From the NCBI GenBank assembly GCA_034670305.1, contig JAXMNT010000032.1:23364-87363 (forward strand): a DNA stretch of 64,000 bases. The letters are read 5' to 3'. Position numbers and translations under genes: made by a program. Each line of letters starts with the position of its first letter. Positions within the stretch are counted from its first letter, which is position 1. This DNA comes from Deltaproteobacteria bacterium. Its GTDB lineage: Bacteria; Myxococcota_A; Polyangia; Polyangiales; Houyiibacteriaceae. Positions 1-64,000 of the stretch are shown here, piece after piece. A model generated the notes under the pieces. It did no database searches and was not told where the DNA came from. It saw nothing but the letters and a program-made list of their open reading frames with translations.

Positions 1-735
1 ATGCGTCCGGTGCCAGCGCACCAGATCGTTGCGGCGCACTCGGCGGAGGACCGCCTCGGTGGTGTCCACCCGGCCGTAGGGGTGGTCGCCGTAGAGCTGA
101 CTGTAGAGCGCGCGCCGCGCGAGGAAGTTCGGACGCTTGCTCATCAGCGCGAGACGGTCGCGTTCGCGCCGCTTGAGCTTCTCGAGTTCGCCCGCGTTGA
201 ACGCCGGCGAGGTCGCGACCTCCGCGAGAATGTCCATGGCTTCGTCGAGGTGATCGCTGAGCGCTCGAAAGACCAACTGCACGTTCTCTTCGTCCGCCCC
301 AGTCCACAGATCGGCGCCGAGGAACTCGATGCGCTCGGCGAGCCGCGCGCTGTTCTGGCGGCGCGTGCCTTCCTGGAGCATCTGCGCGACCAAGTCGCTC
401 AGACCCTGAAGCGCTTCGGGGTCGCGCTCGGCGCCGCTGCGGACCACGAGCCGCAGGTACACGACCGGGAGCTGATGCCACTCGACCGTGTTCAGTTCGA
501 GACCGTTGTCGAGCGACACACGCTGGATGGGCGGGAACGCGATGTCGCGCGCCGGACCGGACGCGGGCGGCTCCTGTTTGGTGACGTGGGCGGGCTCAGG
601 CACCTCCTGCCCGCCGGTCGTCTCGCCGCCCTCGAGCGGCGGGATCTCCGCGGTCGGAACCTCGGGACCACCACACGCGACGAAACCCGCAACGGTCGTG
701 GTCAAGATGCTGAGAAGCAGAAGTCGGCGGTTCAT
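1..735 (-). CDS. M16 (pitrilysin-family) peptidase-like lipoprotein, probably the non-catalytic partner subunit; runs off the window edge
   Basis: Not in the ORF track. Manual translation: MNRRLLLLSILTTTVAGFVAC...IQRVSLDNGLE...LPVVYLRLVVRSGAERDP...LVAQMLQEGT. Lipobox present, no HXXEH. ATG overlaps the stop of the upstream M16 gene (ATGA). Confidence 0.85.
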   Translation of the reverse strand, partial: MNRRLLLLSILTTTVAGFVACGGPEVPTAEIPPLEGGETTGGQEVPEPAHVTKQEPPASGPARDIAFPPIQRVSLDNGLELNTVEWHQLPVVYLRLVVRSGAERDPEALQGLSDLVAQMLQEGTRRQNSARLAERIEFLGADLWTGADEENVQLVFRALSDHLDEAMDILAEVATSPAFNAGELEKLKRRERDRLALMSKRPNFLARRALYSQLYGDHPYGRVDTTEAVLRRVRRNDLVRWHRTH

Positions 736-2303
736 CGGATCACCTCACGCGCGAAGCCGTCGTGCCCGAGGGTTCGCGACGACATGGCGTCGTTGTCGGT
801 GGCGTTCGTCACGCCGGTTTCGAAGTTCGGGGTCTCGGGGTCCGCGAGGAAGAAGCCTGCGGTGGCTCCACCAGCGGCGTCCTCCCCTTCGGTCCCGCCG
901 GCGCCCGAGGTGGGCAACACGTCGAGCACGGTGCGAGAGGTCGGTTCGAAGTAGCGCTCGGCGACGCGCTGGATGTCCGCCTGCGTCACGGCGAGGTACC
1001 GATCGAGCTCGCTGCGAATGAGCTCCGCGTCGCCCCAGTACATCTCGAACTCCGCGAGCTGTCGCGCGCGGGACATGTTGGCCTGGAGCCCGAACACGAA
1101 GTAACCGCGGACCCGGTTGTGGGCCTTCTCGAGTTCGCGCGCGGTGACCCCGCGGCGCGCCACGGTCGCCAGCTCTTCGAACACGACGTTCTGCGCTTCG
1201 GCGGGCTGGTGGCCGCGGGACATGATCGCGAACACGGAGAACAGATCCGGACCGCGGCGATCGTCGGTGCCGACCGAGATCTGCTGGCAGATCTCGCGCT
1301 CCTTCACGAGCTTCTGGTAGAGCCGCGAGGACTGGCCGTCGCCGAGAATGAGGCCGAGCAGTTCGAGCGCGTAGTGGTCCGCGACCCGGCTTTGCGGGAT
1401 CGGGTACGCGATGTGGAACGCCGGCAGCTCCGCGTGCGGATCGGGCATGCTCTCGCGTCGCTCCGCGGTCTGAGGCGCGAGTTCGGGTGGCTCGTACGCG
1501 GGAATCGGTCCCTGCTCGATGGCGCCGAAGTAGCGCTCGATGAGCTGCAGGGCTTCGGCCGGATCGAAGTCACCGGAGATCGCCAGGACCGCGTTGTTCG
1601 GGCGGTACCAGGTGTTGAAGAACTCTTGCACCGCTTCGAGGGGCGCGTTGTCGAGGTCTTGCATCTCGCCGATGGTCGAGTGCGCGTACGGCCAGTAGTC
1701 GCCGAAAGCGAGTTCGTTGATGCGCAACCCGCTCATCGCGTACGGCTGGTTCAGGTAGCTCTGCCGAAGCTCCTCTTTGACGACCTGGCGCTGGTTCTCG
1801 AAGTTCTCCGCCGTGACCGCGAGCGAGCGCATGCGATCGGCTTCGAGCCAGAGCCCGAGTGCGAGTTCGTTCGAGGGCAAGGTCTCGAAGTAGTTGGTCC
1901 GGTCGTGGCTGGTCGTTCCGTTGAGCGAACCGCCCCGGTTCATGATCAGCTGGAAATGTTCGCCTTTGCCGACGTTGGCCGAGCCCTGGAACATCATGTG
2001 TTCGAACAGGTGCGCGAAGCCGGAGCGTCCCCGCTCCTCGTTCCGGGAGCCGACGTCGTAGTAGACGGCGAGCGCGACGGTCGGAATCGTGCGGTCGGAG
2101 CTCAGGACCACGCGGAGGCCGTTGGCCAGCGTGTGTCGCTGGATCGGGAGCTGCGCCAGCGGCGACGGTGCATTGTCCGTCCCCGTCGGGGCCGGTGCGC
2201 TGTCCGAGGAAGGCGCGCGGGTCTGAGCCGCGGTCCGAAGTGCCCAAACCGAGCCCAGAGTGGCCACGGAGGCGAGTGCGAGGAGCCAGTGAATCCGTCT
2301 CAT
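732..2303 (-). CDS. M16 family zinc peptidase, exported
   Basis: TLANGLRVV, GSRNE, HLFEH (HXXEH), NGTT..DRTNY, WYRPNNAVLAISGD; N-terminal signal peptide. Confidence 0.93.
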   Translation of the reverse strand: MRRIHWLLALASVATLGSVWALRTAAQTRAPSSDSAPAPTGTDNAPSPLAQLPIQRHTLANGLRVVLSSDRTIPTVALAVYYDVGSRNEERGRSGFAHLFEHMMFQGSANVGKGEHFQLIMNRGGSLNGTTSHDRTNYFETLPSNELALGLWLEADRMRSLAVTAENFENQRQVVKEELRQSYLNQPYAMSGLRINELAFGDYWPYAHSTIGEMQDLDNAPLEAVQEFFNTWYRPNNAVLAISGDFDPAEALQLIERYFGAIEQGPIPAYEPPELAPQTAERRESMPDPHAELPAFHIAYPIPQSRVADHYALELLGLILGDGQSSRLYQKLVKEREICQQISVGTDDRRGPDLFSVFAIMSRGHQPAEAQNVVFEELATVARRGVTARELEKAHNRVRGYFVFGLQANMSRARQLAEFEMYWGDAELIRSELDRYLAVTQADIQRVAERYFEPTSRTVLDVLPTSGAGGTEGEDAAGGATAGFFLADPETPNFETGVTNATDNDAMSSRTLGHDGFAREVIR

Positions 2304-2458
2304 TGGCCCAGAAGTAGCACGGTATTGGCTTTGGGCCCGCGCAGGAGCGAAGCGATCCGCGGGTCTGGAGCCGTTCCCGCAGGTCCCAGGAAAGGCGATG
2401 GGGTGGGACACCTGGCGTTTGCGGTTCGCGCGTGTCGGGAGGACACTCGGCGGTTCCC

Positions 2459-3769
2459 ATGAAAGCCGTCCTTCTCTCCATTGGCACCGAACTCACCCGC
2501 GGTGAGCTCATCGACACCAACGCCGCCTGGCTCTCCGCCGAGCTCACGGACCGTGGATTCGACGTGGTCGAACGAAGAACCGTCAGCGACGACCCCGCCG
2601 AGATCGGTGCCGCCGTCCGCGGCATGACCAAGGGCCGGGCGGTGCTGGTGGCCACCGGGGGACTCGGGCCGACCACCGACGACCGGACGGCCCAAGCGGT
2701 CGCAGAGGGTCTCGGGGTGTCCGTGGAGCGGGATCTGGCGGTGCTCGATCACATCCGCCGCCGCTACGCGCACAAAGGACGCGAGATGCGGGAGCTGGGG
2801 GCCAAACAGGCGGACCGGCCCGCCGGGTCCGATGTGCTTCAGAACAACAGCGGCACCGCGCCCGGGTTCGCCCTCGTCGTCGAGGGCTGCAAGTGTCACT
2901 TCTTGCCAGGCGTGCCTTCCGAGATGAAGGAGATGTTCCAGGTCGAAGTCCTCCCGCGGATCGGAGATCACGCGACGCACGACGCACACCAGGTGCACTT
3001 GCGCACGTTTGGGCTGCCCGAGAGCGAAGTCGGCGAGCGGCTCGAGGGCCTGGAGGCCGACCACCCCGGCATCACCCTCGGCTACCGCGCGCATTTCCCG
3101 GAGATCGAAGTGAAGGTGCATGCGCGGGCGAACGACGGAGCCGCCGCCGAAGCACTCGCGGGCGTGGTCGCCGAGCAGGTCCGCGCGCGGCTCGGCGACA
3201 TCGTGTTCGGTGAACGTGACGACTCGTTTCCGGGCGCGGTCGGGGAAGCGCTGCGCCGCAAAGGGCTGCGGATCGCCGTCGCAGAGTCCTGCACGGGCGG
3301 CATGATCGGAGAGCTTCTGACCGCCGTTCCTGGAAGTTCCGAGTACGTCCTGCTCGACGCGGTGACCTACTCGAACGCCGCCAAGACGGCGATGCTCGGC
3401 GTCGCGGTGGACACGCTCCGAGCCTACGGCGCCGTCAGCGCGGAGACCGCACGGGCGATGGCGGAAGGTGCGCTCAAGCTCGGCGACGCCGACGTCGCCG
3501 TGTCGACGACTGGCGTGGCTGGCCCCGGCGGCGGATCCGAAGAGAAACCCGTGGGCACCGTGTGGCTTGGCTTGGCCACGAAGACCGCCACGTGGACACT
3601 GCGCCACGTGTTCTCGGGAGACCGGGGCAAAGTGCGGGGACTCGCGGCCTACGTGGCACTCGACCTCGTCCGCCGGGCCGCGCTCGGACTCGACCCGATG
3701 CAATGCAATCCGCACACGCTGCGAGAACACAACACCCACGTGGGGGTGAAGGCAACGACTCCGGAGTGA
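2459..3769 (+). CDS. cinA: Competence/damage-inducible protein CinA (MoCF-binding domain plus NMN deamidase domain)
   Basis: IGTELTRG..DTN, TGGLGPTTDDRT, LPGVPSEM, AESCTGG, STTGVAGPGGGSEEKPVGTV. Confidence 0.96.
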   Translation: MKAVLLSIGTELTRGELIDTNAAWLSAELTDRGFDVVERRTVSDDPAEIGAAVRGMTKGRAVLVATGGLGPTTDDRTAQAVAEGLGVSVERDLAVLDHIRRRYAHKGREMRELGAKQADRPAGSDVLQNNSGTAPGFALVVEGCKCHFLPGVPSEMKEMFQVEVLPRIGDHATHDAHQVHLRTFGLPESEVGERLEGLEADHPGITLGYRAHFPEIEVKVHARANDGAAAEALAGVVAEQVRARLGDIVFGERDDSFPGAVGEALRRKGLRIAVAESCTGGMIGELLTAVPGSSEYVLLDAVTYSNAAKTAMLGVAVDTLRAYGAVSAETARAMAEGALKLGDADVAVSTTGVAGPGGGSEEKPVGTVWLGLATKTATWTLRHVFSGDRGKVRGLAAYVALDLVRRAALGLDPMQCNPHTLREHNTHVGVKATTPE

Positions 3770-3818
3770 TCCGAGTGCGAGCGAGTCGAACGTCGTCGGC
3801 TCCGGACCCGACGCAGGT

Positions 3819-3848
3819 GAGGCCACGCTCCGGGGGGAGCGTGGCCTC
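3819..3848. terminator. Hairpin between convergent cinA and recA; probable bidirectional terminator
   Basis: GAGGCCACGCTCC-GGGG-GGAGCGTGGCCTC, perfect 13-bp stem; no clear U-tract. Confidence 0.6.
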
Positions 3849-3878
3849 GAGGGTTCTGACGTCCTGCGTGGGTCTTAC

Positions 3879-5015
3879 TTAGGCTCGGGCGCGACGCTTC
3901 TTGGATTTGCCGTTCGACTTCACCGGTTCGTCGCTGCTCGTCTCCGAGCTCGAGGCGTCGGCTGCGTCGGGTGCATCCGCGGCGGGTGCGGCGGCTTCGG
4001 CGCCTTCGGTGCGTGGGGCGAGGCCGTGCTCCGCGAGGATCTTGCCTTCGATCTCCGCGAGCATGGCGGGGTTCTCTTCCAGGAAGTTCCGGGTGTTGTC
4101 CCGGCCCTGACCGAGGCGCTGACCCTGGTAGCTGTACCAAGCACCGCTCTTGTCCACGATGTCGAACTTCACGCCGAGGTCGAGGATGTCGCCGCTGCGG
4201 CTGATGCCGCGGCCGAAGAGGATGTCGAACTCGCAGAGCTGGAAAGGCGGCGCGAGTTTGTTCTTCACGACCTTCACGCGGCACCGGTTGCCGATCGCTT
4301 GGTCGCCGACCTTGATGGTGCCGATGCGGCGAATGTCGAGCCGCTGCGAGGCGTAGAACTTGAGCGCGTTGCCACCGGTGGTGGTCTCCGGGCTGCCGAA
4401 CATGACGCCGATCTTCATGCGGATCTGGTTGATGAAGAAGAGGGTGGTGTTGCTCTTCTGGATGTTGCCGGTGAGCTTGCGGAGCGCCTGGCTCATCAGG
4501 CGGGCCTGGAGACCGACGTGGCTGTCGCCCATCTCGCCTTCGATCTCCGCCTTCGGCACGAGGGCCGCGACCGAGTCGATGACGATGATGTCGACCGCGC
4601 CCGAACGAACGAGCGTGTCGGCGATCTCGAGGGCCTGTTCACCGTGGTCCGGCTGCGAGACCAGGAGCTCGTCCACGTTCACGCCGAGCTTGCGGGCGTA
4701 GGTGGGGTCGAGCGCATGTTCTGCATCGATGAAGGCTGCGACCCCGCCCTGTTTCTGACACTCCGCGATGGCGTGCAGGGTCAGGGTGGTCTTGCCGCTC
4801 GACTCAGGGCCGTAGCACTCGACGATGCGCCCACGGGCGTATCCACCGATGCCCAACGCCAAGTCCAACGAGATCGACCCGGTGGGAATTACAGGGACAT
4901 CCACCTTGGTGGAGTCCCCCAGCCGCATGATCGAGCCCTTGCCATAGGCCTTTTCAATCGATCCAAGGGCCAATGCGAGCGCTTTGTCGCGGTTCGAGTC
5001 TTTGTCCGTCGCCAT
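3879..5015 (-). CDS. recA: Recombinase RecA
   Basis: [52 protein letters not shown]. Confidence 0.99.
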
Positions 5016-5023
5016 CCGTTCCT

Positions 5024-5040
5024 CCTGAACATGTGTCTAG
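5024..5040 (-). promoter_or_regulatory. Myxococcus-type LexA (SOS) box overlapping the recA RBS
   Basis: Minus strand CTAGACACATGTTCAGG matches 15 of 17 positions of the M. xanthus consensus CTRHAMRYBYGTTCAGS (recalled, not looked up), directly upstream of recA. Confidence 0.8.
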
Positions 5041-5138
5041 TTCGTCCGCCCCGGAAGGTCAACCTCGCAGGTTGGACGCCGTGTCTCTTCTTTGAGCCCG
5101 AACGCTCCCACGAGGGTGTGACGTGGTAGAGCAGGAGC

Positions 5139-6209
5139 ATGCTCGGGTCTGCGGTTTTCGTCTCCCATCGGACGCTGAGCGCGAGGCGTGAAGCCGCATC
5201 CGGAGCCGTCTGGGCGGTGCTGGCTTCGGGAGTCGCAGTGCTGGCTTCGGGCGTCGCAGTGCTGGCCTCGGGCGTCGCAGTGCTGGCCTCAGGAATCGCA
5301 GTGCTGCTGATGGGCCTCGGATGTGGACACCCCGCCCCGGAGCGGCCGGAGCCCACCACGCCGTCCGTGCTCGGAAACCTCCTCGATCACGTGCCGGGGG
5401 CCCCCGATCTGATCGTGAGGGCGCGGCCGGCCGAGTTGCTCGAGACCCCAGCCACCCGCGCGATCGTCGATGTGATCGTGGACGAACCAGGCCGGCAGAA
5501 CCTCTACGACCGGTCTGGGGTGGACGTGAGCGCGGTCTCCGAGCTGGTCTACGTCGATTACGGAGACCGCCGTTCGTTGCGTATGGCCCGCATGCCCTCC
5601 GGACCGGCGATCGTGGTGGCCAACGCGCGCGACCTTCACATCCAGACCTCGACCGATGGCGCGATCACCCGCCGGTCCGGACACGACGGCATCCGCCACC
5701 GAGAGCTCGTCGCCGTCGATGGGGTCGTGATGATGGGCCACGAAGTGGGCACCCAGATCGCCAACGTCTTGGATGGCGTGCGCGAGGCGCGTTTGCCACC
5801 GCCACCGGAAGGCGACTGGGCAGCGCTCCGCGCGCGTTTCGTGGACGCGCCGCTGGTGTTCTTCGCACCGGATCCGCTGGGGTTGCCGCCCGAAGGGATC
5901 GGCCTGCTGCTCGCGCGCGAACGGGCGCTGGCGGTTGCTGTGCGGCCGCGCGACGAAACCTCGATCGAAGTGGTGGTGGCGATGCGCGGCGAGATGCCGG
6001 ACGGGATCGAAGAGAACCTGCGCACTTGGATCACGTCGATGGCGGGCGCCGACCTCGGGCGCGCGCTGGGCCTCGGGGAAGCCCTGCACAGCCTCGAGGT
6101 CGAACGGATCCCGGAGGGCGTGGAACTGAGGCTCGACTGGCCGGTCGTCCCCTTGGTTCGTGGGCTGCGGCTGCTCTTCCACGACGACATCCGCGCCATC
6201 GTGGAATGA
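5139..6209 (+). CDS. Hypothetical lipoprotein
   Basis: 356-aa ORF; hydrophobic leader ending LGLGC, then a Pro-rich linker; start uncertain. Confidence 0.7.
   Translation: MLGSAVFVSHRTLSARREAASGAVWAVLASGVAVLASGVAVLASGVAVLASGIAVLLMGLGCGHPAPERPEPTTPSVLGNLLDHVPGAPDLIVRARPAELLETPATRAIVDVIVDEPGRQNLYDRSGVDVSAVSELVYVDYGDRRSLRMARMPSGPAIVVANARDLHIQTSTDGAITRRSGHDGIRHRELVAVDGVVMMGHEVGTQIANVLDGVREARLPPPPEGDWAALRARFVDAPLVFFAPDPLGLPPEGIGLLLARERALAVAVRPRDETSIEVVVAMRGEMPDGIEENLRTWITSMAGADLGRALGLGEALHSLEVERIPEGVELRLDWPVVPLVRGLRLLFHDDIRAIVE
5215..5306 (+). repeat. 21-bp in-frame tandem repeat, about 4 copies (AVLASGV)
   Basis: GCAGTGCTGGC(C/T)TCGGG(A/C)GTC repeated within the signal-peptide region. Confidence 0.9.
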
Positions 6210-6459
6210 AGGCCGGTCGTGGAGCGACCCAGGCCCGCGGTGCCGGCGAATCGGGCATGCCGGCTTGACCGGGGGGCCGGATGGCGCGAGGTACCTGAAA
6301 CACGGGGTGGGCGTGCAGCAAACCCCGCGGATCGGGTGCCCTATGGTATCCTTTCAGGATGCGGGGGCTTCTGCGGCGAGCAGGCTGTCGTGCGGAATTC
6401 TGGAGCCAACAAGGCTCTCAAGTGACTGAAATCACGACACTTTCGTGGGGCACAACCGG

Positions 6460-6948
6460 ATGATGCAGTTCAAGGTCGGCGACAAGGCGGTCCATCCAGC
6501 TCACGGAGTCGGAGAAGTCACCAGCATCGAGAAGAAGACGATCGGTGGGAGCGACAAACGTTTCTACATCCTGAAGATCGTCGACACGGGCATGACCGTG
6601 ATGGTCCCCACCGATGGGGTGGAGCGCCTTGGCCTTCGAGATGTCATCTCGAAGAAAGAAGCCAAGAAGGTCATGGACGAGCTGAAGAAGGACGAAGTCG
6701 CCGTCACCTCTCAGCCGTGGAACCGCCGGTACCGCGAGTACACCGAGATGCTCAAGAGCGGTTCGCCCATCGAGGTCGCCAAGGTGCTGCGCGATTTGAG
6801 CCGCCTGCGCGGCGACAAAGATCTGAGCTTTGGGGAACGCCGGTTGCTGGAGCAGGCCCGCAACCTGCTCGTCGCCGAACTCGCGCTCGCCAAGGGCGCG
6901 ACCGAAGAGAAGATCCGCAAGGACATGGACAAGATCCTCGGCACCTGA
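6460..6948 (+). CDS. cdnL: CarD/CdnL-family RNA polymerase-binding regulator
   Basis: FKVGDKAVHPAHGVG, WNRRYREY..LKSG, DLSFGERRLLEQARNLLVAE; no AT-hook tail, so CdnL-type. Confidence 0.93.
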   Translation: MMQFKVGDKAVHPAHGVGEVTSIEKKTIGGSDKRFYILKIVDTGMTVMVPTDGVERLGLRDVISKKEAKKVMDELKKDEVAVTSQPWNRRYREYTEMLKSGSPIEVAKVLRDLSRLRGDKDLSFGERRLLEQARNLLVAELALAKGATEEKIRKDMDKILGT

Positions 6949-6992
6949 AGCCGCGGAGGCGCCCTCGCCTCCTGCCGCACTTCCCGCCCGCT

Positions 6993-7664
6993 TCAGTCCG
7001 CGCTGCGGCTCGCTTTCTCTTCCAGCCCCGACACGCCTGCGCGCCGAGCCAACTCTCCGGCGACATCGCGCAGCGTCTTGCCGCGAAGCTGCAGGCCCAC
7101 CATCAGGTGGTAGAGCACGTCCGCCGCCTCGGACACGACGCGTTCGTCGGACTCGGACGCGAGCGCCTCCGCGAGCTCGCCGCCCTCTTCGCGGATCTTC
7201 GCGCCGATCTTCTCGGCGCCGCCATCGAGCAACCGCCGTGTGTAACTCGTGTCTCCGTCGGCCGAGGCGCGCGCTTCGATCGTCTCCGTCAACGTGAGCA
7301 ACTCCGGGGCGCGGGTCCGCTCGTCCGCGTCGTGGAGCTCCGGGACCTCTTCGCTCAGCTCCAGAAAAAAGCAGGAGGGTTCGCCGGTGTGGCAACTCGG
7401 TCCACTCGGATCGACCAAGTAGAGAAGTGCGTCGCGATCGCAATCGGCGCGCACCGAGAAGACGCGCAGCACGTTGCCGCTCGACTCGCCCTTCTTCCAG
7501 AGCGACTGGCGCGAGCGAGACCAGAACCACGCGATCCCCGTCTCGAGGGTGCGGCTCACCGCCTCCGCGTTGGCATGCGCGAGCATGCGGACTTCGCCGG
7601 TCAAACGATCCTGCGCCACCACGGTGACCAGCCCCGCCGCGTCCCACTTCAAATCCTCGAACAT
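6993..7664 (-). CDS. hisIE: Bifunctional phosphoribosyl-AMP cyclohydrolase / phosphoribosyl-ATP pyrophosphatase
   Basis: WSRSRQSLWKKGESSGN, DCDRD, CHTG..SCF, SYT..LL, EAADVLYH. Confidence 0.97.
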   Translation of the reverse strand: MFEDLKWDAAGLVTVVAQDRLTGEVRMLAHANAEAVSRTLETGIAWFWSRSRQSLWKKGESSGNVLRVFSVRADCDRDALLYLVDPSGPSCHTGEPSCFFLELSEEVPELHDADERTRAPELLTLTETIEARASADGDTSYTRRLLDGGAEKIGAKIREEGGELAEALASESDERVVSEAADVLYHLMVGLQLRGKTLRDVAGELARRAGVSGLEEKASRSAD

Positions 7665-7917
7665 CGAGGCGTGGCTACGCGACGGGGCTACCCGAAGCAA
7701 GAGCGCATTCGCGCTCGCTGGAAGGATCGTCCAATGGCTGGTGTCATCGAACGAGGCCGCCGGGCCAAGTCTGGCCCTGGTGCCATGGCGTTCAGAGATG
7801 TGTTCGACCGGTCCGCCTCTCCCAAAACAGACTGGTCTCCTCCACCTCTACGCTTCGAGGATGGTCGCGCGGGGTCGGGACGCTGGCCTCTCCCAAAACC
7901 AACGCCCCGCGGCGCAA

Positions 7918-8457
7918 CTACCCCCGAAGCGCCGCCATGCGTGCTTCATGAGACGCCCGAGCAATCTCGTCGAGATGGCCCTGCGCGCGGTCGGCGAGCC
8001 GGGTCGCGCGGTCGCTGTGTTCACGATCGGACTCCGCCGCTTCGGCGAATCCATCGGCCGTGATCCCGAGGCCTTCCGCATTGAGGTCCATGTTGGTTGC
8101 TCTGAACTGGAGCCCCGCGTCCACGGCCTTCGCGGTCGCGTCGGTCAACCCCGCGCCCGTCTTGTCGCCAGAAGCGGTCAAGCCGGTGGAAGCCGCGGAC
8201 GCACAGCCGGACATCACGCCCGCGATGAGACGAGTTCGGGCGGCGTCGCGTTTGACGCCGAGCGCTTCGCGACGCGCTGCAGTCCGTTGGCGGCTGCTCT
8301 CTCGGGAGGCGCTCCGGCTCCGGTCCGAGGACTCTTCGAGGCGGGCGGCGGCTTGTTGGATGGTCTGCTCGAGCCCGCCACCGGCGCCGGTGGTGGGGAG
8401 TTCGAAGTCGGCGATGCCGCCGACGGGCGGGGTGGTGGGGCCTTGAATGCGGGTCAT
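7918..8457 (-). CDS. Putative T3SS minor translocator (SctB/YopD-like position), 179 aa
   Basis: Ala-rich helical protein with one weak hydrophobic segment; last gene after the SctE-like ORF. The ORF looks real; the function is inferred from position. Confidence 0.55.
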   Translation of the reverse strand: MTRIQGPTTPPVGGIADFELPTTGAGGGLEQTIQQAAARLEESSDRSRSASRESSRQRTAARREALGVKRDAARTRLIAGVMSGCASAASTGLTASGDKTGAGLTDATAKAVDAGLQFRATNMDLNAEGLGITADGFAEAAESDREHSDRATRLADRAQGHLDEIARASHEARMAALRG

Positions 8458-8530
8458 GGGTGCTTCCTGTTCGTCATGGGTGGGATGGGTGATTGGTGAT
8501 TGGTGGATGGGTGTTGGATTGCGTGATCGG

Positions 8531-9484
8531 TCAGGCGATGGCGCGTGCGGCGACGCTGAGGGACTGCCCCCGCGCTTCTTGCACCGCGTGCATGCGTCTC
8601 GAGATCCGGGCGAAGCGGGTGCGAAGCTTCTTCATCGCTTCGATGGCTGCTTCCATGTCGTCCATCGCGACCTCGGAGTTCAGCCCATGCTCTTCCGCGT
8701 CGATCTGCTCGCCGTCTGCGCGGTAGGTGTGGACGGCGTTCGTCATCTGAAAGCGTGCTTCGTGAGCTTGCTGGGCGGTGCTGACGCACGTGGCGATGAC
8801 CTGCGTGGCTTGTACGACGGTTGCCGCGGTTGACCCGGCTTGTGCGAGTCCGCCCGCGTTTCCGGCAACCGCCATCAGCACCGCTGCGACCAGCTTGAGG
8901 ACAACTGCGGTGATCATGCCGGCTTTGCCGTCGATCTTGCCCTCCTTGGCCAGCTTCTCGACTGCCGCTGCAGCGACGAGCAGCACCGCTGCCGCGGCCA
9001 CGAGCACCATGCTGGCGCCGCCAGTGAATACAGACGCGACGGCGGCGACGATGATCATTACCGCAGCGATCAACTTCTTCGCCCAGTCCGGCAGCTTCTG
9101 ATTCAGAAGCTTCGCCAGGTGCTCCTCCGCGGCCTTGAGCGACTTCATGCGCTCCGCGTCTTCGCCCTCGGACCTGCGGGACGCGGACTCGCTCGAGGCT
9201 TCGCCGGCACGGGTGCGTGCATCCCGCACGCTGGTCTGCATCGCCATCATGGCGGTCATGGGGTCGAGTGCGCCGCCGAGTGCAACCGCAAGCGTGAACT
9301 GCTGTTCGTTGCTCAGCGGCGGACTCGAAGGGCTGCCTGTCGTTCCGCTCGTCCGTCGCGTGTCTCGCCGGGGCGCCGACTCCGCGGGGCTCGTCGTGGA
9401 TCCAATCGGCGCTCCGTTGCGCCCCGCTTCCGCCCGAAGGGGCATCGGCGGCAGAGCCACCGCATCGCTTGCTACACGAACCAC
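8531..9484 (-). CDS. Putative T3SS major translocator (SctE; SipB/IpaB/YopB-like)
   Basis: Ser/Thr/Pro-rich N-terminus, no Sec signal, coiled coil, then [23 protein letters not shown] (cf. SipB VAAVFTGGASLALAAVG), a second hydrophobic helix and a C-terminal coiled coil. Confidence 0.75.
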
Positions 9485-9717
9485 GACATCACCTCTTGCA
9501 TCGCTTCGACCATGTCGGTGTTCCCCTCGCGGCGGTGGAACGCGATGTACTGCGTCCAGGTCTCGCTCCGGGTCAGGTCGAGCATCAGCAGGATGTCGAG
9601 TTGCGTCTCGGCGTCTTCGGTCGCGCCCCGCTTCGCGTCCGCCTGAGCGAGTTTGCCCAGGTGCGCGAGCTGCGGTTCGTCGAGGCCGAGCGCCGACGCC
9701 CAGGAGGCCGTGGTCAT
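9472..9717 (-). CDS. Small TPR-like protein; putative reduced class II translocator chaperone (SycD/LcrH-like)
   Basis: [17 protein letters not shown]...ETW resembles one TPR unit; overlaps both neighbours; lies just before the SctE-like gene. Confidence 0.55.
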
Positions 9718-10370
9718 CGGCCCAGGTTCCCGACGATGCCCGACATGCCTTCGTTCAGCTTCGTGATGAGGTTGGTGCTCATCTGGATGACTTGGGTGCG
9801 CTGCTGGGTGAGCGTCTGGATGGTCATCATCAGCATCTCGTTGCTCGAGTTCACCCGGGTCGACTGCTGCTTCACCGCCTGAATCGTGCTGTTGATCTGA
9901 CCGATGTTGATCTGGCCGCTGTCGTTCGGGTTGATGCCCGGGTGGCCCGCGGCGTTGAGGATGTCGTGGCCGTTGACCTCGCGTGTTCCGCCACCAGGCA
10001 CGTCCACCATGAACTTGAGGTCGTGCAGGTCGACGAGGGTGTCTTCCGCCGTTCCAGTCTTTTGTGCCTCCGCAAGAATGCTGTTCAGCGCTTCCTGCTG
10101 CCGGGTGAGGACCTCGGACGTCTGGGTGTTGTTCTGGAGTCGCTCGAGGGACCCGGCGATCTGGTTGTCCAGGTCGTTGAGGCGCTGCCGCGCCATCGCG
10201 AGGATCATCTCGGGGGAGATGGCGGCCATCGGAAGCGAGTAGCCGGTGCTGAGGGACAGTTCGCCGGCGCGGTACTCGATGTCGGCGATGAACTCGGCCG
10301 GGAGTCCTCCATCGTCGAAGTCCATGTCGGGGTAGATGTCGAGGGCGGGAAGTTCGATGGCGGAAGGCAT
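9714..10370 (-). CDS. Putative T3SS tip/filament protein (Bsp22/EspA/SseB-like)
   Basis: Gln/Asn-rich helical protein; C-terminus [44 protein letters not shown] resembles axial tip-filament proteins; AGGAG RBS. Confidence 0.65.
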
Positions 10371-10379
10371 GAAGGACTC

Positions 10380-10598
10380 CTAGGCGCGCAGGGCGTGGGT
10401 TGGGATGAAGGGTTCGGAGCGGACTGCTTCGGGGGCCGCGACCTGCTTGCGCATTGCTCGCTCCGCATCGGCGAGTGCTTCGGGGTCGAGGTCGAGCTCG
10501 TCGGTGAAGAGCGCGAGCTCTTGGTCCTGACGGGCGCGTTCGGCTTGGAGGCGCTCGAGTTCGAGGCGGAGGCGGGTGGTGCGTTGTTTCTCGGTCAT
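10380..10598 (-). CDS. Small coiled-coil protein (72 aa), first gene of the translocon-like operon
   Basis: [28 protein letters not shown]...; GAGG RBS; 9-bp gap to the next gene. Confidence 0.65.
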
Positions 10599-10622
10599 GG
10601 GGTTCCTCTGAAGACGTGCCCC

Positions 10623-10649
10623 TCCTCGGTGGGCGGTGCGCGCAGTTGC
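10623..10649 (-). promoter_or_regulatory. Candidate sigma28 (FliA)-like promoter of the translocon-like operon
   Basis: GCAA-N15-ACCGAGGA versus canonical TAAA-N15-GCCGATAA; same GCAACT start and spacing upstream of sctU. Confidence 0.35.
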
Positions 10650-10759
10650 GGCCATGCGCGAAAAGTTTCTCGCGCGGGCGGCCGCGGGCGAGAGATGCGC
10701 GTCCACGGCCTCGGCTGGCGTTTCGCCGACGCCCGCGACGCCGCTGTTCCGCGGGTTGC

Positions 10760-11025
10760 TGTTGCTGCGGCTGACGCTGCTGCCGACTCCGCTGCTGTCG
10801 CTGCTGCTGTCTCTGCTGCTGTCGCTGCTGCTGACTCTGCTGCTGACTCTGCTGCTGACTCTGCTGCTGACTCTGCGGCTGACTCTGCTGCTGTCTCTGC
10901 GGCTGACTCTGCTGCTGACTCTGCTGCTGACTCTGCTGCTGTCGCTGCTGCTGTCACTGCGGCTGTCTCTGCTGCTGACTCTGCTGCTGACTCTGCCGCT
11001 GACTCTGCTGCTGTCGCTGCTGTCG
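10760..11025. repeat. Intergenic degenerate 12-bp tandem repeat (GCTGACTCTGCT / GCTGTCGCTGCT)
   Basis: About 20 units visible directly. Confidence 0.95.
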
Positions 11026-11026
11026 T

Positions 11027-11280
11027 GCCAAAGCCGAACCCGAAGCCGATCCCGAAGCCGATCCCGAAGCCGATCCCGAAGCCGATCCCGAAGCCGACCC
11101 CGAAGCCGATCCCGAAGCCGATCCCGAAGCCGACCCCGAAGCCGCTTCCGAAGCCGCTACCGCTTCCGCTTCCGCTTCCGAAGCCGATCCCGAAGCCGCT
11201 ACCGCTTCCGCTTCCGCTTCCGCTTCCGCTTCCGAAGCCGCTACCGCTTCCGCTTCGATCCCGCTTCCGAATCCCGCTTC
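11027..11280. repeat. Intergenic hexamer-based repeat (CCGAAG CCGATC, grading into CCGCTT/CCGCTA)
   Basis: Visible directly; abuts the previous tract. Confidence 0.95.
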
Positions 11281-11287
11281 GCTCAGC

Positions 11288-12523
11288 TCAGCGGCGGCGG
11301 CGTCTTCGGTTGCCTGGGTACGGGCGGGCGCTGCGGGGGAGGCATTGGACTTCGTCCGGCTTGGTGTCGGTCCAGGTGGCGATGTCGGTGGTGACGGGGC
11401 GGCCGTTGCGGAAGCGGATGCGCGGGCGAAGGAGGGGGAGCGGGTCGCAGTGGGCGCCGTCGTGCACGAGCATGTAGTGGAGGTGGGGGCCGCGGCTGAG
11501 GCCGGTGTTGCCGAGCAGGGAGATGACCTGCCCGCGCGCGACGAGTTCGCCGGTCACCACCAGCAGCTCGCGGTTGTGGGCGTAGGCGGTGACCAGGCCG
11601 TTCGGGTGCACGAGGATGACGAAGCGGCCGTATCCGCCCATGCCGGTGCCCGCGTACGCGACGAGGCCGCGTTCGCTGGCGACGATAGGGGTGCCGGGGG
11701 GGGCGTAGATGTCGACGGCGAGGTGGTAGCCGCCGCGGCCGGATCCCCAGCCGCGCATGAAGGTGCCTCCGTCGATCGGCATGCCGAGGGTGCCGGGGCC
11801 GGCCGTGGGTTCCGGCGCGTCGGTGGCATCGGTGGCGGGGTCGGGATCTTCCTCGTCTTCGGTTTCGTCGGGGACGTGCTCGTCTTCGGAGACCTCTTCC
11901 TCTTCGTCGTCTTCTTCTTCCGCGTCCGCGTCGATGGGTGTGCCGACGCCGTACGCATGGGCCGGGATGGAGCGCGGTGCCCTCGCCGCGGCTGCAATCC
12001 AGCGCGGGTCGGGTGGTTGGCTCACGAGGTTCTGACCCACACGGGTGGCGCCGAGGTCGAGCCGGGTGGCGCGTTCTTCTGCCGCCGTTTGATCGGGTCG
12101 CAGGGCTCGGGTCTCGAGGCGCGGCATTCGGTTCTCGCGCCGCCGACCCGGAATGCGGAGCCGTTGACCGATCCGGATCGAATCGCCCCTCAACCGGTTG
12201 GTCCGCCGCAACGACTGTGCGGTCACGCGGTATCGGCGGGCGATGTGCGAGATGGTCTCACCTCGCCGCACGACGTGGAATCCTTCGCGCCGTGCTTGCG
12301 CGGCGGAACCACGACCGGGAATGGTCAACCGGGCGCCGATGCGCACGTTGTCGCCGCGCAGGCGGTTGGCGCGGCGTAGGTCGGAGATGGGCACTCGGAA
12401 ACGACGCGCGATCCTCGCCAAGGTGTCGCCGGACCGAACCGTGTAGGAACGATCGGCGTGTGCGGCGGGCGCCGTAGGCGCGACGCACACGATGGCGACG
12501 AGGATCCACGCGTACCACTTCAC
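11288..12523 (-). CDS. LysM + M23 family peptidoglycan endopeptidase
   Basis: Signal peptide, two LysM repeats ([32 protein letters not shown]), acidic linker, HLAVD and GPHLH zinc motifs. Confidence 0.93.
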
Positions 12524-12755
12524 TGGGCGCGACCTTGTCGGTGCGGTCCTGTCGAAACGCAGCTCAGTTCGTTCAACTCGACCCGGGCTGAAGTCGGCGC
12601 CACCACGCACACAGGCTGAACGCGTCGCGGCAGAGTGTCGACCCGAGCGCGGAGCGGGGCCACGGACGAGGCGACGGGGGGGATCTCAGACACGGTGCAG
12701 GGACGCATTCGGGGCGAATTGCTTCAACGACACCCCGAGCCGCCAAGGCGTCGGT

Positions 12756-13454
12756 CTAAGACAGCGTGAGGAAGTCGACGTATTCCCCGTGGGTCAGGCA
12801 ATGGGCGTAGACACGGATCTCTGCGCCGGCCGCCACGCCCTCGGGCAACGCCACGAGGTAGATGGTCTGCTTGCCGCCGTCGTCGGTGATCTCGCCCTCG
12901 CCCTGCACAGCGTAGGCACCGCTGTCTTCCTGGTCGGCGAGCGGCCACCCGGAGAACTGGGTCTCGACTTCTTCGGCGTCGCCATCGGTCGCGACGCGAA
13001 TGCGGATCCAGTTGTACCAATGGCCGTCCGGGTTGTCCTCGCTCGGCGGCGCGTTCGGATGGGGGGCATGGCCCTTCGAAGGGTCGCCCCACATGATCGC
13101 GAGCATGCCGGGCGGCACCAGCGCTGGATCGAGTTCCGGAACGAAGGGCAGGTGTTTGCCGAGGTGTTTGAGTTCCCCTTCGGGGCCGTTGATCGATTCG
13201 AGGTAGCTGTCCGGAATCGCACCGGCGTTGCCACGGGTGCGGTTGAACGCGATCGCGTCCCAGTCCGCCGGTCGGCTGGTGGGAACCGCAATGGGCTCGG
13301 GCGTCTCGGAACCGGTGGTGGGCTCAGGCGTGGGTTCGGGGGTCGGTTGCGGCGCGGACTCCGAGCCACACCCCAAGCCGAGCACCGCGGGCGCCAACAC
13401 CAAGGCGCCGGTCGCGGTCGCCAACTTCTCGAGCATCTCTCTTCGGGTAGCCAT
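12756..13454 (-). CDS. Tat-exported lipoprotein with a superoxide reductase (desulfoferrodoxin)-like metal site
   Basis: TRREML twin-Arg motif, LGLGC lipobox; KHLP...HP...HWYNWI...CLTHG ligand pattern. Confidence 0.7.
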   Translation of the reverse strand: MATRREMLEKLATATGALVLAPAVLGLGCGSESAPQPTPEPTPEPTTGSETPEPIAVPTSRPADWDAIAFNRTRGNAGAIPDSYLESINGPEGELKHLGKHLPFVPELDPALVPPGMLAIMWGDPSKGHAPHPNAPPSEDNPDGHWYNWIRIRVATDGDAEEVETQFSGWPLADQEDSGAYAVQGEGEITDDGGKQTIYLVALPEGVAAGAEIRVYAHCLTHGEYVDFLTLS

Positions 13455-13498
13455 GCCCTGGCCCTACCACGCGAGCGCTAGGCTGTCGCGAGCGTCCG

Positions 13499-14770
13499 CT
13501 ACATCCGCGCGAGGCGGGCGCGGGCGAACTCGGCGTTTGGGTCGCGGTCGAGCGCTGCGCGCCACTGCAAACGGGCAGCGTCCTCGTCGCCTGCGCGCTC
13601 GTAGTAGAGCGCGAGGTTCATGACGGGATGGGGGTCGGTGGGATCGAGTTCCGCCGCGCGCGACAGGGCTTCGATCGCGCCCGCTTCGTCGCCAAGCTGC
13701 ATGCGCGCTGCGCCGAGACCGTTGTGCGCGGCCGCAAGGTTCGGGGCGTTCTCCACTGCGCGTTCGTAGGCGAGCGCCGACTGAGAAGCGTCTTCCTGAA
13801 AGAGCAGGTTGCCGAGCTTGACCCACGTCGCGGAGTCGGTCGGTTTCGACCGCAGCGCCTCGCGGTAGCCCGAGAGCGCGGTCTCCACCTCGCCGCGGGC
13901 GCGCGCGATGTCGGCCAACCCGATGGTCGCCAGCGTCTCGTGCGGCGCCAGCTCGAGCACCCGGTCGAAGTCGTCCGCCGCTGCGTCGAGGTCGTCGCGA
14001 TCGAGCGCGCACAACGCGCGGCCGAGCAGCGCCTGCGGGTTGGCGGGGGCGAGCTCGAGCGCGTGCTCGAACGACGCGGCGGCTTCGTCGGCGTCGCCCT
14101 CGGCCCGCCGAATGCGTCCGAGGTTGATCCACGCCGTGTGGCGTTCCGGGTCGAGCTCCAGCGCGGTGCGCCACTCACGCTCGGCATCTTCGGCGCGGCC
14201 GAGGCGCTCGAGGGCCAGGCCCCGACGGTCGTGGAGCGACGCGACGTTCGGCGCGGTCTCGAGCAGACGCCGGAGCGCGTTTTCAGCGGTTCGGGCGTCG
14301 TCCGCATCAAGCGCGAGGTCGGCCTTCTGCAGCAGCGCACGCGGGTGGTCGGGCTCGAGCGCGAGGGCTTCGGTGATGTGCGCCAGTGCGAGATCGGTGC
14401 GCTGTGCTTCCCGCGCGATGACACTCGCCAGGACATGGCGGTGGGGCGTCCATCCGGCTTCCGACCGGGCCGCGCTCATCGCACCTTCGGCGCTGATCAG
14501 ATCCCCGCGGCCGAGATGAACCAACGCGTCGAGATCGTGATGCAGCGCACCCGCGTTGAGGCCCGCCTCTTCCGCGAGGTCGAGTTCGGCTTGGGCATCC
14601 GCCGCCGGGATGTCGCGAAGTTCAGGCGCGTCCGCAAAGGGGGTCGCGAACAACGCGCGGGCCCGTTCGAGGTGCGACTCCGCGGTGGCGTCCTGGTGTT
14701 GCACGACACCCACGACGACGAGCGAACAGACCACGGCAGCGGCCATGACGAGGGCGAGGGAACGGCGCAT
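13499..14770 (-). CDS. Exported or membrane-anchored TPR protein
   Basis: N-terminal hydrophobic helix followed by many TPRs (ALALEPDH, ALELDPE, ALELAPAN, AAELDPTD). Confidence 0.9.
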   Translation of the reverse strand: MRRSLALVMAAAVVCSLVVVGVVQHQDATAESHLERARALFATPFADAPELRDIPAADAQAELDLAEEAGLNAGALHHDLDALVHLGRGDLISAEGAMSAARSEAGWTPHRHVLASVIAREAQRTDLALAHITEALALEPDHPRALLQKADLALDADDARTAENALRRLLETAPNVASLHDRRGLALERLGRAEDAEREWRTALELDPERHTAWINLGRIRRAEGDADEAAASFEHALELAPANPQALLGRALCALDRDDLDAAADDFDRVLELAPHETLATIGLADIARARGEVETALSGYREALRSKPTDSATWVKLGNLLFQEDASQSALAYERAVENAPNLAAAHNGLGAARMQLGDEAGAIEALSRAAELDPTDPHPVMNLALYYERAGDEDAARLQWRAALDRDPNAEFARARLARM

Positions 14771-14878
14771 GGGTTCAGGTACAGAAACGCCCGATCCGTG
14801 GTCAAGAAAGTGGAGGTTTTCCTCCCCCTCCCCGCCCCGTTGTTTGCTCACGGGCGGGGATATGCTCCAATCGCCGCC

Positions 14879-15919
14879 GTGACCCACCCTGACCTCGGAC
14901 GACGGCTCTGCGGCAAATACGAGCTCGTGTCGCTGGCCGGTGAGGGCGGCATGGCGGAAGTCTTCTACGCCTTTACCCACGGCGCGGAGGGGTTTCGTCG
15001 CCCCGTCGCGGTCAAACGCATCCTGGATCACCTCGCCGAAGACCCGAGCTTCGTCGCCATGTTCGTCGAAGAAGCCCGGGTCACCGCCGCGCTGACGCAC
15101 CCGAACATCGTTCAGATCCACGACTTCGCAGAAGACTCGGACGGCGCCTTCTTCCTCGTGATGGAGTGGGTCGACGGAGTGAACCTCTTCCACTGGCAGC
15201 AGGCGTACCTGGTGGCGGGCGAACACACGCCATGGCACCTGGTCGCGGCCGCCGGCATCGAAGTGCTCAAGGCGCTCCACGGCGCGCACGAACACGAGGA
15301 CAACGCCGGCCGCAAGGTGCCGGTGTTCCACCGGGACGTGACGCCGCAGAACATTCTCATCGGCGCCAACGGCGTCGTGAAGCTGACCGACTTCGGGCTC
15401 GCGCGCGCCATGGACCGCGCACGCATGACGCAGCCGCAGATGCTCAAAGGCAAACTCTCCTACGTCGCGCCCGAGATGATCACCGGCGGGGACCCGAGCG
15501 TGCAGACCGACCTGTTCGGGATCGGCATCGTGCTCTGGGAAACGCTCGCGGGCCGCAAACTCTTCGATGGGGAAGGACCACTGCAGATCCTCTCCAAGGT
15601 GAAGGACGCGGAGGTTCCCCTTCTGAGCGACATCCGGCCCGACATTCCCCGCGCGCTCAACGACGCAGTCCACCGTGCGCTCGAGAAGGAACCGACGGCG
15701 CGGTTCAAGAGCGCACGTTCGATGGTGCGGGCGCTGGCGAACATTCTCCGGATGACGCCCGAGTCGACCAGCTCCGAGGTCGTCGCTCGCACGGTGCGCC
15801 TCGCCCAGCAGCGGCTTCGCGACGCGAACCCTCCGCCGCAAGAGTTGAGCGCCAGCGAGCTCGAAGCGCTGATGGACGAGCCGAGCCACATCCCGCTCAC
15901 GACCCGCAAGAAGTCCTGA
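14879..15919 (+). CDS. Ser/Thr protein kinase, cytoplasmic
   Basis: GEGGMAEV, VAVK, HRDVTPQN, DFG, APE. Confidence 0.95.
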   Translation: MTHPDLGRRLCGKYELVSLAGEGGMAEVFYAFTHGAEGFRRPVAVKRILDHLAEDPSFVAMFVEEARVTAALTHPNIVQIHDFAEDSDGAFFLVMEWVDGVNLFHWQQAYLVAGEHTPWHLVAAAGIEVLKALHGAHEHEDNAGRKVPVFHRDVTPQNILIGANGVVKLTDFGLARAMDRARMTQPQMLKGKLSYVAPEMITGGDPSVQTDLFGIGIVLWETLAGRKLFDGEGPLQILSKVKDAEVPLLSDIRPDIPRALNDAVHRALEKEPTARFKSARSMVRALANILRMTPESTSSEVVARTVRLAQQRLRDANPPPQELSASELEALMDEPSHIPLTTRKKS

Positions 15920-15926
15920 ACGCCGC

Positions 15927-16577
15927 TTGTCCTCCCCGGTGGTCGAAGAGAATCCAGTGGCTGGCGCAGATCAGGCGGACGGTGCGGCAGAGCGCAGCGT
16001 CGCAGGCGACCACGCACCGAAGCCCTCCAATCGGTGGCGCTTGCTCGCGCTCGTGGTGCTCTTCGTCGGATCGCTCGTGGTCGCAAAACTCACCGGCCTG
16101 ACAGACGAACTGAGTCTCGAGCGCGTCCGAGGGTTCATGGAGGGCGCCGGCGTCGTCGGCTTCCTCTTGTTCCTCGCCGCGTTCGCCGTGGGCGAGTTGG
16201 TGCACGTGCCCGGACTGGTCTTTGTCGCGGCGGCGATCCTCGCGTACGGGCGCACGCTCGGCGGCGGCGCAGCGTATGTCGGCGCGATCGTGAGCGTCTG
16301 CGTCAGCTTCTGGGTGGTCCGGGGCGTCGGCGGGCAGCCGCTCGCGGAGATCCAGCGGCCGTTCATGAAACGGATCCTCGCGAGGCTCGACCGCCACCCC
16401 ATCCGGGTGGTGGCGCTGTTGCGCGTCCTGCTCTGGATGGCGCCGCCGCTCAACTACGCGCTTGCCATGAGCCCCGTCCGGTTCCGCGACTACCTGCTTG
16501 GATCGCTCATCGGCCTGGTGCTTCCGATGGTCGCAGCCAGCCTCTTCTTCGAATGGCTGGTCGCGACCTTCTTGTAG
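15927..16577 (+). CDS. TVP38/TMEM64 (DedA/VTT-domain) membrane protein
   Basis: Several TM helices; LLR..W..PPLNYALAMSPVRFRDYLLGSLIG. Confidence 0.88.
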   Translation: MSSPVVEENPVAGADQADGAAERSVAGDHAPKPSNRWRLLALVVLFVGSLVVAKLTGLTDELSLERVRGFMEGAGVVGFLLFLAAFAVGELVHVPGLVFVAAAILAYGRTLGGGAAYVGAIVSVCVSFWVVRGVGGQPLAEIQRPFMKRILARLDRHPIRVVALLRVLLWMAPPLNYALAMSPVRFRDYLLGSLIGLVLPMVAASLFFEWLVATFL

Positions 16578-16639
16578 TCGAAGCCCGTACCGGCAGGGTC
16601 CCAAGGGATGCTCGGCGCCGGACGTCGTACCATCCTTCG

Positions 16640-17686
16640 ATGTCTCCCCGCCCAACCACGCTCGTCCTCCTGCTTCTCGCCGCGTGTGGCGCCGACAACG
16701 CGAGCACTGCGGTTCCCACAGCCAGCACTGCGGGTCCCACAGCCAACCCCACCCCGAGCACACCGGCCACCCCACCGAGCGCCGGGTCGTACGAGCTGCA
16801 CGAATGGGGGCTCTTGACCGTGAGTGCGTCGGGCACCCAGGTCACCGCCGGACCCATGCGCCAGTCCGACGCGATGATCGTGGTGGAAAAGCCAGTGATC
16901 TACCTCCACACCTCGAGCGCGCTCGACCTCGCGATCGGGGTGCATCCGGGCGCTGGATACGGCGTCGCAGAGCACTACCCACCCCTTCGCAACGCCGACG
17001 GGGCGCTTCACTGGAGCGTCGCCACCACCGGCGCGCGCTGCGCCGACCGACACCGGTACCCAGACACGTGTGGACCGAGCGGAGCGCCGTGCGAGGTGCC
17101 CGAACTCCCGAACTACGAGACCGCCGATGCGAGCTGTCTCCGGGTCGGTCCGCACCAACTGCCGCTGCTCTTCTACCGGCTCGACCGAGACACACCTGCG
17201 TCGTTGCCTGTAGCGATCGAACAAGCCGGAGACACCGTGCGGGCGCGACGAACGCCTGGGCATGGGCAACTCGGCATGGCCTGGCGGGTGACCGCACGCG
17301 GCGGAGAGGTGCGCGCCATCCAGGTGTCGATCGGCGAAGCTGCCGCGGACATTCCGGAGGCGACGCAGTCGGTCGAAGTCGCGTCCATGGGCTTGGACGC
17401 GGCGCTCCAGGCCACCGGGCTGACGACCGAAGAGCGCAACGCGTTCGCGCGCGCGTGGTCCACCGATCTCTTCGGCGAAGGGATCACGCTGGGCGGCGGC
17501 GGCGCGGTGGAACGCACTGTCGAGGAGGTCGTCGTCGAAGAAGACATGCCGGACTCGGTCCCGACCATCGCCGATGTGCTCCTCTACCTCCTGCCCGCCG
17601 CGGACGTCGATTCGGTCGCCCGCATCTCTGCCACGCCCGCACCGACCCGAACGGTGCGGAGCTTCGTCGTACGACAGGTGTTGTGA
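16640..17686 (+). CDS. Hypothetical lipoprotein (HEWG / KPVIYL motifs), paralog 1
   Basis: LAAC lipobox; YELHEWG, KPVIYLH, LLFYR, GLTTEERNAFARAW. Confidence 0.8.
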   Translation: MSPRPTTLVLLLLAACGADNASTAVPTASTAGPTANPTPSTPATPPSAGSYELHEWGLLTVSASGTQVTAGPMRQSDAMIVVEKPVIYLHTSSALDLAIGVHPGAGYGVAEHYPPLRNADGALHWSVATTGARCADRHRYPDTCGPSGAPCEVPELPNYETADASCLRVGPHQLPLLFYRLDRDTPASLPVAIEQAGDTVRARRTPGHGQLGMAWRVTARGGEVRAIQVSIGEAAADIPEATQSVEVASMGLDAALQATGLTTEERNAFARAWSTDLFGEGITLGGGGAVERTVEEVVVEEDMPDSVPTIADVLLYLLPAADVDSVARISATPAPTRTVRSFVVRQVL

Positions 17687-18807
17687 TGAATCGTCTCTCG
17701 ATCGTGTCGGTCACGTGTTCCTTGCTCGCGGGTTCATTTCTCGCGTGTGGTGGCTCGCAAGAAGTTCAGGAACAGACGCCGGTGCCTCCGACCGCAGCGC
17801 CGACTCCAACCGAGACCGAGGCCACGGCGCCCTACGACCTGCACGAGTGGGGCCTGCTCTCGGTGACCCGCAGCTCGGTCGAGCTCGCGGCGGGCCCCAA
17901 CGCACGCCGCATGCGACCCGATCCGATGGAGCTCACGGTCGACAAACCGGTCGTCTACGTGCACACGGACGCGCCCTCGGCGTTCGCGCTGCGGGTGCAC
18001 CTCGGCGCGGGCTACCAGACTGCGGAGCGGTGGCCTGAACACGCAGGCCCGCTGCATTGGCACGTACATGCGACCGGCGCGCCGTGTGGGGCCGACCGTT
18101 CGCCGTACCCGGCGGAATGTACGAACACCGATGGCTACTGCGAAGCGCTCGAGCTGCCGCGCTACGAGACCGCGGGGGCTTCCTGCCTTCACGTCGGCGC
18201 CACGAAAGCGCCGCTCTTGTTCTACCGCCTGCGCGCAGCCGACCGCACCGTCGCAGACCGGCTGCCGGTGACGCAGGAGAGCGCGGGTTTTCGCGCGCGC
18301 CGTGCCACGGTCGCGTACCGGGTGCACTGGAGGCAGGGCGTGGGGCACGCCATTCGGATCCCGCTCGGCGACACCACCACCGCACCGCCCGACGGTCCAG
18401 AAGGGCTAGACGAAGTCATCGCTTGGCTGCGGACCGAGATGACCGAACGCGGGCTCGACGCCGAAGAGCGCGGCGCCTTCGAGCGGGCGTGGTGGGGCGC
18501 GCTCTTCGGAGCGGATCTGGCACCGAGCGACGATTCGGCCGCCACCGACCACCCAGTTCGCGCGGCCGACGTACGGCCGGCCGATCGACAGGCGGCCGAC
18601 GAAGACGGAGACGACGGTGTGGTCGCCGACGAGACCGTCCTCGACAACCTGACCGCCGACGTGCCCCGCGCACCGGGCGCGCCCCAGTACGACGACGTCC
18701 TCCTGTACTGGCTCGAGGATGCGGAGATCGACGCCATCGCCCGCCTCGAGGCGACACCGGCACCACGGACCACCCGCCGCGCGTTCCTCGTCCGCCACGC
18801 GTTCTGA
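17686..18807 (+). CDS. Hypothetical lipoprotein (HEWG / KPVVYV motifs), paralog 2
   Basis: TGATG overlap; FLAC lipobox; YDLHEWG, KPVVYVH, LLFYR, GLDAEERGAFERAW. Confidence 0.8.
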   Translation: MNRLSIVSVTCSLLAGSFLACGGSQEVQEQTPVPPTAAPTPTETEATAPYDLHEWGLLSVTRSSVELAAGPNARRMRPDPMELTVDKPVVYVHTDAPSAFALRVHLGAGYQTAERWPEHAGPLHWHVHATGAPCGADRSPYPAECTNTDGYCEALELPRYETAGASCLHVGATKAPLLFYRLRAADRTVADRLPVTQESAGFRARRATVAYRVHWRQGVGHAIRIPLGDTTTAPPDGPEGLDEVIAWLRTEMTERGLDAEERGAFERAWWGALFGADLAPSDDSAATDHPVRAADVRPADRQAADEDGDDGVVADETVLDNLTADVPRAPGAPQYDDVLLYWLEDAEIDAIARLEATPAPRTTRRAFLVRHAF

Positions 18808-18820
18808 TACGGACACAGCG

Positions 18821-19079
18821 AGACGGCGGCAGAGACAGCGGCAGAGACAGCGGCAGAGACAGCGGCAGAGACAGCGGCAGAGACAGCGGCAGAGACAGCG
18901 GCAGAGACAGCGGCAGAGACAGCGGCAGAGACGGCGGCAGAGACAGCGGCAGAGACGGCGGCAGAGACGGCGGCAGAGACAGCGGCAGAGACAGCGGCAG
19001 AGACAGCGGCAGAGACAGCGGCAGAGACAGCGGCAGAGACAGCGGCAGAGACAGCGGCAGAGACAGCGGCAGAGACAGC
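18821..19079. repeat. Near-perfect 12-bp tandem repeat (AGAGACAGCGGC), about 21 copies, between convergent genes
   Basis: Visible directly; a few units carry an A>G variant. Confidence 0.97.
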
Positions 19080-19094
19080 AAGCCGTGACGTCGT

Positions 19095-19835
19095 TCAGAA
19101 ACGATGAAGGACGGAGAGCTGGGTTCCGACGAGCGCGACTTCCGTCTCGCGCTCCTCGGCCCCCCGCGCGGACTTGATCCGCACAAGCGTCCACACCAAG
19201 CCACCCAAGAGCGCCGCTCCGCCCACCACGAGCAGCACGTTCGCGGTGCGTTGACGGCGCTGGGCTTGGTCCACGAGCTCGACCGCCCGCTCGTGGGTCG
19301 TGCGCGGGTCGGCGGCGAGATCGTTGTCGCGCCGCGCGCCGACGCCCACCCCGAGGCCGACCGCCGCGAGCACGGCGCCACCGGAGGTGACGATGAGGGG
19401 ATCGCGCACGTCGACCGGCTCCGGTTCGGCTTCGTCCTGCTCGGGTTCGCCGCGCGCCCACCAAGCGAGTTCGCCCTCGTTCGACGCCACCTCGCCGGTC
19501 GCGTGCTCGCGCTGCAGTGCGTTGAGCCGGCGCTGGGCCTCCTCGTAGTCGGGCGCGCTCGTGCCGAGCTCGAGGTACTGGCGGTACGCGTCCATGGCGT
19601 CGTCGTCTTGATCGGACTGCTCGAGCGAGCGCGCCCAGTTGAACAGCAACACCGGTTCGGGGTGCAGTTCGTACGCCGCCGCGAACAAGGTCGCCGCGCG
19701 CCGGAACGCACCTTCGCGGTACGCAGACACCGCCTGCTCGAACACGCCGAGCGCTTCGTCCCGTTCGGACTGAGCGTGCGCACGCGTCGTGATCGAGACG
19801 AGACCGAGGGCGATGGCGAGCAGAACGAAACGCAC
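19095..19835 (-). CDS. Exported TPR protein with C-terminal hydrophobic helices
   Basis: Signal peptide; AYELHPEPVLLFNWAR TPR; two hydrophobic segments; follows the kinase gene. Confidence 0.85.
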   Translation of the reverse strand: MRFVLLAIALGLVSITTRAHAQSERDEALGVFEQAVSAYREGAFRRAATLFAAAYELHPEPVLLFNWARSLEQSDQDDDAMDAYRQYLELGTSAPDYEEAQRRLNALQREHATGEVASNEGELAWWARGEPEQDEAEPEPVDVRDPLIVTSGGAVLAAVGLGVGVGARRDNDLAADPRTTHERAVELVDQAQRRQRTANVLLVVGGAALLGGLVWTLVRIKSARGAEERETEVALVGTQLSVLHRF

Positions 19836-19839
19836 CCGA

Positions 19840-21507
19840 TCACTCTACGCGGAAAAAGCCGCCGCCCGACATCGCATTCTCCATCTGGCCCGCCATGCGC
19901 GTCGTCATGCGCACCCGCATTCGAGGACGCGAGCGCGACGCCGAGGCTTCCGGCTCAGAGGATACGAGCGCCCGGTCGAACACGACGTCGCGCGACAGAT
20001 CGACTTCGGCAGCCACCAGCTCGAAGTCGTCTCGGCGAAGCTCGAGGAAGGCCTTGCCCGGTTCTGCATCGCGCTCGACCCGCAGCGGCGTGCGACCAAG
20101 CACCTGCCCGCGCAAGAGCACCTCTGCGCCGGAAGGTTCCGAGCGGATCTCCCAGCGCACCCGCCGTGGCTGGGTCGGCTCGGCAGGCTCGACCGGGGGC
20201 GGCGTCGGTGCCGACACACGCTGAGGACGCGGCGCGATCGGTGCCGGCGTCGGCGTCGAGGGCCAGAAGACCGCCAGCGCAACGACCAATCCCACAACAG
20301 CCGCGGCGATCCATGCAAGCCGTCGCCGATCGGGGCGGACGGTTCCGAGGTCTTCCAACTGCACGGTGGCCATGGGCGAGGCGCCCGAAGACGGTTCGGA
20401 AGGAGCTTCGGAAGAAGCTTCGGCCGACTTCACGACCGTCCCTGCGGGCAGTGGTGGCAGAGGTCCGTCCGGGTCGATCCGCCGGGTGCGTGCCGACGTC
20501 TCGACCGGCAGGGGGGCGGTTGCTTTCCCTTCCACGATGTCGACGAGGCTCAACTCCATGGTTCCGGCCTCCGCGCTGCGCGGCAAGAGCTCCGACACGA
20601 GTGCGCCCAGACGCGACCGCAGATCGTGCCGCGGTTTCGAGCGCAGCCAACCGAGCAACCCCTCGCGCATCGCCCGGGCATCAGAGAACCGGTCGTCCGG
20701 GTCCGGTGCGAGGGCAGCGCGCAGCACGTCCGCGAGTTCCGCGGGCACGTCCGCGAGTCCGTCGAGGTTGACGCGGCCGCCTTGGATCGCGCTGAGCGCC
20801 GCCACCTCGGAGTCGCCTGGATACACGTAGGCGCTCGTGATCGCTTTGAGCAGGGTCGCACCGAGCGCGAAGAGATCGGCGCGGTGGTCGAGTTGATGGC
20901 GCGCGCGGAGTTGTTCCGGCGCCATGTAGAGGAGCTTGCCCTTCACCACCCCGACCGAGGTGGCGTGATCCTGGAGCGAGCTCTTCGCGATGCCGAAGTC
21001 GATGACCTTCACGCCGCCGTCCCGGGTGACGAAGAGGTTGTCCGGGCTGATGTCGCGATGAATGATCGGCGCGGCGGCGCCCTCCTCATCGCGATGCGAG
21101 TGGGCGGCCTGAAGCGCCGCACACGCTTCCGCGCCGATGTGCGCCGCGAGCTCGGGCTCGAGCGTTCGACCCGCATCCGAGAGGGTGCTCAAGAGCGTCG
21201 AGAGCGGGTGCCCGTCGAGGTACTCCATCGCGATGAACAGATGGCCGCCGTCGGAGCCCAGTTCGATGACCGACACGATGTTGGGGTGGTGGAGCGACGA
21301 GAGGATGCGCGCCTCGTCGACGAACATCTGGCGGTACTCTTCTTTCTCGCGAAACCCTTCGAGGATGCGCTTGAGCACCACCGGCCGGGTGACGTTGTGG
21401 CTGCCCTCCAGAACGCCGAGCAAGACCTCTGCCATGCCACCCTTGCCGAGTTGACGGACGATTCGGTACCGCCCGATCTGGGCCTCGGAGATCGCTTGCG
21501 CCGCCAC
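19840..21507 (-). CDS. Transmembrane Ser/Thr kinase with PEGA domain
   Basis: GKGGMAEV, HRDISPDN, DFG, APE; TM helix; SEPSGAEV...LGRTPL. Confidence 0.95.
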   Translation of the reverse strand: MAAQAISEAQIGRYRIVRQLGKGGMAEVLLGVLEGSHNVTRPVVLKRILEGFREKEEYRQMFVDEARILSSLHHPNIVSVIELGSDGGHLFIAMEYLDGHPLSTLLSTLSDAGRTLEPELAAHIGAEACAALQAAHSHRDEEGAAAPIIHRDISPDNLFVTRDGGVKVIDFGIAKSSLQDHATSVGVVKGKLLYMAPEQLRARHQLDHRADLFALGATLLKAITSAYVYPGDSEVAALSAIQGGRVNLDGLADVPAELADVLRAALAPDPDDRFSDARAMREGLLGWLRSKPRHDLRSRLGALVSELLPRSAEAGTMELSLVDIVEGKATAPLPVETSARTRRIDPDGPLPPLPAGTVVKSAEASSEAPSEPSSGASPMATVQLEDLGTVRPDRRRLAWIAAAVVGLVVALAVFWPSTPTPAPIAPRPQRVSAPTPPPVEPAEPTQPRRVRWEIRSEPSGAEVLLRGQVLGRTPLRVERDAEPGKAFLELRRDDFELVAAEVDLSRDVVFDRALVSSEPEASASRSRPRMRVRMTTRMAGQMENAMSGGGFFRVE

Positions 21508-21613
21508 CCACGCAGCCTACCGCGCAATGTGGGGGCGGGTCCGAGAAGTCGAACTTTGGTCGGTCGCTGCAACGGACTTGAACGCAGGCACGGGACGTGC
21601 ACTTGTCGCAGAC

Positions 21614-22747
21614 ATGGTTGCTTCCCTCCGTCTCTGCGTCTGCTCCCTTCTGGTCCTCGCTGGCTGCGCGGGGGGCGAGGTCTTTCCGGACGACGCGGGT
21701 CGCGATGCACGCGCAGTAGACGCTCCGTTCACGGACGCGCCCACCGGCGATGCACCTGGCATGGACGCGCCCGTGGACTTCGACGTGGGTCTGTTCGGGC
21801 GCGAGGAGGTCTGCGGCAACGGGGTGGACGACGACGCGGACGGCCGGGTCGACAATGGCTGCGCATGCGTCGTGGGCACGGTCCGCCCGTGCTGGCTCGG
21901 CCCGCCCGAGTCGGTGGGGGTCGGCATCTGCCAGGCGGGCCAGCAGGCCTGCGAGCCCGAGGGAGAAGAAGGCGTGTGGGGGCTCTGCGTCGACATGGTG
22001 CTGCCTTCGATCGAGATCGCCGCCACCGGGCGCGACGAAGACTGCGACGCATTGGTGGACGAAGCCGACGCGCGTTGCGTCGCGAGCGAACAACAAGAGA
22101 CCCGCTGCGGCGATGAGCGCGATGGAGACTGCGATGGTCTGGTCGACTGCGAGGATCCCGACTGCGCCGACGGATGCACCACCGAATGCCAGCCCCGCGA
22201 GACGATTTGTTGGGGCGGCGCGGACGAAGACTGCGACGGGGTGGCCGACTGCGACGATCCCGACTGCGCGTCGGAGGACGCCTGCGGCGAACGGCGATGC
22301 CCGCCCGGACAGAGCGAGATCTACACGGAACGCGCGCCGTTGACGCCGATCGTCGGGCCGCCCCAGATCGAGATGGGCGACGGGGAACCGGTCATGGAGC
22401 AGTCTTGCGGCGACACCAGCTGCACCGGCGGCCAGGTCGAGGTGCGCTTGCACGAAGGCGGCTTCGTCTGTGCGCCGCCCCCGCCGCCCTGCCCCGAAGG
22501 ACAGCACGCCACCTACGAAACCGCCGGCCGCTGGCGCTGCGATCCTCCGTGTTCGGTGATTGTTCGGTATGGCTACATCTACGGGTTTCGCCGGGTCTGC
22601 GGCGGTCCGCCCGACGTCGTCTGCAGCGGCTCCGAGGTCCCCACCTTCCTCGCCAACGAGCAGCGCTGGTCGTGCGAGATGGTCTGCAACAACACGCTCT
22701 ACGACCGATACATCTACGCCGGTCAACTGATCTGCTTGCCCTGCTGA
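21614..22747 (+). CDS. Cys/Asp-rich myxobacterial lipoprotein with putative metal-binding repeats
   Basis: LAGC lipobox; EVCGNGVDDDADGRVD, DEDCDALVDE, DGDCDGLVDCEDPDC, DEDCDGVADCDDPDC. Confidence 0.88.
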   Translation: MVASLRLCVCSLLVLAGCAGGEVFPDDAGRDARAVDAPFTDAPTGDAPGMDAPVDFDVGLFGREEVCGNGVDDDADGRVDNGCACVVGTVRPCWLGPPESVGVGICQAGQQACEPEGEEGVWGLCVDMVLPSIEIAATGRDEDCDALVDEADARCVASEQQETRCGDERDGDCDGLVDCEDPDCADGCTTECQPRETICWGGADEDCDGVADCDDPDCASEDACGERRCPPGQSEIYTERAPLTPIVGPPQIEMGDGEPVMEQSCGDTSCTGGQVEVRLHEGGFVCAPPPPPCPEGQHATYETAGRWRCDPPCSVIVRYGYIYGFRRVCGGPPDVVCSGSEVPTFLANEQRWSCEMVCNNTLYDRYIYAGQLICLPC

Positions 22748-22919
22748 GGGTCTGAGCCGCCTGCGACTGCGAGATGGCCTTGCAGGCTGCTGAAGAACGC
22801 CCGTTCTCGCAGCCTGCCCCTTGCCCCTGCCCTTGCCTTTGCCCTTGCCCGTCAGATCGCTTGATCAGCGCGACGAGCATCGCGACGACCTGCCGAGGTG
22901 GGCGAGAGCCCGTTCGATA

Positions 22920-22994
22920 GTTCTTGGGGGCACAGCCCCCAAACCCCGTCCCGGTGACACCGCTGGCTCGCTTCGCGAGGCTGCACGCTGTCGA
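22920..22994. mobile_element. 75-bp insertion at a GATATC site in the pseudogene
   Basis: Flanked by ATA direct repeats (22917-19, 22995-97); removal restores GATATC and the P-D-I-E-R reading; contains the hairpin TTGGGGGC-ACA-GCCCCCAA. Confidence 0.7.
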
Positions 22995-23130
22995 ATATCG
23001 GGCCTCGATGCCTCGGCCCGTCGGTCCGTGATTTCGAGCCAGGAGACGACCTCGATCGCGCAGCGCCGGGCCATCCGATAGAAGCGGGCCTTCTCCTTGG
23101 GACTGAACTCGCCTGCGCCCTCGGCGATAT

Positions 23131-23230
23131 TGTCTCTCGCGCGGGAGGCTCTGGCTTCCAGAGCCGTTTCCAAGGGCCCTAAGAGAGCCGAAGGCGTCTG
23201 GGCCCGCAGGAACCCCGCGAGAGACCAGCA
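23131..23230. mobile_element. 100-bp palindromic mini-element at a second GATATC site
   Basis: ATAT direct repeats (23127-30, 23231-34); TG...CA ends; GTCTCTCGCG/CGCGAGAGAC inverted repeats; second copy at 54401-54481. Confidence 0.8.
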
Positions 23231-23647
23231 ATATCGGCGACGACGGAAGTCGCAGCGCGATCGATCTGGTCTCGGAGGTGAGCACGGCCTCGCGGGAGCT
23301 GCTCAGCGTGCGGCTGCGGAGCTGCGCCGCGTAGCACCGACCGATTCGCGGCCTCGCCGTCGCGAAACACACGGCGTCCACGACGCGGGCAAGGGCACGG
23401 GCAAGGGCAACGGCAAGGGAGCAGGTCGCTTTTCAGCGACCTGCTAGCGAGATGCCCTGCGGAGGGTCGAAGCCGCCGTCCGGTCAGAGTTTGTGCGTCC
23501 GGGGTCACTCGACCGTGACAACCTGGCGTCCCGCTGCGGAGTCGAGGGCGGTACGTGGCTCGTCCACGTCGAAGGCAGGGCGCCCGCCGGCCGATGGCAC
23601 CACCAAATGCAAGGTGCGGCGGAACGCCGGGTGCAGGCCCAGCCCGC

Positions 23648-25279
23648 ATGGCAAGAGCAGCGGGTGTGGGTTGGAGAGCGTTGTCGCTGGGCTGCTTCGT
23701 GATCGCGTGCGGGCCGACCGAGGTTCGAACGGATGGGGGTGGAAGGGACGCGTCTGCGGTGGATGCGGCCGTGGACGCGTTGGCAGCAGACGCGCCGGGC
23801 ACCGACGCGCCCGGCAGCGACGCACCGGGCATCGACGGGGGCGGCCACGATGCCGGGCGCGCGCCGGTGGACTGTTCGGGTTTGGAAGCGCGCTACGAGG
23901 TCTGCAGCGCGGACGCCGACACCTGCGGGGTGGTGTTCGACGATGGCGCCGGATGCGCGGCGGTGTGCGCGAGCGCCGGACTCGTCTGTCTGTCGGTTCA
24001 CGAGAACCTCGACGCCGTCTGTGGTCCCGACCTCGAGCGGCCGGAGCTCACCTGCGCCCCCGAATCCGGACACAGTTCCGACCATTGCCTCTGCGGCCGC
24101 GACGAGACGTGTACGCCGAGTTGCGCCGGTCGCACCTGCGGCTCGGATGGGTGTGGCGGAAGTTGCGGCGGTTGCGCCGATGGCGAGTCGTGTGTCTCGG
24201 GCAGCTGCGAAGTCGGCGCCCTCGACTGCGACGCGCTCCCGTACGACGTCGACGCGCTGCTCTCCGAACGCGTCGGCTTCGGGCGCCGCGCCGCGGGCGG
24301 GGATCCCACCAACCTGTACCGGGTCACCACCAACGCAGCGAGCGGCGCCGGCAGCCTTCGCACTGGGCTCGAAAGCGCCGAGGACTACTGGATCGTGTTC
24401 GACATCGGCGCGACCTCCGCGGCGACGATCGATCTCGGAGAGGATCCGGTGCGCATCCTGTCGAACAAGACGGTGGATGGACGCGGTCGCGACGTGACCA
24501 TCGACGGCGCGCTGGAGATGCGCAACGGCGTGCGCGACGTGATCCTCACCGACCTGCGGCTGACCAACAGCCACGGCCGACGGTGCACACAAGAGGGCGA
24601 CGTGTTGCTCATCCGCGGCGCCGGGGCCGCCACCCCGGGCGCGTTCGAGAACCGCGACATCTGGATCCACCACGTCGACTTCTTCCAAGGGGGCGACGGG
24701 CTCTTCGATGTGCGCGGTGGCAGCCGAATCACGGTCTCGTGGTCCGAGTTCCGCGAGCACTCGAAAGGTCTCTTGCTGTCTCAGGCCGCGGCCGATGAGA
24801 TCGAAGGACGGGAGATGGAGATGACCTTCCATCACAACTACTTCAACCGGTTGAGCCGCCGCGGGCCGCGCCTCACCTACGGGCGCGTGCACCACTTCAA
24901 CAACTACCAGTACGAGTGGTGGGAGTACGGCGCGGCGAGCGTCTTCGAAGCGCAGTTCCTCAGCGAGAACAACATCTACCAGGCGCGCCCCGGTCGCACC
25001 TGCGGGTCCATCTTCAGCCCCTGCACCGACCCCGCGCCCTGCGGCGACGACGACTACGAAGTCTCCAAACTCGCGGTGTCCAACGACTGGGCCGCCGAGG
25101 GCGACCCCGGCTACGTGCGTTCGACCGGCGACTTGCTGCTGCAGGACGCGGTCGTGCAGGTGCGCTCGCCCGAACGGGTCTTCACACCCGACTACCCGTT
25201 CGTCGCCGAGGTGGCGGACACGGCGCTCGCCGCGCGGGTGCGAGACGGAGCGGGGCCACGCACGTCGTACTGTCGCTGA
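23648..25279 (+). CDS. Pectate lyase-like (PL1) lipoprotein with Cys-rich N-terminal region
   Basis: VIAC lipobox; GFG..A.GG, SNKTVDGRG, IWIHH, DGLFD, ITVSW, TFHHNYF, RGPR, HHFNNY. Confidence 0.88.
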   Translation: MARAAGVGWRALSLGCFVIACGPTEVRTDGGGRDASAVDAAVDALAADAPGTDAPGSDAPGIDGGGHDAGRAPVDCSGLEARYEVCSADADTCGVVFDDGAGCAAVCASAGLVCLSVHENLDAVCGPDLERPELTCAPESGHSSDHCLCGRDETCTPSCAGRTCGSDGCGGSCGGCADGESCVSGSCEVGALDCDALPYDVDALLSERVGFGRRAAGGDPTNLYRVTTNAASGAGSLRTGLESAEDYWIVFDIGATSAATIDLGEDPVRILSNKTVDGRGRDVTIDGALEMRNGVRDVILTDLRLTNSHGRRCTQEGDVLLIRGAGAATPGAFENRDIWIHHVDFFQGGDGLFDVRGGSRITVSWSEFREHSKGLLLSQAAADEIEGREMEMTFHHNYFNRLSRRGPRLTYGRVHHFNNYQYEWWEYGAASVFEAQFLSENNIYQARPGRTCGSIFSPCTDPAPCGDDDYEVSKLAVSNDWAAEGDPGYVRSTGDLLLQDAVVQVRSPERVFTPDYPFVAEVADTALAARVRDGAGPRTSYCR

Positions 25280-25326
25280 CTTCGTTGGCCAGCGTCGACA
25301 CGGCTCGGCTATCCTGCGCTTGTTCC

Positions 25327-26532
25327 GTGCGACTCCCTCTCTTGATCGTTCTGCTCTTCGCGGTGCCGGCCTGCGCGCTGAGCGAAGTCGACCTCGAAGG
25401 ACGCGCCTGCCCTTGTGCCACCGGCTGGACCTGCGAGGGCGGCGTGTGTGTGCGCGAACCGAGCCAGGACGCCTCGACCGACACCCGCGGCGTGGACGCC
25501 CCCTCCTTCGACGCCGCGCGCGACGTCCTGCGCCTCGACGTGCCGGAAGGCGTGTGCGGCGCGACCGGCCAACCCTGCTGCGACGGAGCGGAGCGCTGCA
25601 ACGGCGTGCTCGTCTGCGACACGGACGTCTGCGTGCCGTGCGGCCGCATGGACGACCCGTGTTGCCTCGGCGACGCGTGTGCCACCGGGTTCTCCTGCGA
25701 CACGCCCACTGGCCGCTGCCTCGAGTGCGGCGGCCCCGGCGCGCCTTGTTGCCCCGGCACACCGTGTCCCCGCGGCGGCGAATGCGTGGACGCGCTCTGC
25801 GTCGCGTGCGGCAGTGAGATGGGCACCTGCGTGCCCGGCACCCGCGAGAGCGAAGACTGCGGCAACTGCGGCACGCGCGAGCGGATCTGCAACGAAGGCT
25901 GCGGCTTCGGACCGTGGAGCGCGTGTATGGGCGCGGGCGAATGCGAAGCCGGCACCGTGGACAGCCGCGCCTGCGGCAACTGCGGAACCCAGACCCGGAG
26001 CTGCAACGAGTCGTGCCGGTGGGAACTGTTCGGCGCGTGTTCGGGCGAAGGCGAGTGCGCACCAGGATCCACCGGTGCGTGCGACACCTGCCGCTCGCGC
26101 ACCTGTTCGAGCGCGTGCACGTGGAGCGCGTGCGACGTGTGTTCGTGCTCGCCCATCGACAAGTGCACCGCCGGCTGCCCCGCGGGGTACCACTGGAGCG
26201 CGTTCCGGTGCACCTCGGAGTGCGGCTCGTGCTCGAGCGGCGACAACACCATCACCTGCACTCCCAACTGCACGGACAGTTTTCAGATCTGTGGACTCAC
26301 GTGTCCGAGCACCCACTACCGTTCTTCGATCCAGTGCCGCGGCGCCTGTGGGGCATGCAGCTCGGGCTACAACTCGGCGACATGCACCGAAGCCACCGCG
26401 ACCACCGTGACGAGCTGCGGCGCAGGGTGCCCCGACGGATACACCCAGACCGGGAGCGCCTGCGTGGGCGCGTGTCTGACCCCGTGCGACCCGGGGGTGA
26501 CCGCCAACGCCGTGACCTGTCGGCGGACCTAG
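25327..26532 (+). CDS. Very Cys-rich lipoprotein
   Basis: Hydrophobic leader plus VPAC; repeated CG..G.PCC and CGNCGT..R.C...C.W..C modules. Confidence 0.85.
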   Translation: MRLPLLIVLLFAVPACALSEVDLEGRACPCATGWTCEGGVCVREPSQDASTDTRGVDAPSFDAARDVLRLDVPEGVCGATGQPCCDGAERCNGVLVCDTDVCVPCGRMDDPCCLGDACATGFSCDTPTGRCLECGGPGAPCCPGTPCPRGGECVDALCVACGSEMGTCVPGTRESEDCGNCGTRERICNEGCGFGPWSACMGAGECEAGTVDSRACGNCGTQTRSCNESCRWELFGACSGEGECAPGSTGACDTCRSRTCSSACTWSACDVCSCSPIDKCTAGCPAGYHWSAFRCTSECGSCSSGDNTITCTPNCTDSFQICGLTCPSTHYRSSIQCRGACGACSSGYNSATCTEATATTVTSCGAGCPDGYTQTGSACVGACLTPCDPGVTANAVTCRRT

Positions 26533-26635
26533 GCCTCGCGGGAGCTACGCGTCGCGAAACACACGGCGTCCACGACGCGGGCAAGGGCACGGGCAAGGGC
26601 AACGGCAAGGGAGCAGGTCGCTTTTCAGCGACCTG
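26533..26635 (-). mobile_element. MITE-like element, copy B (one end only)
   Basis: 26550-26639 matches the right end of copy A; bounded by CTAG at 26529-32 and 26636-39, each containing the stop codon of a convergent gene. Confidence 0.88.
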
Positions 26636-27724
26636 CTAGAGCCCCGGCGCTGGTCCGTATCGAAACGGGAACGACACGCGGAACTCGGCTCGGCGAAAGG
26701 GCGGGAGCGTCACCGAACGAAGCACGAACTGAAGACAGCGGTTCTGATCTGCGGTGAAGGGATTAGGGTCGCGTACGGTGGCGGTCTTGACCCGGCCGTC
26801 GCTCGAGAAGACGAAGGTCGCTGCGAACACGCCGCCGCCCGCGTCCCTCAAACACCCCGCCGCGCGCGGCACGAGCCCCCGCATCGCCGAGCCGACCGAC
26901 ACCCGACTTGGCGACTCGGGCAAGGTGGCCGGCGTGGCCATCGACGGGGGCGGCGGGCTGGTCGGGAGATGCGGGGGCGGCGGCAGCGCACTCGACGCTG
27001 TGCCCGCAAGGCGCACGGGGTAGTTCACCCGGAACACGGGTTGACGGAACGGGGGCACCGCGGCGCTTCGAATGATCCCGACGATGCAGCGGGCCAGCGC
27101 GGACTCGCGGTCGAGCCGGGACAACGAAACGCTGCTCACCGATCCATCCGAAACGAACGTCACCCGCGCGGTGACGACGCCCGAGCCACCGCAACTGCGG
27201 GCCCGTTCACTGGCCGGACGAAGCGCACTGGCGACGTCGTTGCGGGAGGGTGCCTCGGGCGGCTGAGACGCCCGTTGCCGCGCCGTGCGTTCGTCTTCGG
27301 CCCGCACCCGGTCGTGGTCGATCCCAAGACTCGGTTCGGAGAACCGAAGCGACACGGTGGTGCGTGCGCGCCGGCGGGGAAACGGGGTCGTTCCAAGCAC
27401 GCTCTCGAGGCATGCGTCCGCGGCCACGCTCCCCATGGAACCGGATGCGATGTCCGCCGAAGCGCTTCCATTGGCACGGACCCTGATGTCCACCGAGAGC
27501 GGCCGATCGGGCAGGCCAGAGGAGGGGTCACGGCAGAGCACCGCGATGCACGGGATCGCAGCGCGGGCCGAGGTCTCCAGGGTCGCCCTTGGCGGTGCTC
27601 CGAAGACGGCGCGGCACACGGCCGGCGGCGGTTCGGGTGCGCCAAGGACTTCGTCCTGCGCTGCCGCGGTCTGCACCCACAACGTGCACGCCAGCAGCGC
27701 ACACCCCCGAAGCAACGAGTTCAT
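26636..27724 (-). CDS. Exported protein with repeated TonB-C / AgmX-PglI C-terminal-like domains
   Basis: Signal peptide; about three modules of C...VTF.SDG.V...C...VPPF....V.YP. Confidence 0.75.
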   Translation of the reverse strand: MNSLLRGCALLACTLWVQTAAAQDEVLGAPEPPPAVCRAVFGAPPRATLETSARAAIPCIAVLCRDPSSGLPDRPLSVDIRVRANGSASADIASGSMGSVAADACLESVLGTTPFPRRRARTTVSLRFSEPSLGIDHDRVRAEDERTARQRASQPPEAPSRNDVASALRPASERARSCGGSGVVTARVTFVSDGSVSSVSLSRLDRESALARCIVGIIRSAAVPPFRQPVFRVNYPVRLAGTASSALPPPPHLPTSPPPPSMATPATLPESPSRVSVGSAMRGLVPRAAGCLRDAGGGVFAATFVFSSDGRVKTATVRDPNPFTADQNRCLQFVLRSVTLPPFRRAEFRVSFPFRYGPAPGL

Positions 27725-27792
27725 GGACGAACGATAACCGATGCCCGCAGCCTCGACCCACCGCGTGGCCTGCCGTAGCAACCGGCGCCGGG

Positions 27793-28743
27793 CTACTCGA
27801 AGATCTTCGCTGCGCGCGTCTGCAGCTCGTCGTCCATCTCCAGCCCGAGCGCGCCCACGTTGTCTTCGAGCTGATCGAGTCGCGTCGCGCCGGTGATCAC
27901 GCTGCTGATGCCGGGTTGGTTCATCGTCCAGCGAAGCGCGAGCTGCGCGGGGGTGCAGCCGACCTCTTGGGCGAGCGCGGTGAATGCCCGGAGCTTTTCG
28001 CCGTTCTCGAGGGTGAGGATCCGGTCGAGCCACTGCGAGGTCGCGGCGCGGCTGCCTTCGGGAATGCCGTCGTCGTACTTGCCGGTGAGCGCGCCGCCGG
28101 CGAGCGGCGACCACACCACGAGGCCCATGCCGGTGCGCTTCGCGATCGGCACGATGCGTTTTTCGATCCCGCGGTCGAGCAGGTTGTACATGGGCTGTTC
28201 GACGATCGGCGGCGTCCATCCCCGCAGGCGGGTGATGCCGTGCGCTTTGAGCAGCGTCGCGCCGCCCCAACAGCTCGTGCCCCAGTAGAGAATCTTGCCC
28301 ATGCGCACCAGATCTTCGAGCGCCCTCAGCGTCTCGTCGAGCGGCACCTCGGGGTCTTCGCGGTGACAGAAAAAGAGATCGAGGTAGTCGGTGCCGAGCC
28401 GTTTCAAGGACGCGTCCACCGATTCGAAGAGGTGTTTTCGGCTGAGGCCGCGGTCGTTGCTGCCCTTGCTCATCGGCCAGTAGGCCTTGCTGGAGATCAC
28501 CAGCCGGTGGCGCGCGGTTTTGGCTTCGGAGAGAAAGTCGCCGACCACGCTCTCGGCTTTGCCGCTCGAGTACACGTCGGCGAGATCGACGTAGTCGATG
28601 CCCATGTCGATCGCGGCCGCCAGGATCCGTTTGGCCTCCGCGTCCGGCACGCTGCCGCCGAACGTCAACCAACCACCGAGGGAGAGCGCGCTGACCCGCA
28701 GCCCACTCGACCCCACCATTCGATATTCCATCTCGTGCGTCAT
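27793..28743 (-). CDS. Aldo/keto reductase (Kv-beta-like subfamily)
   Basis: GLRVSALSLG, DLADVY, SLKRLGTDYLDL, WSPLAGGALTGKY, AQLALRW. Confidence 0.95.
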   Translation of the reverse strand: MTHEMEYRMVGSSGLRVSALSLGGWLTFGGSVPDAEAKRILAAAIDMGIDYVDLADVYSSGKAESVVGDFLSEAKTARHRLVISSKAYWPMSKGSNDRGLSRKHLFESVDASLKRLGTDYLDLFFCHREDPEVPLDETLRALEDLVRMGKILYWGTSCWGGATLLKAHGITRLRGWTPPIVEQPMYNLLDRGIEKRIVPIAKRTGMGLVVWSPLAGGALTGKYDDGIPEGSRAATSQWLDRILTLENGEKLRAFTALAQEVGCTPAQLALRWTMNQPGISSVITGATRLDQLEDNVGALGLEMDDELQTRAAKIFE

Positions 28744-28998
28744 CGACGCCGATACTGCCACACAGACGCCGGCCTGCGCAGGAGGTGCCACCCATGACGG
28801 GCGACATAGACGTAGTCCGCGACAGCGATCCCCCCTACCCTCGCCGCGTGGTGTTCGCGAAGATCGGAACCGTCCAGTCATGCTGAAGTTCGCCAAGTTC
28901 TCCTCATCCCGGCGTGCGCGCTGTTGGCCGCCACCATGCACCGACTCCAGATCGACGACCGAGCCGCCTACACGAGCAGTCCTTTGATCCTCGTGGAG

Positions 28999-29184
28999 AT
29001 GCTGTTGGTTCTGGCGGCGTTGGTCTGGGTGCTGCCGCAAGTGGTCGCGGTGGGCGTCCTCATCTGGAAACGGGACGAGGCCGGCCGATGGCCTTTCGCG
29101 GGCGGTGGCGCCCTACTGGCGCTGCTCGTCGGCACCTACGCGGCGTGCGCGATCGACAGTTCGACCATCTTGTACGCCACCTGA
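28999..29184 (+). CDS. Small two-TM hypothetical protein
   Basis: Two hydrophobic segments; lies just upstream of the PKS; start uncertain. Confidence 0.45.
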   Translation: MLLVLAALVWVLPQVVAVGVLIWKRDEAGRWPFAGGGALLALLVGTYAACAIDSSTILYAT

Positions 29185-29236
29185 CCATCCCCACCGAAGC
29201 GCTGGCTTGTGGGCGTGGCTTTGGTATGACCGCGCG

Positions 29237-32200
29237 GTGTCAGAGGACTACAGCGAAAGCGACATCGCGATCGTCGGAATGGCCGCGCACCTGCCCGGTG
29301 CCCGGACGATCGACGACTACTGGACCAACCTCGTGGACGGGGTCGAATCCGTACAGCGCTACAGCGATGAAGAACTCATCGAAGCGGGGGTCCCGCGCGC
29401 GCACCTTCGGCATCCGCGGTACGTGAAAGCGGCCGCGGAGCTCCAGGACATGGAGCTCTTCGACGGAGAGTTCTTCGGGTTCAGCCCGAAAGAATCCGCG
29501 ATCGTCGATCCGCAGCACCGGCACTTTCTCGAGGTCTGCTGGGAGGCGCTGGAAGACGCTGGGCACCCGCCGTCGAAGTTCGACGGTCCGATTGGGATCT
29601 ACGGCGGCTGCGGCATGGGCAGCTACTTCTACTTCAACCTCTGCAGCAACCCGAACCTCGTCGACTCGGTCGGCATGTTCCTCTTGCGGCACACCGGCAA
29701 CGACAAAGACTTCCTCGTCACCCGCGTCGCCCACGTGCTCGACCTGACCGGCCCGGCCGTGAACGTGCAGACCGCCTGCTCTACCTCGCTCGTCGCCGTG
29801 CACTACGCGATCCAGTCGCTGATGAACCAGGAGTGCGACATGGCGCTCGCGGGCGGGGTGACGATCGAGATCCCGCACCGCCGCGGCTACTTCTTCGAAG
29901 AGGGCGAGATCCTCTCGCCGGACGGCCACTGCCACGCGTTCGATCACCGCAGCCAAGGCACCGTGTTCGGAAGCGGCGCGGGCGCCGTGGTGCTGCGGCG
30001 CCTGGAAGACGCACGCGCCGACGGCGACCACATCTATGCGGTCATCCGTGCGACCGCGATCAACAACGACGGCGCCAGCAAAGCCGGGTACCTCGCACCC
30101 AGCGTGCAAGGACAGGCGACCTGCATCGTCGAAGCCCACGCGCTCGCGGACGTCGATCCGCGCAGCATCGGCTACGTGGAGTGCCACGGCACCGGCACCT
30201 ATCTCGGCGATCCGATCGAGGTCTCGGCGCTGACCGAAGCGTTCCGCCAAGGCACCGACGACAACCAGTTCTGCGGCATCGGATCGGTCAAGACGAACAT
30301 CGGTCACCTCGACACCGCCGCCGGCGTGGCCTCGTTGATCAAGAGCGCGCTCATCCTCGACCGCGAGATCGTGCCGGCCACGCTCAACTTCGAGAAGCCG
30401 AACCCGACGATCGACTTCGAGTCGAGCCCCTTCTACGTCAACGCGAAACGCAAGGAGTGGAAGCGCGGCCCCGAACCACGCCGGGTCGGCGTCCAGTCGC
30501 TCGGTGTCGGCGGCACCAACGCGCACGTCGTGCTGCAGGAAGCGCCGGCGCCCGCACCCTCCGGACCGTCCGCCCACACCGACCACCTCTTCCTGGTGAG
30601 CGCGCGCAACCGCGGCGCGCTGGATCAGACAGCCCAGAAACTCGCGGACCATCTCGAGACCACCTCGGATCGGCTCGCGGACATCACGCACACCCTCCAC
30701 GTGGGCCGCCACGAGTTCGAACGTCGACGCGTCGTCGTCGCGGCCAGCGGTGCGGAAGCGGCCACCCGTCTGCGCGGCAAGGATCCGCGCCGGGTCTTCA
30801 ACCACGTGGCACTCGACCAGCCGAAGGTGGCGTTCCTCTTTCCAGGCGGCGGCGCGCAGTACGTCTCGATGGCGAAGGATCTCTACGACCGCGAGCCGGT
30901 GTTCCGCGCGGTCATGGACCGCGCGTTCAAGTACCTGGCCACCAAGGACCTCGACCACGATCCGAAAGCGCTGCTCTTCGGCGAGGTGGACGACGCGGCC
31001 GCGCGGCTCGAGAAGCCCGGCTCCCAGCTCTCGATGATCTTCTCGGTGAGCTACGGACTCGCGCTGCTCTTCGAAGATCGCGGCGTGGTGCCGGACGCGA
31101 TGACCGGACACTCGATGGGCGAGTACGTCGCGGCGTGTTTGGCGGGTGTGTTCTCGTTCGAGGACGCGCTCGGGCTCGTGCTCCTGCGCGGGCAGCTGAT
31201 GGACCGGGTCGAGGTCGGCGCGATGCTCTCGGTCCCGCTCACCGAAGAGGCCATCGCCCCGCTGCTCGGTGCGGACTTGGATCTGGCGGGCGTGAACGCG
31301 CCCGACCTGATGCTCGTCAGCGGACCGGTACCCGCGATCGAAGCGCTCGAGGAGACGCTCCAAGCACAAGACATCGAACCGCAACGGGTGCGCATCGACC
31401 GCGCCGCGCACTCGCGCATGTTCGATCCGATCCTCGAAGACTTCCGCGCGTACATCTCCAAGATGAAGCTGCAGCCGCCGACGAAACGGTTCGTCTCCAG
31501 CAACACCGGCACCTGGATCACGCCCGCGCAGGCCACCGATCCGAACTACTGGACACGCCACTTGCGCGAGACGGTCCGGTTCAGCGATGCCATCGACACA
31601 CTCGCCGCGGACGCGCCGATGATCTTCGTCGAGGTCGGCCCCGGCCGCGCGATGAGCGCGTTCGCCAAAGCCAACCCGCGGGTCGACGCACAGACCGTGG
31701 TCAACGCGCTTCGGCACCGCGACGAAGTCGTCGCCGACGACGTGTTCTTCCTCGAAGCGATCGGCCGCTTGTGGGCGCTCGGCCTCTTCTCGAACCTGGA
31801 CGAAGACGCGGACAACCCGCTCGACCAGCTCTGGGCCGGAGAGACCCGCCGACGGGTGCGCTTGCCGACCTACGCGTTCCAGCGCCAGCACTACTTCATC
31901 GAACCGGGCGTCTCGAGCGGTGCGGCCGCCGCGCCCGAAGTCACGCGCCACGAGGAAGTCGCGGACTTCGGCTACGAACCCTACTACCGGCCGGTCGCGG
32001 CCGAGCCCGCCCACACCTCCGCCGATGCGCGCGACGCGGAACGGTTCCTGGTGTTCCTCGACGACGCCGGGGTCGGCAAACGACTCGTCGCGGCGCTGCG
32101 TACACGCGGCGACCAGGTCACCACGGTGCGACCGGGCGACACCTTCAGCAAGCGCGCCGACGGCGAGTACGTGCTCGCGCCCGAGCGCGGCCGAGAAGGC

Positions 32201-35200
32201 TACGACCAGCTGGTGCAAGATCTCGTGCAGTCCGCGCGGGTGCCGACCCGGATCGTGCACCTGTGGTTGACCACCGCCGACGAAGGGTTCCGCCCCGGGT
32301 CGAGCTTCTTCCACCGCAACCAGGAGCGGGGCTTCTACTCGCTGCTCTTCCTCGCGCAGGCGCTCGCCGACGAGAACGTGCCGCGGCCGCTGCACCTGCA
32401 GGTCGTGACGAACAGCGCGCTTGCGACCGGCGACGCGCCGGCCCGCTACCCGGAGAAGGCGACCGCGCTCGGCCCGGTCCAGGTCGTGCCGCGCGAGCTT
32501 CCCGGCGTGACCGCGTCCTTGCTCGATGTGACTTTGCCGCAGTCCAGCCGCCGCCTCTTCGGCGGCCGGCTCGCGATGGCGCTCGTCGACCCGTTCGCGG
32601 GCAAGAAGACCCTCACGCTCGGGCTCGACCAACTGGCGGAGACCGTGCTCGAAGAAGCCGACGCGGTGCCGCGCGAATGCGTCGCGGCGATCCGCGAAGG
32701 CAAACGGCTCGAACGTGGCTACCGCTCTCGGGCGCTGTCGACCTCGGAAACCGGTGCCTCCAGCGAACAGGTCCTGCGCAAGCACGGGGTGTACGTCCTG
32801 ACCGGTGGGCTCGGCGGACTCGGTCTCGTGGCCGCCGAAGCACTCGCCCGCAGCGTGCACGCGAAGCTCGTGCTGGTGGGCCGCACGCCGCTGCCCGAAC
32901 GAGACAGCTGGGACGCCTACATCGCAGAGCACGGCGAAGCCGACCGCACGAGCCGGCGTCTGCTCGCGGTGCGGGAACTCGAAGCGCTCGGCGCCGAAGT
33001 GCTCGTGCTCGCGGCCGACGTCACCAACGTCGAACAGGTGCGCGCGGTGGTCGCCGAGACCAAACGGCGCTTCGGCCGTATCCACGGGCTGCTCCACACC
33101 GCGGGCACCGTGTCCGACGCGCTCATCCAGACCAAACGGCTCACCGAAGTCGAGGACGTCTTCGCGCCGAAGGTGCACGGCACCGAAGTGCTCCGCGAAG
33201 TGTTCGCGCCCGAGGGGCTCGACTTCGTGCTGCTCTACAGCTCGACCTCCACCGCGATCGCACCGACGGGCCAGGTCGACTACGTCGCCGCCAACGCGTT
33301 CCTCGACGCGATGGCGTCCACCGAGGGCACCTTCGGCACCGCGCGGGTTCAGGTGGTCAACTGGGGGATCTGGAACCAGGTCGGCATGGCCGCCGAAGCG
33401 ATGTCGAGCTCGGATCTGAGCCGGAGCCCGGACCAGCTCAAGCCCACCACACACCCGCTCTTCGATGGCCGCCTGCGGGACACCCACGGCACGCTTCACT
33501 TCTTCGGGAAACACGCGACCGACACCCACTGGATCTACGACGAGCACCGCGTCAAATCCGCTCGAGCCGCCACGGATGGGGACAGCCGTGGTTGGGCGCT
33601 GATCCCGGGCACCGGCTACTTGGAGCTCGCGGCCGGCGCACTCGCCGAACTCGGAGAGTCCGCGCCGTTCGCGATCGAAGATCTCTACTTCTTGCGTCCG
33701 CTCCAAATCGACGACGGACAGTCGCGCGAGGTGCGCGTGAAGATGCGCCGCACCGACGCGGGCTACGCCATGGAAGTGCGGAGCGAGTGTTTGGTCGAAG
33801 GCCGCCGCGCGTGGCAACTCCACGCCCAGTGCGGCTTGAGCGTCGCGAAGGCGGAAGTGCCGGCGCGCATCGATCTGGACGCGGTCGAGCAGCGGTGCCG
33901 CGATCGGGTCGAGCGCGGAGACGGACTGCGGTCGCCGCAGGAAGCGCACCTCTCGTTCGGTGGTCGGTGGCGGGTGCTTCGGGAGGTGCGCTACGGCGAA
34001 CGAGAAGCGCTCGCGGAGCTCTGTCTGCCGCCCGATGCCGAAGGCGATCCGGCAGCCGGTTGGCGTCTGCACCCCGCGCTCATGGATCTGGCCACCGGCT
34101 ACGCAATGGGACTCATCGAAGGCTACGGCGGCGCCGAAGTCTGGGTGCCGGTCAGCTACGAGTCGGTGGAGGTCTTCGGTCCACTCCCGGCACAGATCCG
34201 GAGCTGGGTCCGGAGCGCGGGCGAGAACACGAGCGACGGTCAGTTCGCGCTCTTCGACGTCGACATCACGGATCTCGAAGGCCACGTCGTGTTGCAGGTC
34301 CGCCGCTTCGCGATTCGCAAGATGGCGCAAGCGGACTTCGGGGCCACCCGCGCGCCGACGCGCGGCGACGTCGAGATGGAACGCGACCCGCGCGCGGAAG
34401 AAGACCGCCCGCTCTCACCGGCGGAGCAGCGGCTCCGGCGCAACCTCGAACGCGGCATCGTGCCGAGCGAGGGCGGCGAAGCGCTGGTTCGATTGATTGA
34501 ATCGAAACGCCGGCAAGTCATCGTCACCAGCCTCGACCTGGCCGGCTTGATGGAAGAAGCGAAGCAGGTCGTGGAGTTGCCCGAGGGCGGGAGCGCCAAG
34601 TTCGCGCGCCCCGATCTCGACAGCGACTACGTGGCCCCGCGCGACGATGTCGAGCGCACGCTGGTCGGCTTCTGGGAGGAGCTCTTGGGCGTCGACCAAG
34701 TCGGTGTGCAGGACAGCTTCTTCGACCTCGGGGGGCACTCGCTCATCGCAGTCCGGCTCTTCGCGATGGTGAAGAAGGCGTACCAGGCCGAGTTCCCGAT
34801 CAGCGTGCTCTTCGAGGCGCCGACCGTCGAAGCCTGCGCCGAGCTCATCAAAGAGGCGATCGGCTTCACCGAAGATGGGGCCGCCGAGTCCGCGCCGAGC
34901 AAGAAGGCACCGAAGCGCCGGTACACGCACCTCGTGCCGATGCATCCGGGCGTCGGTGGGCACACCACCTCGGACGACACCGAGCGGCCTCCGTTCTTCT
35001 TGGTCGCGGGCATGTTCGGCAACGTGCTGAACCTGCGCCACCTCGCGCATCTGCTCGGCACCGACCGCCCATTCTACGGGCTGCAGGCGAAGGGCCTCTA
35101 CGGCGGCGACGCGCCCCACGAGACGTTCGAGGAGATGGCCACCGCGTACATCGCGGAGATGCGCACCGTGCAGGCCAAGGGGCCATACTTCGTGGGCGGG

Positions 35201-35761
35201 TTCTCCGGCGGCGGCTACACCGCGCTCGAGATCGCACGGCAGCTTCGCGCCGAAGGCGAAGAGGTGCCGATGCTGGTGATGCTCGACACGCCCGCGCTGC
35301 TCGTGCCCCGCAAGCTCTCGCCCCGAGACCGCGCGACCATCCAACTTCAGCGCATCCAACAGAAGGGCGCCGGCTACGTGGTGGAGTGGGCGCAGAACCG
35401 GCTCGAATGGGAGCTCGGCAAACTCCGGCAGCGCTTCGAAGAAGAAGAGCAACTCGCCGAGACCGAGTTCCACAACGAAGCCATCGAAGGTGCGTTCCGC
35501 CGCGCCCTGGCGCGCTACACCATTCCCCACTGGGACCAACGCCTGGTGCTCTTCCGGCCGCCGCTCGAGAAGGCGTACGACCTCGGGGACGGGCGGATCC
35601 TCAACCACGACCGCGAGTACGTGTACCCCGACAACGGCTGGTCCGAGCACTGCGATCAAGTCGAGGTCTACGAAGTACCGGGGGACCACGACTCGATGGT
35701 GCTGGAGCCCAACGTGCGCGTGATGGCGTCCCGACTGAAACAGATCCTCGAAGACGTTTGA
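29237..35761 (+). CDS. Single-module type I polyketide synthase, KS-AT-KR-DH-carrier-TE
   Basis: KS: TACSTS, HGTGT, NIGHL. AT: GHSMG, RAAHS. KR: GGLGGLG, YVAAN. DH: EHRV...PGTG, HPALMD. Carrier: GGHSL. TE: GFSGG, GDH. Confidence 0.96.
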   Translation: MSEDYSESDIAIVGMAAHLPGARTIDDYWTNLVDGVESVQRYSDEELIEAGVPRAHLRHPRYVKAAAELQDMELFDGEFFGFSPKESAIVDPQHRHFLEVCWEALEDAGHPPSKFDGPIGIYGGCGMGSYFYFNLCSNPNLVDSVGMFLLRHTGNDKDFLVTRVAHVLDLTGPAVNVQTACSTSLVAVHYAIQSLMNQECDMALAGGVTIEIPHRRGYFFEEGEILSPDGHCHAFDHRSQGTVFGSGAGAVVLRRLEDARADGDHIYAVIRATAINNDGASKAGYLAPSVQGQATCIVEAHALADVDPRSIGYVECHGTGTYLGDPIEVSALTEAFRQGTDDNQFCGIGSVKTNIGHLDTAAGVASLIKSALILDREIVPATLNFEKPNPTIDFESSPFYVNAKRKEWKRGPEPRRVGVQSLGVGGTNAHVVLQEAPAPAPSGPSAHTDHLFLVSARNRGALDQTAQKLADHLETTSDRLADITHTLHVGRHEFERRRVVVAASGAEAATRLRGKDPRRVFNHVALDQPKVAFLFPGGGAQYVSMAKDLYDREPVFRAVMDRAFKYLATKDLDHDPKALLFGEVDDAAARLEKPGSQLSMIFSVSYGLALLFEDRGVVPDAMTGHSMGEYVAACLAGVFSFEDALGLVLLRGQLMDRVEVGAMLSVPLTEEAIAPLLGADLDLAGVNAPDLMLVSGPVPAIEALEETLQAQDIEPQRVRIDRAAHSRMFDPILEDFRAYISKMKLQPPTKRFVSSNTGTWITPAQATDPNYWTRHLRETVRFSDAIDTLAADAPMIFVEVGPGRAMSAFAKANPRVDAQTVVNALRHRDEVVADDVFFLEAIGRLWALGLFSNLDEDADNPLDQLWAGETRRRVRLPTYAFQRQHYFIEPGVSSGAAAAPEVTRHEEVADFGYEPYYRPVAAEPAHTSADARDAERFLVFLDDAGVGKRLVAALRTRGDQVTTVRPGDTFSKRADGEYVLAPERGREGYDQLVQDLVQSARVPTRIVHLWLTTADEGFRPGSSFFHRNQERGFYSLLFLAQALADENVPRPLHLQVVTNSALATGDAPARYPEKATALGPVQVVPRELPGVTASLLDVTLPQSSRRLFGGRLAMALVDPFAGKKTLTLGLDQLAETVLEEADAVPRECVAAIREGKRLERGYRSRALSTSETGASSEQVLRKHGVYVLTGGLGGLGLVAAEALARSVHAKLVLVGRTPLPERDSWDAYIAEHGEADRTSRRLLAVRELEALGAEVLVLAADVTNVEQVRAVVAETKRRFGRIHGLLHTAGTVSDALIQTKRLTEVEDVFAPKVHGTEVLREVFAPEGLDFVLLYSSTSTAIAPTGQVDYVAANAFLDAMASTEGTFGTARVQVVNWGIWNQVGMAAEAMSSSDLSRSPDQLKPTTHPLFDGRLRDTHGTLHFFGKHATDTHWIYDEHRVKSARAATDGDSRGWALIPGTGYLELAAGALAELGESAPFAIEDLYFLRPLQIDDGQSREVRVKMRRTDAGYAMEVRSECLVEGRRAWQLHAQCGLSVAKAEVPARIDLDAVEQRCRDRVERGDGLRSPQEAHLSFGGRWRVLREVRYGEREALAELCLPPDAEGDPAAGWRLHPALMDLATGYAMGLIEGYGGAEVWVPVSYESVEVFGPLPAQIRSWVRSAGENTSDGQFALFDVDITDLEGHVVLQVRRFAIRKMAQADFGATRAPTRGDVEMERDPRAEEDRPLSPAEQRLRRNLERGIVPSEGGEALVRLIESKRRQVIVTSLDLAGLMEEAKQVVELPEGGSAKFARPDLDSDYVAPRDDVERTLVGFWEELLGVDQVGVQDSFFDLGGHSLIAVRLFAMVKKAYQAEFPISVLFEAPTVEACAELIKEAIGFTEDGAAESAPSKKAPKRRYTHLVPMHPGVGGHTTSDDTERPPFFLVAGMFGNVLNLRHLAHLLGTDRPFYGLQAKGLYGGDAPHETFEEMATAYIAEMRTVQAKGPYFVGGFSGGGYTALEIARQLRAEGEEVPMLVMLDTPALLVPRKLSPRDRATIQLQRIQQKGAGYVVEWAQNRLEWELGKLRQRFEEEEQLAETEFHNEAIEGAFRRALARYTIPHWDQRLVLFRPPLEKAYDLGDGRILNHDREYVYPDNGWSEHCDQVEVYEVPGDHDSMVLEPNVRVMASRLKQILEDV

Positions 35762-35866
35762 ACGGCGCTCGGAGCTCCCGAGCGAGAGATCAGGAGTACC
35801 CGGTCCGCGGGGGAACAGATGGCACAGTTTGAGCGGGCATGGGTCTTGCTGGGCTATGTTCCTTCC

Positions 35867-37576
35867 ATGCCTCGCTTCGTTGCCCTCCTTCTCTTCTCCC
35901 TCACCTTCGTCGGGTGTGGGGGGCGGTCCGATCTGAAGGTCTACGGAAGTCCCCGCGACGGGGGCCCCGACTCGGACGCCGCGCCGCCGCCTCCGCTCGA
36001 AGTCGACTGCGGACGCATGCTCCGGTACACGACGCCGCGGCTTCCGATCACGATGACCGCGGAGGTCACGAGCTTCAGCGGCATCGCCTCGCAAGGCTGG
36101 TCGCTGCTCGCGTCGCCCGAGGGATCGATCGCCACCAACACCCCGACCTTCGGACCGACCACCACGCTCGATCCCGACCTCATCGGTTTCTACGCGCTGC
36201 GGTTCGAAGCGATGGACACCGAAGGCCGGGTGGAGAGCTGCGATGTGCAGGTCGAAGCGATCGTCGGTCCCCCGCGCGCCATCTGCCCCGAGGGCGAGCT
36301 GCGGGTGCCGGCCAACGAGTTCCTCACCCTCGAGGGCGGCGGCTTCGACGACGAAGCGGTGGTCTCCTACCAGTGGAGGCTGCTCGACGGTCCCTCGGAG
36401 CCGGAGCTGACGGCGCCGACTTCGCCCATCACCCAGTTCCGAGCGGCCATCACCGGCATCTACCGGATGGAGCTCGAAGTCGCGGACGCCGACGGCTCCA
36501 CCCACGCGTGCACCGCCATCGTCCAGGTGGTCGGCGCGCCCCAAGTGTTCTGCCCGGAGGTCATCGAAGCGCCGACCCGCCAACCGCTCCGGATCGACGC
36601 GCGGGCCATCGACGACACGGGCATCGCGTCGCACGAGTGGTCCTTGCTCGCGCAACCGGACCGGAGCCGCGCCACCATTCGAGGCGGCGAAGTGGAAGGC
36701 GACACCTACACGGCGACGATGACCCCGGACCGGCAGGGCGAGTACCTCGTGCGCTTCGAGGTCACCGACGAGGACGGGCTCAGCGCCTCCTGCGAGATCC
36801 TCGTGATCGGTTTGCCGACGCCCCCGACCGCGATCTGCACCGACGTGAACACGACCCCACTGACCCGCACCGACATCCCAGGCGGCGGCGAAGACGACGG
36901 CGAGATCGTGCGCTACCAATGGACGCTCGTGGGACTGCCGCCGGGTTCGACCGCCCGGCCGCCGATGCCGGCCACCGAGCCGGACACGATCTTCACGCCG
37001 GACCTGGCCGGCGAGTACCGCCTCGAGCTGACCGTCACCGACGACGACGGAGAGAGCGCGAGTTGCGTCGCGCTGGTGCGTGCGGTCGCGAGCGAAGGCC
37101 TCCGGATCGAGATGTTCTGGGACACCGGTGGAACGGACATCGATCTGCACCTGCTCGACTCGGGCGGCGCGGCTTGGCGTACGGGCGACGACTGCTACTT
37201 CGCCAACTGCACGAACCCGCCCTACCCCTCGTGGGGACGCGCCGGTTCGACCGAAGACGACCCCAACCTCGACATCGACGACACCGACGGCTTCGGCCCC
37301 GAGAACATCAACATCGACACCCCCGCCAACGGAACCTACCGGGTCGGTGCGTACGCCTACCGGGGCAGCGGCACGGTGACGGTGCGCATCTACTGCGGCG
37401 GCAGCACCACCGAACCGCGGGCCACCTTCGGCCCGACCACGATTCGAGGCACCGGTGGGAGCCTCCACGACTTCTGGCGGGTGGCCGATGTCGCGATCCG
37501 CGGCGACACGTGTTCCATCTCCGAGATCGGACGCGTCGACGGGGTCAACCACGACGGTGCCGCGTTCCCGCCTTGA
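35867..37576 (+). CDS. Lipoprotein with about four PKD/REJ-like repeats and a C-terminal YfaP/DUF2135-like domain
   Basis: FVGC lipobox; Y.W.L...P...PD..G.Y...L.VTD repeats; WDTGGTDIDLHL, DDTDGFGPENI. Confidence 0.82.
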   Translation: MPRFVALLLFSLTFVGCGGRSDLKVYGSPRDGGPDSDAAPPPPLEVDCGRMLRYTTPRLPITMTAEVTSFSGIASQGWSLLASPEGSIATNTPTFGPTTTLDPDLIGFYALRFEAMDTEGRVESCDVQVEAIVGPPRAICPEGELRVPANEFLTLEGGGFDDEAVVSYQWRLLDGPSEPELTAPTSPITQFRAAITGIYRMELEVADADGSTHACTAIVQVVGAPQVFCPEVIEAPTRQPLRIDARAIDDTGIASHEWSLLAQPDRSRATIRGGEVEGDTYTATMTPDRQGEYLVRFEVTDEDGLSASCEILVIGLPTPPTAICTDVNTTPLTRTDIPGGGEDDGEIVRYQWTLVGLPPGSTARPPMPATEPDTIFTPDLAGEYRLELTVTDDDGESASCVALVRAVASEGLRIEMFWDTGGTDIDLHLLDSGGAAWRTGDDCYFANCTNPPYPSWGRAGSTEDDPNLDIDDTDGFGPENINIDTPANGTYRVGAYAYRGSGTVTVRIYCGGSTTEPRATFGPTTIRGTGGSLHDFWRVADVAIRGDTCSISEIGRVDGVNHDGAAFPP

Positions 37577-37688
37577 ACTCTGGTCGCGTGGCCTGGTCCG
37601 AACGGACCTCGCGCGTGCTACACCAACAGCTGTGACCAAGTCGGGTTCAGAGCGGATTTCCGGGGTGGGTTCCTCCGGCGATCACACG

Positions 37689-39527
37689 ATGATCGACGAC
37701 GGCTTGTTCGATCCCGCCGCGACCCTCCCGACCCTCGCGGACGATCGATACGTGGGACGCGGCGTGCTCGGCGAAGGCGGCATGGGCGAGGTGCGGCTGT
37801 ACCGCGACCAAGTCGTGGGACGCGACGTGGCGATGAAGGTGTTGTTGCCCGCCCGGCAGCGCGACCCGCGGGCGCGCATCCGGTTCCTGCGCGAAGCACT
37901 GGTGCAAGGACAGCTCGAACATCCGGCGATCGTGCCGGTGTACGACATCGGCGCGACCGCGAGCGGGGATCCCTACTTCACGATGAAGCGGATCCGGGGC
38001 GATTCTTTGCGCGACGTGCTTCGCGCCCGCGCGATGCGGCGCAGCGGACCTGAGTCGGGAGATGCGCGGGAGAGCGATGCGGTCCTCGCCGGTCGAGTCG
38101 CAGCACACTCGACTCGGCAGCTGCTCGAGGCGTTCTCGTCGGTGTGTTTGGCGATGGAGTACGTGCACAGCCGCGGCGTCATCCACCGCGATCTGAAGCC
38201 CTCCAACCTCATGCTCGGCACCTACGGCGAAGTGTACGTGCTCGACTGGGGCGTCGCGCGCGTCTTGCACGCCGCGCAAGGAGGACTGCTCGACACCGAG
38301 GACATCCCCGAGGTCGGCACCCGGGTGGGATCGGTGCTGGGCACGCCGGGGTACCTCGCGCCGGAGCAGATCCTCAGCTCGGCGGTGGACCGGCGGGCCG
38401 ACGTGTACGCACTCGGGGCCATCCTCTTCGAGATCGCCACCGGCGCGCCGCTGCACGCGCGCACAGCGAAGATCCGCCCGAGCGACGCGCTCACGGAGGC
38501 GAACCCAGCCGAGCGGGTGCGCGCGCTCGGGCTCTCGATGGAGCCCGCGCTGCTCTCCATCGTTGCGCATGCGACCGCGCACGATCTGGAGCGCCGCACC
38601 CCCACCGCACGCGCGGTCTACGACGCGGTCCGCGCCCACCTGGACGCCAGCGGTCACGACGAAGACCGCGCCGACGCACACGCCCACGCCGCTCGCCGAG
38701 CCGCCGACCAACTGCTTCGCGCAAAACCCGAGGACGAGGCGGGGCTGCACCGGATGGCGCTGCGCGAAGCTGGGCTCGCGATGTCGCTGAAACCGGGTCA
38801 TCCGGCCGCGCTCGAGGTCATCGCCGAGCTGCTCGGCAAACCGCCCTCGCGGCTCCCGACAAGTGCCCAAGCGCTGGCGGACCACACCCGCCATCTCACG
38901 GCCCGGCGCGGGCTGCGCGAAGGCGCCATCGCCCGGTTCAGCTGGCTTCTCTACATCCCCATCATCTTCTGGCTCGGCCTGAAGAACGTGGGTCTGGGCA
39001 TCCTCTTGGTGGGCCTCTCGATGGCCGCGGGCATGTTCGAACTGTGGGCGTCGCGGCACCGGGAACCCTCCAAGTGGGTGATGCGCAGCGCCGCGGTGCT
39101 GGCGCTCGCCAGCATGGCGCCGCTCTCGTTCGTACTCGGTCCCTACGGGCTCTTGCCGCTGGTCGTGCTCGCCTCGTTGCCCGCGCTCTTGCTCAACCTC
39201 GATCGCCGCGGCCGGCACTGGGCGACGGGCGCCGCGATGCTGGTGCTCGCGGTGCCCGCGGTGCTCGAATGGCTTGGCGTGTTCCCCGCGTACGGGGTGC
39301 AGGACGAGATGGTGCAGGTGTTCCCCGCGATGGTGGCGTTCGACGAGACCACCCTGCGCATCTGCATGCTCACGCTGTGCCTGGCCTGCGTCCTCACCTC
39401 GGCGCGCCTCGTCGGCGGCATGCGCGACACCCTGCAGCGGAATGAATCGCGCCTGCACGCCCAGTCCTGGCAACTGCGCCAGCTCCTTCCCCGCGCTACC
39501 CGCGAGAGCGAAGACTCCTCGGTCTGA
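37689..39527 (+). CDS. Ser/Thr kinase with a multi-pass C-terminal membrane domain
   Basis: GEGGMGEV, VAMK, HRDLKPSN, DWG, GTPGYLAPE; 5-6 hydrophobic helices. Confidence 0.95.
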   Translation: MIDDGLFDPAATLPTLADDRYVGRGVLGEGGMGEVRLYRDQVVGRDVAMKVLLPARQRDPRARIRFLREALVQGQLEHPAIVPVYDIGATASGDPYFTMKRIRGDSLRDVLRARAMRRSGPESGDARESDAVLAGRVAAHSTRQLLEAFSSVCLAMEYVHSRGVIHRDLKPSNLMLGTYGEVYVLDWGVARVLHAAQGGLLDTEDIPEVGTRVGSVLGTPGYLAPEQILSSAVDRRADVYALGAILFEIATGAPLHARTAKIRPSDALTEANPAERVRALGLSMEPALLSIVAHATAHDLERRTPTARAVYDAVRAHLDASGHDEDRADAHAHAARRAADQLLRAKPEDEAGLHRMALREAGLAMSLKPGHPAALEVIAELLGKPPSRLPTSAQALADHTRHLTARRGLREGAIARFSWLLYIPIIFWLGLKNVGLGILLVGLSMAAGMFELWASRHREPSKWVMRSAAVLALASMAPLSFVLGPYGLLPLVVLASLPALLLNLDRRGRHWATGAAMLVLAVPAVLEWLGVFPAYGVQDEMVQVFPAMVAFDETTLRICMLTLCLACVLTSARLVGGMRDTLQRNESRLHAQSWQLRQLLPRATRESEDSSV

Positions 39528-39560
39528 CGCTCCGCGCGGTTCGGGTGCTAGCTTCGCCCG

Positions 39561-40007
39561 ATGGGTCGTCTCGTGCCGCTTCCCCGGTTCCTCTGGCTTC
39601 TTCCCGCGCTCGGGTTGAATGGGTGCGAGGAGCTCGCGCGGTTGTTCGTGATCATGTGGTTCGGATTCCTGGCGGTCACGGCGCTGACAGGGATCGCGCT
39701 GTTCGCGTTCTCGGTCCGCGCACTCAAGAAGAAGTCGCCGACGGTCGTGTTGGCGATCGTGTCGTGGATCCTTGGCTTGCCGATCTTCGCGGTCGTCTTG
39801 ATGGTCATCGAGAGCACGCTCACGGGCGGCGAGAGTGGACGGGTCGCCATCGAGATGATCGTGGTGCTGCCGTGGGTCGGCGCATGCTCACTCTCTCTGC
39901 GGGCGGCCCGCGACACGCCGACCATGCGCATCGTCGCAACGTTCATCGGCGTGCTGCTGACCCTCCTCGTCTTGCTGGGCGTGCTCGCCCCCGTGCTCGC
40001 GGGCTGA
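39561..40007 (+). CDS. Hypothetical membrane protein, about 4 TM
   Basis: Hydrophobic 148-aa ORF filling the gap between genes. Confidence 0.7.
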   Translation: MGRLVPLPRFLWLLPALGLNGCEELARLFVIMWFGFLAVTALTGIALFAFSVRALKKKSPTVVLAIVSWILGLPIFAVVLMVIESTLTGGESGRVAIEMIVVLPWVGACSLSLRAARDTPTMRIVATFIGVLLTLLVLLGVLAPVLAG

Positions 40008-40031
40008 CGGCCTGTCGCTTCGACGGCCGCG

Positions 40032-41027
40032 TCAGGCGAGCGATTCGAGCAAGAGCGGCAGCGACCGTTCGTAGCGGTAAGACGTGCCTCGGTGGCCCCC
40101 GTCGTACTCTTCGCACACGCAGTCGACGCCCACGCGCTTCATCTCGTCGCGCATCGCAAGAGCGGCGAACTGCAAGCCGTGTTCGTCGCGGTTGCCGCTG
40201 TCGAGGAAGATGGTGGCCATCGTCTTGAGCGCGGGCGCGCCCTTCTCGATGCGGGTGAGCGGGTCGTGTTCGATCCACCGGGCCCACACGTCGGGCACCA
40301 GCGCGCCGGTGCCGACGTGCATCGGCAGGTCGCAGTGCGGCGGCGCGCTCTTGCTCGGTGCGTACGCAGCCGAACACGCGAGCACGAAGATCGCGTCGAA
40401 CTCACCACCGCCGCGCGGACCACCTTGCACGACCCGCTCCGCAAACGCGGTCAGGCCCCCCGCTTGGCGAATGGCGATGGCCGCGTTCGTCAGCATGGGC
40501 CGCATGCTGACTTCGAAGGCGGCGTCGCCGCAGTGGCTGCCCACCGCGCCGACCACGTCCGGCCGATCCATCGCCATGCGGAGCGCGCCGAAGCCGCCGG
40601 AGGAGCGGCCGATCACCGCGCGCCCGTCTCGCTTCGGGATCGTGCGAAACGTCTTGTCCACGTGGGGCCAGACTTCGTCGCAGAGGTAGGTCTGGTAGGC
40701 GCCGGTCGCGGCCGAGTCGAGGAACTGGCTGCCGCCCCAGCGGTTGCTCGCGTCGGGCATCACCAAGATCGCTGGCCGGGTCTCCTTCGCGAGGATCTGT
40801 GCTTCGAACCGCTCGACCGTGTTCGGTTTCCACGGCGAGTACCCGAGCATCGATTGGTGCGTGGCCGCGAAACCGGGGAGCAACATCACCGCCGGGTAGC
40901 GGGTCGTGTCCGCGTCGTAGCCGGGCGGCAGATACACCAGCACCTCGCGCAACGTCGGATCCCCGAGCGCGTTGCCCTCGAGCACCGTGCTTTGGAGCGG
41001 CGAACGTACGATCTGTCCCTGAAGCAT
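40032..41027 (-). CDS. Alpha/beta-hydrolase esterase (Fes-like)
   Basis: VYLPPGY, GRSSGG nucleophile motif, DSG..DE, GGH. Confidence 0.9.
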   Translation of the reverse strand: MLQGQIVRSPLQSTVLEGNALGDPTLREVLVYLPPGYDADTTRYPAVMLLPGFAATHQSMLGYSPWKPNTVERFEAQILAKETRPAILVMPDASNRWGGSQFLDSAATGAYQTYLCDEVWPHVDKTFRTIPKRDGRAVIGRSSGGFGALRMAMDRPDVVGAVGSHCGDAAFEVSMRPMLTNAAIAIRQAGGLTAFAERVVQGGPRGGGEFDAIFVLACSAAYAPSKSAPPHCDLPMHVGTGALVPDVWARWIEHDPLTRIEKGAPALKTMATIFLDSGNRDEHGLQFAALAMRDEMKRVGVDCVCEEYDGGHRGTSYRYERSLPLLLESLA

Positions 41028-41145
41028 CCTTCACCCCTGTTCCGAGGCAGCGCCCCTTTGAACTCTGTTCGTCGCGCATCGGTCCCTGAGAGAGCGCGCC
41101 GCCGCGAACCGCGAAAGGCTACACCCGCGGAGGAACCGCGCGAGA

Positions 41146-42912
41146 CTACATCTGTTCGAGCACGTCGATGCCGAGCAGCTCGAGACCCACTTCGAGCTGC
41201 CGGCCCGCGAGCCAGACGAGTCCCAAACGTGAGGTGCGCATCGCCCCCTCGGATTTGAGCACCGGACAGTCGGTGTAGAACTTACTGAGCGTCCGAGCGA
41301 CGGAGTACATGTGGTCGCAGAGCAGATGCGGCAGGCTTGTCTCTCCCGCCTTCCACACGACCTCACCGAAACGAAGCAACGTCTTGGCGAGCGCGAGCTC
41401 CGCGGGTTCGGTGACCTCGATGGCGCTGTCCCAAACGGCCGGCCATTCCCGCTCATCCTTGCGAAAGATCGAACGGGTGCGGGCGTACTGGTAGTGGAGG
41501 TAGGGACCAGCGTTCCCAGAGAACGAGATCATGGTCTCGAGATCGAACCGGTAGTCGGTCGTCCGGTTCTTCATCAGGTCGTTGTACTTCACTGCGCCGA
41601 TGCCGATGACCTCCGCGGCGTGGTCGATCTCCTCCGGCGGGATGCGCAAGCTCTCGTCGGCGAGCTTCTCCTCGATCACCCGCCGGCTCTGCGCGACCGC
41701 CTCGTCGAGGAGCGATCCGAGCGACACGCTCTCGCCCGAGCGGGTGCGCATGACCTTGCCGTCCGCGCCCTGGATCTGGCCGAACGCGATGTGTTCGAGC
41801 CGCATCGGTTCACCGAGCAACTTCATCACGCTGAAGAGCTGCTCGAAGTGGAGCGCCTGCGGGCTGCCCACCACGTAGAGCGCGCGGTCCGCGCCGAAGA
41901 CCTCGCGCCGGTACTGCACGGTGGCGACGTCGCTCGTCGCGTAGTTGAACGCACCGTCCTTCTTGCGGACGATGAACGGGGACTTCTGTTTGCGGAGGCG
42001 TTTGGGCACCGCGTCCGGAAGCGCGCCTTCGATCTCGCCCATCTCGTGGAAGAACACACACGCCGCTCCGTCGTCGATGGTGGCGATGCCTTTGTCGAGC
42101 AAGAGCTGCGCGACGCCGTCGAGCCGGTCGTTGTACGCGCTCTCGCCGAGCCACTCGTCGAAGGTGACGCCGAGCCGGTCATACACGCCGCGCAAGCTGG
42201 AGAGCGTGATCTCCACGAAGCGTTTCCAGTGCGCGAGGTTCTCTTCGTCGCCGCTCTGGAGTTTCGCGAGCTCGTCCCGCGCGACCTGCGCGAACGCCGG
42301 GTCTTCTTTGGCGCGGGCGGACGCCGCTTTGTAGATCGTCTCGAGCCCGGCCAGCGGATCGTCGCCCGGGATCTCGCCGCCGGCTTCGCGCAGCCCGGCG
42401 ATGAGCAGACCGAACTGGGTGCCCCAGTCGCCGAGGTGGTTGTCGCTGATGACCTTGTGCCCGACTTTGCGGAGCAGCTGGACGAGCGCGTGGCCGATGA
42501 TGGTCGAGCGCAGGTGACCGACGTGCATCTGTTTGGCGATGTTCGGCGACGAGTAGTCGACCACGATCGTCTCCGGGTTCGCGACCTGCTCGATGCCGAG
42601 GTCCGCGCCGCCGATCTCGCTCAAGCACGCGCCCACCCACCCGTCGTCCAGCGTCAGGTTCACGAAGCCCGGGCCCGCGACCGACGCAGCCGAGAACGCC
42701 GGGTGCGCGACGATGGCTTCGGCGATGGGCGCCGCGATGTCGCGCGGCGACTTCTTCAGTCGCTTGGCCAGCGCCATGGCGCCGTTGATCTGGAAGTCGC
42801 CGTGCGCGGGATCGCCGCATGGACGCAGAAGCGGGTTCGGCGCTTCCTCGAGCCCCAACGCTTCTTTCATCACCTCTGCCGCGATCGATTCCAGCCGTGC
42901 TTCGAGCAACAT
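41146..42912 (-). CDS. argS: Arginine--tRNA ligase
   Basis: VDYSSPNIAKQMHVGHLRSTIIG, GDWGTQFG, MRTRSG, Y..YQYAR. Confidence 0.98.
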   Translation of the reverse strand: MLLEARLESIAAEVMKEALGLEEAPNPLLRPCGDPAHGDFQINGAMALAKRLKKSPRDIAAPIAEAIVAHPAFSAASVAGPGFVNLTLDDGWVGACLSEIGGADLGIEQVANPETIVVDYSSPNIAKQMHVGHLRSTIIGHALVQLLRKVGHKVISDNHLGDWGTQFGLLIAGLREAGGEIPGDDPLAGLETIYKAASARAKEDPAFAQVARDELAKLQSGDEENLAHWKRFVEITLSSLRGVYDRLGVTFDEWLGESAYNDRLDGVAQLLLDKGIATIDDGAACVFFHEMGEIEGALPDAVPKRLRKQKSPFIVRKKDGAFNYATSDVATVQYRREVFGADRALYVVGSPQALHFEQLFSVMKLLGEPMRLEHIAFGQIQGADGKVMRTRSGESVSLGSLLDEAVAQSRRVIEEKLADESLRIPPEEIDHAAEVIGIGAVKYNDLMKNRTTDYRFDLETMISFSGNAGPYLHYQYARTRSIFRKDEREWPAVWDSAIEVTEPAELALAKTLLRFGEVVWKAGETSLPHLLCDHMYSVARTLSKFYTDCPVLKSEGAMRTSRLGLVWLAGRQLEVGLELLGIDVLEQM

Positions 42913-43109
42913 GCAGAGCCCTTTACGCGTGGGCATGCGGCGAGACAACCGCCCGGGATCGGCGGCGGTTGGCTTGACGCACCGCGGCATGCCTTTCACG
43001 TTTCCTGGCGGTGTCGGAACCCCCGAGTCCGAAGCCCGTCCGGCCTGCCCGAACGCTCTCATTCCCCCATGACAGCTCCCCTCGCGACAGGGGAAAAGGA
43101 CCCCACCCC

Positions 43110-44939
43110 GTGGCTCAACCGATCAACCGCTACAAGGCCGATCTCCGCGACTTCGCGTTCGTACTCTTCGAGCAGTTCAACCTGCAGGACGTGCTCGCGA
43201 AAGAGCCCTACCAGGACTGGGACGCGGACACGTGCCGCTCGGTGCTCGACTCGGTCTACACGTTCGCGAAGGAAGTCACCGGCCCGCTCAACCGCATCGG
43301 CGACGTGCAGGGCTGCCGCGTCGAAGACGGCTCCGTGAAGGTGCCCGAGGGTTTCAAGGGCGCGTGGGACAAGTTGTACGAAGCGGGCTGGCGCACGCTC
43401 GGCGCACCGGCGGAGCTCAACGGCATGGGCGCGCCCCAGGCGCTTGCGATCCTCGCGGAGGAGTTGCTGAGCGGTTCCAACACCGCGTTCAACATGTACC
43501 CCGGTCTGTCGTTGGGGGCGGCGGAGGTCATCGGGCACTTCGGCACGCCGGAGCAAAAGAAGAAGTACATCCTGAAGATGACGGACGGCACGTGGGGGGG
43601 AACCATGTGCTTGACCGAACCGCACGCTGGATCCGACGTGGGCAGCTCGACCACGACGGCGACGCCGGTCGGGGACGGCACCTACAAGATCAAGGGCTCG
43701 AAGATCTTCATCTCCGGCGGCGACCACGACATGGCGTCGAACATCATTCACCTGGCGCTCGCGCGCATCGACGGCGCGGTGGCCGGCACCAGGGGGCTGT
43801 CCCTCTTCATCGTGCCGAAGATCCGCGAGGACGGAACCCCGAACGACGTCCAGGTCAGCTCCATCGAACACAAGATGGGCATCAACGGCTCCGCGACCTG
43901 CGCGCTCCAGTTCGGCGACGACGACGACTGCATCGGTGAGCTGGTCGGAACCGTCGAGCACAAGGGCATGCGCCAGATGTTCACCATGATGAACTTCGCC
44001 CGCATCGGCGTCGGCATCCAAGGGCTCAGCGTCGCGTCGTCGGCGTACCTGAACGCGCTCGAGTACGCGCGGGACCGCAAACAGGGCAGCTCGATCTCCG
44101 AGTGGAAGAACCCCGAGTCGCCGCGCGTGGCCATCATCGAGCATCCGAACATCCGGCGCGACCTGCTCGAGATGAAGTCCAAGGTGGAGGGCATGCGCGC
44201 CCTCATCACCAAACTCGCCGTGCACCAGGATCGACTCAACGCGATCGGCGATCGAGACGACGACAGCAAGGCGCACCACAAGGGGCAGATCAACTTGCTC
44301 ACCCCGCTCGTCAAAGCGTACTGCTCCGACGAAGCGTTCCGGGTGTGCGAGACGGCGATCCAAGTCTACGGCGGCGCCGGCTACCTCAAGGACTGGCCGG
44401 TCGAACAGTACTGCCGCGACTCCAAGATCTTCAGCATCTACGAAGGCACCAACGCCATCCAGGCGCTCGACCTGGTGGGCCGCAAGCTCGGCCAGGGCGG
44501 CGGCAAGAACACCCAGGCGTTCCTCGGCGACATCCAGACCTTCATCAACGCACACCTCGAGCACCCGGAGCTCAAGCCGGCGGTCGCCAACCTGCAGAAG
44601 GCCCACGAAGCCGTCGGCGGAAGCGTCATGCAGTTCCTCGGATGGTTCCAGGCCCAGCAGATGCCCAACATCGTGCTCAACGCGGAACGTTTCCTCCACA
44701 TGATGAGCAAGCTCGCCATCGGTTGGCTTCTGCTCGAAGCGAGCTCCATCGCGATCGAGAACCTGGCGAAGGACGATCTCTCCGAGAAGGACAAGGCGTT
44801 CTACTTGGGCAAGAAGATGAGCGGCATCTTCTACGCGATGAACATCGTGCCCGAGGTGGTCGGTGCTGCCCGCACCCTGCGTGCGGCCGACGCGAGCCCG
44901 CTCGCGATGACCGACGAAGCGTTCGGCCCAGCCCTCTAA
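43110..44939 (+). CDS. Acyl-CoA dehydrogenase
   Basis: GTMCLTEPHAGSD, KIFISGG, EHKMGI, QVYGGAGY, IYEGTN. Confidence 0.96.
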   Translation: MAQPINRYKADLRDFAFVLFEQFNLQDVLAKEPYQDWDADTCRSVLDSVYTFAKEVTGPLNRIGDVQGCRVEDGSVKVPEGFKGAWDKLYEAGWRTLGAPAELNGMGAPQALAILAEELLSGSNTAFNMYPGLSLGAAEVIGHFGTPEQKKKYILKMTDGTWGGTMCLTEPHAGSDVGSSTTTATPVGDGTYKIKGSKIFISGGDHDMASNIIHLALARIDGAVAGTRGLSLFIVPKIREDGTPNDVQVSSIEHKMGINGSATCALQFGDDDDCIGELVGTVEHKGMRQMFTMMNFARIGVGIQGLSVASSAYLNALEYARDRKQGSSISEWKNPESPRVAIIEHPNIRRDLLEMKSKVEGMRALITKLAVHQDRLNAIGDRDDDSKAHHKGQINLLTPLVKAYCSDEAFRVCETAIQVYGGAGYLKDWPVEQYCRDSKIFSIYEGTNAIQALDLVGRKLGQGGGKNTQAFLGDIQTFINAHLEHPELKPAVANLQKAHEAVGGSVMQFLGWFQAQQMPNIVLNAERFLHMMSKLAIGWLLLEASSIAIENLAKDDLSEKDKAFYLGKKMSGIFYAMNIVPEVVGAARTLRAADASPLAMTDEAFGPAL

Positions 44940-45106
44940 GAAAGCGGCGAACCCTGCGCGCCCAGACCCCGATCTGGGCGGCGCTGGGAGGGTCTCAGAA
45001 AACCCGGAACACCCGGCAATTCGTCGCCAGACCGTGCATACTGTGCGGGAATGCCTGCGTTGACACCCCATCCCCACCTCGCGAGAATGCGACGGTCATG
45101 GGGGAG

Positions 45107-46915
45107 ATGAGCGCGCACAGCGTGACAACGTCCTCCGAGGCGGGGCTGGCCAGTCGGCTCCTCTCGGAGCAGGCGTTCGGCAAATACACCCTGATCGCGA
45201 AGATCGGTCACGGGGGCATGGCCGAGGTGTTCCTGGCGGCGCTCAGTGGACCCGCTGGTTTCACGAAGTTGTGCGTGCTCAAGCGGCTCCACCCGCACCT
45301 CGAGGAAGAGCCGGCGCTCATCGGGATGTTCCTCGACGAGGCGCGGCTCGCGGCCCGGCTCAACCATCCGAACGTCGTCCAGACCTACGAGGTCGGCGAC
45401 GTCGAAGGCCTTCATTTCTTGACGATGGAGTACCTGGAGGGGCAGTCGCTCGCCCGGGTGCTGCGGCACTTGCGGCGGCTCGACCAGGGTTTGCCGCTCG
45501 CGGTCGGGGTGCGGCTCTTCGTCGAAGTGCTCGATGGCATGCAGTACGCGCACACCTTGCGCGACTTCGATGGCACGCCGTTGAACGTGGTCCACCGGGA
45601 CATCTCGCCCGGCAACCTCTTCATGACCTACGACGGCCAGGTGAAGGTGCTCGATTTCGGCATCGCCCGAGCCGGCACCCACTTGATGGAGACGCGCGCC
45701 GGTCAGGTGAAGGGCAAGTTCGCGTACATCGCGCCGGAGCAAGCGAGCCCCGATGGCGGGCACGATCAGCGCGCCGATCTGTGGAGCATCGGCGTCGTGA
45801 TGTGGGAAGCGCTCGCTGGTCAGCGGCTCTTCAAGGGCGAGTCCGAGATCATGACGCTGCACAACGCGCTCAACTCGGAGATCATCTCGCTCGATCACGA
45901 GCACGGGGTGCCCGAGGGCCTCTCGGCGATCGTCGATCGAGCGCTGAGTCGCGATCCCGACCTGCGGTACCAGTCGGCCCGCGAGATGAAAGAAGACCTC
46001 GAGATGTTCATGCAGGACGAAGGTCTGCGCGCGTCTCGTGGAGACGTCGGCAGCTTCGTCGTAGAGCTCTTCGCCCGCGAGCGCGACGAACAGCGCCGGG
46101 TGCTCAGCGCGTACATGCGTGGTGAGTCTCCTGGGCAACCGATGATTCCGCTGACGCCGCAGACCGGCTCCGGGATCCAGTCGGTGCCCGGCCAGCCGGT
46201 GCCGAGCGAAAAGAAGAAGTGGCTCCCGGTGTTGATCGTGCTGTTGGCGGCCCTCGTGGGCGCCGCCGCCGCGATCCTCGGGAGCGGCGAAACAGATGAC
46301 CCGGAACCGATCCTGGCGCGCACCGACCACGAACCCGCCGACCCGCTCCATGGCGCGGGCGGAGCGGGGCAAGCGGGGCAAGATGGTCGACCGGGTACCG
46401 GCATGGACCAGGCCGGCAGCGGAACCCCGTGGGAGCAGCTGCCGGGTCAGCCCAGCATGACCGAAACCAGCATGACCGAAGCCGGCATGACCGAAGCCAG
46501 CACGACCGAAGCCGGCACTGCGATGACGACGGTGGGTGAACCCACGACCGTGCCGCACGTTGAAACCACCATGGAGACCGCGATCGACACCGCCATGGAC
46601 ACGGTCGAGACCTCGACCATGATGCGGCGGCGACGCAGCATGCGGGCCACCATGGTCGAACGGGAAACCGAGATGGAAGTCGTCATGGAAGCCGCCACGA
46701 TGGCCGAACGTGGGTTTCTGACCATCGACAGCCATCCCTGGGCCCACGTGTCCCTCAACGGACAGCGCATCGGCACGACGCCCGTCGTGCGCCACGCCCT
46801 CGCCCCCGGTTCCCACGATCTCGTCCTGACCAACCCCGAACGTGGACTCCGAACGCCGTACCGGGTTAACATCCAGCCCGGTCAGGTCACTACACGACGC
46901 ATCGCGCTCGAGTAG
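45107..46915 (+). CDS. Transmembrane Ser/Thr kinase with a Met/Thr-rich linker and PEGA-like domain
   Basis: GHGGMAEV, HRDISPGN, DFG, APE; TM helix; SHPWAHV...IGTTP. Alternative start at 45098. Confidence 0.95.
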   Translation: MSAHSVTTSSEAGLASRLLSEQAFGKYTLIAKIGHGGMAEVFLAALSGPAGFTKLCVLKRLHPHLEEEPALIGMFLDEARLAARLNHPNVVQTYEVGDVEGLHFLTMEYLEGQSLARVLRHLRRLDQGLPLAVGVRLFVEVLDGMQYAHTLRDFDGTPLNVVHRDISPGNLFMTYDGQVKVLDFGIARAGTHLMETRAGQVKGKFAYIAPEQASPDGGHDQRADLWSIGVVMWEALAGQRLFKGESEIMTLHNALNSEIISLDHEHGVPEGLSAIVDRALSRDPDLRYQSAREMKEDLEMFMQDEGLRASRGDVGSFVVELFARERDEQRRVLSAYMRGESPGQPMIPLTPQTGSGIQSVPGQPVPSEKKKWLPVLIVLLAALVGAAAAILGSGETDDPEPILARTDHEPADPLHGAGGAGQAGQDGRPGTGMDQAGSGTPWEQLPGQPSMTETSMTEAGMTEASTTEAGTAMTTVGEPTTVPHVETTMETAIDTAMDTVETSTMMRRRRSMRATMVERETEMEVVMEAATMAERGFLTIDSHPWAHVSLNGQRIGTTPVVRHALAPGSHDLVLTNPERGLRTPYRVNIQPGQVTTRRIALE

Positions 46916-46963
46916 TCTGCCCACTTAAGCGCCTCGAGGGGCGCCCACTGGAGCTTGAAGAGG

Positions 46964-48223
46964 ATGTCGAGGGGGATTCGGGTCGCGATCGCGGCCTTCA
47001 TGTGTATGGCGGGGGTCAGCTGCGGCGATCCGGATCCAGGGATCCGGGGCGAGCCGGTGCGCATTGGCGTCATCGTGTCGTTGACAGGAGATTTGGCCGC
47101 CGTGGGGCCTCATCTCGAGAACTCAGCGCGGCTGGTCGAGCGAGAGGTGAACGCCGCGGGCGGGATTCTTGGCGGACGCCGGCTCGAGCTCGTCGTGCGC
47201 GACGACCGAACCGAAGCGTCGCAAGCAGCGATCGTCGCGCAAGACCTCATCGAGAACGAAGGGGTGGTCGCCATCGTCGGCTCGCTCGGTTCCGCCGCTT
47301 CGCTTGCGACGGCCGAAGTGACGAGCGCCGCGCGCGTCCCGCAGATCAGCTGCTGCTCCACCTCGCAGGATCTGACGACGGCGCAGCCGGAAGAAGACCG
47401 TTACCTCTTCCGCACGGTGCCCTCGGACCTGCTCCAAGCGGTGGTGCTCGCCCGCCATGCGGAGAGCTGCACCGCGCTCGCCATCCTCCACATCGACGAC
47501 TCGTACGGCAACCCGTTCGGTGCGGCGATCGAGCAGAACTTCACCGCGCGCGGCGGCAACGTCGTCGGCCGGGTGGCGTTTCGCGGGGGCCGCCCGAGTT
47601 ACGCCGCTGAGGTCGCGGAGGTTCGCACCCTCAACCCGGACTGCATCGCGCTCGTCGCGTTCCCGGAGAACGGCGGCACGATCCTTCGCGAATGGGATGC
47701 GTTGCCGGACTCGACCGACGTGCGGTGGATCGGCACGGACGGCGTGAAAGACAACGGCCTGGTACTCGAAGCCGGACGCCCAGAGCTGGTCGACGGGGTC
47801 GAAGGCACCGCACCGATCGTCGAACCCGACACCCCTTCGTTCCAGACGTACGCCGCACTCTACTTGGCCACCTTCAGCGAGGGCGTGGGCATCTTCGGCG
47901 GCAACCAGTACGACGCCACGGCGCTTCTCGTGCTCGCCATCGAGGCGGCGGGCTCCACCGACGGGTCCGCCATCCGCGACGCCCTCTTTCAGGTCTCGAA
48001 CCCTGGCGAGCCCGGCGACACCCAGCCCTTCTTCGGACCGGGCGACCTCGGCGAAGCGCTTGGGCGCATCCGCGAAGGCACGGACATCGACTACAACGGC
48101 GCGGGCGGCCCAGTGGACTTGGATCCCAACGGCGATGTGCGCTCCGACTACGAGACGTGGATCTACTCCATGGACACGATGACGTTCACCCGCACCTCCA
48201 TCATTCGAAGCTCGGAGCTCTGA
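46964..48223 (+). CDS. LivJ-like (type 1) substrate-binding lipoprotein
   Basis: GVSC lipobox; IGVIVSLTG, VNAAGGILGG, YLFRTVPSD, SYG, YDA. Confidence 0.92.
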   Translation: MSRGIRVAIAAFMCMAGVSCGDPDPGIRGEPVRIGVIVSLTGDLAAVGPHLENSARLVEREVNAAGGILGGRRLELVVRDDRTEASQAAIVAQDLIENEGVVAIVGSLGSAASLATAEVTSAARVPQISCCSTSQDLTTAQPEEDRYLFRTVPSDLLQAVVLARHAESCTALAILHIDDSYGNPFGAAIEQNFTARGGNVVGRVAFRGGRPSYAAEVAEVRTLNPDCIALVAFPENGGTILREWDALPDSTDVRWIGTDGVKDNGLVLEAGRPELVDGVEGTAPIVEPDTPSFQTYAALYLATFSEGVGIFGGNQYDATALLVLAIEAAGSTDGSAIRDALFQVSNPGEPGDTQPFFGPGDLGEALGRIREGTDIDYNGAGGPVDLDPNGDVRSDYETWIYSMDTMTFTRTSIIRSSEL

Positions 48224-48227
48224 ACCC

Positions 48228-48707
48228 GTGACGAACCGTTGTGGGGCCATCGCCCTCCTATCCTTGCTCGCCAGCTGTGGCGGGCTCGACGAACCGATCG
48301 ACCTCCTCTTTCCGAGCGGCGACACCTTCGTGCGCGTGGAGACAGCGCAGATCTTTGTGGTCGAGGTCGGCCCGGACGAGGTCGGCAGCTGCCCGGAGCT
48401 CCTGAGTCAGGCGGAACTCGGCGCCCTGATGAACACCGAGCAGAGCACCGAAGCCCGCCCCGTGTGCGAGTTCGACCGCGGCCTCGTGAACCTTCCGGAC
48501 GTCGCCGAAGGGCTCAAAGCGTACGTCGCGGTCGCCCGGGCCGCCTCCGGCACCGTGTACCTCTCTGGGTGTGCGATCGCGGATGTCTACGCCGACGAGC
48601 CGCTCGTCGTCACGCTGACGCCGACCCAGGCGTACCGCGTCGCGTTCCCGGCCGGAACCGCGCCCCCCAGCTGCACACGCGAGCTCAAATGCGCGGGGGG
48701 TTGCTGA
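48228..48707 (+). CDS. Hypothetical lipoprotein
   Basis: LASC lipobox; several Cys; operonic spacing. Confidence 0.75.
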   Translation: MTNRCGAIALLSLLASCGGLDEPIDLLFPSGDTFVRVETAQIFVVEVGPDEVGSCPELLSQAELGALMNTEQSTEARPVCEFDRGLVNLPDVAEGLKAYVAVARAASGTVYLSGCAIADVYADEPLVVTLTPTQAYRVAFPAGTAPPSCTRELKCAGGC

Positions 48708-49516
48708 TGTCGGGGCGGATGAAACTTCTGGTCGCCGTCCTCTTGGGCACCGCGCTCCCCGCGGGTGCGTCCGCGCAGACCCGCGACATCATCGGGGAAG
48801 CCGAAGAGGCCTACCTGAACGTCGACTTCGACGCGACGCTCGCCCTCGCCGAGGAGGCGCTGGAGTCCGGCCGACTGACCCCGGACCGGGTCGTTCGCGT
48901 CTACGAACTCATCGGGGTCGCGGCCGCCGCGTCTGGCGACGAAGACCGGGCCCGCGATGCCTACAAGAAGATGCTGGCGCTTCAGCCCGACTCGACCGTG
49001 GACACCAACCTCGCGCCCCGGCTGCGCGCACCGTTCATGGAGGCCCGCGGCTTCTGGTCCACGCGGAGCGACACGTTCGCCGCCGAGGTCCGGCTCGTGC
49101 GCCAACAGAGCGGGCTGCGGGTCCTCCTCACGGATCCGATCTCGATGGCGACCGAGATCCGGGTGCTCACGCGCGTCGAAGGCGAGATGACCCCGATGCA
49201 CGAGACCCGGGTGCCTCCGAGCGCGAGCGCGCTCATCGAAGTGCCTGGGCTGCCCGACGCCGACCGCATCGAGTACGTGGTGCAGGTCCTCGACGCGAAC
49301 GGCAACCGGCTCTTCGATCTGGGGACCGAAGACGAGCCGAACGTGGTGGGACGCGACCCGCGCCCGATCGTGGTCGGTGGCGGTGACCGCCGAATTCCGG
49401 TCTGGGTGTGGGCCGTGGTCGGCGGCGTCATCGCCGCGGCGGCCGTGGGCGTCGGCCTCTATTTCGGGCTCCGGCACGAGCCGATCACGCTGCAGTCCGG
49501 CATCCGCTTCGAGTAG
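48707..49516 (+). CDS. Exported TPR-like protein with a C-terminal TM helix
   Basis: TGATG overlap; signal peptide; ARDAYKKMLALQPD; WVWAVVGGVIAAAAVGVGLYF. Confidence 0.8.
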   Translation: MSGRMKLLVAVLLGTALPAGASAQTRDIIGEAEEAYLNVDFDATLALAEEALESGRLTPDRVVRVYELIGVAAAASGDEDRARDAYKKMLALQPDSTVDTNLAPRLRAPFMEARGFWSTRSDTFAAEVRLVRQQSGLRVLLTDPISMATEIRVLTRVEGEMTPMHETRVPPSASALIEVPGLPDADRIEYVVQVLDANGNRLFDLGTEDEPNVVGRDPRPIVVGGGDRRIPVWVWAVVGGVIAAAAVGVGLYFGLRHEPITLQSGIRFE

Positions 49517-49647
49517 AAGCGCCGGCTCCGCTGGCGGTCCGATCAACCTGGAATCCCACTTCGAGTTCGCAACGGCGACCTGGGGCTGGGCGGGTTCGAC
49601 CAGGACTCGCATTGCGGCCGGCGGGACGGGGCTGTAAAAACCAAGAG

Positions 49648-50166
49648 ATGGCTGTTCGCCCTATTCTTCACTACCCGGACAAACGACTCCGTGAGCCGGG
49701 CCTGCCCGTGACCGATTTCGGCCCGGAGTTTCAGACCCTCGTCGACGACATGGCGGAGACCATGTACGCCGCGCCGGGTGTCGGCCTCGCCGCGCCCCAG
49801 ATCGGCGTGTCGCTTCGGCTGTTCATCATCGACGTCGCGACGGGCGACGACGAACCGAGCGACCTGCGCGTGTTCGCGAACCCGGAGCTGCTCGAGCTCG
49901 AGGGCGCGACCACGTTCGACGAAGGCTGCCTTTCCTTCCCCGGAGCCCGGGAAGAGATCGACCGCGCCGAGACCGTCAAAGTCCGCGCACGCGACCGGGA
50001 TGGAAAAGAGTTCGAGCTCGAGACGGATGGCCTGTTGGCGATCGCGATCCAGCACGAGAACGACCACCTCGACGGCAAGCTGATGATCGACAAACTCGGC
50101 GTGCTTCGGCGGCGACTGCTCCACCGCCAGATGTCGAAACGCGCCGCCGCCGACGCCCGCCCGTAG
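49648..50166 (+). CDS. def: Peptide deformylase
   Basis: GVGLAAPQ, EGCLS, QHENDH. Confidence 0.98.
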   Translation: MAVRPILHYPDKRLREPGLPVTDFGPEFQTLVDDMAETMYAAPGVGLAAPQIGVSLRLFIIDVATGDDEPSDLRVFANPELLELEGATTFDEGCLSFPGAREEIDRAETVKVRARDRDGKEFELETDGLLAIAIQHENDHLDGKLMIDKLGVLRRRLLHRQMSKRAAADARP

Positions 50167-50219
50167 CGGCCACGCAGAAGCGACTGGCGCCGGCCGCGTT
50201 GCTCCCCAATGGTGGTGCG

Positions 50220-51167
50220 ATGCGAGCAGTGTTCTTCGGGAGCCCCGATTTCGCGGTGCCGTCCCTCGATGCGTTGACCGACATCGCGGAGGTCTGTGCG
50301 GTTGTCTGTCAGCCCGACAAGCCGGCCGGCCGCGGCCTGACGATGCGTCCGCCCGCGGTGAAGGTCCGGGCGGAAGCGCTGGGTCTGCCGGTTTGGCAAC
50401 CGACGAAGATGCGCACCGGCGACCTCGCGGAGCGACTTCGCGCACTCGAGGCGGACGTCGGGGTGGTGGTGGCGTACGGCCGGATCCTCCCACGCGCGGT
50501 GCTCGATGCGCCGAAGCACGGATGCGTGAACGTGCATGCGTCGCTCTTGCCGCGCTGGCGCGGCGCGTCCCCGATCCAGCACGCGATCCTGGCCGGTGAC
50601 GCGGAGACCGGCGTGACGCTGATGCAGATGGACGAGGGCATGGACACCGGGCCGATGCTCGCGGAGGTCCGCACGCCGATCGAACCCGAGGAGACGGGCG
50701 GCGCGCTCTTCGAACGACTCGCCCCGATGGGCGCCGCGCTGCTTCGCGCCGAGCTCGCCGGATACGTCGCCGGCGACCTCACGCCGAAGCCCCAGCCCAC
50801 CGAAGGCGTCACCATGGCCTCGCTCCTCTCGAAGTCCGATGGCGCCATTCGGTGGTCCGAGACCGCGACGCAGGTGCACGACCGGGTGCGCGCGATGTCG
50901 CCGTGGCCGGGCGCCTTCACTGCGCTCGGCGGAGAGCGGTTGAAAGTGCACCGGGTGTCGGTGCTCGAGGCGGCCGGCTCGATCGGTGGGCCGGGCGAAG
51001 TGCTCGACCGACCGGGCCTCGCGGTCGCGTGCGGGACGGGGGCCGTCTCGATCGAAGAGGTTCAGGAAGCGGGCCGCAAGCGGCAGCCTGCGACGACCTA
51101 CATGGGTGGCCGCGGTCGCGATCGGCTCGCCCCCGGCACACAGTTCGATACGGAGCCAGCGCAATGA
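50220..51167 (+). CDS. fmt: Methionyl-tRNA formyltransferase
   Basis: FFGSPDFA, QPDKPAGRG, NVHASLLPRWRGASPI; follows def. Confidence 0.98.
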   Translation: MRAVFFGSPDFAVPSLDALTDIAEVCAVVCQPDKPAGRGLTMRPPAVKVRAEALGLPVWQPTKMRTGDLAERLRALEADVGVVVAYGRILPRAVLDAPKHGCVNVHASLLPRWRGASPIQHAILAGDAETGVTLMQMDEGMDTGPMLAEVRTPIEPEETGGALFERLAPMGAALLRAELAGYVAGDLTPKPQPTEGVTMASLLSKSDGAIRWSETATQVHDRVRAMSPWPGAFTALGGERLKVHRVSVLEAAGSIGGPGEVLDRPGLAVACGTGAVSIEEVQEAGRKRQPATTYMGGRGRDRLAPGTQFDTEPAQ

Positions 51168-51724
51168 AGATCTACACGAAGACCGGCGACCAGGGAGAGA
51201 CGGGTCTCTTCGGGGGCACCCGGGTGAGCAAGGCGAGTGCGCGGGTCGATGCGTACGGACAGGTCGATGAGCTGAACTCGGTGCTCGGATTCGTCCGTGC
51301 CGTCGAGGGGTTGCCCGCTTCGATCGAGGCGACGCTCACCCGCGTGCAGAGCGATCTCTTCGACGTCGGTGCCGAGCTCTGTTCGACGCCCGAGCGCGCC
51401 GCCAAGGGCGACCTGCCCTTGATCGACGACGCGTCGATCACACGGCTCGAGCAGGCCATCGACGCCGCCGAAGAACCGCTGCAGCCACTCAAGACCTTCG
51501 TGCTCCCGGGCGGATGCGAGGCGGCCGCGCGGCTGCACATAGCGCGCACGACCTGTCGGCGGGCCGAACGCGCGGTCGTGGATCTCGCCTCGCGCGAACC
51601 GGTGCGGCCGCTGGCCATCCAGTACCTCAACCGGCTGAGCGATCTGCTCTTCGTGTTCGCGCGGCTCGCCAACCACGAAGCGGGCATCGCCGATGTGCCC
51701 TGGGTCGGACGCAGCTCGGACTGA
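51164..51724 (+). CDS. PduO-type ATP:cob(I)alamin adenosyltransferase
   Basis: MKIYTKTGDQGET, YG.VDELNS, FVLPGG, RRAER, YLNRLSD. Confidence 0.96.
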   Translation: MKIYTKTGDQGETGLFGGTRVSKASARVDAYGQVDELNSVLGFVRAVEGLPASIEATLTRVQSDLFDVGAELCSTPERAAKGDLPLIDDASITRLEQAIDAAEEPLQPLKTFVLPGGCEAAARLHIARTTCRRAERAVVDLASREPVRPLAIQYLNRLSDLLFVFARLANHEAGIADVPWVGRSSD

Positions 51725-51734
51725 GGTTCGCCAG

Positions 51735-54188
51735 CTAGCGGTCGAGGCCGGCGGCGTAGGCTTCGCGCCAGGGTGCGTGGCTGAGCACATCGAACGCTTC
51801 GTCGAGCGCGAGCAGGACGTCCTGCACCACACCCTCGAGTTCGCTGAGACCCAGGCCGTCCAGATCGAGCCCCGCGAGTTCGTTGGCCAGGCGGCGGTGC
51901 GCGGACACGATCTCCCGGTCGGACGCGTTGCGGCGCACCTCGAGGATCTCGAAGTAACTTCCGTCCCGGCACCGGGCGTGGAGTCGAAGCACGCGGTCGC
52001 GCAGACCCGAGACCGAGACGTCGCCGGTCGTGCGCTGCGCTCCGAACCGGATCGCATCCCCCGAGGCCAGCGCGAAGAGCAGACCCGCGCTGCCCGCGAC
52101 CGCCGGCAATCCGGAGAGCAGTTCTCCAATGGCGCGGTCACTGCACCGATCGAACGCCGCGTAGATCTCTGGTTCCAAGCGGAGGATGGCCGCGCGCTCG
52201 TCGAACGAGGTCGCCAGCACGAGCTTCTGATCGGCGTCTGCGTCGAGCCAGCGAAGGGCGCGCGACAGATCGAGTTTTCGGCGACAGACCTCCGCCGCGA
52301 TGGTCACCAGCGGTGGAGAGACCGGCGCACCGATCACCTCGTCCCCCTCGGCGCTGGGCGAGCGGATCATGAACTGCGCTTCCGACGCGAGGACCGCTGC
52401 GCCGACGATCGACTCCGTGGCTTCGCGGCGCAGTCGATCCCGTTCGAAGGCGTCGATCTGCCCGCGCCGCACGAGCGTCTCGACGAACTCGCGCGCGTCG
52501 TCTTCGTTCTCGGGAGTCCGTGTCACCCGCCCCAACCCGCGCAGTCGCTCGGCCACCTGCTGGTTCACCGGACCGGCGAGCCGCACCAAGCGCCGCCCTT
52601 CGAGTCCGAAGAGCACCGAGCCGAGCTCCGGAAGGTCCAGCCTCAGATCGGCCGGCCGGTCGTCGTCGTGCACCTGCCAGAGCACGCGAAGCACCCCACC
52701 CGCCGGCAACATGCCTTCGCGCGTCAGGTCGGAACGAACGGTGGACGACGGGGGCCGCGACGCACGCGCGGCCACGCCCTCGGCGATGGTGTGCGGGGTG
52801 TGATCGACTTCGACCACCGAGTGCACGGAGACTTCGGAGCCGGCCGAGCTCCCTGGGCCGGTGGACTCGAGCAACAGATCGAGCGCGCCGACGAAGGTGA
52901 ACGCCTCGAGCGGATCCGGCTCGGGCAACTCGAGCGGCATCGAGACATCGGCGATGAGATCGTCCGGAACGAGGTCGTCGACGTCCTCGTCCCCGCCCGG
53001 GAGCCTGAGATCCAGCGCCGGCTCATTCGCGAAGAGGCGCCGGTCGGCGTCCCGGAGCAGCGTGACGAGGTGCGGGGAGAGCTGCGCACTCATCCCGGTC
53101 GTCGCGTCGGCCCGCGGTTCCTGCGAGTTGTCCGACTCGGCATCTCGAGGGGGCGGCACGGACGACGGTGCCGCCTCGACCACGGACGGCTCGACGGGTT
53201 CCGGTGCGTCGGACGCGGAGAGCGCGACGGTCGGTTCACGCGGCACGTAGTCGTTGGCCGGCGGCGTCGCAGACCCCGGCGCGTCCTCGAGGTCCGCGAT
53301 GTGCTCGTCCGCGCTCGGGTCTTCGGCGGGCCCATCCTCCGCGCCCGCGTCCTCCGCGCCCGCGTCCTCCGCGCCCGCGTCCTCCGCGCCCGCGTCCTCC
53401 GCGCCCGCGTCCTCCGCGCCCGCGTCCTCCGCGCCCGCGTCCTCCGCGCCCGCGTCGTCCGCGCTCTGCTCGACGGGCGGCGGCGTGGACGCGGGCAGAA
53501 CGACCGAAGCATCGTTCGCGTCCGGCGCGTCCTGAGGATCGAACATCGGCGGTTCGGCCTGATCCGCAGGGGGTGGCTCGGAACTCGAGGTGTCCGTCGG
53601 CGGAGGCACGACCCGGAGCGAGGGACGGATCGACGTGGAGGGAATCGGTTCGGCGTCGTCGGGACCCGAGGGTCCGCTCTTCACCGCGCGCGGTCCGGGA
53701 GGAGGTTCGCTCGAGGGCCGCGCCGACGGCAGGGTCGCCCCGGCAAGCAGCGTCTGCACTTTGCGGACGAGTCGTGCGATCGCGACCGGGCGCGGAAAGA
53801 ACGCCACGAGCCGCAGCCGGGCGATGGTCTCCGCATCGAGATCGTCCCAGCCCACCGCGATGGTCGGCACCGCGAGCTGCGTGACCTTGTCCTCGAAGTC
53901 CTCGACCGAGGTGTCCAGGATCAGGAGCGCCGGCAGCAGCTCGTCTTCGGTCTCGCCGTCGAACGGACTCGCCTGGTCCAGCGTGGCCGGTCCTTCCAGG
54001 TCCGATCCCGAAGCGGAGTCGAGGATCTCCGAGTGATCGACCGTCGAACGCACCCGATGAATCGCGGACCCTTCCGGCGCGCTCGGCGCCGTGTCCCGCA
54101 CCGAAACACCCGCGTCGCGGAGCGCGCGGGCGATCCAGCCCCCCTCGGCGCCGGGGACGTGTACGTCCACGCGAGAAAGGGCATCCAT
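51735..54188 (-). CDS. Multidomain protein: degenerate receiver-like N-terminus, acidic linker, C-terminal J-like domain
   Basis: 817-aa ORF; YFEILEV...AS..EI..AHRRL...EAFDVLS...R.AY; (AEDAG)n linker. Confidence 0.75.
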   Translation of the reverse strand: MDALSRVDVHVPGAEGGWIARALRDAGVSVRDTAPSAPEGSAIHRVRSTVDHSEILDSASGSDLEGPATLDQASPFDGETEDELLPALLILDTSVEDFEDKVTQLAVPTIAVGWDDLDAETIARLRLVAFFPRPVAIARLVRKVQTLLAGATLPSARPSSEPPPGPRAVKSGPSGPDDAEPIPSTSIRPSLRVVPPPTDTSSSEPPPADQAEPPMFDPQDAPDANDASVVLPASTPPPVEQSADDAGAEDAGAEDAGAEDAGAEDAGAEDAGAEDAGAEDAGAEDGPAEDPSADEHIADLEDAPGSATPPANDYVPREPTVALSASDAPEPVEPSVVEAAPSSVPPPRDAESDNSQEPRADATTGMSAQLSPHLVTLLRDADRRLFANEPALDLRLPGGDEDVDDLVPDDLIADVSMPLELPEPDPLEAFTFVGALDLLLESTGPGSSAGSEVSVHSVVEVDHTPHTIAEGVAARASRPPSSTVRSDLTREGMLPAGGVLRVLWQVHDDDRPADLRLDLPELGSVLFGLEGRRLVRLAGPVNQQVAERLRGLGRVTRTPENEDDAREFVETLVRRGQIDAFERDRLRREATESIVGAAVLASEAQFMIRSPSAEGDEVIGAPVSPPLVTIAAEVCRRKLDLSRALRWLDADADQKLVLATSFDERAAILRLEPEIYAAFDRCSDRAIGELLSGLPAVAGSAGLLFALASGDAIRFGAQRTTGDVSVSGLRDRVLRLHARCRDGSYFEILEVRRNASDREIVSAHRRLANELAGLDLDGLGLSELEGVVQDVLLALDEAFDVLSHAPWREAYAAGLDR
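53336..53463 (-). repeat. 15-bp in-frame tandem repeat, about 8 copies (AEDAG)
   Basis: CCTCCGCGCCCGCGT units, nearly identical. Confidence 0.95.
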
Positions 54189-54258
54189 GGCGCGGGAGTA
54201 TAGGCAAGATCGCCCCCCACGGCGACGTTTGCTGCGAACTCCGACCCGACGCGGCTAG

Positions 54259-54638
54259 CAGGTCGCTGAAAAGCGACCTGCTCCCTTGCCGTTGCCCTTG
54301 CCCGTGCCCTTGCCCGCGTCGTGGACGCCGTGTGTTTCGCGACGGCGAGGCCGCGAATCGGAGCCCGATGCCCAGCGGACGAAGCCGCCGGGCATCGGTC
54401 GGCTCTGCTTCAGAGCCGTTTCCCAGGGCCCAAGAAAGCCGAAGGCGTCTGGGCCCGCAGGAACCCCGCGAGAGACCCGCAATATCGAACGGGCTCTCGC
54501 CCACCTCGAGCAGGTCGTCGCGATGCTCGTCGCGCTGATCAAGCGATCTGACCGCTGATCCGCGGGCAAGGGCAAAGGCAAGGGCAGGGGCAAGGGGCAG
54601 GCTGCGAGAACGCCCTGCGGGCGTTCTTCAGCAGCCTG
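54259..54638 (+). mobile_element. MITE-like element, copy C (380 bp, both ends intact)
   Basis: CTAG direct repeats at 54255-58 and 54639-42; imperfect TIRs CAGGTCGCTGAA / CAGGCTGCTGAA; keeps the 3' end of the four-helix-bundle gene (IERALAHLEQVVAMLVALIKRSDR*). Confidence 0.92.
54401..54481. mobile_element. Second, left-truncated copy of the 100-bp mini-element
   Basis: Close match to 23147-23230, ending in CA followed by ATATC. Confidence 0.8.
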
Positions 54639-56936
54639 CTAGAGCATCGAGACGGGGTCGATGTCGACGCTGGCTCGGACGCTTCCGAAACCCTCGTCGA
54701 TTCGGGCGGCGATCTTCGCGGCCACGGCGCGGAGGGGCTTCGTTTCGCCTCGGATCAAGAAGCGGTGGCGGAAGCGGGAGCGCAACCGGGCGATGGGGGC
54801 GGGCGCGGGTCCGACGACTCGGATGCGGCCTTCGCCGACGGCGGGGTGGCGGCGGGCGAGGTTGGCGAGGGTCTGGATCGCTTGGCGGGTCTTCTCGTCT
54901 GAGCCACCGTCGGCCCGGACCGCGACGAGCCGGGAGATCGGGGGGTACTCGAGGTCCTGGCGCTCAGCGAGTTCGGCTTCGAAGAAGCGCTCGTAGTCGT
55001 GGGCGGCCGCGGCCTGGATCGCCGGGTGCTCGGGTTGGTACGACTGGAAGAGCACCCGCCCCTTGCGTTCGCCCCGACCGGCGCGGCCGGCGACCTGCGC
55101 CAGGAGCTGGAAGGTGCGCTCGCCGGCCCGAAAGTCGGGGAACGCCAAGGACTGATCGGCTTGGACGACGCCCACAAAGGTCACACCTGGCAGATCGTGG
55201 CCCTTCGCGACCATCTGGGTGCCGACGAGCACGTCGACTTCGCGCCGCCGGAGCCGCCCAAGGATCTCTTCGATGCGCGGGCCGGAGGCGACATCGCGGT
55301 CGAGGCGGGCGACCCGCGCGTCCGGGAAGACTTCACCGAGCGCTTCTTCGAGTTGCTGGGTGCCGAGGCCGCGGGTGAGCAGCTCCGCGGAGCCGCACTT
55401 CTCGCACTGCTCCGGGATGCGGGCGCGGTGGTCGCAGTAGTGACAGCGGAGCGAACCTTCGTGGTCGGCCCCGCCCTTCCGGCGGTGGACTGTGAGCGCG
55501 ACGCTGCAGCCCGGGCACTCCGCCACATGACCACACGCGGTGCAGCGCACACTCGGGGCGAAGCCGCGGCGGTTGAGAAAGAGGATCGCTTGGTCGCCAT
55601 CGCGCAGACAATCGGAGAGGTGGCGGTGCAGGGGGCCGCTGATCAACAGATGCGGCGTCGGGCCTTTGCGGTGTCGGCGGAGATCGATGACCTCGACCTG
55701 GGGGAGCGGGTGGGAGGTCGCGCGCTCGGGCAGCCGCAGCAGCTCGAGCCGTTTCTCGTGTACCGCGCCGTGGTAGGACTCGACGCTCGGGGTGGCGCTC
55801 CCGAGCACGCAGATCGCGCCGGCGCGCGCCGCCCGCAAGAGCGCCATGTCGCGGGCTTGGTAGCGGAACCCGTCCTCTTGTTTGAACGAGCCGTCGTGTT
55901 CTTCGTCGACGACGATCACACCGAGCTCCGGGACCGGGGCGAACAACGCCGAACGTGCGCCGACCGCAAGCCGCAGTTCCCCGCGGCGCAGGCGGCGCCA
56001 CGCTTGGTCGCGCTCTCGGTCCTTGAGGCCGCTGTGCAGCACCGCGATCTCGTCGCCGAAGCGGGCCCGAAAACGGTCGACGAGTTGCGGCGTCAGCGCG
56101 ATCTCGGGCACGAGCAAGAGTGCGCCTTTGCCCCGCGCGCGCGCTTCGTCGATCACGTGCAGGTACACCTCGGTCTTGCCGGATCCGGTCACGCCGTGGA
56201 GCAAGAACCCTTGCGGTGCGTGCGGCGGTGCGTCCGAACCTTGGCGCGCCCGCTCGATCATCCGCTCGACCGCGCGGGCCTGCGCGGGATGCAACGTGGG
56301 CGGCGTGTCGCGCACGACCGCTTTGCCGAAGAAGGGATCGGTCAACACCTCGCGGGTCTCGACCGTGACCAGACCCTTGCCTTCGAGTGCCAGCACGACC
56401 TGCCGCGCCCTTGGACCGATCTGTTGGCGCAGCTCCGAGAGTGAACGTTCTCCGTGCGCGAGCGCGTCCATCGCCGCAGCCTGCGACTTGCCGAGCGTCG
56501 GCCACGGAGGTTCCGCCGCGAGCGTCGCGAACATCTCTTCTTTGGTGCCGATCGCGCGGCCCTTGATCGACTCCTTCTCGTCGAGGAACCCCTTCTCCCG
56601 AAGTCGGCTGAAGGCACCCTTGGGCAGTGCGGGCGCGGCCGCGCGAAGCACCTCGCCGACCGGGTGCAGGTAGTAGCGCCCCGCTTCGATCAAGAAGCGC
56701 AGGAGCTCCGGTCCAAACACCGGCTCCCGCTCGAGCCGACCCGCCACCCGCAAGATGCGCTTCACACCTTCGGGCGCTTTCAACGGATGACCGACGACGA
56801 ACCCCGCGAGCTTGCGTCCGTGGAAGGGCACCGCGATCCGCGCGCCGAGCGGTAGCGCCGGATCGTCCTGAGGGACGCGGTAGGTGAAGGTGCGGCGCAA
56901 CGGCACGGGCAGCGCGACATCGACCAGGTCACTCAT
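54639..56936 (-). CDS. priA: Primosomal protein N' (replication restart helicase)
   Basis: GVTGSGKTEVY, VPEIALTPQ, DEEH, four CxxC pairs, QVAGRAGR. Confidence 0.98.
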   Translation of the reverse strand: MSDLVDVALPVPLRRTFTYRVPQDDPALPLGARIAVPFHGRKLAGFVVGHPLKAPEGVKRILRVAGRLEREPVFGPELLRFLIEAGRYYLHPVGEVLRAAAPALPKGAFSRLREKGFLDEKESIKGRAIGTKEEMFATLAAEPPWPTLGKSQAAAMDALAHGERSLSELRQQIGPRARQVVLALEGKGLVTVETREVLTDPFFGKAVVRDTPPTLHPAQARAVERMIERARQGSDAPPHAPQGFLLHGVTGSGKTEVYLHVIDEARARGKGALLLVPEIALTPQLVDRFRARFGDEIAVLHSGLKDRERDQAWRRLRRGELRLAVGARSALFAPVPELGVIVVDEEHDGSFKQEDGFRYQARDMALLRAARAGAICVLGSATPSVESYHGAVHEKRLELLRLPERATSHPLPQVEVIDLRRHRKGPTPHLLISGPLHRHLSDCLRDGDQAILFLNRRGFAPSVRCTACGHVAECPGCSVALTVHRRKGGADHEGSLRCHYCDHRARIPEQCEKCGSAELLTRGLGTQQLEEALGEVFPDARVARLDRDVASGPRIEEILGRLRRREVDVLVGTQMVAKGHDLPGVTFVGVVQADQSLAFPDFRAGERTFQLLAQVAGRAGRGERKGRVLFQSYQPEHPAIQAAAAHDYERFFEAELAERQDLEYPPISRLVAVRADGGSDEKTRQAIQTLANLARRHPAVGEGRIRVVGPAPAPIARLRSRFRHRFLIRGETKPLRAVAAKIAARIDEGFGSVRASVDIDPVSML

Positions 56937-56985
56937 GGGCAACGCACGCATCCCACGGCCGGGCCGCCGGGTCGAGTGGCGCAGC

Positions 56986-57168
56986 TCACCGAGACGCGGC
57001 CGCGCCGACGCGTCGATGAAGCGACCGCAGCAACGCGTGCGCGGTTGGATCGCCGGGTCGGAGTCGAAGGCAGCCGCGGACGAGCGTCATCGCCATCTCT
57101 GGCCGTTGCATCGCGACACGCTCGGCGAGTTGCAAACACGCGCCCACCGCCTCGTCCGGCACGCTCAC
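56986..57168 (-). CDS. 60-aa TPR-like protein, possibly SctY-like
   Basis: GTG overlaps the upstream TGA (GTGA); AMTLVRGCLRLRPGDPTAHALL resembles a TPR. Confidence 0.5.
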   Translation of the reverse strand: MSVPDEAVGACLQLAERVAMQRPEMAMTLVRGCLRLRPGDPTAHALLRSLHRRVGAAASR

Positions 57169-57503
57169 GCCGCGACCAACGTCCGCCGCATGCGCTCGAC
57201 GTGCGCGCTCAGCTCGAGCAGCCGTTTCGTCTCCGCCATCGCCTCCCGCACCACCGGATCGGAAGAGGTGCACAAACGCTCGGCGGCGACCTCGAGCGCG
57301 AGGCACGCGTGGGGATCCAAGCCGCGCGGCAACGAGGTGCGACGCGCGCCGCGAAGCGATGGGCTTGTTGCGGCCGATCGGACCGTGTCGTGTCCCAACC
57401 GAAGCTCCGCCGCGTCGAGTTCACGCGCGCTGGCCGGCCCGGGTTCGGGCGCCAGGGTCGCCAAGGTCGCCAGAGGGATCCCAGCCGAACGAACGCGGAT
57501 CAT
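57165..57503 (-). CDS. 112-aa protein coupled to sctU, possibly SctX-like
   Basis: ATGA overlap with the sctU stop; amphipathic C-terminal helix RLLELSAHVERMRRTLVAA. Confidence 0.55.
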   Translation of the reverse strand: MIRVRSAGIPLATLATLAPEPGPASARELDAAELRLGHDTVRSAATSPSLRGARRTSLPRGLDPHACLALEVAAERLCTSSDPVVREAMAETKRLLELSAHVERMRRTLVAA

Positions 57504-58540
57504 TGCTGTTTGCCAGACTCGGCCCAGGCGGCGTGCAGCACCGCGGCGACCGCTTCGAACAAGCTCTCCGGGATCTGTTCCCCGAGCTCCAGGCCAAAGA
57601 GCGAGCGGGCGAGCGGCACGTCGCGCATCACCGGCACACCCGCCTGGTGCGCCGCGGCGATCATGCGTTCGGCCAGGTGCTCCTGCCCGCGCGCGACGAC
57701 TTCGGGCGCGTCGGCTTCGTCCGCGTCGTAGCGCACCGCCACCGCGATGTGGGTCGGGTTCACCACGAGCACATCCGCCAGGCGCACCTGTTCGACCGAA
57801 TCGTGTTCGACGATCTCCCGGTGCAGGCGCTCGCGCTGTTGCTTCGCGTGCGGATCACCTTCGGCCTCCTTGTACTCGCGCTTGACCTCGTCCTTGGTCA
57901 TCCGCTGGTCTTTCTGGTGGCGCCAGCGCTGGTAGAGCAGGTCGACGATCGCGAGCGCCAAGACCGCACCGGCCACCCGGAAGAGCAGCACGGTGACCAG
58001 CTCCCCGGCCGCCGACAGTGCCGCGGCGGCGTCGCGGGCCGCCAGCCCCGACACGCCACGCACGCCATCGGAGAGCACCCGCGCAACGACGTACCCGACC
58101 ACGCCGAGTTTGAAGAGGCTCTTGAGAAACTCGATCCACTGGCGCTGAGAGAAGAGGTTCTTGGTGCCGCGGACCGGATCGATGCGCTCGAGTTTGGGCT
58201 GTAGAGGCTGGAACGTGAGCAGCCCACCGACTTGGACGTAGCCCGTCACCGCCGACGCCAGCACCGCCGCGACCAACACTGGGACCAGCACGTCCAGCCC
58301 CACCGCCATGCCCATCTCGAGCGATGCTTGACCGGCCGGCAACGAGGTCGCGCCGCGGAGCAACGCGCCCACGCCCGACCGGAGCGTCTCCAGACTCTGG
58401 GTGCCGGTCGCGACGAGGGCACCGCCGGTCGCGAGCAGCACCGCCGCGGTCCCGAGTTCTTTGCTCTTTGGGACCTCCCCACGCTCGCGGGCCTGCCGGA
58501 GCTTCTTGGGGGTGGGATCCTCGGTTTTCTCGCCCGCCAT
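57500..58540 (-). CDS. sctU: Type III export switch protein, SctU/FlhB family
   Basis: GEKTE.PT.KKL..AR..GEV.KSKEL, 4 TM helices, MTKDEVKREYKEAEGDP, NPTH autocleavage motif. T3SS versus flagellar assignment is inferred. Confidence 0.95.
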   Translation of the reverse strand: MAGEKTEDPTPKKLRQARERGEVPKSKELGTAAVLLATGGALVATGTQSLETLRSGVGALLRGATSLPAGQASLEMGMAVGLDVLVPVLVAAVLASAVTGYVQVGGLLTFQPLQPKLERIDPVRGTKNLFSQRQWIEFLKSLFKLGVVGYVVARVLSDGVRGVSGLAARDAAAALSAAGELVTVLLFRVAGAVLALAIVDLLYQRWRHQKDQRMTKDEVKREYKEAEGDPHAKQQRERLHREIVEHDSVEQVRLADVLVVNPTHIAVAVRYDADEADAPEVVARGQEHLAERMIAAAHQAGVPVMRDVPLARSLFGLELGEQIPESLFEAVAAVLHAAWAESGKQQ

Positions 58541-58551
58541 GCACGCCGACC

Positions 58552-58578
58552 TTATCAGCCGGTGTGACGCAGAGTTGC
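58552..58578 (-). promoter_or_regulatory. Candidate sigma28 (FliA)-like promoter of sctU
   Basis: GCAA-N15-GCTGATAA; the -10 matches GCCGATAA at 7 of 8 positions; only 11 nt from the ATG. Confidence 0.4.
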
Positions 58579-58699
58579 CCAACCGTCCGGATCAACGGCA
58601 GATCTCACCCAATGGGGGATGCCCAGCGGCGATCGTTTCCTTCGGTTGATCGAAAAGCCGTCCTGTCGCGTACATGCGCACATGGTGTACAGTGCCCAC

Positions 58700-60295
58700 A
58701 TGAGTCGATTTGTCCGATGGTTTTGCACGCTGGCTGTAATTGCTGGCTGTTCCTCGACCGAAGAGCCCCCGCCTGTCCGCAGCAACGAACCACTCGTTGA
58801 GGTGATCCGTGAGCCGGTGCTGCGCCCGGACGCGCACACCCCAGGCACCGACGCCAACCTCATCAACGTCGACGTCTTCGAAGATCGACTCATCTTCACC
58901 TACGACGGGACCCCGCAGATCGCGCCGGCCGTCGGCCAGGTGGTCGCGGGCGTCGAAGGCGGCGGCTACCTGCGCCGTCTCCTCTCGGTCGCGAACGAGG
59001 GCAACCGCTACGAAGCGGCCACCGAACACGCGTACCTCGCCGACTTCTTCGAGGACCTGCACGTGCGCCTCACCTTCGAGCCCGCTTCGGACGCGTGGGT
59101 GGAGACCGGCCTGGCCGGACGCCGCACCGACGCGCTCGGCGGCAGCATCAACCTCATCAAGACCGAAGTGGCCCCGGGCTGCTCGCTCGCGTCCGGCGCG
59201 GTCGAAGTGGGCGCGGACTTCCGGCCCCAGTTCGACATGGACCTCGACATCTCCTTCTTCAGCGGCACGAAGTTCTACTTCGAGGTCGGTGGCGATCTCA
59301 CCGTCTTCACCAAGCTGAACTCGGGCGCGGCCTCCCTCTCCTGCGCGTGGGACCAGCGCTTCGACTCGCTCTCGAAGGAGTTCACGAGCACCTTCTTCGT
59401 CGGACCCGTTCCGGTGGTTGTCACGCACACCATCGTGCCGCGCGGCGCCTACAGCTTGAGCGGCAGCGTCGAAGTGCCCCGCGTCGAGTTCGAAGCCAGC
59501 GCCAACATCGCGTTCAACGCGGGCGCACGGTACGAAGATGGCGAATGGACCTCGGTCGCCGATGGCAGCCGCAGTGGCGCCGGACGCTTCACCATCAACG
59601 AAGGCGGCAACGTCGCGATCACGACCCGCCTGACCGCCGGCATCGAATACCAGGCGAAACTCTACGACCTGGCCGGCCCGCAGCTCAGCGTCGGCCCGCA
59701 CATCGAAGCGCACGCCGAGTCCGACTTCTGTGAGTGGAACGCGAACGCGGACGTGGGCCTCCAGCTCACCGTCGGCGCGCGACTCGACATTCCGGTCTTC
59801 GACGTCTCGCTCGCCGACTACACCTCGGACCCCATCGACCTCGTCAGCGGCACCTTCTGGGAACGCGACGGAACCTGGCCCTGGTGTGAAGACGCCGGCA
59901 TGGGCGACGCGGGTGTCCGACCGGACGCAGGCGGCGGCGGCGGCACCGACGCCGGTCCGGGTGGCGGCACCGATGCAGGCCCCGGCACCGACACCGGCGT
60001 CACCGACCCCTGCAACCGATTCTCCGGCTGCGATGCGTGCAACACGCTCGAAGCCGAGGGCTGCAGCTACTGCGGCAACACCGGCACGTGCATGAGCGAC
60101 TCCCGGGTCGGCGAGTGCAGCGGCAACTGGCAGAACAGCCCGAGCAGCTGCGTCGACTGCAGCGGCTACGGCGACTGCGACAGCTGCGCCGACGACGGTT
60201 ACTGCGGCTGGTGTCCCGGCATGGGCTGCCTGAACGACCGCAGCGACGAAGCCGAAGCTTGCGGCGCGGCCTACCAGACGGTCATCTGCCGATGA
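58700..60295 (+). CDS. Lipoprotein with a beta-rich core and C-terminal PSI-like Cys-rich repeats
   Basis: IAGC lipobox; DAG linker; C..C......CSYC...TC and C..C.....CGWC....C. Confidence 0.82.
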   Translation: MSRFVRWFCTLAVIAGCSSTEEPPPVRSNEPLVEVIREPVLRPDAHTPGTDANLINVDVFEDRLIFTYDGTPQIAPAVGQVVAGVEGGGYLRRLLSVANEGNRYEAATEHAYLADFFEDLHVRLTFEPASDAWVETGLAGRRTDALGGSINLIKTEVAPGCSLASGAVEVGADFRPQFDMDLDISFFSGTKFYFEVGGDLTVFTKLNSGAASLSCAWDQRFDSLSKEFTSTFFVGPVPVVVTHTIVPRGAYSLSGSVEVPRVEFEASANIAFNAGARYEDGEWTSVADGSRSGAGRFTINEGGNVAITTRLTAGIEYQAKLYDLAGPQLSVGPHIEAHAESDFCEWNANADVGLQLTVGARLDIPVFDVSLADYTSDPIDLVSGTFWERDGTWPWCEDAGMGDAGVRPDAGGGGGTDAGPGGGTDAGPGTDTGVTDPCNRFSGCDACNTLEAEGCSYCGNTGTCMSDSRVGECSGNWQNSPSSCVDCSGYGDCDSCADDGYCGWCPGMGCLNDRSDEAEACGAAYQTVICR

Positions 60296-60480
60296 GGATC
60301 GAGCGAACGCAGAGGCGCTCGCTGAGCTCGGACCAAGAGGGGCTGAGCACGGTCGAGTACATCATCATCCTCGTGCTCATCGCGGTGCTGGCGATCACGG
60401 TTTGGCGCCAGTTCGGCCAAGCGGTGGAGACCAACGTGCGGGACTCGACGGCCGACGTGCAGGGTCTGCGGGGCAGCTGA
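60292..60480 (+). CDS. flp: Flp/Tad type IVb pilin
   Basis: DQEG|LSTVEYIIILVLIAV: prepilin cleavage site with Glu5-Tyr6; 62 aa; ATGA overlap. Confidence 0.92.
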   Translation: MRIERTQRRSLSSDQEGLSTVEYIIILVLIAVLAITVWRQFGQAVETNVRDSTADVQGLRGS

Positions 60481-60483
60481 ACG

Positions 60484-61614
60484 TCAGTGGCGCGACACCG
60501 TTTCGCGAAGGCGCTCGAGGCCTTCGCGAAACACCGCCGGCGGCGTGATCAGACTGGCGACCAGATGGGTGCCTGGCACATCGAAGGTGCGGCCGGGCCA
60601 CACGGCCACGCCCTGAGCGAGCAGATGCGCCGCCCAGCGCGCGTCGGTCTCGGAAGCCGGCATCCGGATCAAGAGCGACCACCCGCCACCCACCGACAGC
60701 GGCTGGGCTGCGCTCCCTGAGAGTGTGTGGGCGGCCGCTTCGACGTTTTGTCGCAGCCGTTCGCTCAGACGCCGACGGGTCGAAGCCCCCACCTCGAGCA
60801 GCTGCGGCAACGCGTGCTGGACCGGGGTGGACACCGACAAGAATGCGTCGGCGATGTGCTCGAGCCGCCGGAGCGCTTCGTGCGCGCTGGGTGCATCGCC
60901 GCCGACGAGGATCCACCCGAGCTTCATCTGGGGCAGTCCGCAGCGTTTGCTGAGACCACCGAGCACGAAGTGAAGCGGACCGTCGGTGGAGAACGCGGTG
61001 CGGCGCGGTGCCGCGATGGGGTACGCCTCGAACACCTCGTCGACGATGAGGGGACCGAACGACTGCAGTCGAAGCTGGAGTTCGGAGGACATCCACAGCC
61101 CGGTTGGGTTGTGGGGGCTGACCGCGCAGACCGCGGCGACCCCCGCCTCCGGGACCTCGGTGGACACCAGGCCCAGGTCTGCGAGCCAACCGTCGGCGTA
61201 TCGAAGCGGGTAGTCGACCACCCGCAATCCATCCAGCTGCGCGATGACGTCGACCAGCGGATATCCGGGCCGTGGCGCGAGCACGACGTCGCCGGGATCG
61301 GCGAGCAAGCGGAAGAGCCATGCGTAGGACTCGCTCGAACTCGCGGTGAGCACCACACGGGCCCAAGGCACGTCGAGCTCACGTGCGATCGCACGACGGG
61401 CCACTTCGGTACCGAGTGGCTCCGCCCCGTAGAAACGCACCGGATCGGCCGAGAGTGCATTGATCGGGCCGCGTGCTTCGAGGCCCACCCGCGTCGGGTT
61501 CGAGACGGTCAGATCGAACGCCACCGTCCCCGCGGTGCGCGCTTCGTCGAGCGCGGCGGAGAACCCTGCTCGGTCCTCGGCAAACGCGCTCCGTTGCGAG
61601 TAGACCTCGCGCAT
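60484..61614 (-). CDS. PLP-dependent aminotransferase, class I/II
   Basis: DLTVSNPT, PGYP, SPHNPTG, DEVF, GLSK..GLP..KLGW. Confidence 0.92.
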   Translation of the reverse strand: MREVYSQRSAFAEDRAGFSAALDEARTAGTVAFDLTVSNPTRVGLEARGPINALSADPVRFYGAEPLGTEVARRAIARELDVPWARVVLTASSSESYAWLFRLLADPGDVVLAPRPGYPLVDVIAQLDGLRVVDYPLRYADGWLADLGLVSTEVPEAGVAAVCAVSPHNPTGLWMSSELQLRLQSFGPLIVDEVFEAYPIAAPRRTAFSTDGPLHFVLGGLSKRCGLPQMKLGWILVGGDAPSAHEALRRLEHIADAFLSVSTPVQHALPQLLEVGASTRRRLSERLRQNVEAAAHTLSGSAAQPLSVGGGWSLLIRMPASETDARWAAHLLAQGVAVWPGRTFDVPGTHLVASLITPPAVFREGLERLRETVSRH

Positions 61615-61616
61615 CG

Positions 61617-62720
61617 CTACAGAGACGGCCGGCGCACCAGCGTTCCATCCGTGCGGAACTTGCCCCGGCGCCGTGCCGGGTCGCGCGAGTAGATGCGGAG
61701 CGCTTCGTCGCGCTCGCCGCGCTCGAAGCGGAGCGCGCCCACGTACGCGATCATCGCCGCGTTGTCGGTGCACGCCCGGAGCTTCGGCACATAGAGTCTC
61801 ACGCCCGCCTTCTCGCACATCTCGGCCGCCCGGCTGCGAAGCCCAGAGTTCGCCGCGACGCCACCCGCGAGCACGAGCCGGCGAACGTCGGCGCGCCGGC
61901 ACGCTTCGATCGACTTGCGGACGAGCACATGCGCGACCGCGCGCTGAAACGACGCGCACAGATCCGCGAGTTCCGACTCCGACGAAGGTGGACCGTGCTT
62001 CTGGATGCGGCGCGCGATCGCCGTCTTCAATCCAGAGAAACTGAAGTCGAGGGTCTTGAGCGACGGCATCGGCAGGGGAAGCTCGACCGCGCGGGGATCG
62101 CCCTGCTGCGCGAGGCGGTCGACGACGGGCCCACCGGGGTAGCCGAGGCCCAGCAACTTCGCGACCTTGTCGAAGGCTTCGCCCGCAGCGTCGTCGCGCG
62201 TCTGGCCGATGGGCTCGATCGCGTCGCCGCCTTCTTCGTCCTCCGTGCCTTGGGCACGCACTTCGTAGATGCCCGTGTGCCCTCCGCTCGCGAGCAACGC
62301 AATGTACGGATACTCGACCGGTGTCTCGCGTTCGAGTTGCACCGCGCGCAGGTGGCCCTCGAGGTGGTTGACCCCGACGAGCGGCAACTGGCGCGCCCAG
62401 GCGAGCGACCGTCCGAACTGCGTGCCGACGAGCAACGCACCGACCAGCCCCGGCCCCTGGGTCACGGCGACCCCGTCGATTCCGCTCAGCCCGCCCACCG
62501 GTTCGAGCGCGGCCTGGACCACTGGGAGAATGGCCTTGAGATGCGCGCGCGCAGCGAGCTCCGGCACCACGCCTCCGTACGGCGCGTGCTGCGCGATCTG
62601 GCTCGCGATGATGTCGGAGAGGATCTCGCCCCTCGGCGTCACGACGGCGGCGGCGGTCTCGTCGCACGACGACTCGATGCCGAGGATGCGAAGTTCATGG
62701 GGTGCACGGGCCACGGTCAC
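61617..62720 (-). CDS. tsaD: tRNA t6A37 threonylcarbamoyltransferase
   Basis: LGIESSCDET, GGVVPE.AARAH, HLEGH, SGGHT, DDAAGEAFDK, TDNAAM. Confidence 0.98.
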   Translation of the reverse strand: MTVARAPHELRILGIESSCDETAAAVVTPRGEILSDIIASQIAQHAPYGGVVPELAARAHLKAILPVVQAALEPVGGLSGIDGVAVTQGPGLVGALLVGTQFGRSLAWARQLPLVGVNHLEGHLRAVQLERETPVEYPYIALLASGGHTGIYEVRAQGTEDEEGGDAIEPIGQTRDDAAGEAFDKVAKLLGLGYPGGPVVDRLAQQGDPRAVELPLPMPSLKTLDFSFSGLKTAIARRIQKHGPPSSESELADLCASFQRAVAHVLVRKSIEACRRADVRRLVLAGGVAANSGLRSRAAEMCEKAGVRLYVPKLRACTDNAAMIAYVGALRFERGERDEALRIYSRDPARRRGKFRTDGTLVRRPSL

Positions 62721-63295
62721 CTCGGGGTCCGGCGCACCTGAAAGACGCCGAAGTAGTCGCAACCGCCGGTCGCAAATGCGGCGCAGTCGTCGGCCGCGCA
62801 GTCGGTCAGCCCCGCCCCGGCGACGATGCGCACCTCGATGTCGCCGCCGCGCAGCAAGGACACGAACGCGAGCGGGTCGCGGCCGACGAGCGGACCCGAG
62901 GTCGGCTGAAGCGCGTAGATGAAGTTGCGCACCCGCGCGGGTCCCGGGAAGTCGTAGAGGCTGAGCTGATCGTGCGCGAGCGGCGCGATGGGCACCAGAG
63001 GCGTCGCATCGAAGGTCGCGCCGCACGGTTCCCCGAGCGTGGTGAGGGTCCCCGGCGACCCCGCGGGCTCGGTCGGGTCGAAGTCGAGCTCGAGCACGGT
63101 GTCGTCCCCGAACCCGCGACGAATGAAGCTGCACACCGTGCCCGTGACGCAGGTGCCCTCGTCGTCGCCGATGACCTCACCTCGAAAGATCTCCCCGTCC
63201 TGCAGCGCGTACTCGCCCAGATCCGTGCACCCAGACAACGCGATCGCGGTGCCAAACAGCGCGGTGACCAAGGGCCAGTAGCGGTCGACGAACAC
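62717..63295 (-). CDS. Hypothetical lipoprotein
   Basis: LSGC lipobox; stop overlaps the tsaD start (GTGA). Confidence 0.75.
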   Translation of the reverse strand: MFVDRYWPLVTALFGTAIALSGCTDLGEYALQDGEIFRGEVIGDDEGTCVTGTVCSFIRRGFGDDTVLELDFDPTEPAGSPGTLTTLGEPCGATFDATPLVPIAPLAHDQLSLYDFPGPARVRNFIYALQPTSGPLVGRDPLAFVSLLRGGDIEVRIVAGAGLTDCAADDCAAFATGGCDYFGVFQVRRTPR

Positions 63296-63345
63296 GCGCC
63301 CACCATAGCACCCCCCAACCGCCGGTCATCCGCCGCAGCGTCGCG

Positions 63346-63570
<225 letters not shown>

Positions 63571-63637
63571 GCCTCCGCTTCCGCGCGTCCGATTCCGCTT
63601 CGTCCGCTGCGCGTGCGGTTCGCGCTACCCTCTCGAG

Positions 63638-63889
63638 GTGACCTACCGGGACGACGCGGACGCCCTTCGCGAGAAGCTGCCCATGGGCATTCCGCTGGTC
63701 GTGCTGGGCTGGTTCGGCGCTGTGTACCTGGGCACGCGCGGGCTCTACGGCACGTTGGTTCGCCGACGGGAACGAAAGCTCGGGCGGACCTTCGCCCAGA
63801 TCGAAGCGCTGCTCGAAGCCGACCCGCAGGTGAAGGTACGGGTGGACGCCGAGCAAGAAGACGAAGGTCGGGACCTAGCAGGTCGCTGA
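63638..63889 (+). pseudogene. Short membrane-protein ORF whose last codons and stop come from MITE copy D
   Basis: [10 protein letters not shown]...one TM...[15 protein letters not shown], then LAGR* read from CTAGCAGGTCGCTGA. Confidence 0.45.
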
Positions 63890-64000
63890 AAAGCGACCTG
63901 CTCCCTTGCCGTTGCCCTTGCCCGTGCCCTTGCCCGCGTCGTGGACGCCGTGTGTTTCGCGACGGCGAGGCGCGAATCGGAGCGCGATGCCCAGCGGACG
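63879..64000 (+). mobile_element. MITE-like element, copy D (runs off the window edge)
   Basis: CTAG at 63875-78, then a near-identical match to the start of copy C. Confidence 0.92.

Follow-up and report, generated by a model that had tools for sequence, protein, structure and literature searches.

A conserved five-gene operon with candidate needle-class and translocator genes, and a dispersed type III secretion core, in a Sandaracinus-like myxobacterium

The operon and its surroundings

The window, the whole stretch of 64,000 nucleotides analysed here, comes from a Sandaracinus-like myxobacterium and includes five tightly spaced genes on the minus strand, which we call A to E (Table 1). An earlier note, made from the sequence alone, had described them as five closely packed ORFs without a Sec signal. 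All five are present as it had them, and none of the products has an N-terminal hydrophobic stretch in a hydropathy profile. The composition given there also holds: the 218-aa product B is rich in Gln and Asn (15.1% together) and the 179-aa product E in Ala (19.6%), while the 317-aa product D contains the 14-residue string quoted in the note together with hydrophobic stretches at residues 131-180 and 184-216. The expectation that routine pipelines would call such proteins hypothetical was borne out by the relatives in NCBI, where all 7 of the 7 named rows bear the label "hypothetical protein".

Table 1. Positions in the window of the operon genes, the flanking hisIE gene and the sctU gene
Feature	Coordinates	Strand	Remarks
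Gene A	10380..10598	-	72 aa from ATG; 108 aa if the GTG at 10706 is the start
Gene B	9714..10370	-	218 aa
Gene C	9472..9717	-	81 aa
Gene D	8531..9484	-	317 aa; starts with GTG
Gene E	7918..8457	-	179 aa
hisIE	6993..7700	-	Pfam PRA-CH and PRA-PH; NCBIfam HisIE, 2.9e-64; flanking landmark, outside the machine
SctU	57500..58582	-	Pfam Bac_export_2, 1.1e-107; alone beside priA

The intergenic distances are 9 nt (A-B), -4 nt (B-C), -13 nt (C-D) and 73 nt (D-E), the start of C overlapping the stop of B and its own stop overlapping the start of D; a further 217 nt separate E from hisIE. Sequences resembling ribosome binding sites (GAGGA, AGGAG, GAGG or AGGAAG) precede four of the five starts, GAGGA being the one found before the ATG of gene A. 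A scan for promoters and terminators was uninformative: it found no promoter-like site, and its 3 terminator-like sites compare with an expectation of 2.8.

These are real, tightly coupled genes under purifying selection. Their order is kept in relatives, dN/dS stays below 1 (0.04-0.67 in all 16 gene-pair comparisons, drawn from five close genome pairs) and, for each of the families of A, B, D and E, the window's own genome has exactly one significant match, which is this operon; together these observations take the five ORFs beyond chance. The fastest-evolving gene of the operon as judged by dN/dS is B, a pattern typical of exposed parts.

Homologous ORFs in relatives show that the gene order and the neighbourhood of hisIE are conserved throughout one order of the Myxococcota. 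The operon adjoins hisIE in 24 of 29 loci and, in a separate set, in 13 of 15 named loci; recA and carD, like hisIE, are always close to it. [quoted passage not shown] In a stricter first search the D family was found in 12 of 301 genomes, all belonging to the window's own order. A single-sequence homologue search with D returned 3 proteins only, owing to its word-index method, and none of 72,556 plasmids matched D in a tblastn search. The B family is represented in environmental data by 3056 cluster representatives at E <= 1e-3.

Family relationships of the five products

The proteins B, D and E encoded in the window themselves miss the curated cut-offs; they are assigned to families by way of their relatives. 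Protein D is basic. Its disordered N-terminus is followed by a long helix, by a hydrophobic hairpin whose turn is a nearly invariant GG, and by a long C-terminal helix. Against the Pfam model of SseC (PF04888) it reaches E 0.037 and 14 bits, the curated cut-off being 30.2; a full-length homologue that is 53% identical (P0003) scores 39 bits, above that threshold. In the family alignment (A1) 8 of 21 sequences match at E <= 0.01, the best at 5.2e-10. At the family level D is homologous to SseC, and the earlier note's proposal of an SctE-like protein survives the outcome that it had named as refuting, a lack of any similarity to SctE. A profile-profile comparison with hhalign aligns the family to EspD over 103 columns including the hydrophobic hairpin, although weakly (E 1.3e-3, probability 18%). 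The first hydrophobic stretch is the stronger one (KD19 up to 2.62). AlphaFold2 (pLDDT 69, pTM 0.28) places helices at 75-128, 133-152, 157-180, 186-208 and 220-316; hydropathy and model together give a central hydrophobic hairpin flanked by long helices, which is the topology of SctE. Foldseek returned nothing for this model, and searches of PDB profiles with the D and E families (A1 and A2) gave rows at chance level only. The earlier note ascribes to SipB and IpaB an FTGGAS motif in their hydrophobic region; EspD has no FTGGAS at the aligned position. On sequence grounds we regard D as a divergent relative of SseC/SctE and as a candidate major translocator.

Protein E, rich in Ala, Arg and Gly, ends in a conserved A-L-R-G and has one weakly hydrophobic segment at about 77-95 (KD19 maximum 1.30). 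Together with its position directly 3' of D, this single segment corresponds to the layout of SctB. The protein itself reaches E 0.012 and 15.7 bits against the NCBIfam model of SseD (NF052420), far from the cut-off of 130. Among its relatives (A2), 8 of 17 match SseD at E <= 0.1, the best at 1.6e-3, and no second family recurs. The E family also aligns weakly with EspB, over 37 columns of the EspB membrane segment (hhalign, E 1.3e-3, with a probability within the 15-18% of the three comparisons with EHEC proteins), and in the ESM Atlas the clusters closest to the protein, at a score of 0.95, carry SctB2, YopD or IpaC_SipC. These three lines of similarity favour the identification of the 179-aa protein with SctB that had been proposed. 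Since the curated cut-off is missed and the likeness is one of resemblance only, we file E as SctB-like rather than as a member, that is, as a candidate minor translocator. Both translocator candidates are much shorter than their counterparts in EHEC (317 aa for D and 374 aa for EspD; 179 aa for E and 312 aa for EspB).

The acidic protein B had been taken for an LcrV-type tip protein, and this part of the earlier reading falls: its family instead matches needle (SctF) models at the C-terminus, and no LcrV-type tip gene was recognised. Against Pfam PF09392, 12 of 26 family members match, as do 51 of 150 in a larger set (best 4.8e-7), and 35 of the 150 match NCBIfam TIGR02105 (SctF); the window's own protein matches neither model. 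An alignment of the family with the C-terminus of EscF is weak (hhalign, 34 columns, E 1.8e-3, probability 15%), and the B family (A3) gave no hhalign match to EspA. AlphaFold2 predicts a long helical hairpin (helices 53-104 and 156-217; pLDDT 83, pTM 0.67); a small beta insert and a disordered N-terminus take up about 50 residues each. Structural comparisons with this model were not diagnostic, since Foldseek and VIA-align both returned helical hairpins of a generic kind. The EspA filament stood at rank 3 in Foldseek (E 0.053), and VIA-align gave the IpaB coiled coil a Z of 12.6, level with unrelated rows. A PDB profile search with the B family gave a 43-residue chain of 7y6c at the C-terminal helix, which was not significant (E 0.54). 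With 218 aa against 73 aa for EscF, B is not the hairpin of about 70-90 aa that defines a canonical needle subunit. Because the match to SctF models lies at the C-terminus of the family, we propose a subunit of the needle or filament class that is extended at its N-terminus; B is better read, from its sequence relationships, as a needle-family relative of filament size than as a canonical needle protein.

Protein C is acidic (pI 4.5) and is a TPR protein of about two repeats, as had been suggested for the 81-aa product. Positions 13-83 of the 85 in its family profile (A5), about two repeats, match PDB entries of consensus TPR proteins, the best i-E value of a single repeat being 4.8e-5. An ORF of 65-140 aa occupies the gap between B and D in 17 of 21 loci; an eighteenth (45 aa, at locus L013) did not align and was dropped from the count. 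Class II chaperones have three TPR repeats and are about 150-170 aa long, so that C, with its 81 aa and two repeats, is smaller than this class. The gene overlaps and directly precedes that of the SctE-like protein D, the usual place of class II chaperone genes. There was no hhalign match between its family and EscG, and a complex prediction with residues 1-135 of D scored 0.00 with controls that were not folded, a value that speaks neither for nor against binding. C is presumed from these features to be a chaperone, and it may serve B or D, because one mini-TPR gene separates the needle-like and SctE-like genes.

Protein A is acidic (pI 5.1) and has the coiled coil previously ascribed to it, at its N-terminus; its C-terminus carries a conserved P-x-aromatic-x-A-L-R-[A/V/G] (alignment A6). 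In 20 of 22 loci a small ORF lies immediately upstream of B. Searches with A gave no match in Pfam or NCBIfam and no usable one in the ESM Atlas. Our guess is that it acts as a chaperone, a regulator or a small substrate.

An export core dispersed over the genome

The genome contains a complete injectisome-type export core, in which SctV, U, R, S, T, J, Q and N are each encoded once. The absence of sctN, R, S, T and V genes, named beforehand as an observation that would speak against a translocon, is therefore not what was found. The eight genes are spread over seven places between housekeeping genes, SctS and SctT being the only adjacent pair. In NCBIfam scoring the Sct models are best for seven of the eight; the eighth, SctS, scores 96.8 bits with FliQ and 94.6 with its Sct model. 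SctU (341.8 bits with its own model, 307.3 with FlhB) is encoded in the window, and its adjacency to priA is kept in 17 of 19 loci of relatives. SctV is 39% identical to EscV. The earlier description of a module detached from the basal-body genes is correct in that the operon stands apart, but it understates the case: the whole core is dispersed, and one of its genes is found in the window itself. With all of its genes dispersed, such a core is invisible to tools that depend on clustering.

The search for T3SS parts covered SctRSTUV, N, Q, J, SctC and HrpJ. No secretin of SctC grade was found; three secretin-family genes are present, the best reaching 122.8 bits with TIGR02516 against a cut-off of 238.45. 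The HrpJ gatekeeper was not found in this genome, which is 96% complete.

Four genomes (G002, G034, G020 and G039) have no match to FHIPEP (SctV), and each retains the recA-CarD-hisIE site but is without the operon there; the same arrangement without the operon occurs in G136, a genome outside the FHIPEP search that belongs to the genus of G002. One genome of 90% completeness (G022) has D and no FHIPEP match. Across 60 relatives the co-occurrence of D and SctV (table 27/1/26/6) is not significant (Fisher p 0.11), in a comparison of genomes that are related to each other and with a single-protein search that fails to pick up some members of the D family. SctV and the operon are neighbours in one relative, where SctV is divergent and about 1.5 kb upstream.

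Interpretation and comparison with known systems

Three unrelated genes of the operon, B, D and E, each appear to point to a different class of T3SS substrate. We therefore consider it probable that the products of the operon are the exported, distal components of a non-flagellar T3SS whose core genes are scattered singly. The overall proposal of a compact pore-forming translocon module thus gains support, the assignments of D, E and C being backed by sequence similarity. In such a system protein B would be secreted by SctRSTUV, SctN, SctQ and SctJ and would form a needle- or filament-like polymer by way of its SctF-type C-terminal helix. The mini-TPR protein C would keep the hydrophobic proteins D (SctE-like) and E (SctB-like) soluble in the cytoplasm; after export these would insert in a target membrane as a translocation pore, and protein A would be a small helper or regulator. 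The N-termini of B and D are predicted by AlphaFold2 to be disordered over at least 50 residues. Secretion, polymerisation, chaperoning and pore formation, like the nature of the target (a prey bacterium or a eukaryote), are what we infer from these relationships, and contact-dependent delivery would follow the same reasoning.

The products could also be T3SS substrates that form no translocon in a host membrane. In a machine without a secretin, the needle-like protein and the two hydrophobic proteins would instead build a passage across the periplasm and outer membrane of the producer itself, or an adhesive filament on its surface. The lack of an SctC-grade secretin and of a gatekeeper in the searches above would suit this, as would the unusually small size of the proteins and the published view of myxobacterial T3SSs without an outer-membrane channel. 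On the other hand, the families that recur are those of translocators and needles, whose known members act outside the producer, and the three other secretin-family genes could be borrowed. Nothing here separates this explanation from a translocon, and we think it unlikely. A set of helical pore-forming or membrane-remodelling proteins independent of any T3SS, such as a tripartite toxin of the ClyA/Hbl type or PspA/ESCRT-III-like proteins, in a genome that merely happens to have a T3SS as well, is very unlikely. All of the proteins are helical with hydrophobic hairpins, one of 17 members of the E family matches HblD (6.7e-4) and the B model aligns to PspA, Vipp1 and ESCRT-III hairpins (Z 10-11.5), but such matches are single or generic, whereas those to SseC (8/21), SseD (8/17) and SctF (51/150 and 35/150) recur; moreover, the operon is missing from genomes in which SctV was not found and has SctV beside it in one relative. 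Descent from flagellar axial proteins (FlgK/FlgL/flagellin-like) and their chaperones, as relics or variants, is the most improbable explanation: one of 150 B-family members matches flgK_ends (3.4e-5), weak Foldseek rows include a hook-associated protein and flagellin cores, and some relatives have a second FHIPEP/FlhB pair, but the window's genome has a single FHIPEP and a single FlhB-family gene, most of its core genes score higher with Sct than with flagellar models, and D and E have no flagellar counterpart.

According to reviews and to the main evolutionary study, myxobacterial T3SSs are without homologues of the needle, tip and translocon, an absence that serves there as an argument against contact-dependent injection by the first non-flagellar T3SS. 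Contrary to that published absence, the operon described here, conserved across an order, supplies candidates for a needle-class subunit and for both translocators. A literature search found no paper describing such an operon; supplementary tables, which were outside its reach, may list such genes. It is conceivable, if doubtful, that Polyangiales-type myxobacteria have a vertically inherited injectisome without a dedicated secretin, its genes dispersed one by one among housekeeping genes, which has kept a needle-family subunit and an SctE/SctB pair, or that D and E breach an outer membrane. If the former is true and the system branches early in the T3SS tree, needle and translocon would predate the recruitment of the secretin, against the published order, and the "needle-less" state of Myxococcus would be a secondary loss. 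If instead the two hydrophobic proteins themselves breach an outer membrane, it could be that of the producer or of a prey bacterium, the latter amounting to bacterium-to-bacterium use of a translocon. Both the injection of proteins into prey or protists and the order in which needle, translocon and secretin were acquired become testable questions.

The translocon operon of Salmonella SPI-2 has the order sseA-sseB-sscA-sseC-sseD. The operon resembles it in its succession of a small helical protein, a filament- or needle-class subunit, a TPR chaperone, SctE and SctB, and the curated models that respond are those named for SseC (PF04888) and SseD (NF052420). Unlike in SPI-2, the proteins are much smaller (317 and 179 aa, and an 81-aa TPR protein of about two repeats), the B family matches SctF and not EspA/SseB models, and the operon lies among housekeeping genes, far from other T3SS genes. 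In the LEE4 operon of EHEC/EPEC, annotated as sepL-espA-espD-espB-cesD2-escF-escG, SctE and SctB are likewise adjacent and a filament or needle gene shares the operon with small chaperones; the weak profile matches of D to EspD, E to EspB and B to EscF fall in topologically matching regions. In contrast to LEE, a 35-kb island with all core genes, the core is dispersed here, and there is no match to EspA or EscG.

In Yersinia and Pseudomonas the corresponding genes are arranged as yscE-yscF-yscG and lcrH-yopB-yopD. As there, the needle-like gene lies between genes for a small helical and a TPR-like protein, and the two translocator genes directly follow one for a TPR chaperone; the difference is that one mini-TPR gene stands between the needle-like and SctE-like genes, with no LcrV-type tip recognised. 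The "needle-less" T3SS* of Myxococcus xanthus (Cystobacterineae) is described in the literature as clustered, as having no needle or translocon homologue and as having a role in contact-dependent prey lysis. It comes from the same phylum and shares the lack of a dedicated secretin, whereas the system described here is dispersed and has needle and translocon candidates. In the Chlamydiales, according to Abby and Rocha, a complete non-flagellar T3SS core is spread over several loci. Core genes at several loci are thus common to both, but where the Chlamydiales have at least four multi-gene loci, the eight core genes of this myxobacterium occupy seven places.

Layout and conservation of the operon

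Five consecutive open reading frames, A to E, lie on the minus strand with intergenic gaps of 9, -4, -13 and 73 nt, an arrangement of tight coupling, and hisIE follows E after 217 nt. The earlier note's observations were confirmed as a whole: the tight spacing, the placement beside hisIE and the quoted protein string were all found, the hydrophobic region of the 317-aa protein D corresponds to two stretches (residues 131-180 and 184-216), and none of the five proteins has a hydrophobic N-terminus, in agreement with the absence of a Sec signal. E carries one weak hydrophobic stretch (residues 77-95) and A, B and C carry none. The starts of A, B, D and E each have a purine-rich ribosome-binding site ahead of them. 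Gene comparisons within five close pairs of relatives' genomes gave dN/dS of 0.04-0.67 in 16/16 cases, B being the fastest-evolving gene.

Two 12-nt tandem-repeat arrays fill the spacer that separates the operon start from the LysM-M23 stop: in one, CTGCTGCTGACT is repeated 21.5 times, and the other has about 20 units of the AAGCCGATCCCG type. Both give low-complexity peptides when read in several frames.

Features of the operon, the core genes and other loci (C-numbers, hits naming the places of core genes in the window's genome; L-numbers, extracted loci; other positions refer to the window)
Feature	Position	Strand	Remarks
Gene A	10380-10598	minus	72 aa; 108 aa from upstream GTG
Gene B	9714-10370	minus	218 aa
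Gene C	9472-9717	minus	81 aa
Gene D	8531-9484	minus	317 aa
Gene E	7918-8457	minus	179 aa
Repeat-filled spacer	10765-11280
Type I polyketide synthase	29105-35761	plus	2218 aa; KS-AT-KR-DH-ACP-TE
priA	54639-56951
SctU	57500-58582	minus	alone; adjoins priA
Flp/Fap pilin match	60037-60477	plus
SctV	C50
SctR	C15; L042:9546-10736	minus	397 aa; FliP domain 187-392
SctS and SctT	C13
SctJ	C6
SctQ	C99; L047:1756-2250	plus
SctN	C88
ORF between SctV and gene A in one relative (G006)	L074:9159-10454	plus	432 aa

In a six-frame search, D was matched in 29/61 genomes, the window's own included: 22 of the 36 genomes of the window's family and, elsewhere in the order, a single genome from each of six families. 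B was found by tblastn in 27 of these 29 loci, E in 19 and hisIE in 24, and the order B-D-E-hisIE is constant save for one rearranged locus. The B-D gap contains an ORF in 18/21 loci, the other three having no gap, and these ORFs align with C; one of 45 aa did not align and was left out. A small ORF lies ahead of B in 20 of the 22 loci with enough flank, and 16 selected for alignment align with A. The same operon occurs on 15 named public contigs (Sandaracinus sp., 2; Sandaracinaceae bacterium, 2; Polyangiales bacterium, 5; Myxococcota bacterium, 3; Deltaproteobacteria bacterium, 2; uncultured bacterium, 1), where recA, a 356-aa ORF and carD usually come first, followed by A-B-C-D-E-hisIE (hisIE in 13/15, carD in 8/15). 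In the window the A-to-hisIE block is inverted, and its neighbours are the same two genes, recA and carD. A family-profile search of 301 genomes drawn from the whole phylum detected D in at least 12, all of the window's order, a count which is a floor because the first look of the search was stricter; full-length B was found in 18 genomes of the order, and three other families contributed 5 genomes with a C-terminal-only match. The window's DNA is also present in four sequencing runs, all from one "plastic metagenome" study.

Protein families encoded by the operon

D is an SctE candidate, supported through its relatives. D itself matches Pfam SseC below threshold (E 0.037, 14 bits), an equal-length homolog 53% identical to it scores 39 bits against a threshold of 30.2, and SseC is matched at E <= 0.01 by 8 of the 21 members of the D alignment (best 5.2e-10), among which no other family recurs. 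Alignment of this family with EHEC EspD by hhalign covers 103 columns of coiled coil and hydrophobic hairpin (E 1.3e-3, probability 18%). In the AlphaFold2 model of D (pLDDT 69, pTM 0.28), 58 disordered residues at the N-terminus are followed by a long helix, then by three short helices of hydrophobic character, and finally by a C-terminal helix of 97 residues. E, for its part, is SctB-like: the NCBIfam SseD translocon model is weakly matched by E (E 0.012) and by 8 of the 17 E-family members (best 1.6e-3), where it is the sole recurrent family; a helix and membrane segment align with EspB (hhalign, E 1.3e-3), and the nearest ESM Atlas clusters (score 0.95) carry SctB2 (18-29% of members), YopD or IpaC_SipC.

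The gene order cited in the earlier note implies an LcrV-type tip for the 218-aa protein B, and this call was not upheld. B itself does not match the SctF needle models, and PF09392 (SctF) is matched by 12/26 of its relatives and, in a set of 150 B-family sequences (the window's B plus 149 representatives out of the library's best 150), by 51, 35 of the 150 matching TIGR02105 (SctF); the next most frequent family is found in 3. In hhalign comparisons the C-terminal 34 columns align with EscF (E 1.8e-3) and EspA is not matched. AlphaFold2 gives a confident model (pLDDT 83, pTM 0.67), with a disordered N-terminus, a hairpin of helices 53-104 and 156-217 and a small beta insert. Fold searches with it returned generic hairpins: Foldseek placed the EspA filament at rank 3 (E 0.053), and the top VIA-align match was the IpaB coiled coil with a Z of 12.6, a value which long helices reach by chance. 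The most fitting description of B is therefore a subunit of the needle family with the size of a filament protein, rather than an LcrV-type tip. The family has 3056 cluster representatives in environmental data at E <= 1e-3 (944 at E <= 1e-10), and all seven named NCBI rows read "hypothetical protein", the labelling anticipated for the operon.

C was correctly seen as TPR-like, its profile matching consensus TPR proteins with single-repeat E values down to 4.8e-5. No recognisable family was found for A in Pfam, NCBIfam or the ESM Atlas; its relatives share a coiled coil at the N-terminus and end in a conserved P-x-aromatic-x-A-L-R-[A/V/G]. E ends in A-L-R-G, resembling the end of A, and a common A-L-R-[A/G] terminus is conserved in both families. 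Since C-terminal peptides are frequent ligands of TPR domains, these ends may be a recognition target of the mini-TPR protein C.

Dispersed core genes and their association with the operon

In the genome to which the window belongs, 7.9 Mb in 105 contigs and 96% complete, there is exactly one above-cut-off match each to FHIPEP/SctV, FlhB/SctU, FliP/SctR, FliQ/SctS, FliR/SctT, YscJ/SctJ, FliMN_C/SctQ and the T3SS ATPase SctN; sctN, sctR, sctS, sctT and sctV, for which a search had been proposed, are thus present together with SctU, SctJ and SctQ. The NCBIfam injectisome model outranks the flagellar one for 7/8 core genes, the exception being SctS, for which FliQ scores slightly higher. The curated Sct cut-offs are passed by SctV, SctR, SctS and SctQ, and SctV shares 39% identity with EscV. 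In Pfam scans of their surroundings the core genes are solitary among unrelated genes, only SctS and SctT being adjacent. The operon had been described as detached from the basal-body genes: the core does lie elsewhere, but every core gene is dispersed and SctU is within the same window. The SctU-priA adjacency is retained in 17/19 relatives' loci; the dispersal is therefore old and stable. None of the three secretin-family genes of the genome comes near the SctC cut-off, and neither an HrpJ-type gatekeeper nor a canonical short needle gene was found in it.

SctR has an N-terminal extension of about 180 residues before its FliP domain and is flanked by genes for an ion channel and an ECF sigma factor, close to mreB and mreC. 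SctQ is directly followed by a GspC-like (T2SS) gene (E 1.2e-12), which could hint at a tie to one of the genome's secretin systems. About 1.5 kb from SctU is a weak Flp/Fap pilin match, below cut-off (E 4.4e-5). Elsewhere in the window, the polyketide synthase gene is followed by genes for a PKD-domain protein and a Ser/Thr kinase. Eight relatives (G012, G010, G041, G005, G014, G008, G003 and G038) carry a further FlhB-family gene, which shares about 34% identity with SctU of the window and is directly beside a second FHIPEP gene (>800 bits). This pair is a second, clustered T3SS or flagellar-type export gate, and none was found in the window's genome.

In one relative, G006, SctV is found upstream of the operon, about 1.5 kb away and in divergent orientation, with a single ORF between them that has no similarity to the LysM-M23 or 232-aa genes upstream in the window. 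FHIPEP is present in 54/61 genomes. Four FHIPEP-less genomes, of which one genus supplies two and other genera the remaining two, still hold recA-carD-hisIE or recA-hisIE in one place but have no operon there; a further genome, of the same genus as the first two and with its FHIPEP status not part of the count, is also operon-less at this site. The five family HMMs gave no match in these loci, and SctU, also searched for, is absent from three of the four FHIPEP-less genomes. One genome (90% complete) is a counter-case, with D and without a FHIPEP match. Over 60 relatives the two-by-two table of D against SctV (27/1/26/6) does not reach significance (p 0.11). These genomes are related to one another, and the D counts come from a single-protein search that misses members. 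The clean excision of the operon at a conserved site in lineages without a SctV match is more telling than this table.

Proposed function and comparison with known systems

The earlier interpretation is supported in essentials, with the tip call and the "detached" wording corrected. We propose that the operon would be the substrate module of this dispersed T3SS. B may form a polymerising needle or filament; C may be a TPR chaperone of minimal size that serves D and E, or possibly B; the pore-forming pair would be D and E, and A a putative helper. That the proteins are T3SS substrates of these classes is, in our judgement, probable; the specific pore-forming role of D and E is held with less confidence.

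The order A-B-C-D-E is the same as that of Salmonella SPI-2, sseA-sseB-sscA-sseC-sseD, and resembles the annotated order of LEE4. Abby and Rocha 2012 (PMC3459982) describe Myxo systems as being without secretin, SctF, tip and translocon, and name Chlamydiales and Hamiltonella as cases of scattered NF-T3SSs. A 2024 review (PMC10849154) gives the M. xanthus T3SS* as being without any needle or translocon component homologs, and other articles treat myxobacterial T3SSs as degenerate or needle-less (PMC10196010, PMC11821767, PMC11509652). In searches covering main texts, the literature on T3SS in Sandaracinus or Polyangiales, the injectisome in Myxococcota and SctF in myxobacteria did not describe the operon. 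It is probably a compact needle-plus-translocon operon, belonging to an injectisome that is fully dispersed and has no recognised secretin, in a lineage said to lack such parts.
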